Source of the DNA: Octopus sinensis
Lineage: Eukaryota
Direction of reading: 5' to 3'
Length of the DNA stretch: 64,000 bases
Assembly (NCBI RefSeq): GCF_006345805.1
Contig: NW_021833017.1
Location: forward strand, 1 to 64,000
Part shown: positions 1-64,000 of the stretch, one piece after another
Numbering within the stretch: position 1 is the stretch's first letter
Layout of the letters: each line of letters opens with the position of its first letter
Notes under the pieces: generated by a model
Database searches by the model: none
What the model was told of the DNA's origin: nothing
What the model saw: the letters and a program-made list of their open reading frames with translations, nothing else
Made by a program: the position numbers and the translations under genes

Positions 1-740
1 TATCTCCCTATTTTCCATTGAAAAAGCTTTAAATTCGGAATCAATGCTTGATAACATGAAACTCCTATCCATTTTCAAAGTTGAAGAAAAATCGATGCCG
101 AAAAAAATGTGGAAAAAAATCTCCCAAAATTCACTGAGTTGAGATATCGTGTCAAGCAATGTCGGATACTATAACCCAACTATTTACAAAGTGAAATCAC
201 GTGTTTTAACGAATGCACCAACGAGATTTGGGTTCAAATTTACATTTAAATAACAATAGGTTCTCTTGGCCAGATTGGTATTATGAACCAAAATATTTTT
301 CGGCCGGGTTAGTAACGAAAGGGTTAATTATTCATCATTTTAACATCAACTTTACTTTACATGCATGTATGAGGCAGATTGTTCTAGGGCCAGATGTTTT
401 TCCTGCCATTTACCCTTACCTGTTTCCAAGATAACTAACATTTCCCTATGGCCACACAGTGTTTGGAAATGATTGACACCACCTTTTATATGAAGGTGAT
501 ACTTCTGAACTATCATGCAATGTCAAGACCAGGTGACACAAGCATATGCTACAGCTTGGCCAGGGTAATGTGCTGTGGCACTGAACCTGAAACCATGTGG
601 TTGGAAAGCAGAGTCCTTAACCACACAGCTATACCTGCAGCTTCCTAAGTAGAGTTAATTTTAAATTTAACCGACCCCTAACTTCCTTTGGGTGTTTCTT
701 CAGAGTTAAAAATAATCCAATATTTTAACATTTGTTTCAG

Positions 741-808
741 TTTCTGATGTTTCTTCTGATAGCTCAGATGATGAACCCATCATCAAGAAAAAGAAATCAC
801 CTCCTTCG
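741..808 (+). CDS. DEK: DEK internal coding exon (SDVSSDSSDDEPIIKKKKSPPS)
   Basis: tttcag acceptor ends at 740, gtaagt donor at 809; 68 nt, ends in phase 0; SSDDEPxIKK motif precedes the DEK-C domain in DEK proteins. Confidence 0.9.
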
Positions 809-854
809 GTAAGTATTGCTCTTTAAACCAATTGTCTTGACCTTTATTAGCCAT

Positions 855-1003
855 GGGTTCTTTTTTTTTGTTTCCTTTTTGCTGGGAAGGAAATCTTTTA
901 TGCAGTTCGATTTCATGGTCAGTACTTCTGGGTTCTTTTTTTTTTTTCCTTTTTGCTGGGAAGGAAATCTTTTATGCAGTTCGATTTCATGGTCAGTACT
1001 TCT
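855..1003. repeat. Tandem duplication of about 75 bp in a DEK intron
   Basis: 855-929 and 930-1003 differ only in the poly-T tract. Confidence 0.9.
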
Positions 1004-1088
1004 ATGGCCAGGCATTTTTTTTCACAGAAGACTAGAAACAAACATTGCTTGCATGATGGGGATGTTTGTGCACCACCCTCATGTGGGC

Positions 1089-1123
<35 letters not shown>

Positions 1124-2032
1124 CAGGTTTCAATCAGTCTACCAAATCCGTTCACAAAGCTTCAGTTGACTACAATAGAAGGCATTTGCCCCAGGTACCA
1201 CACAGTGGGACTAAATTCAAGACCACATAATTAGGAAGCAAGCTTCTCTAGCACATGGCCCTGCCTACAGCATAAATAAACATTTCCTGCTGTTCAGTTA
1301 CTCTTGCTTCTTCCCCACCCCCTCACGTCCCCTTAATGTGGCTCGTTAAAGAGAGACCTTTTAGATTAGCTTCTCTGCTCTCTTTGCTTTCATTACATCC
1401 TTTTGTCTATCATCTATACTCTTGGTTGATTTTAGGCAGCCAAAGTCTGGAGAGAGAGAAACAGGATAATTATATGGCTAGTCATCGGTTCTTTTGGTCA
1501 CTGCTGCAAAGAAATGATCTGGCATTAAGCTGTTTACACTTTATCATGGTTCAGCTATTCACCTTGGGCCTTATCAGGGGTTGAGCCATCTCCACTATGT
1601 CAGAGCTATACATCTCTTCTCTTGGCCAACGCAATTATATCAAAAACCTCAGTTTTATACAAAAGGCTAACCTGCTGCTAACACTGTTTAGCAAGTGAAG
1701 ACTGTCAAATCGCTGCCATTAGCATCTGTTGGTTTTCTCCAGTTGTGTTTTAAACCTTAACATCCTGTAATGCTTTCTCTATATAAAACTTCTTGATTGT
1801 TTTAGAAACTAGAGTTTTTTATGAAACACAGTCCAGTATAAAAGTATTGCATGAATTTGGATGAAAATTACCAATAAATTACAGTGATCGTTAGTATATA
1901 GTGTGCATGTAATATTTTTTACCTGTTGCCATGTCATTTTCACCTGCCAAGATGCAGTTTAGTTGATTATATGTAAAGGTTTTTATATATATTTACAGGA
2001 TGTTAGTTAATGGGCATTGATTTCTTAATTTT

Positions 2033-2405
2033 GCATGGCTGTGTGGTAAGAAGCTTGTTTACCATGGTTCTGTGTTCAGTCCCATTGCGTGGCACCTTGA
2101 GCAAGTGTCTTCTACTATAGCCTCAGGCCGACCAAAGCGTTGTGTGTGGATTTGGTAGACAGAAACTAAAAGAAGCCTGTCGCATATATATATATGTATG
2201 TATTTGTGTTTCTATATTTGTCTCCCCACCATTGTTTGACACTGTTGGTGTGTTTACATTCCCGTAACTTAGCAGTTTGGCAAAAGAGACTGACAGAATG
2301 TGCACTAGGCTTACAAAGAATAAGTCCTGGACTCGATTCGTTCGACTGAAAGAGGTACTCCAGCATGGTGACAATCAAATGACTGAAACAAGTAAAAGTA
2401 AATAA
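2033..2405 (+). mobile_element. tRNA-derived SINE with Nin/Deu-like central domain (representative; other copies near 540-640, 1120-1270, 11604-11878, 27750-28060, 53910-54260, 55610-55810)
   Basis: tRNA-like head with GGTTCAGTCCC B-box-like motif, ACCAAAGC...GGTAGAC.GAAACT..AAGAAGCC.GTCG core, A-rich tail. Confidence 0.7.
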
Positions 2406-2817
2406 TATAACCAGGTTCTAGCTTGGCCCTGGAGGAATTGTTGTTGTGCTTAGAAATGGAAGAAAGAAAAATTTGGAGAAATATATTTAATAAAATATAC
2501 GTGTTGCAAAGAAGGATACTCTAATGGAAGCAATTGCCTCCAGTCCAAAATATGGCTTGTTGCTAAAGTGTGATGGAAACAATAGTTTTGGTAGCCTTTT
2601 AGAACTGGGATGTAGAAAGTGAGGTTGTTTGGGGTTTTTTTAATGTACTAGTGTTGATCCATCTTTACCTCGTCAAAGCAAATTATTTTTACCATCATCA
2701 TCATTTCTGGAAGGTGTGATTCAAACTCAACAACAGCCTTCTGTTCCTTCTCTAGCACCTGACACTATTCTAATGATTAATGACTTGGATTTGGTTCTTC
2801 TATTCCATTTTGATCAG

Positions 2818-2901
2818 GATGAGGAGTTACATGAAGACGTGAAGAAAATTCTGGAAGGTGCCAACCTAGAAGAAGTCACTATGAAAACTGTTATAAAGCA
2901 G
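2818..2901 (+). CDS. DEK: DEK exon, DEK-C domain first half (DEELHEDVKKILEGANLEEVTMKTVIKQ)
   Basis: cag/gtaagt boundaries, 84 nt, phase 0-0; ANLEEVTMK is a DEK-C hallmark. Confidence 0.95.
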
Positions 2902-3104
2902 GTAAGTGCTAACATCGTTAGCACAGTTTCTTTTAACTCTCCCCAAATTATTGATAGAAAGAAAAAAAAAAGGTATAGGCTGTTTTTTGTCTCCAGCTTC
3001 AGGCCTGACCTCCATGGTGTTATTTGATCCTGTACCTGGCTTCCTGAACCGTTTGTGCCCAGTTCTGACCGGGATTAGAGCCAAGGCTGTCATATATAAT
3101 GGAT

Positions 3105-3783
3105 CTTTACCTTTTGACCAGCAGATGTAGAAAATAAATTTTTCGTAACTGAACACTTTCTACCAGTATACCAAGTATACTGGTAGAATGTGTCATATAA
3201 AACAATTTTTATTCTTAGAGTTTTCGAGAAAACTTTATATTTATAAAGTTAGTCATATTTCAGTAACTTCAACCGATCAATGACGTGTATTCAGCTGAAT
3301 TAAATTACTGCTGTTGTTTGTCAACAACAACTCCCGGCAGTGTATATATTGTTTGTCACTGTTATTTATGACATCATTCATGCGTTTGTACTGGTTTTAG
3401 GGTTAGGGAGTTACTGAAAAAATGTTAAATGAAGAATTGGAGTGGGTGGGAGAGGGGGGGGGCAAACAATTATGGTGGTGCCATGAAGTAAACATGCTTC
3501 AGATACACTTGTTTATCCATACAAACAATATATACACTGCTAGAAGTTGTTGATGACAAACAACAGCAGTAATTTTATTCAGCTGAATACATGTCATTGA
3601 TTGGTTGAAGTTACCGAAATATGACGAATATTTACGAAACTTCGTAAATATAAAGTTTTCTTGAAAACTCTAAGAATAAAAAATTGTTTTATATGACACA
3701 TTCTACCAGTATACTTCATATATTGGTAGAAAGTGTTCAGTTACAAAAAATTATTTTCTAAATCTGCTGGTCAAAAGGTAAAG
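3105..3783. mobile_element. MITE/foldback element with about 250-bp inverted arms (about 3105-3356 / 3520-3783) in a DEK intron
   Basis: Ends CTTTACCTTTTGACCAGCAGAT...ATCTGCTGGTCAAAAGGTAAAG; internal 14-bp-stem hairpin at 3158-3188. Confidence 0.8.
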
Positions 3784-4753
3784 GCTTTCAATTTGGTCAT
3801 GTTGTATTTAAAGAATCAAGACTGTTTAACAATAGACCATGAAAGCTGAATGAGTCATACTGTAGTCTAGTTGCCAGCCATGTGATCATATTTCAGTTCT
3901 TGTGTCAGCAACAATCATTACTGCTTCTTCCGCTCCCTAAATGAGTGCAAAATATTAAACTACATCCCATACACATTTTTGGCTTCTTCATCCAAAGCCC
4001 CATTTTGTTTTTGTCATTATTTGAAGGGGATGGGGCTGAAAAGTGCCTGGCTTTGGGTAAGAGAAAATACAGGAGGACCAGTTAATTATGATTTTACTCA
4101 ACATATTCCCCTCTCAGACTCACACACTTATTGCAGGGGTCCTTCGGTTTTTCTAAGCCACCCCAAGTCTGCACCATCACAGTGTTGATTCATTTGTTTC
4201 TTCATCTATTTATTCCATGCTAGCAAGACTTACATGGGAAGGTGGATGAGGCAGGGCCTCTATGGCTGGATGTTCCCCTTAACTGTCTTGACCCGTTTTT
4301 CAAATAAGGTGATTTTTTTAATTCTAAAAGAATTCAAAAGCAGGCATTTTGTTGACAAGAAAGGTCAACAGAGGTCACCAGCTATAGTGCATCTGGCTGC
4401 AGATGTAAACATCATTTATGTATATGGTAGGTCCTTCCAGTCTCCATCTGCCAAAATTACTAAAATGGCATCGATTGGCTTGGGGTGGTCATACATAGAA
4501 GGGCTGGACCTGAAGCAATACGGTTGGGCAGCTTAGTGCATGTGTGCAGGCTTGTGCTGGTGCTGCGTAAACACATCCTTTGTGCCAGTGGCACAAAGGG
4601 GTGCACTCACCCCACTGTGAAGTAGTTTGTGTTTGGAAGGGCATTCAGCCGTAGAAACCATGGTCAGAACAGACAATTGGAGTCTGGGAAGCAGGTATTA
4701 AATGATGATGATGATGATATGTGTGTAATCTTTCTGATGTGTTTTTCCTGCAG

Positions 4754-4822
4754 GTATATGCAAAATATCCTGACTTTGATCTCACCCAAAGGAAAGAATT
4801 CATTAAATCAACTGTAAAACAG
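4754..4822 (+). CDS. DEK: DEK exon, DEK-C domain second half (VYAKYPDFDLTQRKEFIKSTVKQ)
   Basis: ctgcag/gtaatt boundaries, 69 nt, phase 0-0; resembles vertebrate VYENYPTYDLTERKDFIKTTVK. Confidence 0.95.
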
Positions 4823-7042
4823 GTAATTTGTTTTTTGTTGTTAGTGGGGCAGGAGTGTTGGAGAATCAGAAAAATATTTTTGAGTTCACATAGCACCCAG
4901 CTCCATCGTTTTCAAGGTCAATGAAATAAAGTACAAATCAAATACTAGAATCCATAGTATTTGACTGGAACTCCCCTCCCCCAAATTGCTGGATTTGTGC
5001 CAAAATTTGGAAATTACTGGGGGGGGGGGAAGCTGGGCAAAATACTTATTAGTATCTCATCCATCTTTGTTCAAATTCCACTGAGGTTGATTTTGTCTTT
5101 CATCCTTTCAGGGTCAGTGAAATACTGGGGTCGATGTAACCAACGTGTCCCCTTCCCCCAAAATTTCAGACTTTATGCCTTTAGTAGAGAAGAATATTAT
5201 TATCTAGTGAGCTTGAATCCTGCTTGCTTGGAATGTTACCCAGCCAAACTGGCACGTAATGGGGAAAATACCATGTATTAAGTTTTCCCCTGAAATGTGA
5301 AAATGAACCCCAAACGGTGCATAATGGGAAAATATTCCAGAAATAACTTGACCCTGAAAGGAAAGAAACTCTAACCTTCGATTGGACAACGAAAAAATAC
5401 AAGTTGCTTTTTACAGTAAATGTATTTTCACTTTTGTTAAACACAATATTTTAATCATTTAGAAATATTTATAAGTGAATGGGATTACAAAAATGTACAG
5501 TAAGGATTTATATTTCAGCTTTCTTTAAACAGACACTATTTTAATGTTTTTTGAAATTATTTTCAAGTGAATAACCATTTCAAAGAATTATTTTGTTATA
5601 TTTAAGATATTTTAAAGTGAAAATGACTTTAAAAATATGGTAAATATTTCATAAAAGACCCATTGATAACCTCAGTGTGAAATAATTTTTTGTATCTCTT
5701 TTCCTAACATTTGGCTTCTGTTTCTAGCATGCGCTGCTACTACATAACAGCTATTTGCGATAAAGGACCCGAAATACCTGTTACATGATGGCAGAGCATG
5801 CAAGAAATAGCAGCCAAATCTTTCCTTTTCTGGGGAAAGAAGCCGTTTACGTATGATTTCAATGTCACATTTGTTGAAATCATGTAAAACTCTGTTGCTG
5901 GGAAATTCCGACTTTGCTGGTGCCGGGTTATTATGGGTGGTCTGGTTACTCTTATCCTTCTGCTAGTGTCTGTGTGTCTGTGCATTGCGTTACATTTCTG
6001 CCAAGGGAGGTAACAATGTGACTGAAGAAGGGGGGTGGGGTGTCGATATTGTGCATGTGTTCAACTCCAAGGCACGATTGAAAGGCTTCACTTAATGAAA
6101 CAAGCTGAAAGCTCATTCATTATGGACGACAGTTAAAGTGAAATGACCTTAGAATGCAAACACCTGTTGATGGTGCACTTTTGTCTTTTACGTGTTCCAA
6201 ACGAAAGGCTATTTTTTATTAAGTTTCGATTGCTTATTGGTGTTATGAGAGTAGACAAATACATTGGCAGAAGGGAAGGTAGATATGTTAGTTAATTAGA
6301 TAGGTACATAGGTGAGTCTACAGATGATAAAGGTAGATAAGTAGCTGAAATAAACTGAAAATAATCTCAATTACTAAATAATTTGAACTGATCTTTGGTC
6401 ATAGTTCAGCAGAGAAGTGTACAGGTTTTATCTTTTTTTACCTTTGTCTTTTGTTTCCTGAAAATATCTGCCAAACGTATTAAAAGAAGGTAAAGAAACG
6501 ACACCATTTCGATTGTATCTGAAAGTTTTGATTAAATGGCACAGTTTCAAAGACAAATTGCTTTGAAATTCTTTGTGTTTAACATATTAAAGTGTTTTCA
6601 AATCTGTTGCCTTGCACTTTGGAATTTCCCCAGTTGCTGCTGGTTATTGTTCAAAGCAACAAACTGGCAGAACTGCCGTCTGTCTTTATGTTCTAGGTTC
6701 AAATTCTGCTGAGGTCAACTTTGCCTTTTGTCCTTCCAGGGTCAATAAAATAGGTACCAGTTGGGCACAGGGGTCAATGTATTCGATTGAACCCCCTCCT
6801 CCAAAATTGTGCCTTTAGTAGAAAGTAGATTCATCCAATCACTGTGTTCTGAGTTCAAATACTGCCATGGTCGGCTTTGCCTTTCATCCTTTCAAGGTTC
6901 AATAAGATAAGTACCAGTGATGCACTGAGGTAACCCCCTCCCCTAAAATTTCAGGCCTTGTGCCTACAGGAGAAAGGATTATTATTATTATTATTGCCAC
7001 AATTAACTGCATTTTTCTTTCTTTCTTTTCTTCTCTTTTCAG

Positions 7043-7054
7043 ATCATTTCCTGA
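7043..7054 (+). CDS. DEK: DEK terminal coding exon (IIS*), followed by 3'UTR of undetermined length
   Basis: Long polypyrimidine tract + ag at 7041-7042, then atc att tcc tga; mirrors the vertebrate DEK end (LIS*). Confidence 0.85.
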   Translation: MIS

Positions 7055-7762
7055 GTTGTGTGTTGTAGTATTGTATTATATAAAGCTGGATGGAAGATTT
7101 ATCAATCACATCTGTGTATGATGAGATTGGGTGGACGGTTGGGCCAGATGGGGGGTAGGGAGTAGGGTGGGGAGTGTGGGAAGGGTATCAAGCATTTCAT
7201 TGTCCCCTTATCTCATCATGGCTCTATAATATTTCACTCATTCTCCCCACCTCTTTTTATTTTTCTATCTCTCTCTCCACATATTCTACATTTTCATTGT
7301 AATTTTCTTTCTCAATGGTGGTGATGGTGTTAACAGTGATAGATGTGATGACAAAGATGACGACAACGACAACTGGCTTATTCCATTATTCTACTTCAAA
7401 ATACTTGACATTTTGTGGGGTGGAGTGTTTATCCCCCCCCCCTACTGTAAGTATTCTATCTTCCCCATACACACACACACACATATATACATACAAACAC
7501 ATAAGGTGGGGGAAATTAGTGCTCAAATACGAAAGGCAGAGTAAAGTACTCTTTTATTAAAGCTAAAAAAGAAACTTCACAAACTGCTGCTCAGAGTTGT
7601 TTCACATGACTATTCATCTGATGGTTCTTGTAATACACACCAGTAATGGAATTTTATAAATTGTGAGTTTATTTATGGAAACCAGTTCAACGAATAAGCA
7701 TTTAAATTTGATTGGATAACTAATTTTTTTTTAAATTTATACATATATATATACATGCATTT

Positions 7763-8070
7763 ATACAGAATAGGCCAAAAAGTCACAAACCAAAATTAAA
7801 ACTCATTTAATTATATTACATATTTCAAAGACAACACGTTTTTATTTAATTACAAAGCCAAAAAAAATGTCAGCAGTATGATCACAAGTGTTCCGAAATG
7901 TCTGCAGTTTTTGTTATTTGTCACATGAGGAATTGCCAATTTCCTGCAAGGATCTTCAAACTGATTTCTTTAGACTTTTTTTTTTTTTTTTTTTTTTGAA
8001 GCTTGTTATTATGACAGATCCCCCGTGTCTTGTGTGATAGCACCAGGCAGCCACTTTGGTATTTGTCATG
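7763..8070 (-). mobile_element. Tc1/mariner-superfamily 3'-end relic
   Basis: tacagaataggccaaaaagtcac TIR-like end and a ...DISEHL* C-terminus resembling GGHFEHLL*. Confidence 0.4.
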
Positions 8071-8499
8071 CACACTGCCTGTTGCATGACATGTTTGGAT
8101 GCCAATGTGGCTTTTGGTTGAAGGAGTCTGCAATGGTTCTATTGGTTGCACCATGGAGACCGAATGGGGGAACCAGTTCAATGCACTCTGGAAGAGCATT
8201 GAAGGCATATGTACTTGTACACGACGGACAAAATGGCAAATGCTTTGGTGCATGACTTTTGGCTCTCTCTCTCTCTCTCTGTGTATATCGTCAGTCCTTT
8301 AGGCACATAGCTATATGTAACCCTATGTTAAGACACACTGTTACATATCCATACATGACACGTGGCTCTGTATTTAAAGAGATGAATATCTCCAAGCATC
8401 TGATTCACACGTTGTCTTTTCTCTCATTTCCTTCTCAAAGCATTTATGTAAATATAGCACTTAGTTTTAAAGTCCATTATTGCTATCAGTGTATGTTAA

Positions 8500-8835
8500 G
8501 GCATCGAGCTGGCAGAAATGTTAGCAAACAGGGTGAAATGCTTAACGGTATTTTGTCTGTCGCTAAGTTCTGAGTTCAAATTCCACCGAGGTCAAATTTG
8601 CCTTTCCTCCTTTTGGGGGTCGATAAATTAAGTGCCAGTTGTATACTGAGGTCAATTTAATCGAATGGCCCCTCCTCCAAAATTTCGGGCAGCCATGTTT
8701 ACATTCTACTGGGGTCAGTTTTGCCTTTCATCCTTTCAGGGCCTATAAATCGAGTACCAGTCACATACTGGGGTCAATGTAATCCTTTCTCAAAATTTCA
8801 GGCCTTATGCCTTTAGCAGAAAGAATAATTATTAT
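8500..8835 (+). mobile_element. Octopus-type tRNA-derived SINE, tandem copies (others near 5000-5200, 6660-6995, 10195-10290, 10970-11200)
   Basis: GAGCTGGCAGAA..GTTAGC head, GAGTTCAAATTCC B-box, TTTGCCTTTCATCCTTTCGGGGTCGATAAA body, (ATT)n tail. Confidence 0.7.
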
Positions 8836-11800
8836 AATTGGTTTCAAATTTTGTCACAAGGCCAGCAATTTTGGGGCGGGGTAGAGGGTACTTAACCCTG
8901 AAAGGATGAAAAGCAAAGTTGAACACAGTGTAGTTTGAACTAAGAATGTAAAGGTATACAAAATGCTGCTAAGCCATTTTCCTGCTGCTTTACCAATCAT
9001 TCTACCAGCTTGCCCACCTTAATGATTATTAACGACATGATTAAAGTTGAGTTGACCAAATCATGAGGCTCCCAGAGAAACTGCTTTCCCCTATTTCTTC
9101 TGCTTCTTTACATTCATATTGTGCCATGGTCGACTTTGCTTTTCATCCTTTCGGGATTTTCCTTTCCCCTGCTCTGGAAGTGAAAGAGTTCCATATTGTA
9201 AGAATCCATCACAAACTAATTCAGTTCAACATATTATTATTATTATTATTATTGTTGTTGCCTTGCTGTTTCCTTTAGTAATTTATAACCTTGTGTCAAT
9301 GTTTAAAAAACAAATGTCTATGTGTGTGTGTGTGTGTGTATACACATACATATACACGTTAGAGTTCAGTCCCTCTGTTTGGCACCTTGGGCAAGTGTCT
9401 TCTATAGTTACAGGCCAACCAAAGCCTGCCATCGTATGTATGATTAGGATTGTGTAGTTGTGGTTACATTTCACCCCCAAAAATCACTGAGCTACAAGCA
9501 GTGACATTGTTGTCAATTCCCCTGTCAACAAATCATTTCTTGGTTTTATGCTTTCAAAAGTGTGTCCTACAAGATGGGCATTTAAGTGTGAAATAACACC
9601 TCAATAATACATTTGTTTAGGTCATAATTATCATGGAAAAGCACATGTCAAATAAACGTGTGTTTATATGCATCTACATCTCACTTTGTATTTTAACTGC
9701 TGTTTGGTGGTGGGCTGGATGGTGTTGCTTGAAGGCTTCTTACAAAGGGTTGTGAATTTATATATTGCTGCAGTCCTGGTTTCAAACCCCCTCATGGTCA
9801 ATTTTGTTTCAACTTTAAGCGTAGTGGAGAAGCGGGGCAATAAAAGACCAGTCCAGTATGTGGTGGTGGTCGGGTGTCAGTTTTATCAACTCCGTCTTCT
9901 CATTTTAAATTTTGTCATCTTTATCTTTAATAAGGCATCAGTTTCACTTGATCATCATCATCATCATCAGATGCAGAGCAGTAGATTTGCATAATTGTCA
10001 GTGTTGAGGAAGTGGATTCTTTAGGGTATTCTGGCTTTTAATATTCCAACATTCACTTTGGCTTTTAAGGATCAATTTCATAATTGATAGTCTTGACTAA
10101 CTGGTTTCCCCCAGATTTCGGGCCATGTGCCTCTATGTCAGAAATGTTGTGAGTACCAAAGGCATCAGACAGAATACTCAGCTGCTGCACTTGTTCCATT
10201 TTGAGTTCAAATTCTGCTGCGGTCAACTTTGCCTTTTGTCCTTTCGGGGTCAATAAAATAAGTGCCAATTGAACACAAATTCTTCCCCCCCGCCCTCACT
10301 CTTTGAGTTTGTATCTGCTTGACCAAGTCTTACCTTTCTTGATTCCGTGCTTACTGGGACATCTCCAATAGCCATTAGTCTTGGTAAACTGGATCTTTTG
10401 GGCATGGTTTCAATTCCTAGTTGATACTATTGATAGGAGGGGGCATGTGTATCCTAGCGTATCATTTCTGTTGCCCCTGTGTGAGAAACCGATTATTGGG
10501 TCGGGGGGGGGGGGGCTTCTGTGGACGTGAGGTCAAGATATGGTTTGGTGTGAAGTACCCATGATGCATTGCAGAATGAGGTGGGGCTGCTGGTTTGATG
10601 TTTTAATTCTCTGAATCCTTCTGACAATATATTGATCCCTGTGTTTTAGATATCCCCACTTCCTCCTTTGTGCCAGCTCCAGTTTCTAACCTGAATGCTT
10701 TCATTTGTGTTATCAGCCGCCGCCACGGCTGCAGAGAGTTTAATTTCGCTTCAGACTTGCATAAAACATTGATGGTGATTGTATGATAATTAATAGAGAC
10801 TTTTAGATGTCAGCTTACAACAAGCTGGCTTTTATTCCATTTATATTAATTTCTGTGAAAAGACAAAACACTTGTAACAACGCATTCTCAGTTTTCTCCT
10901 TTCAAATGAAGCAAAGTTGTTTTTTTATCAACCTACTTATGTAATAAACCATTGTTATTATTATTATTAACGGTGGCCGGCTGCTAGAATCATTAGCATG
11001 CGGACACAACATGCTTAGTTGCATTTCATCCATCTCTTAACGATCTGAGTTCAAATTCTGCCACAGTCAACTTGGCCTTTCATCCTTTCAGGGTTGATAA
11101 AAAAAGATAAGTACCAGTTGAATGCTGGGGTCGATGTAATTGACCTCACCCTCTAGGGCTTGGTGCCAAAATTTGGACATTTATTCCAGACTCTTTGTAT
11201 TCTGAGTTCAGTTTGTCGCTAGGTCAACCTTTTTGCCCTTCCAGGGTCTATTTAATGAACCAGCCCCTCATCACCCATTTCTGGCTTTAAATGCCTTGCA
11301 GGGTTCAGTTCCCTTTCCAGGCACCGTTGAAGGACCAGTAATACAGTGGGCAATTGTTGATTTAAACAAATATAAACAAAATTGATGGCCTAAGTAGCAG
11401 TGGTGGTGGGCATAATGGAGTGGTGCACACTTTACATAACATTCTGAATACAGTTTCCTACTTGGTGTCAACTTTGTCTTTTGGTTGCCCAGGGAGGTGG
11501 GTGGGGCTCATCGATGAAGTGAAGCCCCAGTCTGGTTCTGCTGTGGCAAACACCCCCACTTCGTTCACCTGACCACTGTTAGGAGCCAAGCAGGGCATGG
11601 TAGAACAACTGCCTGTGTGGTTAAGAAGTTTGCTTCCCAACCACATGGTTTCAGGTTCAGTCCCACTCCGTGGCACCTTGGGCAAATGTCTTTTACTCTA
11701 GTTTCACCAGTGTTTGTCCCCTTCTATTGCTTAGCAAGTGTTGGTGTGTTTACATCCCTATAACTTAGCGATTCAGCAAAAGAGACTGATAGAATAAGTA

Positions 11801-11883
11801 CTGGGATCAATTCATTCAACTGAACTTCTTCAAAGCAGTGCCCCAGCATGACCACAGCCTGATGACACGAGTAAAAAGATCTA

Positions 11884-12615
11884 CAAGATGTGTTCAAAAA
11901 GTATCCAACCTTTAGGTATAAGAAAAACAATTTGGTACATTGGACAAATTTTATTTGATCCCCTTCAAAATAAACCCCCCCCCCCCTCCTTGGGAGTTCA
12001 CACTCTTCTCTCTGCAGTTCTGCCACTTAAATCCCTCCGCTTTCAGTTGGGGAAGAACCAGAGGTCACATGGTGCCAAGTAAGGAGCCTGTTAAACGTGT
12101 GTTTGTGACCAGGAAAGCTTGGATTACAAGGTGTGTTCAAAATGGATCTGACTTTATATTTCCATGTGCACAAATCCTCCATTAATATGGAATGTACTGA
12201 TCCTGTGCTTGTTTCCACTTGATGCGTAATTTCCTGGATTGTTACACAGTGGTGTTCCATGACTATTCACTGAAACTTCTCAATTGGCCCCCTTCATTTC
12301 AGAATAGCCTGCCCAAGCGTACCTCACTCTCCACTGAGGTGCAGACTTGTCCAATGAAGTTGTGCCGTTTCTTGATCTGAGTTTTGCCCATGGCATCAGC
12401 ACCAAGGGCCTGTTGAATCTTGTGGATGGTTTGAGCTTGAGTATCACTGAGCTTTTCTTAAAACTTGATGTGTTTGCACCACACCTGTAATCAGGACATA
12501 ACGACCGGAGCCAGCAGAAAGATTTTCACAAACGTGCCAGAAGGGTGGCATCACCTCCCACCCAAACGATTTTGGCAAGAAAATATAAAATCAGATATTT
12601 TTTGAATGCACCCTG
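11884..12615 (-). mobile_element. Internally deleted mariner relic
   Basis: TA-flanked degenerate TIRs (caagatgtgttcaaaaagtatcc / atattttttgaatgcaccctg); HTH remnant TIQEITHQVETSTGSVHSIL joined to the C-terminal DLAP region. Confidence 0.75.
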
Positions 12616-15600
12616 TAAATGTTGTTTTGTAAGTGAGATGGGAAGGGCATTGGTGGCGCTCCTTGCCTCTGGGTCCCAGGCTGATTTACCTACTGGAAAC
12701 TAAAACATCACTTCAGCTATAAAACTGCCTCTAAAAGCTTAACAATTACCTATTGGCTTAGGCAGGGGTGAAGCATTGGTTATTTTTGTTGTCTTCTGGT
12801 CCCCCCCTCCATCACTTACTTTCTTGTCAACCTTTTTCTTTCTAAACTTAAAATTTAAAGAACTTTTTTTTTTTTTTTTTACCAAGTTTCCTATATATAT
12901 ATTATTTATGCAAGAATGAAACCTTTTGCGTTTGGCTTTCGTTTTCAGTTCTCTTTTCTGATGCATCTCTCCTACCTACTAATAAATGTGCACGTGTGTG
13001 ATTATATTTGTTGACTGATCACATGTGTAGAATCTATTTTATTTCTGATGGGAGAGGATTAGAAATGTGCAAGGTTCATTATTCTTATTAAAGTTACCTT
13101 TTAAAATCTGGCCAGGATGGCTCCATATGGCCTCGTGCTTAGTATTACAAGTAAGGATCATTTAATATTTTCTAAGTTTGTGTTCAATTTGGTCTTAAAG
13201 CTGGAATTTTATTTTATAACTCAGTATTTTAAAGAAACTATGGCAAACTGTCAGGTCTCTTCGATCAAACCTTTACTCTGTGTGACGGGGGGAGGGCACG
13301 ACGTGGCTGGTGTTTTCTTGCCTCAGTCTGCCTGGCCGGCAAAACAACAGGTTCTATTCTTACTTCATTGTCAGCAGTGTGGTTATACAGAAGAGTAAGG
13401 CAAGGAGATGGAAATGGTGTCCACTTGGAACAGACCAAACCACTTCTCAGAAGTTTTAAACCAATGATGTCACAATTTCATCTTGGTTGTAATACTAAAG
13501 CTGTTGAGTCACGAACACACACACACATCTATGCCGAGAGTTTTCTAGTTACATTGAAACCCAGGTAGGTTATATATGGCAGTTTAAAATCATTTTTATC
13601 CCTCCATCACCACCACCACACCAATCAATTCATCTAAATCTATTCACCTTCATCCTTCCACTGGTTCTAATCTCTCTTTCTCTCTCTTCATACAAATTTT
13701 AACCTCTGCTATTGTATGTCAGACAGTATAGTACAGTTCTTTGTGTGGATGTAGACCAATTTTTATTCATTGCCACCATTATTTCTATGTAATTTCTGGG
13801 GAAAGCATTTTCAATCCTTATCAACTAATGCAACAAACAAACAAAAAAACAACAAAAATAAATAAATAATAAATTTAAAATATTGTCTCGTTATTTATTA
13901 AATTGTACTTCATATTTGATGTTGTATTCCTTTACATGTATTACAGGTGTGTATCTATAGTAATTTATGCAAGCTAAGCAGTAATTACACAGTTGAATTG
14001 AGATTTTCTTTGGTCAGTTGTATGTCTTGCAAAATGCTGATGGCCCTACACAGTCACCCAAACGAAACTGGTTCAAAACGTAACACTTATTTTCACATAA
14101 AATCACGTATATATAATCATTGAACGTCTCTTTCAATGTTGGCATTGGCTGGACGGTTTGACCAGAACAGATGGTTCCACCGGGCCCCACTCATCTGCTT
14201 TGGCATGGTTTCTAGGGCTGGATATACCTCTTAACAGTCCTCTGGGGACTTTTTATGTGGCACCAGTGGGGTCGCCAAGTCCTCACAAAATAAGACCCCC
14301 TCAACTGAGCTGGGTACAGCCTGGAGGAAGAGAAGCAAGTGTCTTGCTGAAGAGGTGAAAACATGGTTTGTCCACCTGGAACAAAAAATTGTCTGGGTTC
14401 AATGTGAATAGGGGACAAGAGACCCATGTACTGATTGAAAATAGTGTGACATGATTAAGGATGGGAAATGAAAGTTCCTGGTTTTAAGAGCATTGAAGAA
14501 AGGCTCAACCTTCCAAGTTCTTTTTACAGGGTTTAGAAAATTGAAGGACTACTGAGTGGGGAATGTGTTAAATAAAAATCATAACTGATCTGCCTCTATT
14601 TTCTCTTACCCAAAGCCAGGAACTTTTCAGCAAGCCCTTGTATAGATATTTGTTTTAACAGCCCTTGCTAAATGTGCTGTGTTTTTCAGTTTGTCCAATA
14701 ACTTGTGTGTATATATATTATGATTATTTACCATCCCTGTGTCGGGTGGAGTCCTTTGAAGCAAATTTTCTAGTTGCATGTTCTTCCTGTCACCAGTCTC
14801 GATGCAACGAAATGAAAGGCTGGAAACAAACAGCATTACTTGTGTGAGGAGGAGGAGGATGAAGGTCCATTTATAACCGTTGTGAGGTCTAGACAAGGGT
14901 ACATGCATATATGGATGAGAGAGTCGAGAGGAATCCAAGTGAGCAGATATGGAGGCAGTAATGTGGATAAACAAATTAGGATTTCATACACAAAATACAT
15001 ATGTTGATAAGTGAAACTTAGACAAATGACAAAGGGGCAGAGGTAATGTGTTTAGGGAGTTCAACAGCGGTTTCTGGGAGATCGGGGATCCATCATAATG
15101 TTGGAAGATGTAATTCAAAATACGCAGCCAATGATGAAAGCAATTTTACCATTTGCACCACAGGTGAATTCTTTTGGATAAACAAATATGACAAAAGAAG
15201 CATGTTTACATTTTATAATTTTATTCATAAAAAAGTATTTTCCCCTTTTTGCTGGTTGAGAGATCTCACGCTGTGTAGTAACAGGTCTGCACCCGTCAAA
15301 CGCCCTGAGCAAACAACTGGCACTTCTCAGTTGCATTTCTGTCTGGGGCTAAAAAAAAAACTTTTTTTTAAGATTTTTACCAGAATTGAAGGAAATTAGC
15401 AAAGATAATAAAAGTAAGTATAAATATAAAAGAAAGATGAAATCAACAAGATAGAAACCAGGACCTGAAGAGGGATAAGCAGGAAAAGGGTTAGGGTCAT
15501 AGGGGGATTGTCATTGGAGTGGACAGGGAAAGACTGGCCTGCTTGTGAGGAATGATGAAGGTCAGTTCAAAAGTTCTTGGATGGCTGAGGTCACAGGTTA

Positions 15601-15839
15601 AAGAGTAAACCCACCTGAATACCACAAGGTATAGGACCTGAAATTTTGGAGGGAGAGGTTAAGTGGATTGCATTGACCCCCTACAACTCAACTGATGCTT
15701 ATTTTATGGACCCCAAAAGGATGAAAGGCAAAGTTGAAGTCAGAAGAAATTCCACTAAACATTTTGTCAGGTGTGCTAACGATTCTACCTGCTTGCCACC
15801 TGAAATAATAATTTCTTTCTAGTATCTGGTAGAATTGGA

Positions 15840-17000
15840 TACCGTATAGTTAATCAGGTAATTCAGAAAGGTGTAATCCTCAGTGACTGGTGCAGCATCA
15901 TCAGCTGCTACAAGGACAAAGGAGATGCTCTAGATAGAAGTAGTCGTAGAGGCTGGACCGAATTAATTAGAAACAATGAAGATGAAATGCTTTGTCTGGG
16001 AAGCAGCTTCACAGATGCTGTTTCCATAGGCAACTGCAAGACATGTATTTAGCTAAGAACAAGCTGTTGCACTTGACATTTGTTATTCTAGAGAAAGCCT
16101 TCAAGTCTGTGATATGGTGGTCTCAGAGGAAGCTAGGGATGGACGAATGGCTTGTGAAAGCAGAAGAGGCCATGTACAGGGATGCTGTTAGTAAGGTAAG
16201 AGTGATGAGTTTAGTGTACAGGTAGGTGTCTAAGGGTCAGTCATTAGCCCCCTCCTATTTATCATTGTCCTCCAGAGGAATTTAACATTGGAAGCCCATG
16301 GGAACGATTATATGCTGATGATTTTGCCCTTGTAACAGAATATGTAGAAGAATTAAAAAAAAAATTCCAGGTGTGGAAACAGAACCTGAAATCAATGAGT
16401 TTTAAAATAGTCAACTTAGCAAAGACCAAGGTCTGAGAAAACAAGAAATCAGACAGGACCCTTCATCCTTCTGGTAAATGGTCCTGATTGATGCACAGGC
16501 AGAAATTCCATTCAATGTATTGAATGGAAGCTACAGACACACAAGAGGTGTTGTGGAATATTAGGAAGGTTAACAGACAAAATAGTATTTGCCTGTGGAG
16601 GATGAGAGATAGAGAGGAAAGTGATTTCCTTAGATGCCCTGGGGACTCTGGAAGTTGTAGATCATTTCTGCTATCTAATTAGCAGTGGAGGAAGCTGTAC
16701 AGAGAGTACAATAACCAGATTAAGAATAGGATGAAGTTCAAGCGAAGGCGAAGTTGTACGATGCATGTGTGAGCAATGAAGCTGGTATGATGTGCAACAG
16801 AGCACTGGTGTATTGAGGGAGGAGGAGACTGTGCTGGTCTGGTCATGTGATGCAGAGGAAGACATGGGACAAAGTATTGGAGGCCAACCTCAAAATGCTG
16901 AACCTTACAAAGGAGATGAGAGAGGACGAAGCTACGTGGTACATTGCTGTACTTGAGAAGACCTGAGCACCACAACAGAATTGAGATCCTAAAACCAAGA
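15840..17000 (+). mobile_element. RTE-type LINE fragment (RT to 3' end), decayed
   Basis: GSVISPLLFII and YADD (16311-16322); C-rich insert remnant; typical 3' region. Confidence 0.8.
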
Positions 17001-17399
17001 TACCATTGGTGTGGGTGCTGGTGCCACATAAAATACACAGGTGCTTGGTGTTCCTGTCAAGCCATCCAACCCATGCCAGCATGGAAAGCATCATGATGAT
17101 GATAGGTATCATTATCATTTAACATCCGTCTTCCAAGCTGGCATGGGTTGGACAGTTTGACCTGACAATTAGTAAGCAGAGAGGCTGCACCAAGTTCCAA
17201 TCTGATTTGGTGTGGTTTCTACGGCTGGATGCCTTCTTTATCACTAACCACTTCAAGAGCGAAGTAGGTGCATTTTACATGCCACCGGCACGGGTGCTGG
17301 TTACGAAACACTGGCATCAGACATGAATGTAATCCCACATGGCTTGACAGGTCTCAGTCACCTGCCACTGCCTTCATGAAGCCCAATGCTCAAGTGGGG

Positions 17400-18540
17400 C
17401 TTTTTACATGCCACTGACATTGGCATCGGCCACGACTGAGATTTCACTCAGCTTGGTGGATCTTCTCACGCATAACATGTCACCAAAGGTCTTGGACACT
17501 TGTCATTGCCTCCATGAAGTCCATTCAAAGACCATGCTTCACCACATCTACAGGTTAGGGTTAGGGTTAGGGTTACCTCCACCGTTAGATTAGCACTTCA
17601 CACAGCTTTCCTCATCCATACGCAACACATGACCATACCAGTGCAGTTGTCTCTCTTGCACACCACATCCGATGCCTCTTATGCCCAACTTTTCTCTCAA
17701 GATGCTAACATTCTGTTGTACATGCACACTGACCCTGCACATCCAGCAAAGCATACTGGCTTCATTTCTTTCAAGCCTTCACATGTCCTCAGAAGTTACA
17801 TGTTTCACTACCATATAACATGGCTGTTCACACACAGGCATTGTACAATCTGCCTTTCACTCTGAGGGAGAGGCCCTTTGTTACCAGCAGAGGTAGGAGC
17901 CCTCTGAACTTTGCCCAGGCTATTCTTATTCTAGCAGCTATGCTCTTGAAGCATCCATCCCCACTACTGACTTGGTCACCTAGGTAACAGAAGCTATCAA
18001 CTACTTCCAGTTTTCTCCCCTGGCATTTGATGGAGCCTATTTTCTGCACATTTTTCCTATTAATTGCGCCTGTGCACCTTCCACATGCAAAAACTATTTT
18101 CCCTGTTAACCTTCCTCTGATATTACTGCACCTCTCATGTGTCCATAGCTTGCACTGGGTACATCTTATGGAGTTTCTACCAACACCTTTCCTACAGATT
18201 GAGCAGGGACATTCACCAGAAGGAATTTGTGATTTGTCTGCCTTCCTACTTATTAGGACTTTGGTTGTAGCTAGATTAACTCTAAGGACCTTTGCTTCTA
18301 GACCTTGCTTCCACACCCAAAATTTCTCCTTTAGTTCTGATAGTGATTTGGCTCTAAGAACAAGGCCATCAGCATCGAAGAACTCCCAGGAGCAGCCCAT
18401 CTTAAATTCCTCTGTCGCAGCCTGGAGGACTATGACGAGTCAATGGCATAAGGAACACTGAATACTGCAAGTATGATGCCTTTTGTAATCTGCAAGTTCA
18501 CATCCCTTGAAAGTTGCTTCTCTCCTAAAGCACAAAGCCT
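17400..18540 (-). mobile_element. RTE-type LINE fragment with PHD-like finger within the RT C-terminal part
   Basis: ORF 17828-18400: degenerate YADD (FFDADGLVL), CSICRKGVGRNSIRCTQCKLWTHERC...CGRC, FCYLG, ARIRIAWAKF. Confidence 0.88.
17552..17575 (+). repeat. Short interstitial telomeric repeat (TTAGGG)3 plus partial units
   Basis: aggTTAGGGTTAGGGTTAGGGtta. Confidence 0.85.
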
Positions 18541-18778
18541 AAATTGGTGGCAGGGTTGTTTAACAGAGAATATTGACTGCCAACAATTGACAGGAACTTG
18601 GTTATATATAGAGACAAACAGACAGACAGATGAATGGATGAGTGGGTAGACATATTCCTCAGTTTACTGATATATTTCCCATTCACATAATTATGCTATG
18701 GTTTTCATTCTTCAATATTCCAAAATGATTCTTCAGCTGCATTACCACAGGTCTGTGCAAATTCAGCTAAAAAATTAT

Positions 18779-18813
18779 TCACATCAAATGCTTCACATCC
18801 TGCTTTAGATGTT
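18779..18813 (-). CDS. TRANK1: Candidate terminal coding exon of the TRANK1-like gene (EHLKQDVKHLM*)
   Basis: Strong tatttttcag acceptor at 18814-5, but acceptors at 19459-60 and 19369-70 are equally possible. Confidence 0.35.
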
Positions 18814-19994
18814 CTGAAAAATAATTAAAACAAAAATGTAATTTAGGCATTGAGAAAAATTTTTTGGATTTCTTTTACTTCCCAATAATTATAATTTTGA
18901 TTTTTCATTAATTTTCTGATTTTTTAAACTTAGCTAAATGATTTTGACAAGTAATTTATAATATCATTCAAGGTAGTGACTCAGCCTGGCAACAGTCCGA
19001 TGACTGAAGCAAATGAAAGATAAAACGAGGAGAAGATTTTAGGGAAAAGGAAATAAATTGATTTTATTATGTGAATTCTTTATGAGATGAGACAAAATTG
19101 ATTGCTGTTGGATCAGAACATAAAGCAACACAAGACTTCATTGTCTGTTGCTCTGTTGTCTAAAACCTTTGCAAATGATGATGATGCTGTTGCTACCTGC
19201 CACTGCAAGTACCACACAGTGTGACAGAATCTATTTAGAGAATCATCTAAGCAAAACCCATCACTGGTCAGCCTTTTGGTTATCTAATCCCATTCTAGCG
19301 CCAACGAGCAATGCTAAACATTGTCATTTACATGGACCAAACATCACCCCCACACCAAACAATGCTGCCTGAAAAAATATTAATATTGCTCTAAACTTGG
19401 AGATTCTTGTTGACAATGTTAGAAAAGCGGAATTACCATTTGCTCCATGAATATCTTTCTGTAAGTAGAATTAATAATGCCAGTGAAAGGAATGACCTGT
19501 AGCTGAGAACTGAACCTGGGCCTCAAACTTTACTTAGCAGAAAAAATGTCTTCCACATAAAAGTGGTCGACACATCAAGACTGTGGCAAACTCTTTTGTC
19601 TGCATCTAGATATAGACACGACAGCAGCTAGAAATAGCAGCCAAATTTCCTTGAAATCAACCACCTACAATTTAATGGGTTTTTAAAAAAAATTTTTAAT
19701 AATTAACGAACACATTAGATAAAATGTGGAATAACATGAGATAATGATGACAGATTGATCCTAGATAATGAAATAACATGATATAATGGACCAAACTAAA
19801 ATAAGGCCAGTATGAAAGCCACAGAATATACGTCTCAATCACATCAGTCTTTGACGTTTCAGAAAACATAACGAAAATAAGTCAAATTATTCATACTAAT
19901 TGATATATCCTGTAACGTTATGTCAAATGGACATATCTTACCAAAATCTAATCAAATGTATTTTGATGTTATCAAGTAAAGAAGAGACACTCAC

Positions 19995-22316
19995 CTGAAT
20001 TTTTGTATAATTGCTTCATTTTCTCAGCAAAATGTTCAATGTTTCCAGCAATTGTTTCCAGTTTTTCAGTTTCTGTCCAGTTTGCATTTTGGCAAATTTG
20101 ATCCAGGTTTTTATCAAACTCTTGCAATTTTAATTTCAGTAAATTGAAATAAAATGTAATTTCTTCATTGTCTGAAACTAAATCTAAATCAAGATAATTT
20201 TTGGCTCTTTCTTTAACAGGAAGAAAACGAGTTTCATAGAGTTTTGAGAATGCTTTGAATTCCAAAATCTTTGCTGAATGAGCAGGTTTCTTCAAGTGTT
20301 TAAATAAAGTTTCTTTCTCATCAGAACTGTCGTTTCCATTAATCTTAAAAGGAGTGATCCATTGTTTTGAAGAAAAAGAAACTGCACACACGGAGCAATA
20401 TTTCTCACTTGGACTAAATAAAGGTAAGTTAGCTGGAATCTCCAACGATCTCAGCTCCTTCAATAATTTATTTCTATATCTCAGGTAAGCATTTTCAATC
20501 ACCTGAACAGCTTTTGTTTGCATCACAGAATCATTCTTTTTATCTTTTTCCTCATTACTTATTAAATCTTCAACCATTTTTTCTGTTATTTCAGAGTCAA
20601 TTTCAGACACACCTGTGGGGCTTGAGTCAGCCATTTCAAGCCTCGACATTGGCAATTGCTTATCAGAAACCAACTGTAGTCCTAATGGTTTTCCATTTTT
20701 AAACATCCAATAATATCTTGAGATTTCATATTCTGGGGTCTGCATCAAAACTTTTACAGTAGCTTTAATAAGCCTACATGCTACATCTTGGTTTTCTGCT
20801 ATCAGCCTGCATATATCTCTCACTCTTAATAAAGGATCCTCAACTAGAGTTGCAACATTTTCGCATTTCATTAAAAATTTGAGGTCCGGTATATTTTCAA
20901 AAGGCTGCTCAGAAAAACAATGAATGTAACAAAGGCCCAAAATGAAAACACGCTTTGCAAGTTTTCTTGAATTTACATCTTCTTTTTGTAAACACTTAAA
21001 AATGTTGTCACTAAAAATCAAACTGACCATTTTGGCCACACGTACCTCTAGAAGTTTCAAATTGAGCCACATACGACTGGAATTTAAAATGTCTTGAAGC
21101 TTTTCTGAAAACCTTGATTGAAGTATATCTATAATGTCAACTGAGGAAATATGAGAGGAAGATAGAACCACTGATATTTTGCAGTGTCTCATTAGTAACA
21201 TGAAACTTATTGTCATAAAGAATTCAATCCACAATAAGAGGCAGTGCAAATCTGGCAGAATACGTTTTCTCTTTTTTAGAAACAAAACACAAAATTTAGA
21301 AAATTGAATGACAGCTTCAAATGGCTGATGTCTTTCATAAAGAAAATAGAGAGAATCATAGAACCGTTGGTATATGCACATATATTTGTTGTCAGAAGAA
21401 ACCAAAGATGAGTTTACAATATGCACGTCTGGAAATGATTCTTTTCCAATTTGTTGGTACATGTCTTCCATGAGTTTGTTCAAATCATATCTAATATTTA
21501 GCCAGCTGAATAAAATATTTACTTCAAAATAGAAATCTGAAGACTGTACTTTTTCCAATAGAGTCATCTTTTGAAAAACCATTTTATAATGATTTCGAAT
21601 ACAGATTTTTAAGGCATTTATATTGTCTGGATGGAAGACGTCTGACAAATGGGTATCTTGATCTAAATTCGAAATCAGGGCTTTATAAAGATGAGTTGCA
21701 AAGAATTTAAACTCTTCAAAATCGTCTTGTAGCTTTATAGTGAGAAGCATTTGACAGATAACTACACGAATATCAAAACGAGGTAAAGTACTGGATTCAT
21801 GAAGATGCATGCATTTTTTCTCCTGAAAACGGCAGAAATATTCACTCTGAGAAAACTGACTTCCATAAAAATTTGCCAAATGACAACAACAAGTTTCTGA
21901 AGACTGGCATAATTCTGCAGATTCAAATGGACAGGGTGTACTTATGATGATGTGGATGGTTAACTTGTGATACAGTATTTGGAATAACTTTCGAATACAA
22001 AATTTGAGGTATTTATTCAGCCACGATTTGAATTTATCAAAGGTAAAACTTGCATAAGACATTCTATTACAAATATTGTATTCTATGAGAGATATGCAAC
22101 ACAATGGTTCTGTTGTGTGAGATTTCCACACAGAATCATCCTTGAAAGAGAGACCAAAATATGGTAAATATGATTTTACCACAAGGTTTGAACTTTGCAG
22201 ATGACTCTTCAGCAAATGTACTAAAGCAAAACTTTCTTTGATAACATTCCAAAAAGATTCCTTATAGAAATCATGAGGATCGAGATCTGTGAAGAATTGA
22301 ACTGCTTCTAAACAAC
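19995..22316 (-). CDS. TRANK1: TRANK1-like very large C-terminal exon (about 774 codons; helical region, IQ-like motif, CxxC...H-x5-H zinc-finger-like motif)
   Basis: 2322 nt, phase 1-1, ctgcag/gtgagt; contains the 747-aa ORF; joins KVPI-G-CLEAV in frame. Confidence 0.88.
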
Positions 22317-23724
22317 CTGCAGAAGAAACAAAACATAAATCAGAGAACAGAATTTTTGAAATAAGTTGTTTTAGAATCTAATAAAGCAGGACAATCACAG
22401 CTGGTCAGTTTGATAGGTTTTTGGAAATCCAACCAAAGAGTTAACAGTTTTGTCTCAAGTCATTTTTTTCTAAACAGTATCAATAGATAAGACAACTATA
22501 ACTGCCCAAGTCCACCTAGCTGTACACAGATTCCATAGGTCAGCTCTCACATCAGTGACATACTTTGATCTTTGTTTCAAATCACATCAAATCTACAGTG
22601 TGTGTGTGTGTTTGCGTGCCTGAGCAGTTTTAAAATAATCGAGAAAGGGAGGACAACGTCCATGTTCTTTCTATGCCTTCTTTCGCTACAGCATACAGAC
22701 ATCTAAATAAAGGTCATAAAGCTTTGTATTTGTGTTGTGGGGAGGAGAAAGAGAAACCAACGCCGAATAACTTGCACCAATCTCTGAGAGAAGCTCAACT
22801 GAAAATAGCCATGAAGTGGAGGAGGAGGAGGAAGAAGAAGAGGGCAACGAGTTATACTCAACAGCTTCCAGGTAGACAGACCCAAGCGAAATGCAGGACC
22901 AACGAAGTGAAGGTTCAACTCTAAGACTCTAAGGCACCTTTTGCCGCTGTTACTTACTGACAGTCCATGGCACGGCTTATTTGAGACGGCAGAAAAAAGT
23001 GGATTGTAACGAGTATATTAGATTTATTAGAATTGTTAGATGCTCCCTTGTTCATGAAGCTCTACTTCTATAAGTTATTTCCAACATAAGAATGTCACCT
23101 CATCAACTAAATCACTGAGGAACAACTGAACATTATTAGAACAATCTTGCCGGGCAAAGCTCATTGTTTTTCATCTTAGAAGCAACAGTTCAAAGGCTGA
23201 AAGTAATAATGGCTGAGTGAGTAGAGTACTGGATTAGCAGCTAAGAGATCCAAATCCAAATTCAAGCAGTCATTTGGTTGTCTACTTGCAAAATAGACTT
23301 ACTTCTCTACACATGACATTAATTACTGGTGAAAAACTAGAATAGCTGTCTCAACCTGAGGTCAGTTGAATTCTTACCCACAACAGGGACTGTTGTTGTT
23401 TCTCATCTAGTAATCACCACAAATGACCTTCAAAATAAACAACCTCACCATTTAACAAACTTCAAAATGCCTTTTTCACGGCTTCTTTAGAGGTAGTGAA
23501 GCTGTGACACTGAACCTTTCATTACCAACCCATCCATGCCCCACCTGTACATGCCCAAAAATGTTGATGTTACCAAACTGCCCAAAGATGCCTGGAATAA
23601 TCTGTTCATATCTAAATGAAAATTTCAGAGCAAATCTTGTTAGTAAAATCAGGAAAACATGTGATTTCATTCTGCAAACAGCTGAGTTACACTCTCTGAC
23701 ATTGTTTTACACGACATCTGAGCA

Positions 23725-23831
<107 letters not shown>

Positions 23832-25259
23832 GAAATCACTAACACCTGTTCAAATACAGACACACAAAAATCATACCAAAATGGACATCCAGAGATACTC
23901 AGACATAGTCATGCCAACAAATACTCACATAAGCAGGCAAATGGGCACACATATACACATGAAATCACTAACACCGGACACACAGACACACACATAGCAA
24001 GTATGATAATGAAAGGAGAGAAAGAAGACATGAAGTCAGACAAGCAAAACACATGGTTAAAAAAAGTACAAAAATATGAAAGAAGACAACAACAAGGGAA
24101 GAATGTGTGCAATGGAAATGAAGATTCCATTGAGAAGGAGGGAATCTACCATTTCACTTGCAAAAAAGAAAGAAGAAAAGAAAGAAACAAAAGAAATTCT
24201 ACCAAACTGAGAAAGTCTCTTTAGATGACAAGAATCATCATCATCATGATCATCATGTAACATTTGTATTCCATAGCAGCTTCAGTTGGATGGTTCCACC
24301 TGATCCAATGAACTAAACGACTGCGTTAGGCTCCATTGCCTGTGTTAGGCACAGTTTCAATGGCTGGATGTCCTTCTTGATGCCAACCAGTTTACACAAT
24401 GTACTAAGTGCTTTGTTTTTCCATGGCAAAGCACAAGTGGGGCCACCAAGTAACTTGTGCGACTCCTTGAGAGAAAGGAGGCACAGTATTGAGAGAGGTG
24501 GCTTTGAGTCAAGTGTTGAGAGGCTAAAGTCTGATAGAGACACACAGACACAGCTGTATGAGGGGATGCTGAAAAGCTCCTTTCGAGGTTTTTTTGCAGG
24601 GCTTAGAAAAACTGAAGGGTAGCTGCTGCAATAAGTGTGTGCCTGTCTGAGAGGGGAATATGTTGAATAAAATCATAATTAACTGATCTTCATCCTGTAT
24701 TTTCTTTTCCCCAAAGTCAGGAACTTTTCAGTTTGACCCTGTCAAAGAGAAAATACATGGCTACCTCTGCAGGGAAGAGAGAAAGGATGATGGAGATGAG
24801 ATATCAGGATGTACCCTCAAGGTACAAAAAGATGGACAAAGAGAAAATAGGGACTAAGAATGAAGGATGGCAGGGTAGACAGGTTCATGAGAGCGTGAAA
24901 GGCAAGTGACAGAGAGCAGAGATGAGGGTGGACATGGATGCAGTGGATGGTAAAAGTGGATAACGGTGAATCTTGGTTTGGTGGGTTTGTCAGGGAAATG
25001 GGAGAGGAAGGGAGAAGTGAGAGATGGCAATTCTTCTAAAAGTGAAAGTAAAAGTAAGCCATAGAGAGATGTGAGAATAGGGTAAATGCATCTATACATT
25101 GATGCTTATCACCAGACAGACCAATAGTGACACACACACAGATCACATATACATGCACAGCAAGTGACCCACACTGACCAACCAATATACACACTCACAC
25201 ACTGATGCATTTAATCTATGGAATTATTATTTCAAGCAAAGTAAAAAAATGCCTCTTAC

Positions 25260-25673
25260 CAATTGGAACCTTGCCTAATTTGAACTGCTTGAAGGCCTCC
25301 ACTGCATCAATGGTGGATTTGGTGTTTGTTTCGTTCAGTTTAGCCAGTAACAGGTGACATTTAGCCTGACCAAAATTGTTGCCTTCTTTCTTATAAAGCA
25401 GCAGAGCATTCCTCAAATCTTCTTCAATGTTTCTGGAGAGATCAAGGTCAATGTCAACACTCTTACCGTCATTAACACTATCTCCACCCTCAGCAGCAGG
25501 GGACGGCATCGGTGTGCGCATTGTCTTTAGTTTTGCCACAACATAGCTGTGTCCAGCTTGTTTATACAGGCAGTCGGCATATAGCTTGTTGTCATTCAGG
25601 GTGGCTGCCACTGCTACACTCTCAGAGAACAAGTTGTTCTGCCAAAGTAAGTCCATTGAAGACTGAATTTGGC
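25260..25673 (-). CDS. TRANK1: TRANK1-like exon (GQIQSSMDLLW...GQAKCHLLLAKL...KVPI)
   Basis: 414 nt, phase 1-1, caacag/gtaaga. Confidence 0.88.
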
Positions 25674-26136
25674 CTGTTGAGAAAAAAAAATATTGGAAGT
25701 AAATATATGAGCAAATAACAAATAAAAATTCTTATGTATGACTTTAGCTGTGACTGTGGAAACAAATAAAGATTTAGAAATTTAGATAATTAGTGAAGTC
25801 AATTGTCAGGTTTCCTGCTTATTGGTGGAGAGGCAGAAACAGCATTGTGACCGAGGTGACCACGAAGATATTGTGGGTCACACTTAGCCACACTTGCATG
25901 GGTCACAATGGAATTTGTTGAGGCAGATAATCTGATACCCTTCCTGTCAGCAACCCTCACCTGTTTCCAGATGTTTTTCATGGAAGGCTGGAAACAAACA
26001 ACTCCTCTTGTATGACAGGGATGCTCGTTTACAAACATTACATGATGTCTACTCAAGGCTCTCCCACACCATTCATACACGCACATACACACGCAGTGGT
26101 TGGTGGTTGTCTGCTCTTTATGACCAATTCTTGGAC

Positions 26137-26470
26137 TTACATCTTAGATTCATCAGGGTGCCCAGTGTAGCTTTTTAAACCAGACATTGCACTGAAGAGA
26201 CACCCACACAGATTGCATATCCGATTTGGACCACCAAGAATTGCAGTTAAATTCTGATCTTTGTGGATCTTAAAATGTGTTTTGAGGCCTCCTTTAGATT
26301 TGCAGACCTGATGGCATACACGGCTTTGACAGGTGTGCACAGATATACAGGTAGAATAGTTGGTGGGCATTTATTTCCTACGGCTCTGCAAAATGAGATT
26401 TGAGCCCAGCAAAAGAAAGGCATTTGTGACAGACCATGCCTTTTTTTACTGGGCTCAAATCTCATTTGAC
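26137..26470 (-). mobile_element. LINE ORF2 C-terminal fragment with C2H2-like zinc fingers (RTE-type)
   Basis: CHQVCKSKGGLKTHFKIH and CNLCGCLFSAMSGLKSY remnants. Confidence 0.6.
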
Positions 26471-27342
26471 AGACATACATAATGGGTTTCTTTCAATTGC
26501 TATCTAACCAAATCTATTCACAATACTTTGGTCTTCTACAAGAAGACACCTGCCCAAAGTGCCATGCGTTGGCACCGAACCGAAGAGCACAAGGTGAGCT
26601 TCTTGCTACTCAATTACAATTTCCACCTGGAGATCAATACTGAGCATTCATTATTTTTAACTCCTTTGAGATAAAAGAAAACTAAAGAGAAGAAAAAGTG
26701 GGGGTAATTCACAAGGGGAAGAAACAATACAAGCATGGAAGAAGATCACACACACACACACACACACACATTGATATAACATCACACACAAAAAGTCATA
26801 TTTATATATTCAATCATCCAACAAATTAAAAGAAACAGACTTTATGCCAGTAGTGTACACTCTGTACACAAAATGTTAGAAATAGCAACCAAATATTCCT
26901 CAAATCAAGAAAGTCCCAAGAAAATTAAGAACACACAAAATAATGCAGTCTCAGTCAAAATTCAGTTTTCAAAGAAGCTGAGAATTTCTGATAATGTTCT
27001 TTGGATCATGGTTAATCCAAGGCTTAGAAAAATGAAGTGTGTGTGTGTATGGTATTTGTTTCATCTCTGTTGCATTCTGGGTTCAAATCCCACTAAGGTC
27101 GGCATTGGCTTTCATTGTTTTCGGGGTCAGTAACAGTCCAGTACTGAGACTTCTACTTTTCTCTCTCGCATCCTCTTTTTTCTCTCAGCCCCGGAGTTAA
27201 ATGACTATCAAATTTAAGGTACCCAAATTACATCAAAACAGCATCCCTGGAATTTTATAAGGAGTTCAGGACCTGAAGTAAGACAAACATCAACAAATTA
27301 AAGAAGCTGGTTTATAATCCGTGTAGAAATGCTAATCCATAC

Positions 27343-27559
27343 CATTATTTCTAAGCAGTTCAGCAGCATCTTTGAAGAGTCTCTTCTTCTCCAGGAAATT
27401 CAGTTTATCTTCCAATGTGGTGAAATGAAGCAAGGCCACCTTCATTTTCTCAAAATCCTTATATTGGTAGTAAAGATTTGCAGCTTGCTGAGCGAGGTAG
27501 AATATATCTTTTGTTGGACGATTCTTTATGAAATCCTCAGGTGCAGAATCACCATATGA
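27343..27559 (-). CDS. TRANK1: TRANK1-like exon (SYGDSAPEDF...AAELLRNN)
   Basis: 217 nt, phase 0-1, tttcag/gtatgg. Confidence 0.9.
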
Positions 27560-28389
27560 CTGAAACAATAAACATATATATATGACTTGAAAGAAAAGCA
27601 TACAAAAATAGAGAGATAGACTGATAGACAGCTTAGTTAGAAAGAAACTGGGAGAAGCCCACTGTATATATGCATGTGTGTACAGACACACATCATACAT
27701 ATATGCAAATAATAGTGTTGCTGATGACAATGGGATTCTCCCAATTTCTATCTACCAAAGGCATTCACAAGGCTTTGCTTGGCCTGGGGCTACAGCTAAG
27801 ACACCTGCCCAATATGGAAAGCAGTAGGACTGAACTCCAAATCACATGGTTGGGAAGCAAACTTGTTCACTACACAGCCACACCCGCGCTGATGTGTGTG
27901 TGTAGGGTTAAAAACTTTACTTCTCAGATCATGTGGTTCCAGGTTCAGTCCCACTGCAATACACGTTAGTTTGTGTCTTCTAAAGCCCAAGGTTGATCAA
28001 AACCTTGTGAGTGGATTTAGAAGATAGAAACTGAAAGAAGCCCATTGTGTGTGTGCGCAGATGTGTGCTTGTGTCTCCTTGACTTAGCATGATGATAGTT
28101 ATAAATGAATGTCCCTGTCATACAAGCAGAGTCCTCTATTTCCAGTATTCTGTGAAGACATGTCTAATCAAGGAGAAAGATCAGCTTCCTTGCAGGCGAG
28201 GGCTGACAATAGGAAGGCCATCCAGCCCATCCGGCCTCAATAAACTCCGTCCAACCCATTCAAGTATGGAAATGTGAACAATGATGATGATGTACATATG
28301 AGACAGGTATAGAACGGATATTCAAAGGGTAGGGGAAGATATGGTGGGAAATTTGAGGGTATAGAATAGGAAGAGAGTTCATTCAAGGG

Positions 28390-31287
28390 CTGACTGTATG
28401 GTTCTACAGTTAACAACTCTTTTGTCAAGTGATCAATTCCCTCCAAATATGGCCCTCTGGCCCCGCCCATGTGTTACATCCCCTGCCAGTCATCTCCAGT
28501 TGTGCTCTACCAAAATGTTTCCTTGCTCATTCACTCTCAGAACAGGGGGGGGGCGATGGATTGACCCCTATCGCAGTTCCCGACCAGCTTTTGGTTGCTC
28601 CATCCAGTAACGTCAATCTTCCTGGTGAGATACAGGGTCCCCTATCCATGCCCATAGCATGCTGTCTCCTTAGTTTGGAGTCATTTCACAAATACACTGT
28701 GGCTATCCCTTGCTTCGATTCTTCTCGCTCCCCTAACCAAGATTTTTTCACCCTGGTTAGAACGTCTGCCTTGTTTCTCTCTGAAGGCACAAAGACCATG
28801 TTCAGTTTCAGGCCAAACTTGCCAATCAGCTCTCCTAGAAACCCTAGGCAGCGCTTTGATAACATTTCCGCAGCCCCTTTGGTTCACACCTTCTTCTCTT
28901 CAGTGATCACCGATCCTACCCAGCCAAGCACAGTGGTCGAATCCGTCTGGATTTCAATGGAGCGCAGCCCCCATTTCAAGGCCAAATTCACTCCCTTCAG
29001 CACTGCGTCCAACTCAGCGACATTGATGGGGTTGTAGTCATCTGCTTTTTGAAACCAGGCTGTGTCCTCTACTTTGGCACCTCCAATTTCCAACACAACT
29101 CCTATTGCAATACTGTTAGCATCACACCATACGGTCCCATTATCCAATTTGAGAACATGCCAGTTCCTTCTGACTGGGTCTTCCACTCTCATCCTCTCTG
29201 GGATTTCCCACATCATCACCACTGTACCTTCTCTCATCTTGTCACCCCAGTTCTCCCCTTCTGCTCATCTCTTGGTGTAACTGCAGCCACCTCGTGATTG
29301 AGTAGTGACCTACTAGTTTCCCACACATCAAGAACAGTTCTCTTCTGCTGACATTGGTACCCAGTTCCGGGATCTCATTCCCCCATTCGAAACACCAATA
29401 CACCTGTTCTGTCTCTTTGAAGCTTAATCCCCAGTGCAGCTCCTCCAGCCATTGGCTCCAGTGGCTTCGCAATCAGCCCAAATTCCTTCAGATGTCTCAC
29501 AATTTCTGTGGCAGGCACTACAGTTTTTTCCACTAAGATGTCATCTATATAGGAGTTGGTAGCCCTTCTTATCCTATCCACTTTTCCCTGTATCGCACCA
29601 GCTGGTACTGCCACAGTTTGTCACTCACGTAGAGCTGTAAATATGCTGACTTCAAGTCAACAATCGTTGCTGCCTTAGTTGAGGTCTCCATATGCGCAGC
29701 GTCTCACTGCAAATGTCAGTTGCCTCACCACCTCTGTGGCACGATACATGGCCATTCCTCTCCCGAAAGTCCAGTACTGGTGTGACTTTGCCCTTTGCTG
29801 GTTGCACCACTGCCATTAGTGGTAGCACTCCGCACACCACCTCCTCCTCCTCCTTCAATGGAATAGGGACACCTTCCTTAATCCACCTCTTCTTCAAACT
29901 TGCTCCTGGTATGGCCTTTCAGGTAGCATCTCATTCTGTTCTTCAGCATCGGGGGCTCTTCTTTCCAGTGCCACTCTATTGTCCACTGCTGACCATCGAA
30001 TGCTGCCTGAAAATCCTTGTCTTCAATGGTGCAGGCAGTGCAGTCCCTCACAGAGGTCTGCTCCCTCTCACATTCTTGACTCACAGTGCATGATGAACCC
30101 ATGGCACCAAACAAAACAATGTCCCCTCCAGCACTGACATCTCCAAAGCGGTCAATTGCGTCCATTCCCATTATCACATCAATCCCGTCTACCACATGGT
30201 GATCACGATCGCCCGCAGCCTTAGCATTGTGCCTTGCACCACTATCTCCATGTCGCTGCTACCCTTGCATTTGATTTCGCTGCTGTCAACCACTCGAACA
30301 CCTACACATCCCCTTCCATTTCTTTGTCACCATAGGGGTCACACGAGATGTCGTACAAGGGCCTTGAACATGTTTCCGTTTCCCCCAACCATGACCTCGA
30401 CTACGGGCAGTGACTGCACAAGTGCCTCTACTCGTTCATAGGCAGATGGGGGGGGGGTGAGAGGCAGCAACTTCTCTGAGGCCTTTTCCCTGGTCCGGGC
30501 TCCACACAGCCCTGGCACTTCAAACACAAGCCTGTGGTGAACGGCTGCTCTTGTTCCACAGCAGGTTTCTTTTTGTCCTTCACTGGCTGTCATGCAGCAT
30601 CCTGGGCTTTTGCAACCTTCTGCCTGGTGTTTTGTGCCAACATGTGGGCTTGTTATAGCTGTGCTGACATGTCATTGCGAAAGCCATTCACAAAACCCAG
30701 TTGTGTTACCTTCTCCAGACCCTCTCCAGTGAGACCGGACAGCACAGCCAGCCAGTCTCCGGACCTCTGCAGCATATTCATCAACCTGTTCTCCTGTCCA
30801 TCTGACCGTTCCCAGCTTATCCAAAGCAGTCTACTCTCCCTCTCAAGGGCTGCACGATCTTTGACACGCTCAGTTATTCTTCTTCATTCATTTAGAGGCA
30901 GAGTGCCAGTGTGCTCCCCTCCAAATACAGTGCCATGAGGCTTGCTACAAACTTGACTATAGAAAGGTCCGATGATATCATTGCCGATCCTTATTTTCGC
31001 TGCCATCATATGTTAGGGGACAATGATGTCTGTATATGATCGCCGAAATAGCTTGTCCTGCATGGGGAATGAAAAGAGGTTCACTCACCTTCCTCTCATC
31101 GACTGCCTGTCTAGCAGTAATCTCCCCGACAATCCTGCCCTTCCCCTGTCACCCAGTATAAGCAGCTGGTATCTGAACAACTCAGGAGTGGATTTCCTAA
31201 TGTCCATTCATGATGCAAAAAGGGGCTGACGCTTGCCTCTCTCTCCTCTTGTGCTTCCTCTTCTGATTAATCCCTTGACCACTGACA
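28390..31287 (-). mobile_element. Ty3/Gypsy-like LTR retrotransposon, 3'-truncated: 5' LTR, PBS, gag, protease, RT, RNase H, start of integrase
   Basis: Candidate LTR 31287-31011 (TGTCAG...TAACA); PBS TGATGGCAGCG 31008-30998; RT YIDD; RNase H VWCDANS...INVAEL...QTDS; integrase Zn-domain remnant; many stops and frameshifts. Confidence 0.85.
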
Positions 31288-31299
31288 TCATGACCCTCT

Positions 31300-31700
31300 T
31301 CTTCCGGCTCATCCCCACAAATACCCATTCTGTCTCATTATACTTTAATAAGGAGCAACCAGGAAATCATGCCCTCTCGTTTCTTTCTAGTTTCCACAGA
31401 TCCTCTGCATTTAAGACCCACATCTTGTTGCCATAGAGCAGTGCACTGTGCACTGTGCACTCTGCTCTTGACTTTGAGGGAGAAGCTCTTTGTTGCTAGT
31501 AGAGGTAATAGCTTTCTGAACTTTCTCCGACATGTTCTTATTCTAACTATTACCCCTTCAAAGCTAATCACATCACTGAGGTAACAAATGTTATCAATCA
31601 TTTCTAGTGAACCATCGGGGCCTTTGAAAGGATCTATTTCTCAAACACTCTTAGTGCTCATTTCCCTTGTGCATCTGCTGGATATGAAAAAACCTACTTT
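31300..31700 (-). mobile_element. RTE-type LINE RT-thumb fragment
   Basis: IDNICYLSDVIS...RIRTC.RKFRKLLPLLATKSFSLKVK, homologous to the 17828-18400 ORF. Confidence 0.75.
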
Positions 31701-31880
31701 CTCTCTTAACCTGCCTGTAACCCCAACATGACCTTGTGTGTTCTTTGTTAACATGTGAAACACTTTATGGAATTTCTACCGATTCTTTTTCTGCATACAG
31801 AGCACAGCTTTATCCCTGATGTTAAAACAGTCCCGTCTTCCTGGCTAATTATAACGACTTTTTATTTCATTAAGTACACT

Positions 31881-32250
31881 TTAACCCTTTAATATTCACA
31901 TCATTCTGTGAAATGTAATCATGGATTATTTATTCACATTGTTTTGAATTAATCATGGATTATCTATTCACATTGTTTTGAATTAATCATGGATTATCTA
32001 TTCACATTGTTTTGAATTAATCATGGATTATCTATTCACATTGTTTTGAATTAATCATGGATTATCTATTCACATTGTTTTGAATTAATCATGGATTATC
32101 TTGTACCTTTGAGATTTCAATGGTATATTTGTATACTTTTAGAATGACATTGTAGGGTATGCATAAGAGGCTGGATCTGCTCAGTTTTAACATCTGAACA
32201 GGTACAATATTTGGGTCAAATATGGCTGAACTGAATGCTAAAGATTTAAG
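31881..32250. mobile_element. piggyBac-like MITE (TTAACCCTTT...CTAAAGATTTAA) with internal minisatellite
   Basis: TTAA-bounded degenerate TIRs. Confidence 0.6.
31918..32100. repeat. 34-bp tandem repeat, 5.4 copies (ATCATGGATTATCTATTCACATTGTTTTGAATTA)
   Basis: Units start at 31918, 31952, 31986, 32020, 32054, 32088; only the first differs (1 nt); no spacers. Confidence 0.95.
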
Positions 32251-32831
32251 GCCCTTCAATTCTAGGTTTTACTTCCATGCCTGGAATTTCTACTTCAGAT
32301 TTTACTATAAGAGTTAAGCCATCAGCATAGAGGAACATCGAAGGGAACTGGTCTTAAAATTCATCTGTTGTGGCTTGCAGGAGCACAATAAACAAGCTCT
32401 AATCGACTTCTACCTCTACACTACATTCATCACTGAACTCATTGCTGACTTTGTACTTGCCTTGTAACACTCTCACGAGTCATTCATCTACTCTGAGTTT
32501 CAATTAGAGACCATCAGATTACAGTATCAGGGATTTTGTCAAAAATTGTCTCTAGATCAATAAATAATAGATCATAGAGGTTTAATCTCAGATATGCACT
32601 TCTTTCATAGCTGTCTCACTAGAAATATGGCATTAGTGGTACCACTTTCTAGAACAAAGCCCAACTGCACCCTATTCAAGAAAATACTATCCCTAATCAG
32701 TTTTGTAATAATATTTCTCTGTAACCTTCATGACCTGGTCCAACATTTTGATACCTTCTGTAGTTTCCTCTCTCTTGCCCTTCTAGCAGTTTACAATGAT
32801 ACTACAGCACCAGCCATTATCAATGAAACAT

Positions 32832-32873
<42 letters not shown>

Positions 32874-33325
32874 TATATATATACATATATATATAGTTTT
32901 GTATAGAAAGAAATTGCTCTTTCTAAGGACATCTTACATCACAAGTGTCCACTGGTTTATCTCTATATCGATTAATTTATAGATATTTTCATCCATTCAA
33001 TACATGAGAACAAAATTTTAGTAATATAAAGAGATTTTTATCTTCTAAATTCATAATGTAATTTTTAATTATAAAATATAAATGACGGTAGATATTGAAA
33101 CGTATGTAGGCATTATGAAATTGACTATTATGTAAATAAATTGATTGTGCTGTGCTCAAACTCCATTTTCTTTATACCACATATATCTATCTGTTTCTGA
33201 AGATTTTGCCTAAAGTCATTTTAGTTCACAGTTCACAGTTTGTGTAAAAAAAGATGCAAATTTATTTTAAAACTTATACAAACACAAAGACACACTGAAT
33301 ATCAAAAATAAATTATATATCCAAC

Positions 33326-33490
33326 CTGTTCAAGACTTTTGTATTCTTGAATTAATTCAATGGCATGGCCATACTGTTTGGCATCATGGAGCACATCAAC
33401 TGCTTTACCATAGAATGAGATCTTCAGGTAACACTGCACAGCTTCCTCATACATCTTTGCATTCTTAAAATTCACTGCAGCTTCATTGTA
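33326..33490 (-). CDS. TRANK1: TRANK1-like exon, TPR-like (YNEAAVNFKNAKMYEEAVQCY...), absent from the ORF track
   Basis: 165 nt, phase 0-0, tcttag/gttgga, open frame. Confidence 0.9.
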
Positions 33491-33765
33491 CTAAGAGTAA
33501 TTTTTTAAGAAAAAGGAAAAATGAAAATTCAAAGCAGAAAAGCCATTTTGCAAGAGGAGATAATTACATCAACCACACCCATCCCAAGTGTTTCACTGGT
33601 TCTTTATTTTATTGACCCAGAAAGGATGAAGGGCAAAGTCAACTTCAGTGGAATTTGAGCGCTGGACGTAACAATGGGTGAAATACGACTAAGCATTTCA
33701 TCCAGCATGCTAACGATTCTGCCACCTTAGAAATAATGATAATGATAAAGATAATAGTAATAATA

Positions 33766-34862
33766 ATGCATGGTGCCCTCCACCCTAAGGCAAATGTACA
33801 TAGGCTCTACATGAAGAGAGGTAAGGGTGGATGTGGGCTGATTGGCATACGGGAGTGCATGAACACTGGAGGAAGAAACATGGCAGAATATTTGGTAAAC
33901 AGCAAAAGAAGACCTGCTACAGTATGCTGCTAGTGCAAAAGGAGTAAAGAAAAATGGACTTGAGAGTGCTTGTGAATTCCAAACAAGAACAGCCAATGAG
34001 AGAGAAGAAACCCTACTCCATATGGAATTACATGGTCAGTTCCACTGTGAAACCAACAAATTAAAGGACCAGGGACCATCATGGAGGTGGCCCAACATGG
34101 GTGACCTAAACAAGAATACTGAAAGCCTAATCCTTGTGGCCCAGGACCAGGCACTGAATACCAGCTCAGTGAAAAAGAATATATACCACTCAAGTGCCAT
34201 TGGACCTCTGCAGCATGTGTGGGGAGAGGGTCGAAAGTGTGACTCACATTGTTAGTGCTTGTGAAAGTCTGGCACAGAAAGAGTACAAGCGTAGACATGA
34301 TAAAGTAGCCCAAAACCTCCACTGGCTACTTTGCTGTAAGTATGCATATGAGGTTATGGGTGCTTGGTACCAAGATACACCGGAAAAAGTAATGGACGGA
34401 AAGGGGAAGGCAAAAATCCCCAGGGACTTTGATTTCCAGACAAAGTGTTAGAGCACCAAAGGCTGAATATAGTAACCTTTAGGAGGGACAAACGAAAGTG
34501 CCTAATAATTGATGTGGCTGTGCCAGGAGATCGACATATCATCATGAAAGAAAGAGAAAAAGTTGATAATATGGAGAGCTGAGAATTGAGATTGCTAAGA
34601 TGTGGCAGCTACGAGAGTCAGATGTAAAGGTTGTCCCTACTGTCATCGGAGCACTGGGTTCAATTCCACCCAATCTGAAGAAAAAACATCTGGAAACCTT
34701 AGAGATACCCTACAATCTAGATGTATTGCAACTGTTGGCATTACTTGGAATTGCATGCATATTGCATAAAGTAGTGTCTGTCTGAGGTCCTTTTTGTGAC
34801 TTGACAAACAGTGCAAACACGCAGCAGACACAACCTCATGATATTGTATACTGTGCAATGTC
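33766..34862 (+). mobile_element. 5'-truncated R4/Dong-like non-LTR retrotransposon (CCHC + restriction-like endonuclease), decayed
   Basis: LHGQF, TESLILVAQDQAL, CSMCGERVESVTHIVSAC, KEYKRRHDKVA, IIDVAVPGD, VVPTVIGALG; stop 34783-5; (CAA/TAA)n tail 34863-34920. Confidence 0.88.
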
Positions 34863-34886
34863 ATCAACAACAACAATAACAATAAC

Positions 34887-34920
<34 letters not shown>

Positions 34921-35877
34921 GTTTGAAATTTTGGCAGAAGGACAGAAGTTTTTTCGGAAGTCAATTACATCAATATCAGTGCTTTTTTTCTCAGCAGAAT
35001 TTGAACTCAGAATGTAGAGATGGACAAAATGCTTAACAGCATTTCGTCTGGTGTGCTAATGATTCTTCCAGTTTGCCACCTTAATCATCATCATCATCAT
35101 CATCACTATTCAATGTCCCTTTTTCCTGGCTGATATGGGTTGGATGGTTTGGCAAGAACATATGAACCAGAGGCCTGTGCCAGGTCCAATGTTTGCTTTA
35201 ACATGGTTTCTACAGCTGGATGCCCTCCCTAATGCCAACAACACTAGAGAGTGTACTGGGTGCTATTTATGTGTCAGCAGCACCAGTTAGGGGGCCAGGT
35301 CCCTGCAAGTGAAGTCCCTACTCAACTGAGCTGGGTATAGAGTGGAAAAATAAGAAACTATGATAAAGAGAGAGGAACAAGTGTCTTGCTGAAGAGGTGA
35401 ATACATGGCTTGTCCACCTGGAAAGTGAGAGAGAGAAAGAAAGAGATGTGAGGCCCAGGTTCAATGTAAATATGAGAGAGAACAGGAAGAGCACTGAGTG
35501 AAAATTATGTGATAATAATAATGCCCTGGCTACCCACGAAGCCTGCCCGTGATTCCACCATTTCATAGCATCAGTTGTTTACTTCCTGTGCTTTGGGCAA
35601 TTCCTAGTTCCATCTAGTTTGTGTCAACATAGAAAATGTAAAATGATGAAGTTCTCATCCCACCAAATATTATGAAGAAATGATTATCTCCCTTGTACTA
35701 AACGTCCTCCAGGGGACTCCAAACATCATCATTTAATGTTTGCATTCCATGCTGAGAGGCCCAGGGACTGCACAGTATTCCAGGGTCTTCCTAACGCTGC
35801 AATAATTATGCACCAACCCAATATATATATATATATACAAATAAATGAAAGAATGGAGTTGAACGACGATTTAAACA

Positions 35878-35982
35878 AAATTCCTTTATTCTCGACATAT
35901 GTTTCGAAGGCTGCATATTCCTAATTTCGAAGGAATAAGGGGTGCATTATGCCGCCTTCTCATCAGGAAAAACAAGGAACTT
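35878..35982 (-). ncRNA. Type I hammerhead ribozyme (Penelope-like-element type), sense to the TRANK1-like pre-mRNA
   Basis: Minus strand: stem I - CTGATGA (35966-35960) - stem II GAAGGC...GCCTTC - GAAA - CATATG - TC, predicted cut after 35894 - stem I' GAGAATAAAGGAA. Confidence 0.8.
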
Positions 35983-36432
35983 ATGTCAGCATCAAGATGA
36001 ACAAAAACTCTTAGATAACTGCCCACACGGAGTCCATAGCGATAATGAGTGTTTCTTTAAAATATTCCGTTATAAGCAGTGGCGTCAACCAAATCTACCA
36101 ACCGCATCTACTCAATCACATACACAATCATGCACACACATACACACACATAGACACGAATGCAGTTATATACATACACACACATAGGCACTCAATCACA
36201 AAAGCAAACAACAATACATCACCATTCATATGACTTGCACCCTGTCACCTTCCTATTCTTAGATCTCTCCCCTCCAACCTTGTTTGAACCCTTGAACTTT
36301 TTAGAATCTTCTACATTCAACCATTTTTGATGTCACTGCTTATAACAGAATATTTTAAAGAAACACTCATTATCGCTATGGACTCCGTGTGGGCAGTTAT
36401 CTAAGAGTTTTTGTTCTTCTTGATGCTGACAT

Positions 36433-36537
36433 AAGTTCCTTGTTTTTCCTGATGAGAAGGCGGCATAATGCACCCCTTATTCCTTCGAAATTAGGATTAT
36501 GCAGCCTTCGAAACATATGTCGAGAATAAAGGAATTT
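36433..36537 (+). ncRNA. Type I hammerhead ribozyme (Penelope-like-element type), antisense to the host gene
   Basis: TTCCTTGTTTTTC - CTGATGA (36449-55) - GAAGGCgGCATAAT...ATTATGCaGCCTTC - GAAA (36510-13) - CATATGTC, predicted cut after 36521 - GAGAATAAAGGAA. Confidence 0.82.
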
Positions 36538-36748
36538 TGTAAAAATCGTTGTTCAACTCCATTCTTTCATTTATTTGTATTAAAAAAACACAAATTTCCA
36601 CACGAAAGCACGTGATCTCTGCCCTTGGCATGTAGCTTCAACCGTGTTTTTCTGACGTGAATTTGCTACCCAGGTATCGGTTAACCGAATTATCCATACT
36701 AAGATAATTCATTCAACTACTTATATATATATATATATATATACACAA

Positions 36749-37216
36749 AACTCCACTTGTGAAGACCCGTTGAGGCAAGTGAAAATCAAAATCAAAATCA
36801 AAAATCAAATTCAAACCAAATCAAATCAGATATCAGAAAGCAGAACCAAAATCGAAGCCGATCAACATCAATGGAAATTGCAGCTGTGATACCAGTGCCG
36901 GTGACAAGTAAGCGAACCATCCGATCGTGGCCATTGCCAGCGCCGCCCCGACTGGCCTCTGTGCCGGCGGCACATAAAAGCACCATCCGACCGTGGCCGT
37001 CTGCCAGCTCTGTTTGGCACCTGTGCAGGTGGCACGTAAAAAGCGCCCACTACACTCACGGAGTGGTTGGCGTTAGGAAGGGCATCCAACCATAGAAATA
37101 CTGTCAGATCAGACTGGGCCTGAAGCAGCCTTCTGGCTTCACAGACCCCAGTTGAACCGTCCAACCCATGCTAGCATGGAAAGCGGACGTTAAATGATGA
37201 TGATGATGATGATGAT
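36749..37216 (+). mobile_element. Young SINE-like element with RTE-type 3' end and (GAT)n tail; internal (AAAATC)n
   Basis: CpG-rich; ends CCAACCCATGCTAGCATGGAAAGCGGACGTTAAATGATGAT, a tail shared by many decayed copies in the window. Confidence 0.65.
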
Positions 37217-38232
37217 ATAGGTATATATTGAGAGAGAGAGAGAGAGAGAGAGAGAAAGCATTGAATCCCTAACTACTTAATTCATCCCATCATTCTTCTA
37301 CTGTTTCTCTCTGTCTCTTTTACATTAACCCCTGGTACTACTCTTCCCCTTCCTCTTTCCCCTCTCTGGTTCATTACTTTGGCTAATAAATCCCTCCTAC
37401 CATAATTTAACTGTAACCTCTCTCTACCCCATGTATAACGTCATCTCTCTCTTTCCTGTTTCAGTTGTGGGAGCTCTTTAACCTTAAGAATTACAAGGCA
37501 ACCTTACTCACATAGGTGTCACACAAAACACACCAAGTAAACTCTGTAAAGGGGTTCGGTGAACTGAGCACTCTTTCATCTTACTGGGAACAAGGCGTCT
37601 TCTACTGTGCTGGTGCCATGAAAAAACCGTACCCAGTCTACATTCTGTAATGTGTAAGAAGGGCTTCCAGCCAAAGAAACCATGCCGAAACAGAAACACT
37701 GGAACAGAATGCAGCTCCCTTGCCTGTTGGACCCTGTTGAGCCAGTTACCCCATGCTGACATGGAAAGCAAACACAAAATGATGACAGCAGCAGTGACAG
37801 TGTGTGTGTCCGTGTGTCCATGTGTGTGTATTTTTTATACATTATAATACACTAGCGTCTTCCAGATGGGGAATGTTTTTCAGCTTAAGTTTCATCTTAC
37901 TTTTATATACAAGTTGAAAAATAAACATCAGCTGGTAATAATGGAATTGTGGATGGCAGACGCATGAGCTGTGACGTTTGTTTTGACAATGGTGAATAGA
38001 GAAATATACAAGGACAGAGAAAGAATGAGAGCAAAAGAGAAGATGAAGCAGAAATTCCTGCCAAGGTACACTCGGTCATTTTAAGTGGAATCTAATTACA
38101 AAAGAATGATTTTCAGTCAAAAGTTCAGAAATTTAAGCTTTTAATTAGCTAATGTAATTATTAAACTAAAACTTTACAAATAAAATGTTACAAGTGGATT
38201 GAAAACACCACAGGGAGCCAACCAGGTGTATG

Positions 38233-38263
<31 letters not shown>

Positions 38264-38483
38264 GATAAAACAAATGGTTTACACCTGGTAGCCAACTGTC
38301 TTTCATTTGTTATATATATATCTTTGGGGTTTGGGGATTTTTATTCATTTGGCAGCTTTCACCTTTGTCTTTAAGTGAAAATTTGTGGTTTGATCATTTT
38401 GACTGCTATATTTAGCATGCTGGTACTGCTTGTTAATACCCTTAATTATTAATTTATATATATATGTGTGTGTGTATACGTAT

Positions 38484-38539
<56 letters not shown>

Positions 38540-38587
38540 CTGTATGTGTGGGTGAGAGAGAGGAAATACAAATGTACTAATACATGC

Positions 38588-38910
38588 CTTGTGACATTTT
38601 CGGTAAAGACGGGCAGAAAGTTCATATTTGCCTCCTTCAGATAAACACCATGCTGATCTGATACACATGTTACAATCAAAGAAATACTTGGAAGCTATGA
38701 GGAAGTGCTTCTGCTTCTTGGCAGCTGAGTCTTGCATTTGAGCCTGTTGAACATACTGGAATGCTGTTGCCACGGTTTCTTCTTTCTTGTGACCACTTTT
38801 CTGGAAACACTTTATAGCAATTTCAAAGTGTTTTCGCTCAAAGAAAGACATTCCTTTCGTAAACCATTCTTCTGGTGTTGAGCTTCTGGCAAATTCAGTA
38901 TTGTCAGGGT
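38588..38910 (-). CDS. TRANK1: TRANK1-like exon, TPR-like region (STPEEWFTKG...AIKCFQKSG); non-canonical GC donor
   Basis: 323 nt, phase 1-0; ttttag acceptor; ends CAC AAG|GCATGT, in frame with the next exon. Confidence 0.88.
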
Positions 38911-39737
38911 CTAAAAATAGGAGAATAAACACACATGCATAAAAACAAAAACCACACTCGTAGCATAACGGGGTCAGTAATTACAGACCCCATTATGTAG
39001 CTACATTTATTACAGCTACATAAATTACAGACCCCATTATGCAGCTAGATTACAGCCACTAATTAGTGGCTGTAATCCAGCTACATAGCTTTATGGATCT
39101 GATTGTTTTTGAACGTAACTCAGAGTTGCATGGTGGTAGATTGCAAACTCAGTAGAGCTCTGTAGAACATGCCTTGTGAGATCTGATTATATCTGTGAAT
39201 GTTCTGACATCAGAACCTATCGGAAGGCTGTTAGCTTTGGTTTCCATTCCAATCAATGAAGCTGATTAAATTTATTAAATTCCTCCCTTATAAATTTAGA
39301 CATTGTACCTAATTGTAATGGTAAGGACAATGACAAGCGACGATACAGCCAGATAGTTTCACAGTGACCCTTAATAAACACATAGGAACACTAGTGATAC
39401 TTTCATACCAATTTATTCATATACACACACACACACACACAACTATCCGTGCACACAGTTGTTCTGACACACACACACACATCCATATATATATATGCTG
39501 TAGTCTTTTACACACTCATCAACTTATTTATGCACAACTTTACTCATCTTACATATCCTCCACATGTCTACCAAAACATAACTCCAAACACCCACACACA
39601 CACACACACATTTCAACATTCCTTCGTTTGATATGATCATATAACTGAGTGTAATTAAATATCCACCCCAAAACAACCTCACACACCCAATGTCATCACC
39701 TCTACAAAAACTGGACATCTTATGGAAAATTTCATAC

Positions 39738-39950
39738 CTTCACTAGAAGTATCAACAGATGCAACCAAACGCAGAACCTGAAAATACTCAAAAATTGGGG
39801 TTCGTTTTTCATTGGATATATCAAAAATCCAAATGTTATGTTTTGCCCTTGTAAGTGCTGTGTATAAATACTTTAATTCAGAGTTGAGAACCTTGTGCTT
39901 GTTTGGGTCAAAGGTTAAAGGATGAGGATGGTTCTCGGAATCAAGAACAT
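39738..39950 (-). CDS. TRANK1: TRANK1-like exon with helicase motif VI (ELKYLYTALTRAK)
   Basis: 213 nt, phase 1-1, ttgcag/gtatga. Confidence 0.94.
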
Positions 39951-41888
39951 CTGCAAAGGAAAAAGAACAAAACAATATTAGTTATTTTTATTGTAGAGTA
40001 GACCTGTTGTGTGGCATGTCTTTCTAATTGTTTAAATTTCATATCATTCTATTTGGGAGAAGCTTGTTTGTCCATATTTCACATTGAAGTTCTTTGATCT
40101 TGTTCTTACTCAAATGTATTTTACCAATTTTTATACAAAGTGGTAAAACAAAGACACAATGCCTCAGAATTTTTGGTAAAAGTAGAGAGTATTTAACTGA
40201 CCCTAATATTTGACTGGTACTTGTTTTATTGACCGTAAAAGGACGATTGGCAAAGTTGACCCAGCAGGAACAATATTTCTGTGATTCAAATAAAATATTT
40301 CTCAACCAAACTATCTATCAATCACTCCACCCTGCTATCATTCAATCAATCGATCTCTCTATCAGCTAATTGATCTATCTGTTGATTGATCTGTCTATCT
40401 ATATTTCTTTCTTTCTTATCTTTTCTCTCACTCACTCAATCCATCCAGCTAATCATTTATTTCTGTCAAGTCCGGCATCTTTCTACAAATCCATTGAGCG
40501 ATTCATCTGTCACTCCGTCCACCTACCTTTCAATTTATTATGTACCAATCTAGTTGTCTAAAAACACATTTCTGGTTTGTTTGTCTGAGACCCCATGCTA
40601 ACACTGGCTACAGAAAGGGGTTTTATGGACTCCAGTTCCTCGTGGGATGACTTCCACACTAAAGATGAGAATGCATTCGTCCTTTCTGTGCAATCTTGCA
40701 TATAAACCTAGCTGGATTGATTTGGTTAAGATAGCGTTCATGTTGCTTAGCCCTGGGTCAGTCCTGATCAAGCAAATGTTCAATCCATGATAATCTTGCC
40801 CTTTTATATATTCTGGATAGACAATGAAGGGTTTATATTTCGAATATAGATTTTCCATTTTTAAAACAGAAGGGAGTGACTGGTGAGAGATTTGCTTATT
40901 TGTAGCAGATCAAGGCATCACCCAGAACCCATCACAACCCCTTTAGCTCATAGAAACCATTGCCATAACAGTTCGTAGAAAGAGTGAAGAAGGTCATGGA
41001 TGGACACAACTGTTCAATATCACATAAACTTCATCAGGTTTGTGCAGTTAAGATAAGAGGAGCAGAAGCCAAGGTCAAAGGTTGGGGAAATGGAGTAAAG
41101 ACAAAGGGGAAAGAATTGATAGAGAAGCAAAAAGAGTGTGGACAGGACACGAGTGGCAGGCTCCCATGAATATAGAGCTAATAGGGAGATTTATGGAGGG
41201 TGTAGAGTATTCCAGCAGGGCCTTTCGACAGTTATGTCACATGTGAGCAGCAATATGCTGTAGTGTGGTGCATCTGTCCAAGAACAGGCACACATGGAGC
41301 CGTTCGGTGATCTTTTTCTGATTAACAAGGATCTATACAGAGGTCAGTTCCTAATGCTCAATTGAAAAGTTTTGAGTCAGTGGGAGAGAGAGAGAGCAGG
41401 AGGGGACACAAGTCCACCTAAGTTGAGTTTTATACAAAAGGGATGTCATCAAGTTTTAATAGATAAAATAAAAAGAGGCACCGAGAATGAAGTGTATGTC
41501 TTCGGGTCAATTTGAACCCATGACTCTTGGATTGTTAATCTAATATTTCATACATTCCATTCATTCTTTCTCCTCTAAACATTGGTGCTACCATTAAGCA
41601 GCAACAATTTGGAAAGTGGGAAATTTCCGGACACTTAGACTTCCACAACAGTTTTCACAAATTAATAAAAGAAAAAAAAACAAACAATTTAATGTGAAGA
41701 TTAAATGGGGTGGAATTTAACTAGGATTCATAATAAATATATAACTTGGAAAAGAGAAGTCACATTGAATAATGTAGTCTAAGATACACAATGCCTAAGG
41801 GAAAAGGGTACAATTATGGCTGAAATGTCATTGATCTACGAGACCAAGACTAATTCAAAGCTAAGCAACAAGAAAGAATGGGATTCAC

Positions 41889-41994
41889 CGAAGTTGAATT
41901 CAGCTGATCTTTGACCATTTCCTTGGCTGTCTTCATTGGTTTCTGCAATTATTTCCTGCAAATAGCTTGTTATTATTCGCCATTCATCAGTCAC
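41889..41994 (-). CDS. TRANK1: TRANK1-like exon (VTDEWRIITSYL...)
   Basis: 106 nt, phase 0-1, ttacag/gtgaat. Confidence 0.88.
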
Positions 41995-43229
41995 CTGTAA
42001 TTGATAATTTTTCTTAGAAATGACTGATGCATAAATTATAGTAAAAGAGATTTTTTTATCTTTTAACACCAACCGGTTATTTTATTTGATAAAGAACACA
42101 GACACACATCCATGCAGTTTGGCACTGCATCTTTGTCTTCTTTCATCTCCTTCTCAACCACTTCCAGCCGCCACCCTCGGATCTCCTCTCCTCTAGCAAG
42201 ACACCTGTGCTTGTCTTCTATCATACTTTAGCCTTTCAAAACCTGGTATAAAGTCACTCCCAGCCCCACCTAGAAGTTGGAACTTTCCCTTTTCTGGTGG
42301 TATGAAAAGAAACCCCATCCAGTACAGTGCAAAGGGGCTGGTGTTAGGAAGGGCATCCAACCATAAAAACCGTGCCAAAACTGACACTGGAACTCAGTGC
42401 TGGGTCCTGTCCAAAGGTCCAACCTCTGCAAGCATGGAAGGAAGATGTTAAATGGTGACAAGGATGACGACATTCATACATCGTACAACCATGCACGTAT
42501 ACACACGTGTATGCAGCACATTATATATGCATGTGTAGTACATGTGTGTGTGTGTGTGTGTTGGGATGGCAGAGGTCAGTAGCAGCAGCAGGATGTAGGG
42601 TCAGGAGGCTGAGTGATGTGTGGGTGTGTGCATGAGTATGTACAGGTGTATGTGTGTGCACGTGTCCCTTTCTCCAAACATGACAGTTACCCCCTCTCCT
42701 ACTCTCTCTCTCACACACACACACACACAAGCACTGTGGTGTGCCCTTGTGCGCTTTTCCTGTCACTGGCCTAGGCAGATAAAATGCAAGGATCTCCACC
42801 GGTCAAGGTTAATTCTACTTCTACACATGTCTGTAGAGGCCTGGGCAAGATTTTCAAGGAAGACTGACCATTGGCCATACATACAAGTTCTCCCCTCTCT
42901 CCAAGTTACCAATGTTTAATCCAATGGAAAGGTCACTGACTTGGGTCGCATATATTGGGTGGTCAGCATGCACCAAATGGTTGGGTGTACCATTAAGAGG
43001 TCGGTTGTAAGTGGTGGTGGCAATGGCAGTAGTAGCAGCCAGCAGCAGCAGTGTGTGTCCGTGTGTCACCCCCACAATAACCAACAGGGTTGCAGAACTA
43101 CTAAAATACTTTTTTTATCTTTCATGTTGTGTGATGAAGAAATGAAATTTAATAAAGCAATGTGAAGAATGTGTGGCCTTCATGAGAGGCTGGAAGGGAA
43201 ATTAGATTAACATGAAACTGAAACTGTAC

Positions 43230-43367
43230 CAGAGAATCCTTGAAGAAGTTGTACAAAAGGATATCATTGAATTCTAAGCCTTTTGATTCAGCAATTGTGA
43301 GAACAATTGCAGATGAAAGAAAACTGGGTAATTCCTGTTTTGCCTGATTATTTGCCACAAGAATAGC
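43230..43367 (-). CDS. TRANK1: TRANK1-like exon with helicase motif V (TIAESKGLEFNDILLYNFF)
   Basis: 138 nt, phase 0-0, tttcag/gtacag. Confidence 0.93.
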
Positions 43368-44065
43368 CTGAAATAGAAGAGAACAAAACATGAGAGAAAA
43401 GGCAGAGAACAACACGAGAGAGGAAGAAAAAGTAACAAAAAAACAAAAAAACTATCGATATATAACTAGAAATAGTAACAGTACAAAAACAACAACATAA
43501 GCTTAGCTATTGAATCCAGAAGGATTCAATTAAGATTGAATAAAACAAAAGAGATTTTTATGGTTCTTTGCATTATGGTTTGTCTGAGAAAATTCAGAGA
43601 ATCTGAAATACATCAGAATTGGATTCAAAAAGTAGCACTACACTTTGTAGATTCCTTGCCAAAGGAAAATCCATCCAAGAATTATGGGAACATAACAACT
43701 ACATTGATAACATTCCATGCCTTTCTAGAATTCTTATAAAATCAAAAAATTCTTGATTTCATCCAGTTTTGTGTACATCCGATGTAACGATATTTTGCGG
43801 AATCATTTGTCATAATTGTTGCATGATATGCTACATTCTTTCTTTTTAAGAGAAAAACTGTAGTATTCCGGGCACGTGCCTGCTATATCCTAAGAATACA
43901 TGTCTATCCTGAGGATACACATCTTAGAAGAACAGAATGGAGTGAGTGGAACAAGAACACACGAAAATGAAATGTTGCTGAAGAGGTCATAGAGTGCAAC
44001 AAAAACTTTCTGAACAATGGACATGAGTTAAAATAATAAAATAAGAACAGTAATAAACAAGTAAA

Positions 44066-44067
<2 letters not shown>

Positions 44068-44136
<69 letters not shown>

Positions 44137-44150
44137 CATATATATATATA
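44068..44150. repeat. (AT)n microsatellite (representative of many)
   Basis: Direct reading. Confidence 0.95.
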
Positions 44151-45132
44151 GTGCGTGTGTTTATTTGGCAAAAAAAAAAAATTACCATCCCAAAATACAA
44201 TATCTGTTTCAACACCTGATTTCACATCAGGAATCTTGCAAAATGAATTGACATACTAATATGTATGTATGTATGTGTATATATATATGTCAGGTCACTT
44301 TCGAGTGCTGCTGGTAACATGTAACCCAGTACAACCTGTGGCATGGTCGGGTCATCGGCGACTAAACCGGCAACCCCACCAAGCTCGCTTGGTGAGGAGG
44401 CTGTTTATTGGACACCCTGCGGGATGAAAAGCAAAACCCCTCAAAGGGCGGAGGAACTCTTGAGAGTCAACGGCCATCCAATAAATGCGGTTTTTTTTAA
44501 GGCTTAAGGCTGTATCATGCGCGGGGACATAGAAATAATCGGACTGAATACCCGATCGCGCGGTTAAACCATTGGGAGTGAAGGACTCCTAGCCTTTGTT
44601 AAGGCATCCTTCTAGGAGAAGGTAACTCAGGTAACTGGGATAACTCAGTGGTTACCGATGATGTTGACTTGTTCTTCTTTTCAGATTATGGCTGCTGTTG
44701 CTTAGTGAGTGGGATTGACTCAGTGCACAGCCTTTCTTCACTTTAAAAAAAAATCTTCTTGCACAGGCATTGCACGATAACATTGTTCATGATTGTTGAT
44801 AGTGCTGTGAGTCTCAACTGAATGGCTGGTTGTGGCCTTAAAAAGCAAATAAAAGTCACATTCGATCACAGCACCAATAACAGTTAAGCTTCGTGCAATG
44901 GCCATACTCGATAACGAGGGAGCAGCCATCATATATATACATACATATATATATATTTACACATATGTATGTCTGTGTAATGTGAGTGTCTGTCTTCGAG
45001 TGTATGTGTGTATCTGGATCTAAGTACGTATCTATATGCATCTTTATATATCTGTGTGTATATGTATAGATGTGTATATCCACGTGTACCCACATATATG
45101 AGTTCATGTATGTATATGTATGTGTATATATA

Positions 45133-45182
<50 letters not shown>

Positions 45183-46005
45183 TGTATATGTACATGAAAC
45201 TACTTTTAATCTTCCTTTCATTTTCTATTTTCTTTTTCCTCGAAGCAAATATGACAGCAAAAGCTAATTCGGTCATTTTATCCAAACAGGAACACAAGAT
45301 TTCCACGTATATTTCAATTTTTTGCGTTTCTATAATATTATTTGCTTTTATTCATTCTTGAACAATAAGCCAGCCAACACTAAAAAATATCTAGTGGGGC
45401 TTCTTTACCAAAGTACCTGAAGAGACCCAGACTGATTGGTTGAAACATGTCATACTTAATAAAAATATAATATGAAATCCATCTCCTACTATTAATTAAT
45501 ACCATTATCCTAAGTGCCACTGCAAAGTTCCTGAAGTAAATCCAAGGGAGGTGTACCACAACTATGGATGTCAACCTGTAGCCTCAACCGTGCCAGTTCT
45601 CTACTCAGCATTTAAACACACTAATCTAATCATATGTATTTGTCTAAATTTTCTATTATCATATATATATATATATAAACTATTGAAAAGGTTGCAAGAC
45701 ACAACGAAAATTTTAGGAAAATAAAAATAAGAAAAAAGTGGAAATTTTACCAGTGAGTGTGTTACATTATAAGGCACAAAAAGAGAATGACTCTCCCCAG
45801 ACACAACAGAATATGCTTCAGCACACGAACTCATATAAAGAACCTTGCAAACCAAATCCAAAAATGAAATATATATATATATATATATATATATAGTCAT
45901 TACAGATATAGGGTGAAATATAATTAATTTAATAAAATCAACAAATTTCACCTAGTAGTATTTCGGTATGGAAAAGGACCATATTCGGTAAAAATTTATA
46001 TAATT

Positions 46006-46203
46006 ATAATAATAAGAGTTTTTTGCAACAAGTTGCTTAAACCACATACTGAAAATTTTAGAAATAGCAGCTAAAAGACTACTATTCTCCACAGACAACA
46101 ATATTTGTAACTCACATAAGGAAATAGTGGTCTTTTGGCTGCTATTTCTAAAATTTTCAGTATGTGGTTTAAGCAACTTGTTGCAAAAAACCCTTATTAT
46201 TAT
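46006..46203. repeat. Hairpin inverted repeat: 81-bp arms, 36-nt loop
   Basis: 46006-46086 vs 46123-46203, 3 mismatches; ORF track shows the same peptide (AAISKIFSMWFKQLVAKN) on both strands. Confidence 0.92.
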
Positions 46204-46205
46204 AA

Positions 46206-46258
<53 letters not shown>

Positions 46259-47094
46259 CACCCACATACAATGGGATTCTTTCAGTTTCTGTCAACCAAA
46301 TCCACTCACAAGGCTTTTCTTGGCTTGAGGTTGTAGTAGAAGACACTTGCCCAAGGTACCACGCAGTGGGTCTGACCTCAAAACCATGTAGTTAGCAAGC
46401 AAACTTCTTAACCATACAACCACATCTGTGCCTATAGTTAAAGGTGTATATGTGTGTGTGTGTGTAACAGGTAAATTCCACATACACAACAGGTCAGCAT
46501 CACAAGGATGAAGTGTCCCTGGTGAAATACTCAAAACTTACAAGTTTCCTTTTATATATGAAGGAAGAAGAAAGCCAGAAGTGAAGTTCTGGTGAAGTTG
46601 ATGTGCTTCTGATGCTCAGCCTGAAAATCCGTAGGTAAAAACACAGGTGAGCCAAGAGTGGCAGATCTGTTTCAGCGAACAGAGTAAATTCTTGTGAAAT
46701 TAAAATAGCAGCCAACTCTCCCACAAATCTTACCATCTTAAATAAAGGGTACACTGGACAACGTAGTCTCTGCTATACAAAATTATGGGATGGTCACAAG
46801 TGGAATGGCTTTGACCAACAGTGTGCTGAAACAGGGCTAGTTTGGGGCTCAACAACAACTCTGCTAAAACAAAGGCTGACCATGGACAAAGTGATGGCAT
46901 TAAAACGGGTGCCATGTTATGTTTACCAATCAAGAAATAGAGGGAAAAAAATGGTCCATAATAACTAGGTTGTTTCATATGAAATGTTGCATTTTTAATT
47001 ACTTGTTATTTCAATCATTTAAAAACTCAATTATTTACACCTTAATTATTTACACCTTGTATTTAATCTTGACTCTTACTCCTTCCCAATAATA

Positions 47095-48029
47095 TTAGTA
47101 TACAAAATTCGTACCCACAGACCTTATGAAAATGATAACCAAACTATGTTGAGTGATTTTCTCATAGAGCACAAACTGGGTCACTCTACTGCAGAAGTTC
47201 TACGGAATATCAAGTGGGGCCATCAAAACTGTTCAGAGATGGTTCCAAAGCTCGCGTTCAGGAGATGATAGCCTTGAAAATAAACCAAGGGGTAGGCCAA
47301 AATCAGTTATTCGGCATGATGGTTTGTTCCACATGAACTGAATGAGATTCAAAAAAAAGACGCCTCGAAGAGTGCTCCTTATTGCTTTCTCAACTGGAAT
47401 AAGACCATTTTAGCATTACTTGTGATGAGAAATGGATACTCTTTGACAACAGGAGAGTCACCTAAACATTACCCAAACCCACCACTGCACCCTAAAAAAG
47501 TTAGTGGTCACTGTATGGTGGTCTGCAAAGGGAGTTATTCATTATTCATTTTTGCAACAAGGAAAAACGGTAACAGCAACATCGTATTGCCAGGAAATTG
47601 ATTGTATGCATGAGGATGTGAAAAAGAAGCAACCCAGACAAGTGAATTTGCTCCACGGCAATGTACATGCTGACACTCCTCAAGCTACGGTCCAAAAGTT
47701 GCAAAGCCTGGATTATGAGATTTTGCAACATCCTCCCTAATCCCCTGATATCTCTCCTACTGATCATCACTTATTTAAGCATTTTGAGCTTTTCATAAGT
47801 AATAAAACATTCTTAAACAGAGAAGAGGTAATTGAAGCATTCGGGCAGTTTATCACAGCAAAAAATGAATTTTTTTTTTAAAGATGAAATACATGACATA
47901 GAGAAACGTTGGGTAAGCATCACAAATGAACATGGATCGTACTTTGATTAAATAAATCAGTTCTCTAACACTTCTGAAACATTTTATTGTTACCTTTCAA
48001 ATACAAAATTTCATGTGAAACAACCGAAT
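47095..48029 (+). mobile_element. Decayed mariner (cecropia/Hsmar1-like) transposase pseudogene
   Basis: TCDEKWILFDN, VTVWWSAKGVIHYSFL and HPP*SPDISPTDHHLF motifs; right TIR-like end at about 48010-48029. Confidence 0.85.
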
Positions 48030-48097
48030 GTTATTGTGGCACTGGTACTAAAGAGGTTCTCTTATGTTTTCGACAAACTCAAACATGTCATACATAC

Positions 48098-48254
48098 CTG
48101 CTGGGCTCCAAATTCTATCTGATTTGATCTCTGTTTTTCTCCTCCCAATAACATGATCAAGTTCTCGTTGTTACAGAACTCAAAGATTTTTGGTTTTGGG
48201 CCCTCATATGACCCAAAATCTTTCTCGGTTTTATCAAAAGATTCCGGGAAATAT
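48098..48254 (-). CDS. TRANK1: TRANK1-like exon (YFPESFD...IEFGAQQ), absent from the ORF track
   Basis: 157 nt, phase 2-0, ttatag/gtatgt; joins ...LLNR to AILV in frame. Confidence 0.92.
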
Positions 48255-48766
48255 CTATAAGAAGGATATCAAACATTGTGAGCGGTAAAAATAGTGTAAA
48301 AGGAAAGAGTGTTGTAAGGAGAACGCAAGAGGTTGTAACATGAGCAACAAGTATGTAACATAAGTGCTGTCACTGTGTGACATGAGTGTCATGGAAGGGA
48401 TGCAGATATAGGATATGCATGTTTGTATGTGCAAGTGTCAATGTCGAATAAAAAATTAACAGTAATAACACTTGCAAGTCACTTAAGTTAGGCTGCGTGG
48501 CATGAGTGCAACTTCAATGTGACAGGAGGATTGTGAGAGTGTAACACGGATGATCTGAGGATGTAACATGACATGAAAACAACAGGAGCTTGCTATGAAA
48601 GCAACTGGAGTGTAACAGGAGTGCAAAGGAGTTTCAACACATCACGAGAACATCATCATCATCGTCATCATAGCTTTAACATATACTTTTCCATCCTTCC
48701 AAGGGGCAGACAGAATTTAAGGTAGCAACATTTAATATTAAACAAAGAAAACAAAAGGCCACATAC

Positions 48767-49194
48767 CTGTTAAGTAAATCAAGAACACTAGAAGCCAATG
48801 AAACCACCCCACTGTGTGACCTGTAGTTGCAGGTCAAATAATGCATTGTCTGGGGTACGTTAATAGAGTGGAGTTGCTTTAAATTTGAACATATCCCTTT
48901 TAGGTAATAAAAGAGTGACTTGAGGTCACAGAATCGAAATGCAACACCTCTCATGATACTCTGGGCTGTGTCACCTGTGAGAAACATGTTGTTGGGATTT
49001 TCAACAAGTAATATCATCAGAAAGAGTTCAGCTTGGGTAAAATCCTGGACTTCATCGACATAAATCTCATGAATGGGGCAGAAGGTTGGTTGGGAATTAC
49101 GAAGCCGAGAGAATAAATTAAAAACAACATCCATCTCATCAAACAGATGTCTTTCTCTTAAGAGTTTATTGTATTTCACAAATGCTTGGTATAC
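48767..49194 (-). CDS. TRANK1: TRANK1-like exon with helicase motifs II (YVDEVQD), III (LTGDTAQSI) and IV (LTCNYRSH)
   Basis: 428 nt, phase 0-2, ttgcag/gtatgt. Confidence 0.95.
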
Positions 49195-50857
49195 CTGCAA
49201 ATAAAAAAAAAACAACATAAAAACAATATATTTTATCACAAAATTAGACACAATTTTGCGATAAAAAAAAGAACAGACACATCAGCAGGACTTGAAACTA
49301 GTATTTGTTGTTTGTTGGGTGGTCCCAGGACTAGTTGCACCACAGACAGCTTGCCATTACCCATTCTTAAATAACATAAATACGTTTTTTTTCCTTTGCT
49401 AATTTTAATTGATTCTTTTATTTCCACACAATAATTTTCCTATCACTTTGTGTGAGCAGAATAGCTTATTTCTCCTAATGTCTAATGTAACAAAGTATTC
49501 TAGTTTGCTAACAAAATACATCAAGGAAAATTCTTAATATATATATATCCCTTGCTTAAATAAATTTCATCATCATTGTCGTTTTAATGTCCACTTTTTT
49601 CATGCATGCATTGGTCAGACAGAATCTTCTGAGACAGATTTTCTACAACAAAAGGCCCTCCCTGTTGCAAACCCTCACTTGTTCCAAGTAAGGTAATATC
49701 TTCCCATATATACACACATTTTTCATGGAAGATGAGAAATGAACAACTTCACTTTTATGACAACAATAAGGCTCATTTACAACCATTATGTGATGCCCCA
49801 ACAAGGATGGATACACACACACACACACATACGCATGCTCACACGCACACACACGAGGCTTTTCCAGTTTCCAACTATCAAATCCAATCACAAGGTGCAG
49901 CAAAGTGGGACTGAACATAAGACTACAAGGTTGGGAAGCAAGCTTCTTAACCACACAGCTACACCAGCACCAGTGTGTGTGTGTGTGCGCACATGTGTGC
50001 CATGTAAAACCCACTCTGCGGGGTGGTTGGTGCTAGGAAGGGCACCCAGCCATAAAAACCCTGCCAAAACAGACACAGCAGCCTGAAGTAGTCTTCTACC
50101 TGGCCGACTCCTGTCAACCATCCTACCCATGCATGCGTGAAAGATGGACGTTAATCAGTGATGCTTGCTAGGTAGGTATCATCAATTAACACCCTTGTCC
50201 CATGCTGACATGGGTTGGATGGTTTGACAAAGGCAGATGGGTTGAAGGACTGCATTGAGCGTGAGTGTTTTGGCAACGGTTTCTATGGCTGGCTGCCCTT
50301 CCTAATACCAACCATTCTACAGTGTACTGGATGCTTTACTCGTGTCACCAGTACAAGTAAGATTATCGTGCAGTTTGCAAGATTACAAACCCCAAATGAG
50401 GGCACTTTATGCTACTGTGGCAAAATGGATTTGAAAATGAATGAATATATAGAGATAGCCAGTGGGATGTAAGCTCTGGTATGGCCTCCCAGCCTGGACA
50501 GGTTATAGGAGAGATGCCAAAGATGAACAACTTCTTTGCAGTTTAAAAAATGAGTTTATGTGGAGCCAACATATCTACCTAGAAGAAAGCAAAGTTAGAG
50601 AAAATTTGCCTGACCCATGCTTGCATAGAAAAGTGGACATTAAGACAATAATAATGATGATCACACACACATATATATGTACACACACATATATATGTAC
50701 ACACACACACACACATAATATTGAACAGTGAGAATGAGTGCTGAACACCACATTGGTGAATATTCTTTAGTTGTGGAATAAGAAGACTACTGTTGGTTTC
50801 CTGTGGAGAATTCTCAACAATTATAAAGCCTGCCACATTGGATGCATTTTATATATA

Positions 50858-51366
50858 TACTAGCAGTATCGCCCGGCATTGCTCGGGTTTGTAAGGGAAA
50901 TAACTATATAAGCATTTTTAGAGAGTTACTTCCCTTATAAATTCGGGCTTTCTTAGCCATTTTTGTTTTGGTGTCTTCAAGCCATGAAGTCGTTGTTCTA
51001 AAAGAACGCTGGTTTCCTTCACAACGCATTACGACGTTGATTTCTTTACACTCCCTTCCCCACAGCTTCACGAGGGAGGGAAGGGGGAGAAGCAAACAGG
51101 TGCAGCTGTGAGCGTGGACGCCAACTCCGCCGCCATCGACATACGATGCATTTTATGCATTAAAATGGAATAAAAAATGATGTTAAATTATTTTTAAAAT
51201 CGTAGACTCATCGTTGACGCGCGCTAATAGTCAGACGGGCTCGATATGAATCACGACTATAAGATACCCGAATTTGGTTAAACTGCACCGCAAAATGTGG
51301 GAGGAGTTAGGAATCTAAATCGAAAGGGACAGACACTCACACAACTAGAGTTTTATATATATAGAT
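50858..51366 (+). mobile_element. Non-autonomous Helitron-derived (Lep1-like) element
   Basis: 5' TACTAGCAGTATCGCCCGGCATTGCTCGGG hairpin; 3' ACAGAC/ACAAC...TTTTATATATATAGAT; retains many CpGs. Confidence 0.65.
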
Positions 51367-51385
51367 ATATATATATATATATATA

Positions 51386-52669
51386 CGAGGGACGTTTGAT
51401 AAGTAATGCCCCTGACCCACTTGCAGTTGCTTGATCTAGCTGAAATTTTGCAAGTGCAATCATTTATATCTCTATAGAGTAAGTGCCAAATTACAGCTCT
51501 GAACTAATTGTGGTTTCTGATTTACAGGTATTTGAACTGAGTCAAGTGTGAAATGGAGCCTGTTGAGTGTCGAGCAGTGATTCGGTTTTTGTATTTGAAA
51601 GGACGCACACCACGGGAGACTTTTGATGAAATGAAAGTAACTTATGGTGATGATGCCCCATCATATGACCTTGTAAAACGCTGGCATCGTGAATTCAAAC
51701 ATGGTCGGAACTCTGTGGAAACAGCTCCCAGATCTGGTCGCCCCCCTTCTGCCATTGATGAGGCATCTGTCCGTCAAGTTGAGGCTGCCATTTTGGAAGA
51801 TCGACGCATAATTATTCGCCAAATAGCCCATGAGGTCAAGATTAGTACCGGGTCTGTGGAAACTAGCATTCATGACCATTTGCATATGTAAAAGGTGTCT
51901 GCCAGATGGATTCCCAGGTTGCTCATGCCTTTCCAGAAGCAAGAACGCGTCGAGTGCTTGAGGATGAATTTGGAGATGTGCCAAGAAGATGAGTCAAAAT
52001 TTTTCAAAAGACTGATTACACAGGATGAAACCTGGGTCCATCACGATGATCCAGAGACCAAAGCCCAGTCAATGCAATGGAAGCACCATGACTCCAAAGA
52101 AGGCAAGGGTGCAGCCCTCCGCTGGCAAGGTCATGCTCACAGTCTTCTGGGACCAGGACGGAGTAGTGATGACAGATTTCCTGGCAAATGGTGCCACAAT
52201 TACAGGAGCCTATTATACTTCACTTTTGAGGAAATTAAGAGAAGTTATCAAAATCAAGAGGCGGGGCAAGATCAGCAAAGGCATCCTCCTCCTGCAGGAC
52301 AACGCTCCGGTCCACAACTCGCTTGTCGCCAGATCAGAAGCACAGGCATATGGCTATGAACTCCTCCCCCACTCCCCTACTTTCCTGACCTTGCACCCTC
52401 TGATTTTCCCCTCTTCCCAGTCATGAAGTTGTTTTTGAAAGGAAAGCGTTTCCCAAATGATGCAGCCTTGATTTCTGAAGTCACGTTCAGGTTGGAGGAC
52501 CAAGCTGGGGTCTTCTACAAAAACGGTCTCCAGAGCTGCATCAAACGATGGGAGAAATGCGTAACTCTGGGTGATTCCTATGTAGAAAAAGACTAATAAC
52601 TGTGCCAAGTTCCGTTGCTCTACTGCTATGGGAAGTGGGTCAGGGGCATTACTTATTGAACGCCCCTCG
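51386..52669 (+). mobile_element. Full-length (1284 bp) mariner, irritans-subfamily-like DD34D; transposase disabled
   Basis: TA TSDs (51384-5, 52670-1); 37-bp TIRs with 3 mismatches; ATG 51553, in-frame TAA 51889-91, later frameshifts; QDETW, QDNA and PDLAPSDF motifs; stop 52594-6. Confidence 0.95.
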
Positions 52670-52672
52670 TAT

Positions 52673-52918
52673 AAACAAAAGACGAAGACAGGTGTATGAA
52701 CAACAAGTAAGTGTATTAGTTTGATGCTCAGGAAAAATGAAAAAGTCTTTTATATTTCGAGCCTATGCACTTCAGCAGAAAGGAATAAGACAAAATAAAC
52801 AGAGAGAGAATGAGAAAAACTTGTAGATTTCAGCAAGCCAACAAAATTTTTCATTTTTCCCAAGCACCAAACTAATACACTTGCTTGTTATTCATACACC
52901 TGTCTTCACCTTTTGTTT
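52673..52918. repeat. Inverted repeat element: about 72-bp arms, 7 mismatches
   Basis: 52673-52744 vs 52847-52918; abuts the mariner right TSD. Confidence 0.85.
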
Positions 52919-53210
52919 TTCTATAAATTTCAACTATATACACCCACACATATATATATATATCAATGCTAAAAAATGTCTGCTTTAGAGAGGAAGTGAA
53001 GAATATCTTCAAAGTGTTGCAACGGAGAAATTTATGTTGGGATATTTAAGTAAACACCACAAACAATATTGGAGATCAACCCAAATAAACATAGACAATA
53101 CACCCGTAATTCATCCAAGCAAAATATTTAATCACTGAGTGTGCAGCAACCAATAGGTAACTGTTGGTGTGAATATAGACATCAGAAGAAAAAAATTCCA
53201 ATTTACAAAC

Positions 53211-53836
53211 CTTTTCCCGGTCTGAGGTGAAATTTGGCGCCTGTTTCTTCCCAATCTCCAAGTATTCATTTTTTGATAGGAAACCTTTCTCTGAAAGCAG
53301 GGATTTATAAGAGCCTTTTATGATTGACATAATTTCAGTCCAAATAAGGGTTGGATGGCAGCCAGGGACTGGATATTTAATTCGATTCCAAAATTCCTTC
53401 TCAAATATGTCATAGGTTACTTCATAAAAATCTTGGAAATTCCCACCAACGTCGTTCTCTTTGATGTCCATGTCAAACAGATTGCTGGAATCTTCATCCA
53501 GCCAGTTTTTGAAGTCTGTTCTCAAAGTCATGTCTTCATTTCGAGGGAAAAAATACGGTGAACCAAGTGAGGCATCTAAAAGAACCCAAAATTTCTTGGA
53601 TGTTAGAAATATTGGGAAATTGTTGTCCTGAAGATCCTGAAAACGTAACCCAGAAAATTCCATGTGGTTTTCACTCATATTCTCACCAGTACAGAGATTT
53701 TTGAAGTTCTTTTGCATTTCTGTACACAGACAATTGTTTCGTGAAATAAACAGTTGATGAAGATGGCAGTAGTTTTCGGAATCATCTTTGCTTTCATCGT
53801 CATCTGAATCATTCACATCGTCTTCATCTTGTTCTT
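53211..53836 (-). CDS. TRANK1: TRANK1-like exon (acidic tract, HQLFISRN motif Ia region, WTEIMSIIKGS)
   Basis: 626 nt, phase 1-0, tatcag/gtttgt boundaries; inside ORF 53076-53816. Confidence 0.92.
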
Positions 53837-54675
53837 CTGATAGAAGAGGAAATAAAAGCAGAATTGTTACAGTTCTTTTGCAAAAAGAAAAAAAAAATTT
53901 TTTAACAGATATGTTTGTGTGGTTAAGAAGCTCATTTTGTAACCGCTTGGTTCCAGGTTCAATCTAACTACACAGCACCTTGGGCAAGCGTCTTCTGCTT
54001 TGGCTCCGGCCAACCACTGTTTTGTGAGTGAATTGAGTGACCTAGGTAGAGGGAACTGTATGTGTGTGTCTTCAACTGTCACTTGATAACCAGTGTTGGT
54101 TTGTTGACATCCTCATTACTTAGCAAGTTGGAAAAAGAGACCAATAGAATAAGTACCAGACAGAAAAAAAAAAAAGAATCACTGGGGTCAGTTTGTTCGA
54201 TTAAGACCCTTGAAGGTGATGCCCCAGCATAACTGCAGTTTAATGATTAAAATATACTAAAAAGACCACAACCATCTTTTGGCCTCATATTCAACTCTGG
54301 CTGCCATAAAATAAAATGAGAGATAAGTCATTCAGTGGATCAGATGCCAGTTTATCACAAACTAGCTTTGCCTGAAAATTCTGTTGTACTCACTTCCTTA
54401 CATAACTAGGCAATCCCATGAGCCAATGAGGGAGCTTCTACATGGGAAGTCAACCTATTAGAACTAGCAGCCAAAACTTCTCTAGAACCAAAATGTGCCA
54501 TCTTAAAAAAAAATGGAATATTGGTTGGTTAATTTAGCCCAGGGTATACAATCTATGAAATCATATGGTGTGAAGGTCACAACTGGAATCATTTTTATCA
54601 TAAGTATTGCTCAATCCAATCAGGCAACAACAAGTAGTCTCCATCAACATTGAAAAGACTTCAATATGCATGGTG

Positions 54676-54725
<50 letters not shown>

Positions 54726-54728
<3 letters not shown>

Positions 54729-54924
54729 CATATAAAATACCATATACATTAAAACACATTAAGAGGCTTCCATCATAGGAATGCCTTGCGCTAGAAAGAA
54801 CAGTTAAAGTCCAAGCCACAAATTAGGGATAAATTCTGGACTTTAACTGTTCTTTCTAGCGTAAGGCATTCCTATGTTGGAAGCCTCTTAATGTGTTTTA
54901 ATGTACACAGTATTTTATATGAAT
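54726..54924. repeat. Hairpin inverted repeat: 88-bp arms, 23-nt loop
   Basis: 54726-54813 vs 54837-54924, near-perfect core. Confidence 0.9.
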
Positions 54925-56347
54925 AATATCTAGTCTATTATCTAAATTTTTTGCGCTAGACTACTGGTAGTAAAAATTTCTATAATTTTTATTACCCTGA
55001 TATTATTTATTTATTATGTATATATATGTGTGTGTGTGTGCATAAACTCTTCTCTATAGCAGAAGACTGAGTTCAACTCACTGTCATGCTAATTATTAGA
55101 CCATCTTGAAATCCTATCATTGATAGATTAGCATCATATCTAACAAATCAGTGAAAGAAATAGTATTCGTCTGATGTGTAGAAGCCAGAACCAAACACTG
55201 GATATTTCAGAGAGAAACTAAAGAAATTTGCATTTTTACAAAGATCCACAAAAGTTACAGACAAGAAAAGGCATATTTTTCCTTCTACGACTGGAAATTG
55301 GAATTATAAGTTGATAAAATGAAATGTTTTCTTAGAGTGAAACTGTGTGAATTTAGAGATAATGACACTGTGCATGTGCTGTGTGTGCACACATGAAAAT
55401 TTATTTGGTGCAGCCTGTCTCTCCTCCAGAATATTCACTGCAGCAAAACTTCAAAGGAATCGAGCATCATCTCAGTTGCAGCAAGAGACTGGATTGGTTC
55501 TGCTGGCTGAGCTCAACAAGAACTTAACTTATCACCACTGTGCAGCACTAACAACTGCACACCAGGTAGAGATTGCTTAAATAAGAGAATGGACATGCAA
55601 GTAGACATAACTGTGGCTGAGAAGCTCATGGTTTCAGGTTCAGTCCCACTGTGTGGCACCTTCTACTATAGCCCTGGGCCAACCAATGCCTTGCAAGAAA
55701 ATTTTGTAGACGGAAACCGTGTAGAAGCTCATCATATATAGGTATATGCATGTGTGTCTTTGTATTTGTGTTTAACCCCCACTACTGTTTGATAACCAGT
55801 GTTGGTTTAGTTAGTTAGTTAGTTAGCTAATTTGGCTCAAAAGCAAATAGCAAGGCCATGTAGGGGGAAATGGAGTTAAGTACAGGGTGGTGTTCATGTA
55901 AAGAGTTCAGGCCACTTGAGGTCCAGGGAGGCTTTGAACAAAGCGGTCGTCGGCATCTTTACCATCTCGTCTGGCAGCTTGTTCCACGGTTTGTTTACAT
56001 TCCTTTAATCTATTGGCTCAGCAAAAGAGACCAACAGAATAAGTACTACCAGACTTAAAAATAAGCAGTGGGGATGATTTGTTTCATTAAGCCCTTCAAT
56101 GTAGTGCTCCAGCATGGCCTCAGTAAGCAAAAAAGTAAAAGGTAATGCTCAATAAGAACTGATCAATTCTCACCAAGCTACAAGCACTGATGTCTACCAC
56201 ATGAGGCCCAGGGCTATAGTAGAAGACACTTACCCGAGGTGCCACACAGTGGGACTGAGCCTGAATCCATGAGCTTCTTTCTCAGCCACAAATGAATTCA
56301 AAACTGATTTTAATAAAATGAAGAATAACCAAATGAAAGAGTCTCAC

Positions 56348-56926
56348 CATCTGATTGTTCTTGCAGGTGTCCTCCTAGCACTTTGTTATCTCTGATGTGA
56401 TCCAATGAGTTAGTCACAAGTTTCTGAAACAATGGGCTCCCAGAGATGTTAGCCTGTTTCCAATAGGTGATATAATGGTCCCAGAGTCGGTAAAGACAGC
56501 AAGTGGTTTTGCCAGTACCACTTCGGCCCAACACAATGATGGCTTCTTTACTGTTGTCGACTATGATGTTAGATTCCGCTTCTTTTACTTCAAACGGGAA
56601 AGAAGCATTCAACGTACTCTCCTGAAATATATATCTTACCAATGAAGAGGTAAAACGGTAGAATTTCATAATATTCACTTCACTTTCACTGTTAATAGAA
56701 AGATATGAGTGACAGATGTCGTTGCCTTTATTGTCGTCACACTTGTCAAAGACACGTGGTGACAATACACCAGACAGACTCTGGGTAGAGAGTACAGGTT
56801 TTAAATACTGACAACAGGGTAAACTAGCCTTGTAACATCTCACAATATTGTCTATAATGGATCTGAACTTGTTTAAATTAAAAACCACTTTCCAGATACA
56901 AAGCACCTCTGAATATTGTTCCAGTT
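56348..56926 (-). CDS. TRANK1: TRANK1-like exon with helicase Walker A (GRSGTGKT, 56505-56528)
   Basis: 579 nt, phase 1-1, ag/gtgaga; IIVLGRSGTGKTTCCLYRLW matches the TRANK1/LBA1 signature. Confidence 0.93.
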
Positions 56927-59742
56927 CTAAAAAAACAAAACAAAAAAAAAACAAGAGATAATATATAGATATAAATACATATATATACGTATAAATTCAT
57001 AGAATCATGTGGCTAAGACATAAAGCTCTTCTAGCAGACTCAGCTAACTGACCACAAAGTAATCCAATACCAGAAGATTGCAAAACAACTGTAATTCACC
57101 TCACATACCTCTTGACATTTTATGGTTTACAGACACACGCATGCATACAAAAATATATAGACATACACACACACACACACACACACATGCATATACTCTA
57201 AGACTGATATATAAATAGATTGATATACAAATAGACAGACAAACTGATAGATGGATAAAACATGCCCCACTTCCTAGCACCACATTATGAGTAGCCTTAG
57301 CAGCATAACAGAGTAAGATGAGTGACAAAGAGCAGAGTCACTCTGAATTCCATTTTGCATGAAGGAAATACTGAACAGGAAAGTAGAAACTCTGAATGAA
57401 ATTCTGGTGTTGATGTAGACTCCAGAAGCCACAGTGAAGGAATGGATGTGGGGATGTTATCATGTAGGAACTTGAAATGAAAAACACTAATTAGTGGTCA
57501 TGTGACTTCTGAATAAGAGCTCTACAGACTCAGAAAGACAAAGATAGAAGGTATAGAAGTTGGAAGATCCCTTTACTGGAAACAGGTTTACAGAAATAGA
57601 AGGTGACGTGTATGGCAAGGAGGACACAGAGACATGTGGCATTGCAGGTAACTGAGAGTTGTTATGCAATAACCTGTTTGGAATTGTTGACCAAATCTGT
57701 GGATGGAGCAAGGTTCCAGCCAGATAGCAGATAACAGGATGGTAAAAAGCTCTAGAATACAGAGTGTTGTAATACCTAAGAGGAAGATTTGGGAAATAGG
57801 GATGAAAATGGAGAGAAAACAACAACATCATGAAGGTAAAAAACAAGCAAAGTGTCAGGTGTATATAGTAAAGAGAGGAGAGAAAAGTAAAGGGTTTGTT
57901 AATATTGTGCAATGAGAGAATTGAAAGTGTGAGGTGCTTTGGATTACAAAACAGTCAGGATGAGTCAGGATTATCATTGGTGAAAAATTTATACAGAAAG
58001 ATACATTTGCAACCACTGATGCTGAGAAGAAAGATGCTTGGAGATGTATGTTAAGAGCTTTTGAGCAAGAAGAATGCATGGGAGAAAGAGAGAGACTTCT
58101 GAAAAGAGCTGAAAGAGACGACCATATGCTGGACGTTGATAGCTAAACAATCAAAGAATATCTGAGGATATGAAGCACAAGTGTAAATACAAGTGGCGAA
58201 AATGGGGATTCTTCTGAAGGATTATTGAAGGAACATTACTTGACAGGGTTTGCAGCTTGGAGATAAGTGAGTCTCTCCAGGTCAAGCAACTGTTTGTATA
58301 CCCCAGGGATTAAAATGCTCCAGAAAAGAATTATAGGAGAGATTCTTTAAGCTGAGACAATGGTCAGAAGATGCAGGTGTAAAGGTAGACCAACAATGAG
58401 ATAACTGTAATCCGTAGTCTCGGTTGGTTGTGCAAAGAATCCAGCCAGAAAGTGTAATGATGGTTGCTTCAAACAAAACCATATAGAGTAAGTGCCTGAG
58501 GAGTTTACCATTAGCAAGCTTCGGAGGGAGAAGGTGGATGAATAAAAGGGAAGTGGCTGGACCCTCATGGATAATGAATGAAATGCTGAAGTAGGTAATG
58601 ACATTATTCACATAGTCAGACAGGATGTCCAAGGAACTGTCATAGCCAATGCCCGGCAGGAACATCAGTTGCCACAAAATAGAAGCAAATACTCTGAAAA
58701 GAAGCAACTGCAGAGATATATGAAGCTGATGGATAAAATTATGAAAGAAACTGCCAAGGTGATAGAAACATTCATTAAAAGAAGTACTAACTGAGATTAA
58801 GATGCAGTTTGTGTTTGTAGCAGATCAGACTCCAACCAATGCCTTCTTTCTAGTAGCAAAACAACTGCAGGAAAAAGTTCTGAACGAAAAATTATCCACA
58901 ATAACTAACAATTGTTACCTGGAGAAGACCTGTGATAATAACAAAGTCTATTCTTTCAATTTCTCAGATGCTCCCTGAGAAGCAGTTGACAGATTCCATT
59001 CAGTAGAGGTGGCAAGATGGTAGAATTGTTAGCAGACAAAATGCTTAGTGGCATTTCCTGTGACTCTTTGCATTCTGAATTCAAATTCTACCAAGATCAA
59101 CTTTCCAATATTCTGTGAAAACACACATCTGGCCATGGAGTAATATTACCCTGCATGGAAACAGGTTGCTAACAGGAAAGGCATCTGGTTGTTGTAAATC
59201 TGCTTCAATAAACCACATCTGACCCATGAAGGGATGGAAAACTGGACGTCAAATAAAGGTGATCTGAACCTCAACAACAACAACAACTACAATCAGGTTT
59301 TCAGAGAAATTTTTTGTTTTGCTTTCTTTTTTATTTTATTTTAAACCTTTCCAATGTTATTTGAATTAAATATTTCTATCATGGTGTTTTTGTGATTTTA
59401 TTCTTCTTCTACAACCTTTGTTTATCATTTTCGAAATCTGAATAAATTCTAACTCTTTTCAGATGTATGAAAATGGCATGCCAAAAAACAAAAACAAAAA
59501 TGAATTTATCTGCCAACCAAATATTTGACGGAGATGACCAGCCGACCACCTGCTATTTCATTTCCCATGTAGAATATTTTAAGTTAACTCCAAGTACTAA
59601 CACTATGGTCAGAAAAGAATTTCAATTCAACTGATGGTCACTGGCTGAACATTTTGAAATTTCAGCCACTTTTATGAGTTAATAATTAAAAATAAATCAA
59701 AAAGAAATTTTAAAAAACATGCAAACAGGTAAATCTTCCTAC

Positions 59743-60642
59743 CTGGCAGATAATTAATAGTCAATTGCCAAATGATGCGTGAATTATGTGACAGGTGAAA
59801 TGTGTACAGTTTTAGACTGTTGGGAATATCTTTCAGTTTCCTCACACATCTACTCTTGTAGCCAGAAGCTAACTTTTTGATGGCTAAAACAGTTTGTCTG
59901 CGTGTTTTATCTGTTAAGTCTCTGCTCTTTAAAGTATTCCAAACATCTTGTGTACATATGACTTTCCAATTCAAATTTTCAAATAAATTTTCTTTGAACA
60001 AATCTTCATTTTTATTGTTGTCATCATCATCATCAGCATCATCTTCGTCATCATCATCATCCTTCTCAGAGTCTGTCTGTTCACAGTCTTTAATTACATC
60101 TGCATTGAAATCCATACATATGTCAACTTTTATATCTTGCTCTGTAATTCTTTCAGAAACAGTTTCTCTTCTCTCTTTGATTATCGTGTTAGATGAATTC
60201 ATTTCTTCAAATTTATATTCAGTTAAAGATTCTATTTTAGCCTTCATTTCACTTTCCAAACTTTCTGGAACAGATTTCAAAGAATTGCTTTCCTGATTTT
60301 TTGCCTTCTTTGACTGTGTTTCAATCTCTGAAATTTCAGGCTGACAGTTAACTGAATGACTTTTCGTTATTTCTTCAAAAGCCTCTGGTTTAGAATTTGA
60401 AATTTTGGAATTTTTCTTTTGACACTTTTGCTTCTTGACTTTTTCTGTTGTTGGTAAAATATCTGGCAATAAATTCAGAGCTTTCAATTGTTCAATTAAT
60501 GTTGATGTAACAGAATTGTTCAGAAACTCTTCACATGGTTGATATTTGCCATTTTTCTCAATGAAACATGAATCTAAACAACTGTACTTCTCTTTGTCAG
60601 ACTCATAAAGTTTCAGAAGTGCATTAACAATATCAGAGTAAC
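59743..60642 (-). CDS. TRANK1: TRANK1-like exon (first identified in window): end of an ankyrin-like repeat, low-complexity/acidic linker, start of RelE-like segment
   Basis: tattttag acceptor (60643-4), gtagga donor (59741-2); 900 nt, phase 1-1, open frame (G)YSDIVNALLK...WQLTINYLP. Confidence 0.85.
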
Positions 60643-61199
60643 CTAAAATAAAACAAAGATATCATTAAATCAAAGACAAAAGTTTATTTTTTATGGTTTT
60701 TGGAATAATTAGTATTACAATTTAGTAATTCTACCTGTTGTTAACCATGTAACCCGATCAAATTTGAACTCATGATCAAGGTTTGAATTTATGACTATTT
60801 CATCAGTAATCTAGAAACTTATCTTCGTAAATATTGAATACCACATTCAAATAAACTAGGTTCAAAGACAAAGTTAAAAATTTAGTCCACAGTATTACCG
60901 GTATTCCATGGTGAAAATATTTACTAAATATAAACTATAAACAAAGACTTTCTTTCTAACCACTTCGAGAAAGACCAAATGGATGGACCCTGATGAAACT
61001 GCACTGACAATATTGCAAGGTCGCATTTGCAATAGTGAGGGAACTGCAGCAGCGGAAACACGTGTAGGTCATTGTAATATGTTGTATGTAACCATAAAAT
61101 AAATTTCATGGATGTACAAGTCTCCATACTCTTCTTCTCATTATTAATATTAATGGATACACCAGACAATTTACCATCCAGTGAAGAGTACTTGGAATT

Positions 61200-62750
61200 A
61201 CCACTGTATATACTTGAAAGTATAAGACACACTCGCAACTTAAACCATTGTTTATAATGTAAAAAGTTTATCCTTGATAACGCTGGTTGATTTGTTTACC
61301 GTATTCAGACTTAATTGCTTCGACACTTTCCCATTACTTTTTGATTTATGCTTCTCATTATTAGGACACTTTTGCAGCAATTGACACACAAAACCAAGCA
61401 GTCATTCATATGTGCTATGATTGGGAAAAAAATTCAATAAACTGTTTTAAATTGTAAGGAATTGTGTGAAAGATTGTGACAAAAATCAAAAGAAACGGAG
61501 AATCAAGTTATACTAATCATCACTTTCAGCAAATAACTGGTAAAACTCCTCAGTTGTGGTGGTCTCATCATATACAGCCTGATCCTCGTTTTCACTTGTC
61601 TGATCTTCATTAACTGATGAGGCACTGGGCCTAACATTTGCTGCACAGACAACTTCATTACATCGCTCATTGTCTTCCATACCATCCATGAAATTTGAGA
61701 TCCTGCAGTTCAAAAATGGTTTCATCACAGGTTCACTTGGTGTTTCAGCCACTGACAAACAGTCTTAAGGTCAAGGTGTTAAAAATTCCCAGCCTTTAGG
61801 CATGCCTGTTCACCTTAAAAGGCTTGTTCACTGACACGTTGAGTGGCTGAAGCACAGAACTACATACGTACACCTGGAATCACAGCTTGGTAGCTATGAC
61901 ACCCCTTTAATCTATTTCTTATGCTGTTGATCAGTTGAGTCCTGAATATATCCCATACAAGAACAACTTGTACACACGGCATTTAACCAGTTCATCAATA
62001 TGGTTTCATTCACTCACCCTTTCTCCTTTGCACTTTGGAAACTTCTCTTTCAGGAAAGTCTTTCTTTTGAAAACAACAACCAGAGTAAGTTTCGTACCGT
62101 CAGCCATACAAGCCAAAATTGCAGTGAAGTGGGCATTGTGTCACTCTCCGTAGTTTTTACCAAAATTATGTTTCTCCCTTTAACATTGACTGTCCGAGTT
62201 CCATATTGAAAAAAGAGGGATCTCATCCATATTATCAATTGCTTCCAAGGCTCCTTTGTAGGTCCATCACATATCAATGGAAGGAATCACCTTTGCTGTC
62301 TATGTAGGTGGTAATTTCTGTGCAATACGAGTCCTCTGACTCAGCGTAAGATTGTGGTGTTTCATAAACCTTGCACACCAGCCAGGAAATGCTTTACAGT
62401 CGGATATACCATGTTCTTTTGTCACTTGGAAAGTCCACAATCGAATGATGTTTCTTATGACAAGTCCAGTCACCCAGTCTCTCCAAATAGTTTCCATCTC
62501 CTCACTGGGACTCATTCTTATCCTAATTTTCTTCAATGATCTGATGTCAACGGATTTCATTTTCTCTTCTTTCAAACACCAATCCCTGACCATTTTTTGT
62601 GAGACCCCAAATTCTCTTTCTTGATTTCAATATGACTTTGTGTATTCAACAACTTTCAGCTTGAAGGTGATATCATATGAATTCTGCTTTCTCTTCATGT
62701 TAACAAATAACAGAGCATCAAATTAAAGGAAGACAGGTATGGAACAAAAA
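61200..62750 (-). mobile_element. Decayed pogo (POGK-like) DNA transposon; transposase pseudogene about 62698-61513
   Basis: ATG 62698 MKRKQNSYDITFKLKVVEY; CENP-B HTH (GWCARFMKHHNL..RTRIAQKLP); DDE_1 remnants; acidic end ISNFMDGMED...FYQLFAESDD; possible TIR near 61203-61230. Confidence 0.85.
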
Positions 62751-62825
62751 CAAATTTCCTTTGGCATACACACACATCAAATCCAGGAATCTAATCTACT
62801 GTGCCCTATGCCCCAAATTCTACAT

Positions 62826-63011
62826 TGTAGCAAACATTTTGAAAAATGTGGAAAAAGAGAATTCAAAATATTCCCCTTCTTCAAAGGGGAATATGAGAGG
62901 GTAGGTGTACACAAACAATAGATCTATGACCCTTCCATTAGAAACACAACCTGTAGCAAACATTTTGAAAAATGTGGAAAAAGAGAATTCAAAATATTCC
63001 CCTTCTTCAAA
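62826..63011. repeat. 60-bp identical direct repeat with 66-bp spacer
   Basis: 62826-62885 = 62952-63011. Confidence 0.9.
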
Positions 63012-64000
63012 CTGTGGACAGAAAATGAACATTTTTGTAAGGCCAAGGAAGAATGTTTCATTCCAAAATATCAGCCAAAACTGATCAACAAATAATACCA
63101 CAACCACCAGAAATACCATCTCAACAATCCACAGAAAGACACCAACCTGGGCACCACCATTTGATTTTACGACACATTTTTTACTTCAATAACATTTTTT
63201 TACAACTTGACATTCGATGCTTGAGAGAATCTGACAATGCTGCCTTCTCTGGAAGCGATGAGAGTAAGAGATCTAATCCGGTTTTTATGTGATACTTACA
63301 TCCACCTTTCTGTACAATCTTATGTTTGCATACGTGTGGAAATATCTATGTGTGTGCAGGTATGTATATTTACACAAAAATATACGGATATAAGTCTGTA
63401 TGGATGTACACTCTCTTATGTGTGAACACATGTGTGTGTGTGTCTTTATGTGTGCATATGGATATTTATGCATATGTATACACATAGAAACATGTAGGTA
63501 TATGTGTGTGGGTGTGGATGTATGTATACATGTGTGTGTAAATGTGGATGAGTGTGTGTGATTAAATAAAGTCACACCAACTGTGGAAAAGGAATAAAAT
63601 GACCTCAAACCAAAATATTCACAAAGGTCATCTTTTAACTCAGTGTTTTTGACCACTCCTAAAACTGTTCCATTTCTTTATACCTGATTGACCTCTTCTC
63701 ATCACCATTTTCAAAGACCTTTTGTCTTCTTATCTTTCATCGTTTTCCTTTTCATTTTTTCTTCTTTTTTCACACATGCCTTTGTATTTACTTTTTGTAT
63801 TCTTTTATTATTTTTTTATATATTTTATTTTATTTTTTTCTATCTTTTATTTTCTATTTGTATACAGGTAAGAAGATATCTTTTGCTATATAAGCAACCT
63901 TCTAAACCACAGAATTTCAGTTTGAAAATGGCTACCTTCTGCTCTGACATGTTTTTTCTGCTGTTAAGTACAAGCACCGTTTTGTTACTCTGTTGTAGGC

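Follow-up and report, generated by a model that had tools for sequence, protein, structure and literature searches.

ArmD, a component of the ARMADA type II phage defense system, is described as joining a RelE-like domain and a GajB-like helicase in one protein (bioRxiv 10.1101/2025.09.15.676423). The RelE assignment of ArmD is itself borderline by sequence, with an HHpred E-value of 0.0085 (bioRxiv 10.1101/2025.09.15.676423), and the reported mode of action of ARMADA is non-abortive. In the accessible portions of the published record, TRANK1 appears in expression studies of vertebrate interferon and virus responses and in the genetics of bipolar disorder. We found no open paper on the molecular mechanism of TRANK1 and, in those same portions, no literature joining TRANK1 with UvrD, with toxin-antitoxin systems, or with the combination of RelE and a helicase.

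We analyzed a TRANK1-like octopus gene in a 64-kb window (the whole stretch of DNA considered here) in which a first-pass annotation had proposed a RelE/ParE toxin-like segment directly upstream of an SF1 helicase. In our preferred reading, which we consider likely, a RelE-fold domain precedes the GajB/UvrD-like helicase throughout the TRANK1 family, has homologues in cyanobacteria, and is a non-catalytic module in the octopus copy. The prokaryotic fusions of RelE and SF1 helicases that the annotation had mentioned do exist, as ArmD (bioRxiv 10.1101/2025.09.15.676423) and as the cyanobacterial homologues described below.

Minus-strand translation of two exons (59989-59743 and 56926-56820), with a GT-AG intron between them, exactly reproduced the spliced peptide on which the proposal was based. 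The 3' end of the first (exon A) reads ...RIIWQLTINYLP at base 59743, and the second (exon B) opens at 56926 with (E)LEQYSEVLCIWKVV... The features of the gene are as follows.

59990-60661, minus strand: low-complexity stretch rich in Lys, Glu, and Asp that precedes the domain in a shared open frame.
59743-59989, minus strand: RelE-like domain, exon A part, model residues 1-82 (translation, AlphaFold2/DSSP), with strand 1 (KVIC), helices 1 and 2, a short strand (VRK), strand 2 (YTFHLS), and strand 3 (SRIIWQLTINYL).
59777-59779, minus strand: Arg71 codon (of RIIW), aligned with RelE R61 and YoeB R65.
56927-59742, minus strand: intron of 2816 nt in phase 1, with GT/AG ends; it interrupts codon E83, which lies between strands 3 and 4.
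56820-56926, minus strand: RelE-like domain, exon B part, residues 83-118 (translation, AlphaFold2/DSSP), with strand 4 (QYSEVLCIWKVV), NLN in place of the family DHD, and the C-terminal helix (KFRSIIDNIVRCYKAS).
56871-56879, minus strand: codons N99-L100-N101, in place of the family D-H-D (family alignment).
56529-56819, minus strand: linker of about 97 residues from the domain to the P-loop, with the stretch FPFEVKEAESNII immediately before Walker A.
56505-56528, minus strand: Walker A motif GRSGTGKT of the SF1 (UvrD/GajB-like) helicase (translation, Pfam/PADLOC).
39739-56926, minus strand: helicase-coding exons (tblastn of the Octopus bimaculoides protein against the window), at 56926-56343, 53774-53208, 49197-48703 (DEVQD), 48256-48083, 43370-43209, 41994-41890, and 39951-39739 (YTALTRAK).
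20008-38911, minus strand: five exons coding for the alpha-helical, TPR-like C-terminal region (mapped in the same way as the helicase exons), at 38911-38594, 33490-33326, 27568-27341, 25674-25258, and 22317-20008.

An identical exon junction is present in the annotated O. bimaculoides protein XP_014769974.1, which gave 13 collinear minus-strand segments in the window between 60328 and 20008. The cluster representative of this protein is the closest relative of the octopus query (91% identity), and the cluster is that of the O. bimaculoides "TPR and ankyrin repeat-containing protein 1". The octopus protein itself has about 2100 residues, and its Walker A follows the beginning of the modelled domain by 216 residues, at about residue 222 when counted from the domain start. 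The intron lies where many relatives carry a loop insertion of 10-25 residues; the O. bimaculoides alignment to this intron covers its first 66 bases only.

The helicase in the window matched the Pfam families UvrD-helicase (2.5e-11) and UvrD_C (1e-7), and its best PADLOC matches were GajB families, down to 1.4e-11. As in ArmD-like proteins, a RelE-like domain lies N-terminal to a GajB-like UvrD helicase in one octopus polypeptide, and the gene shares with the TRANK1 family a UvrD-like SF1 helicase core together with a large helical-repeat region. In the O. bimaculoides orthologue, the C-terminal region matched a Clathrin/VPS-type helical repeat in Pfam. Ankyrin repeats, a further trait of the TRANK1 family, gave no Ank match in a Pfam search of the full O. 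bimaculoides orthologue, and neither TPR nor ankyrin repeats were seen in the low-complexity region at 59990-60661. The sensor-effector layout first suggested for this gene, a TPR/ankyrin sensor followed by a RelE-like effector and a helicase, is thus borne out in its RelE-like, helicase, and TPR-like parts but not in its ankyrin part, for which we detected nothing, nor in its order; the octopus protein runs from a low-complexity N-terminus through the RelE-like domain and the helicase to the TPR-like region.

An AlphaFold2 model of the roughly 110-residue octopus domain, built on a 60-sequence alignment, had a pLDDT of 94.5 and a pTM of 0.86. Its elements follow the order strand, helix, helix, strands, helix (DSSP: E9-12, H14-21, H27-41, E49-51, E62-67, E70-81, E86-97, H100-117), in agreement with the order that had been assigned by eye, and they include the N-terminal strand, two helices, and three- or four-stranded antiparallel sheet of the RelE/ParE superfamily. 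When the model was compared with the PDB using Foldseek, ranks 1-27 were RelE/ParE-superfamily toxins (YoeB, RelE, YafQ, ParE), with the exception of an insecticidal toxin chain at rank 16. Foldseek probabilities were 0.98-1.0 for the top 26 matches, 0.63 for the 27th, and at most 0.13 at ranks 28-31. Target-normalized TM scores of the matches ranged from 0.51 to 0.77, sequence identity was 9-16%, and the best E-value, 1.6e-3, is modest. A model of the Callorhinchus (shark) TRANK1 domain (pLDDT 90.4) again returned RelE/ParE structures as its top 27 matches bar one chain. The AlphaFold and Foldseek comparison that had been suggested as a check of the proposal thus returned a RelE-type alpha/beta topology directly before the SF1 helicase of this TRANK1-like protein, and the predicted fold of the octopus domain is closest to those of YoeB, RelE, and YafQ.

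Sequence searches gave a fainter signal. Single-sequence searches with the octopus domain found no Pfam match and no PDB sequence match, and a profile of the 60 domain sequences searched against PDB sequences recovered nothing but designed helical repeats and a P450, matches that we regard as noise. A word-indexed protein search queried with the segment returned a single fragment, and queried with the domain alignment it returned no protein. NCBIfam scans of family members gave no RelE signal, no family in the Pfam copy that we searched covers the TRANK1-family domain, and neither the octopus domain nor its relatives matched a RelE/ParE-clan family above the curated threshold in Pfam or PHROG. 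Below threshold, the PHROG family "RelE-like toxin" was matched by 6 of the 60 members and was the sole family matched by more than two of them; Pfam matches of family members at this level were to Gp49 (two members, 0.016) and ParE_like (one member, 0.0094). The family profile aligned in register with E. coli RelE in hhalign (pairwise E 0.02), and against E. coli YoeB it reached no significance, the YoeB alignment consisting of 120 sequences that are more than 82% identical (Neff 1.4). Profile searches had been proposed as a second check; neither the octopus domain nor the TRANK1 profile had a direct significant match to a RelE/ParE family, so the sequence link to this superfamily runs only through the weak matches of its relatives.

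Such weak similarity could also arise if the RelE likeness reflected convergence, or were produced by the modelling of so small an alpha/beta domain, in a TRANK1-specific domain unrelated to toxins. The lack of a significant sequence-profile match, the Foldseek E-value near 1e-3, and the 9-16% identity to PDB matches are what this explanation would lead one to expect. We nevertheless consider it highly improbable, given that two independent models each placed RelE/ParE-superfamily structures in their top 27 matches bar one chain, that the recurrent sub-threshold sequence matches were all to RelE-clan families, and that the register was identical in all alignments.

The domain is not specific to octopus but forms a conserved part of TRANK1-family proteins. 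Among the 150 best TRANK1-like relatives, at least 81 have it in this position ahead of the helicase, vertebrates included, so the pattern first seen in the octopus segment is not due to chance, and the conservation across TRANK1 orthologues that the first-pass annotation had wanted checked is there. The names of 20 carriers were looked up and include vertebrate TRANK1, molluscs, nemerteans, a crinoid, a chytrid, and Cyanophora. One metagenome relative was initially suspected to be prokaryotic and then set aside; its helicase resumes in the next called gene past a 57-nt gap, and as this gap looks like an intron, the sequence probably comes from a microbial eukaryote.

Prokaryotic relatives were found in cyanobacteria, where 25 proteins combine a RelE-like domain with a UvrD/GajB-like helicase, followed by TPR in the two that were scanned. 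Examples are WP_015205634.1 of Crinalium epipsammum and WP_146297469.1 of Euhalothece natronophila, with 23 further loci. The contig scan used a two-sequence cyanobacterial alignment and narrow patterns, and its matches were to cyanobacteria only. The 60-sequence domain profile matched all 25 cyanobacterial proteins at residues 5-103, and the TRANK1-family and cyanobacterial domain profiles aligned in hhalign with a probability of 96.9% (E 1.4e-10, 96 columns). The similarity extends past the domain: BLASTP of the window helicase against a cyanobacterial protein gave an E-value of 2e-35, and a TRANK1-like relative was collinear with a cyanobacterial protein in BLASTP over a stretch that begins in the domain, crosses the linker, and reaches Walker A. 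From these alignments, the TRANK1 domain, linker, and helicase are homologous to cyanobacterial proteins encoded by single genes. The only Pfam matches of the cyanobacterial domain at E < 0.1 were weak ones to YoeB_toxin (0.0012; 19.3 bits, where the cut-off is 27) and HigB-like_toxin (0.0029), and hhalign aligned this domain with YoeB over 52 ungapped columns (E 9e-4); hhalign against single RelE or YafQ sequences gave no support. No conserved neighboring gene was found at the 25 loci.

Catalytic residues were mapped from strand topology and from alignments of 60 sequences, of 33 eukaryotic rows, and of 39 eukaryotic and cyanobacterial rows (six of them cyanobacterial). The Arg71 column is invariant in both the 33-row and the 39-row alignment. 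This Arg, which the first-pass annotation had tentatively equated with RelE R61, aligns with RelE R61 and YoeB R65, is the one invariant residue of the family, and supplies the basic residue of strand 3 seen in toxins of the RelE/YoeB type. The His of the DHD motif occurs in 85% of the 60 sequences, in all six cyanobacterial rows, and at the N-termini of all 25 cyanobacterial proteins; Leu at this position was found solely in three cephalopod sequences. Equivalents of RelE K52, K54, R81, and Y87, which the annotation had likewise failed to see, are absent from the octopus copy. At the C-terminal catalytic positions (YoeB H83/Y84, RelE R81/Y87, YafQ H87) the octopus reads N99-L100-N101, with no Tyr or Arg substitute evident, and at the strand 2/loop positions (RelE K52/K54) it has T63 and H65 where the family consensus is E and K. 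YoeB E46 aligns with a Lys in cyanobacteria, a conserved Lys column in which the octopus has Arg (R50). The K52/K54/E46 assignments are tentative since the alignment is weak in this region.

In all, the octopus copy departs from the family at E9, E11, E63, K65, E75, S81, R83, R92, D95, D99, H100, and D101. The loss of the His and the polar replacements are common to octopus, O. bimaculoides, and Argonauta, and the hydrophobic core is kept. Strands 2-4 comprise about 50 residues identical to O. bimaculoides, and dN/dS between the two species was 0.34, a value that rests on 14 substitutions; the octopus domain is under constraint. With the Arg kept, the His and about ten further polar residues replaced, the core retained, and the domain constrained, the octopus RelE-fold domain is probably non-catalytic, and its description as an effector is accordingly doubtful, the conserved His and most conserved polar residues being gone. 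RelE catalysis depends on Lys, Arg, and Tyr, with no His or Glu. Loss of the His is for this reason no proof of inactivity.

The octopus domain might instead be an active endoribonuclease effector that uses alternative residues (R71, H65/H68, and Lys/Arg) and is released or directed by the helicase. Proteins of the RelE/ParE fold can differ in their active sites, a point made for the BECR fold in PMC3710099, and the octopus copy retains R71, keeps a basic residue (Arg) at the K50 position, and is constrained. Lys, Arg, and His residues are also plentiful in it around strands 2-3, with His65 and His68 flanking the strand 2-3 hairpin. However, a His-based active site at H65/H68 was set aside because Argonauta, which reads LCLSEHSR here, conserves neither residue. 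Twelve family-conserved polar positions, the near-invariant His among them, have been replaced, and no compensating polar motif is common to the three cephalopod sequences. We judge an active octopus nuclease to be unlikely.

We find it decidedly unlikely that the domain is non-enzymatic in the whole family, serving as a nucleic-acid-, ribosome-, or protein-binding adaptor of the helicase, with the Arg and His used for binding or interdomain contacts; the octopus copy would then merely be a divergent binding domain. ParE-type members of the RelE fold are not RNases, ARMADA acts non-abortively, and the family has Lys at the position of YoeB Glu46, all of which would fit such an adaptor. Against it, the invariant Arg and near-invariant His, held from cyanobacteria to vertebrates, resemble a conserved catalytic pair. 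Under our preferred reading of a family-wide RelE-fold domain that is non-catalytic in octopus, the strand 3 Arg and DHD His of canonical members, at the positions of YoeB R65 and H83, would form an RNase or RNA-binding site whose action may be coupled to the helicase. The octopus domain would then act in RNA or ribosome binding, or as a partner of the helicase in a structural or regulatory capacity, rather than as a RelE-type nuclease.

The core of TRANK1 can thus be described as a RelE/YoeB-fold domain, a GajB-like helicase, and TPR, a layout like that of a validated phage-defense component. This offers a testable hypothesis in which the TRANK1 helicase senses nucleic acid and is coupled to an output directed at RNA, with the Arg and His as targets for mutation, and it makes TRANK1 a further candidate among the immune modules common to bacteria and animals. 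More speculatively, and with doubts of our own, the TRANK1 family, with the interferon-induced human gene linked to bipolar disorder among its members, may have descended in eukaryotes from a bacterial single-protein defense gene (RelE/YoeB-like RNase, GajB/UvrD-like helicase, and TPR), in which canonical members are helicase-gated Arg/His RNases and the cephalopod paralogue is a nuclease-disabled sensor, decoy, or regulator. For the octopus gene the conclusion is narrower: the gene encodes a divergent member of the family, and its RelE-fold domain, judged by its residues, has probably lost catalysis.

Among known proteins, vertebrate TRANK1 (Callorhinchus, turtle, lamprey) has the RelE-like domain in the corresponding position ahead of the helicase and keeps the Arg but, unlike octopus, also keeps a DH(D/N/K) motif and carries a loop insertion of about 20 residues; Callorhinchus TRANK1 additionally has ankyrin repeats upstream (Ank_2, residues 506-612). 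The cyanobacterial proteins show the same collinear series of RelE-like domain, linker, and UvrD-like helicase, with TPR in the two scanned, and share with the family the invariant Arg and the DHD motif, the latter missing from octopus. They differ in being 960-1670 residues long, intronless, and without ankyrin, and in their short loop between strands 3 and 4. YoeB, RelE, and YafQ (YoeB_toxin PF06769, ParE_toxin PF05016) agree with the octopus domain in fold, strand order, and the strand 3 Arg, and canonical TRANK1-family members have a His after strand 4 as YoeB does (H83), while YoeB E46 and Y84 have no evident equivalents in the TRANK1-type domain. These toxins are free-standing, 84-95 residues long, paired with antitoxins, and act on the ribosome, whereas the octopus domain is internal to a protein of about 2100 residues, has an extra C-terminal helix of 18 residues, and lacks the His; lying inside a multi-exon animal gene, it has no evident cognate antitoxin of the type II kind.

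Cami1 (CARF-RelE, type III CRISPR, PDB 8phj) likewise uses a RelE fold as the output of a sensor in an immune protein, but in Cami1 sensing is done by a cyclic-oligoadenylate-binding CARF domain and not by a helicase; its match in the Foldseek list of the Callorhinchus model was weak (rank 34, probability 0.35). ArmD (E. coli, WP_000218177.1) is alike in its described layout, with a RelE-like domain, a GajB-like helicase, and Walker A (K266) at a similar distance. It differs in having the operon partners ArmA, ArmB, and ArmC and no described TPR region, whereas each TRANK1-like protein is one very large eukaryotic polypeptide that includes TPR or ankyrin regions.

The TRANK1-like gene is read from the minus strand, and the translation of 60661-59743 joined to that from 56926 onward gave ...NWKVICTQDVWNTLKSRDLTDKTRRQTVLAIKKLASGYKSRCVRKLKDIPNSLKLYTFHLSHNSRIIWQLTINYLP followed by ELEQYSEVLCIWKVV..., an exact match to the peptide that the first-pass annotation had quoted as a RelE/ParE-like segment just upstream of an SF1 helicase. 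The intron within this segment and the helicase motif are listed here with the other features of the window.

59742-56927, minus strand: GT-AG intron, phase 1, splitting the RelE-like segment
56528-56505, minus strand: Walker A motif GRSGTGKT, downstream of the RelE-like segment
51541-52423, plus strand: mariner/Mos1-type transposon remnant (HTH_48, 1.1e-9; partial DDE Transposase_1, 1.7e-18), in an intron of the TRANK1-like gene and split across two reading frames
28200-31650, minus strand: retroelement-like open frames, within another intron of the gene
17831-18439, minus strand: 203-residue open frame carrying a PHD-finger match (5.6e-5), a short way downstream of the final exon of the gene
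2644-3024, plus strand: DEK C-terminal domain (4.4e-8) in an open frame, strand opposite to that of the TRANK1-like gene
62303-62626, minus strand: open frame resembling, by eye, the DNA-binding region of a pogo/Tigger-type transposase, upstream of exon A (no Pfam match at E 0.001)

The retroelement-like frames include an RNase H-like RVT_3 match (28887-29264, 4.2e-7) and a reverse-transcriptase-like motif, YIDDILV (in 29378-29620), in a region of higher GC (0.46-0.48). The PHD-finger frame may belong to a repeat element or to a separate gene, and the DEK frame is probably an exon of a neighboring gene. At 57150-57190, 23700-23860, and many other places in the window, extended (CA)n and (TA)n microsatellites, one of them within the domain-splitting intron, produce artefactual open frames with a high content of His-Thr or Tyr-Ile.

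The best relative of the octopus query in our HMMER search (P0002) was 91% identical, and its cluster contains O. bimaculoides XP_014769974.1 (P0152), annotated "TPR and ankyrin repeat-containing protein 1", which has an exon junction identical to that in the window and aligns collinearly with the minus strand in 13 segments (60328-20008). The domain-splitting intron is 2816 nt in the window (56927-59742) and 4071 nt in O. bimaculoides (L030 7543-11613). The flanking exons share 90-93% identity, whereas in the intron the alignment extends only over the first 66 bases (94% identity).

In the octopus protein, about 180 low-complexity residues are followed by the RelE-like domain, a linker of about 97 residues, the helicase, and a long helical-repeat region. 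A layout of TPR/ankyrin sensor, RelE-like effector, and helicase had been proposed, which needs reordering for this gene because Pfam finds no ankyrin repeats in octopus and the helical repeats are C-terminal to the helicase. The TRANK1 of Callorhinchus, unlike that of octopus, does carry ankyrin repeats (residues 506-612) N-terminal to the RelE-like domain.

The octopus domain alone had no Pfam match and no PDB sequence match, and no family in the Pfam copy searched covers it. An exhaustive HMMER search with the segment plus helicase as the query returned 3670 relatives, and at least 81 of the best 150 carry the same segment in the same place ahead of the helicase. Sixty of these carriers were aligned (alignment A1), with the consensus F-D-x-L-x-W-E-V-E-C-T ... 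L-A-x-G ... L-Y-E-A-K-L-x-K-x-x-R-I-L-W-E ... F-S-P-R ... Y-x-E-V-I-R-V-W-D-I-V-x-D-H-D. The AlphaFold2 model of the octopus domain built on A1 (pLDDT 94.5, pTM 0.86) has a strand at 9-12, helices at 14-21 and 27-41, a short strand at 49-51, strands at 62-67, 70-81, and 86-97, and a helix at 100-117, which is the order of elements previously assigned by eye. Foldseek ranks 1-27 against the PDB were RelE/ParE-superfamily toxins except for one insecticidal toxin chain (rank 16), and included YoeB from three species, Agrobacterium YoeB/ParE, Thermus RelE, M. tuberculosis RelK, YafQ, and the H. pylori toxins HP0894 and HP0892. Probabilities were 0.98-1.00 for the top 26, 0.63 for the 27th, and at most 0.13 for ranks 28-31, with target-normalized TM-scores of 0.51-0.77 and E-values near 1e-3. 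A model of the Callorhinchus domain (pLDDT 90.4, with low confidence in an inserted loop only) returned the same families among its first 27 matches, which likewise include a single insecticidal toxin chain. Because both model and Foldseek matches point to a RelE-like alpha/beta fold, the original fold assignment stands, and the predicted structure together with the homology chain through relatives suggests that the octopus copy is a RelE-fold domain.

Support for RelE at the sequence level is weak but consistent. When the 60 members were scanned individually, phrog_1213 "RelE-like toxin" was the sole PHROG family matched by more than two of them (six members, best E 0.0063), and Pfam gave sub-threshold matches to Gp49 (two members) and ParE_like (one). 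Alignment of A1 with E. coli RelE by hhalign covered 59 columns, correctly in register, with a pairwise E of 0.02; an A1 profile search of PDB sequences and an NCBIfam scan of the members gave no RelE signal. That the resemblance in fold is convergent or an artefact seems to us highly improbable.

The sole invariant column of the combined alignment is the Arg that opens strand 3 (R71 in the window, codon 59779-59777), which aligned with RelE R61 and YoeB R65. One further column is near-invariant: the His within DHD, a motif immediately following strand 4, lies within one residue of the YoeB H83 position. These two residues should be spatial neighbors, as in YoeB, because an antiparallel hairpin puts the start of strand 3 opposite the end of strand 4. 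Canonical family members may be RNases acting through this Arg and His; that the domain is non-enzymatic in the entire family we consider improbable.

The octopus copy retains R71 and the hydrophobic core but has N-L-N in place of D-H-D, and also departs from the family at E9, E11, E63, K65, E75, S81, R83, R92, and D95; L100, C92, L81, and T63 were found only in the three sequences from cephalopods (window, O. bimaculoides, Argonauta). The caution about activity voiced in the first-pass annotation was justified, and these replacements strengthen it for this copy. An unbroken stretch of about 50 residues spanning strands 2-4 is identical in O. bimaculoides, and domain dN/dS against that species was 0.34 (8 non-synonymous and 6 synonymous substitutions; linker 0.54), an estimate that is only suggestive because the counts are small. 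With R71 in place, the octopus copy might still be an RNase using other residues, which we think unlikely. We read the domain as retained for structure or binding after loss of the putative catalytic residues of the family. It is probably a RelE-fold module that lacks catalysis and is joined to a GajB-like helicase, and this module would bind RNA, the ribosome, or that same helicase.

Other eukaryotic copies were also noticed. Metagenome scaffold L004 (ENA ERZ23497095; compact, 12 kb, 35-39% GC) encodes at 5463-9149 a TRANK1-like protein with a RelE-like domain of the DHD type, and the helicase resumes 57 nt further on, in the following gene call; since this gap is probably a short intron, the scaffold likely comes from a microbial eukaryote. 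The 4101-aa protein P0061 of the chytrid Dinochytrium kinnereticum has two domain matches (residues 381-471 and 2407-2505) and six matched stretches to the domain-plus-helicase query, and the double match may reflect tandem duplication or two genes merged in the model.

The best PADLOC matches of the octopus helicase were GajB models (down to 1.4e-11), and tblastn of a TRANK1-like protein against plasmids identified UvrD-type proteins encoded on plasmids of two cyanobacteria, Euhalothece natronophila and Crinalium epipsammum, both with a UvrD helicase followed by C-terminal TPR repeats. Their N-terminal 105 residues scored 24.4 and 14.9 bits against the TRANK1-domain profile, an independent test of the domain because these proteins were chosen via the helicase. 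The only Pfam matches below E 0.1 in this region were YoeB_toxin at E 0.0012 and HigB-like_toxin at E 0.0029, neither reaching the gathering score. A genome scan with narrow patterns, whose returned loci were cyanobacterial, added 23 loci, all matching the profile at residues 5-103. The TRANK1 and cyanobacterial domains aligned over 96 columns by hhalign (probability 96.9%, E 1.4e-10), and the cyanobacterial domain aligned with YoeB over 52 ungapped columns (pairwise E 9e-4). By BLASTP, the octopus helicase matched a cyanobacterial protein at E 2e-35, and another TRANK1-like protein gave a collinear alignment from domain through linker to Walker A (E 4e-7). Across domain, linker, and helicase, these sequence matches indicate that the whole module of RelE-like domain, linker, and UvrD/GajB-like helicase, with TPR where checked, is common to TRANK1 and cyanobacteria. 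No conserved neighbor gene was found across the cyanobacterial loci, so no antitoxin or partner is evident.

On Euhalothece plasmid pEu1 (L005 7021-8913), the gene immediately following that for the RelE-like/UvrD/TPR protein encodes a NERD nuclease-related domain with a UvrD/Schlafen-group-3-like helicase, a neighbor without conservation at other loci. On the Crinalium plasmid (L006 265-2558), a DUF262 and DUF3696 gene pair, a pairing known from defense islands, lies about 1.5 kb upstream of the RelE-like/UvrD/TPR gene and on the opposite strand. Large enterobacterial plasmids (Shigella and E. coli, matches H5-H25) carry a gene whose product is labeled "ankyrin repeat domain-containing" or "UvrD-helicase domain-containing" and has 28-30% identity to the TRANK1-like helicase (tblastn E 7e-9 to 8e-7). 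Going by these annotations, the pairing of ankyrin repeats with a UvrD helicase in bacteria would recall TRANK1.

In the literature searched, coverage of which was incomplete, we found no paper linking TRANK1 with UvrD, toxin-antitoxin, RelE plus helicase, or prokaryotic helicase domains. In Cami1, RelE is already known to serve as an immune sensor's output. Prokaryotic fusions of RelE-like domains to SF1 helicases, mentioned in the first-pass annotation, do exist: ArmD of the ARMADA type II anti-phage system, described as a RelE-like domain joined to a GajB-like helicase, matched RelE3 in its authors' HHpred search (E-value 0.0085) and has K266 as its Walker A lysine (bioRxiv 10.1101/2025.09.15.676423). 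An mBio paper treats the same system (PMC13463889), and ARMADA protection was reported without abortive infection. The likeness of the octopus TRANK1-like protein to ArmD is one of layout, taken from the published description of ArmD, and RelE-fold domains fused to defense helicases are, with ArmD, already known in bacteria.
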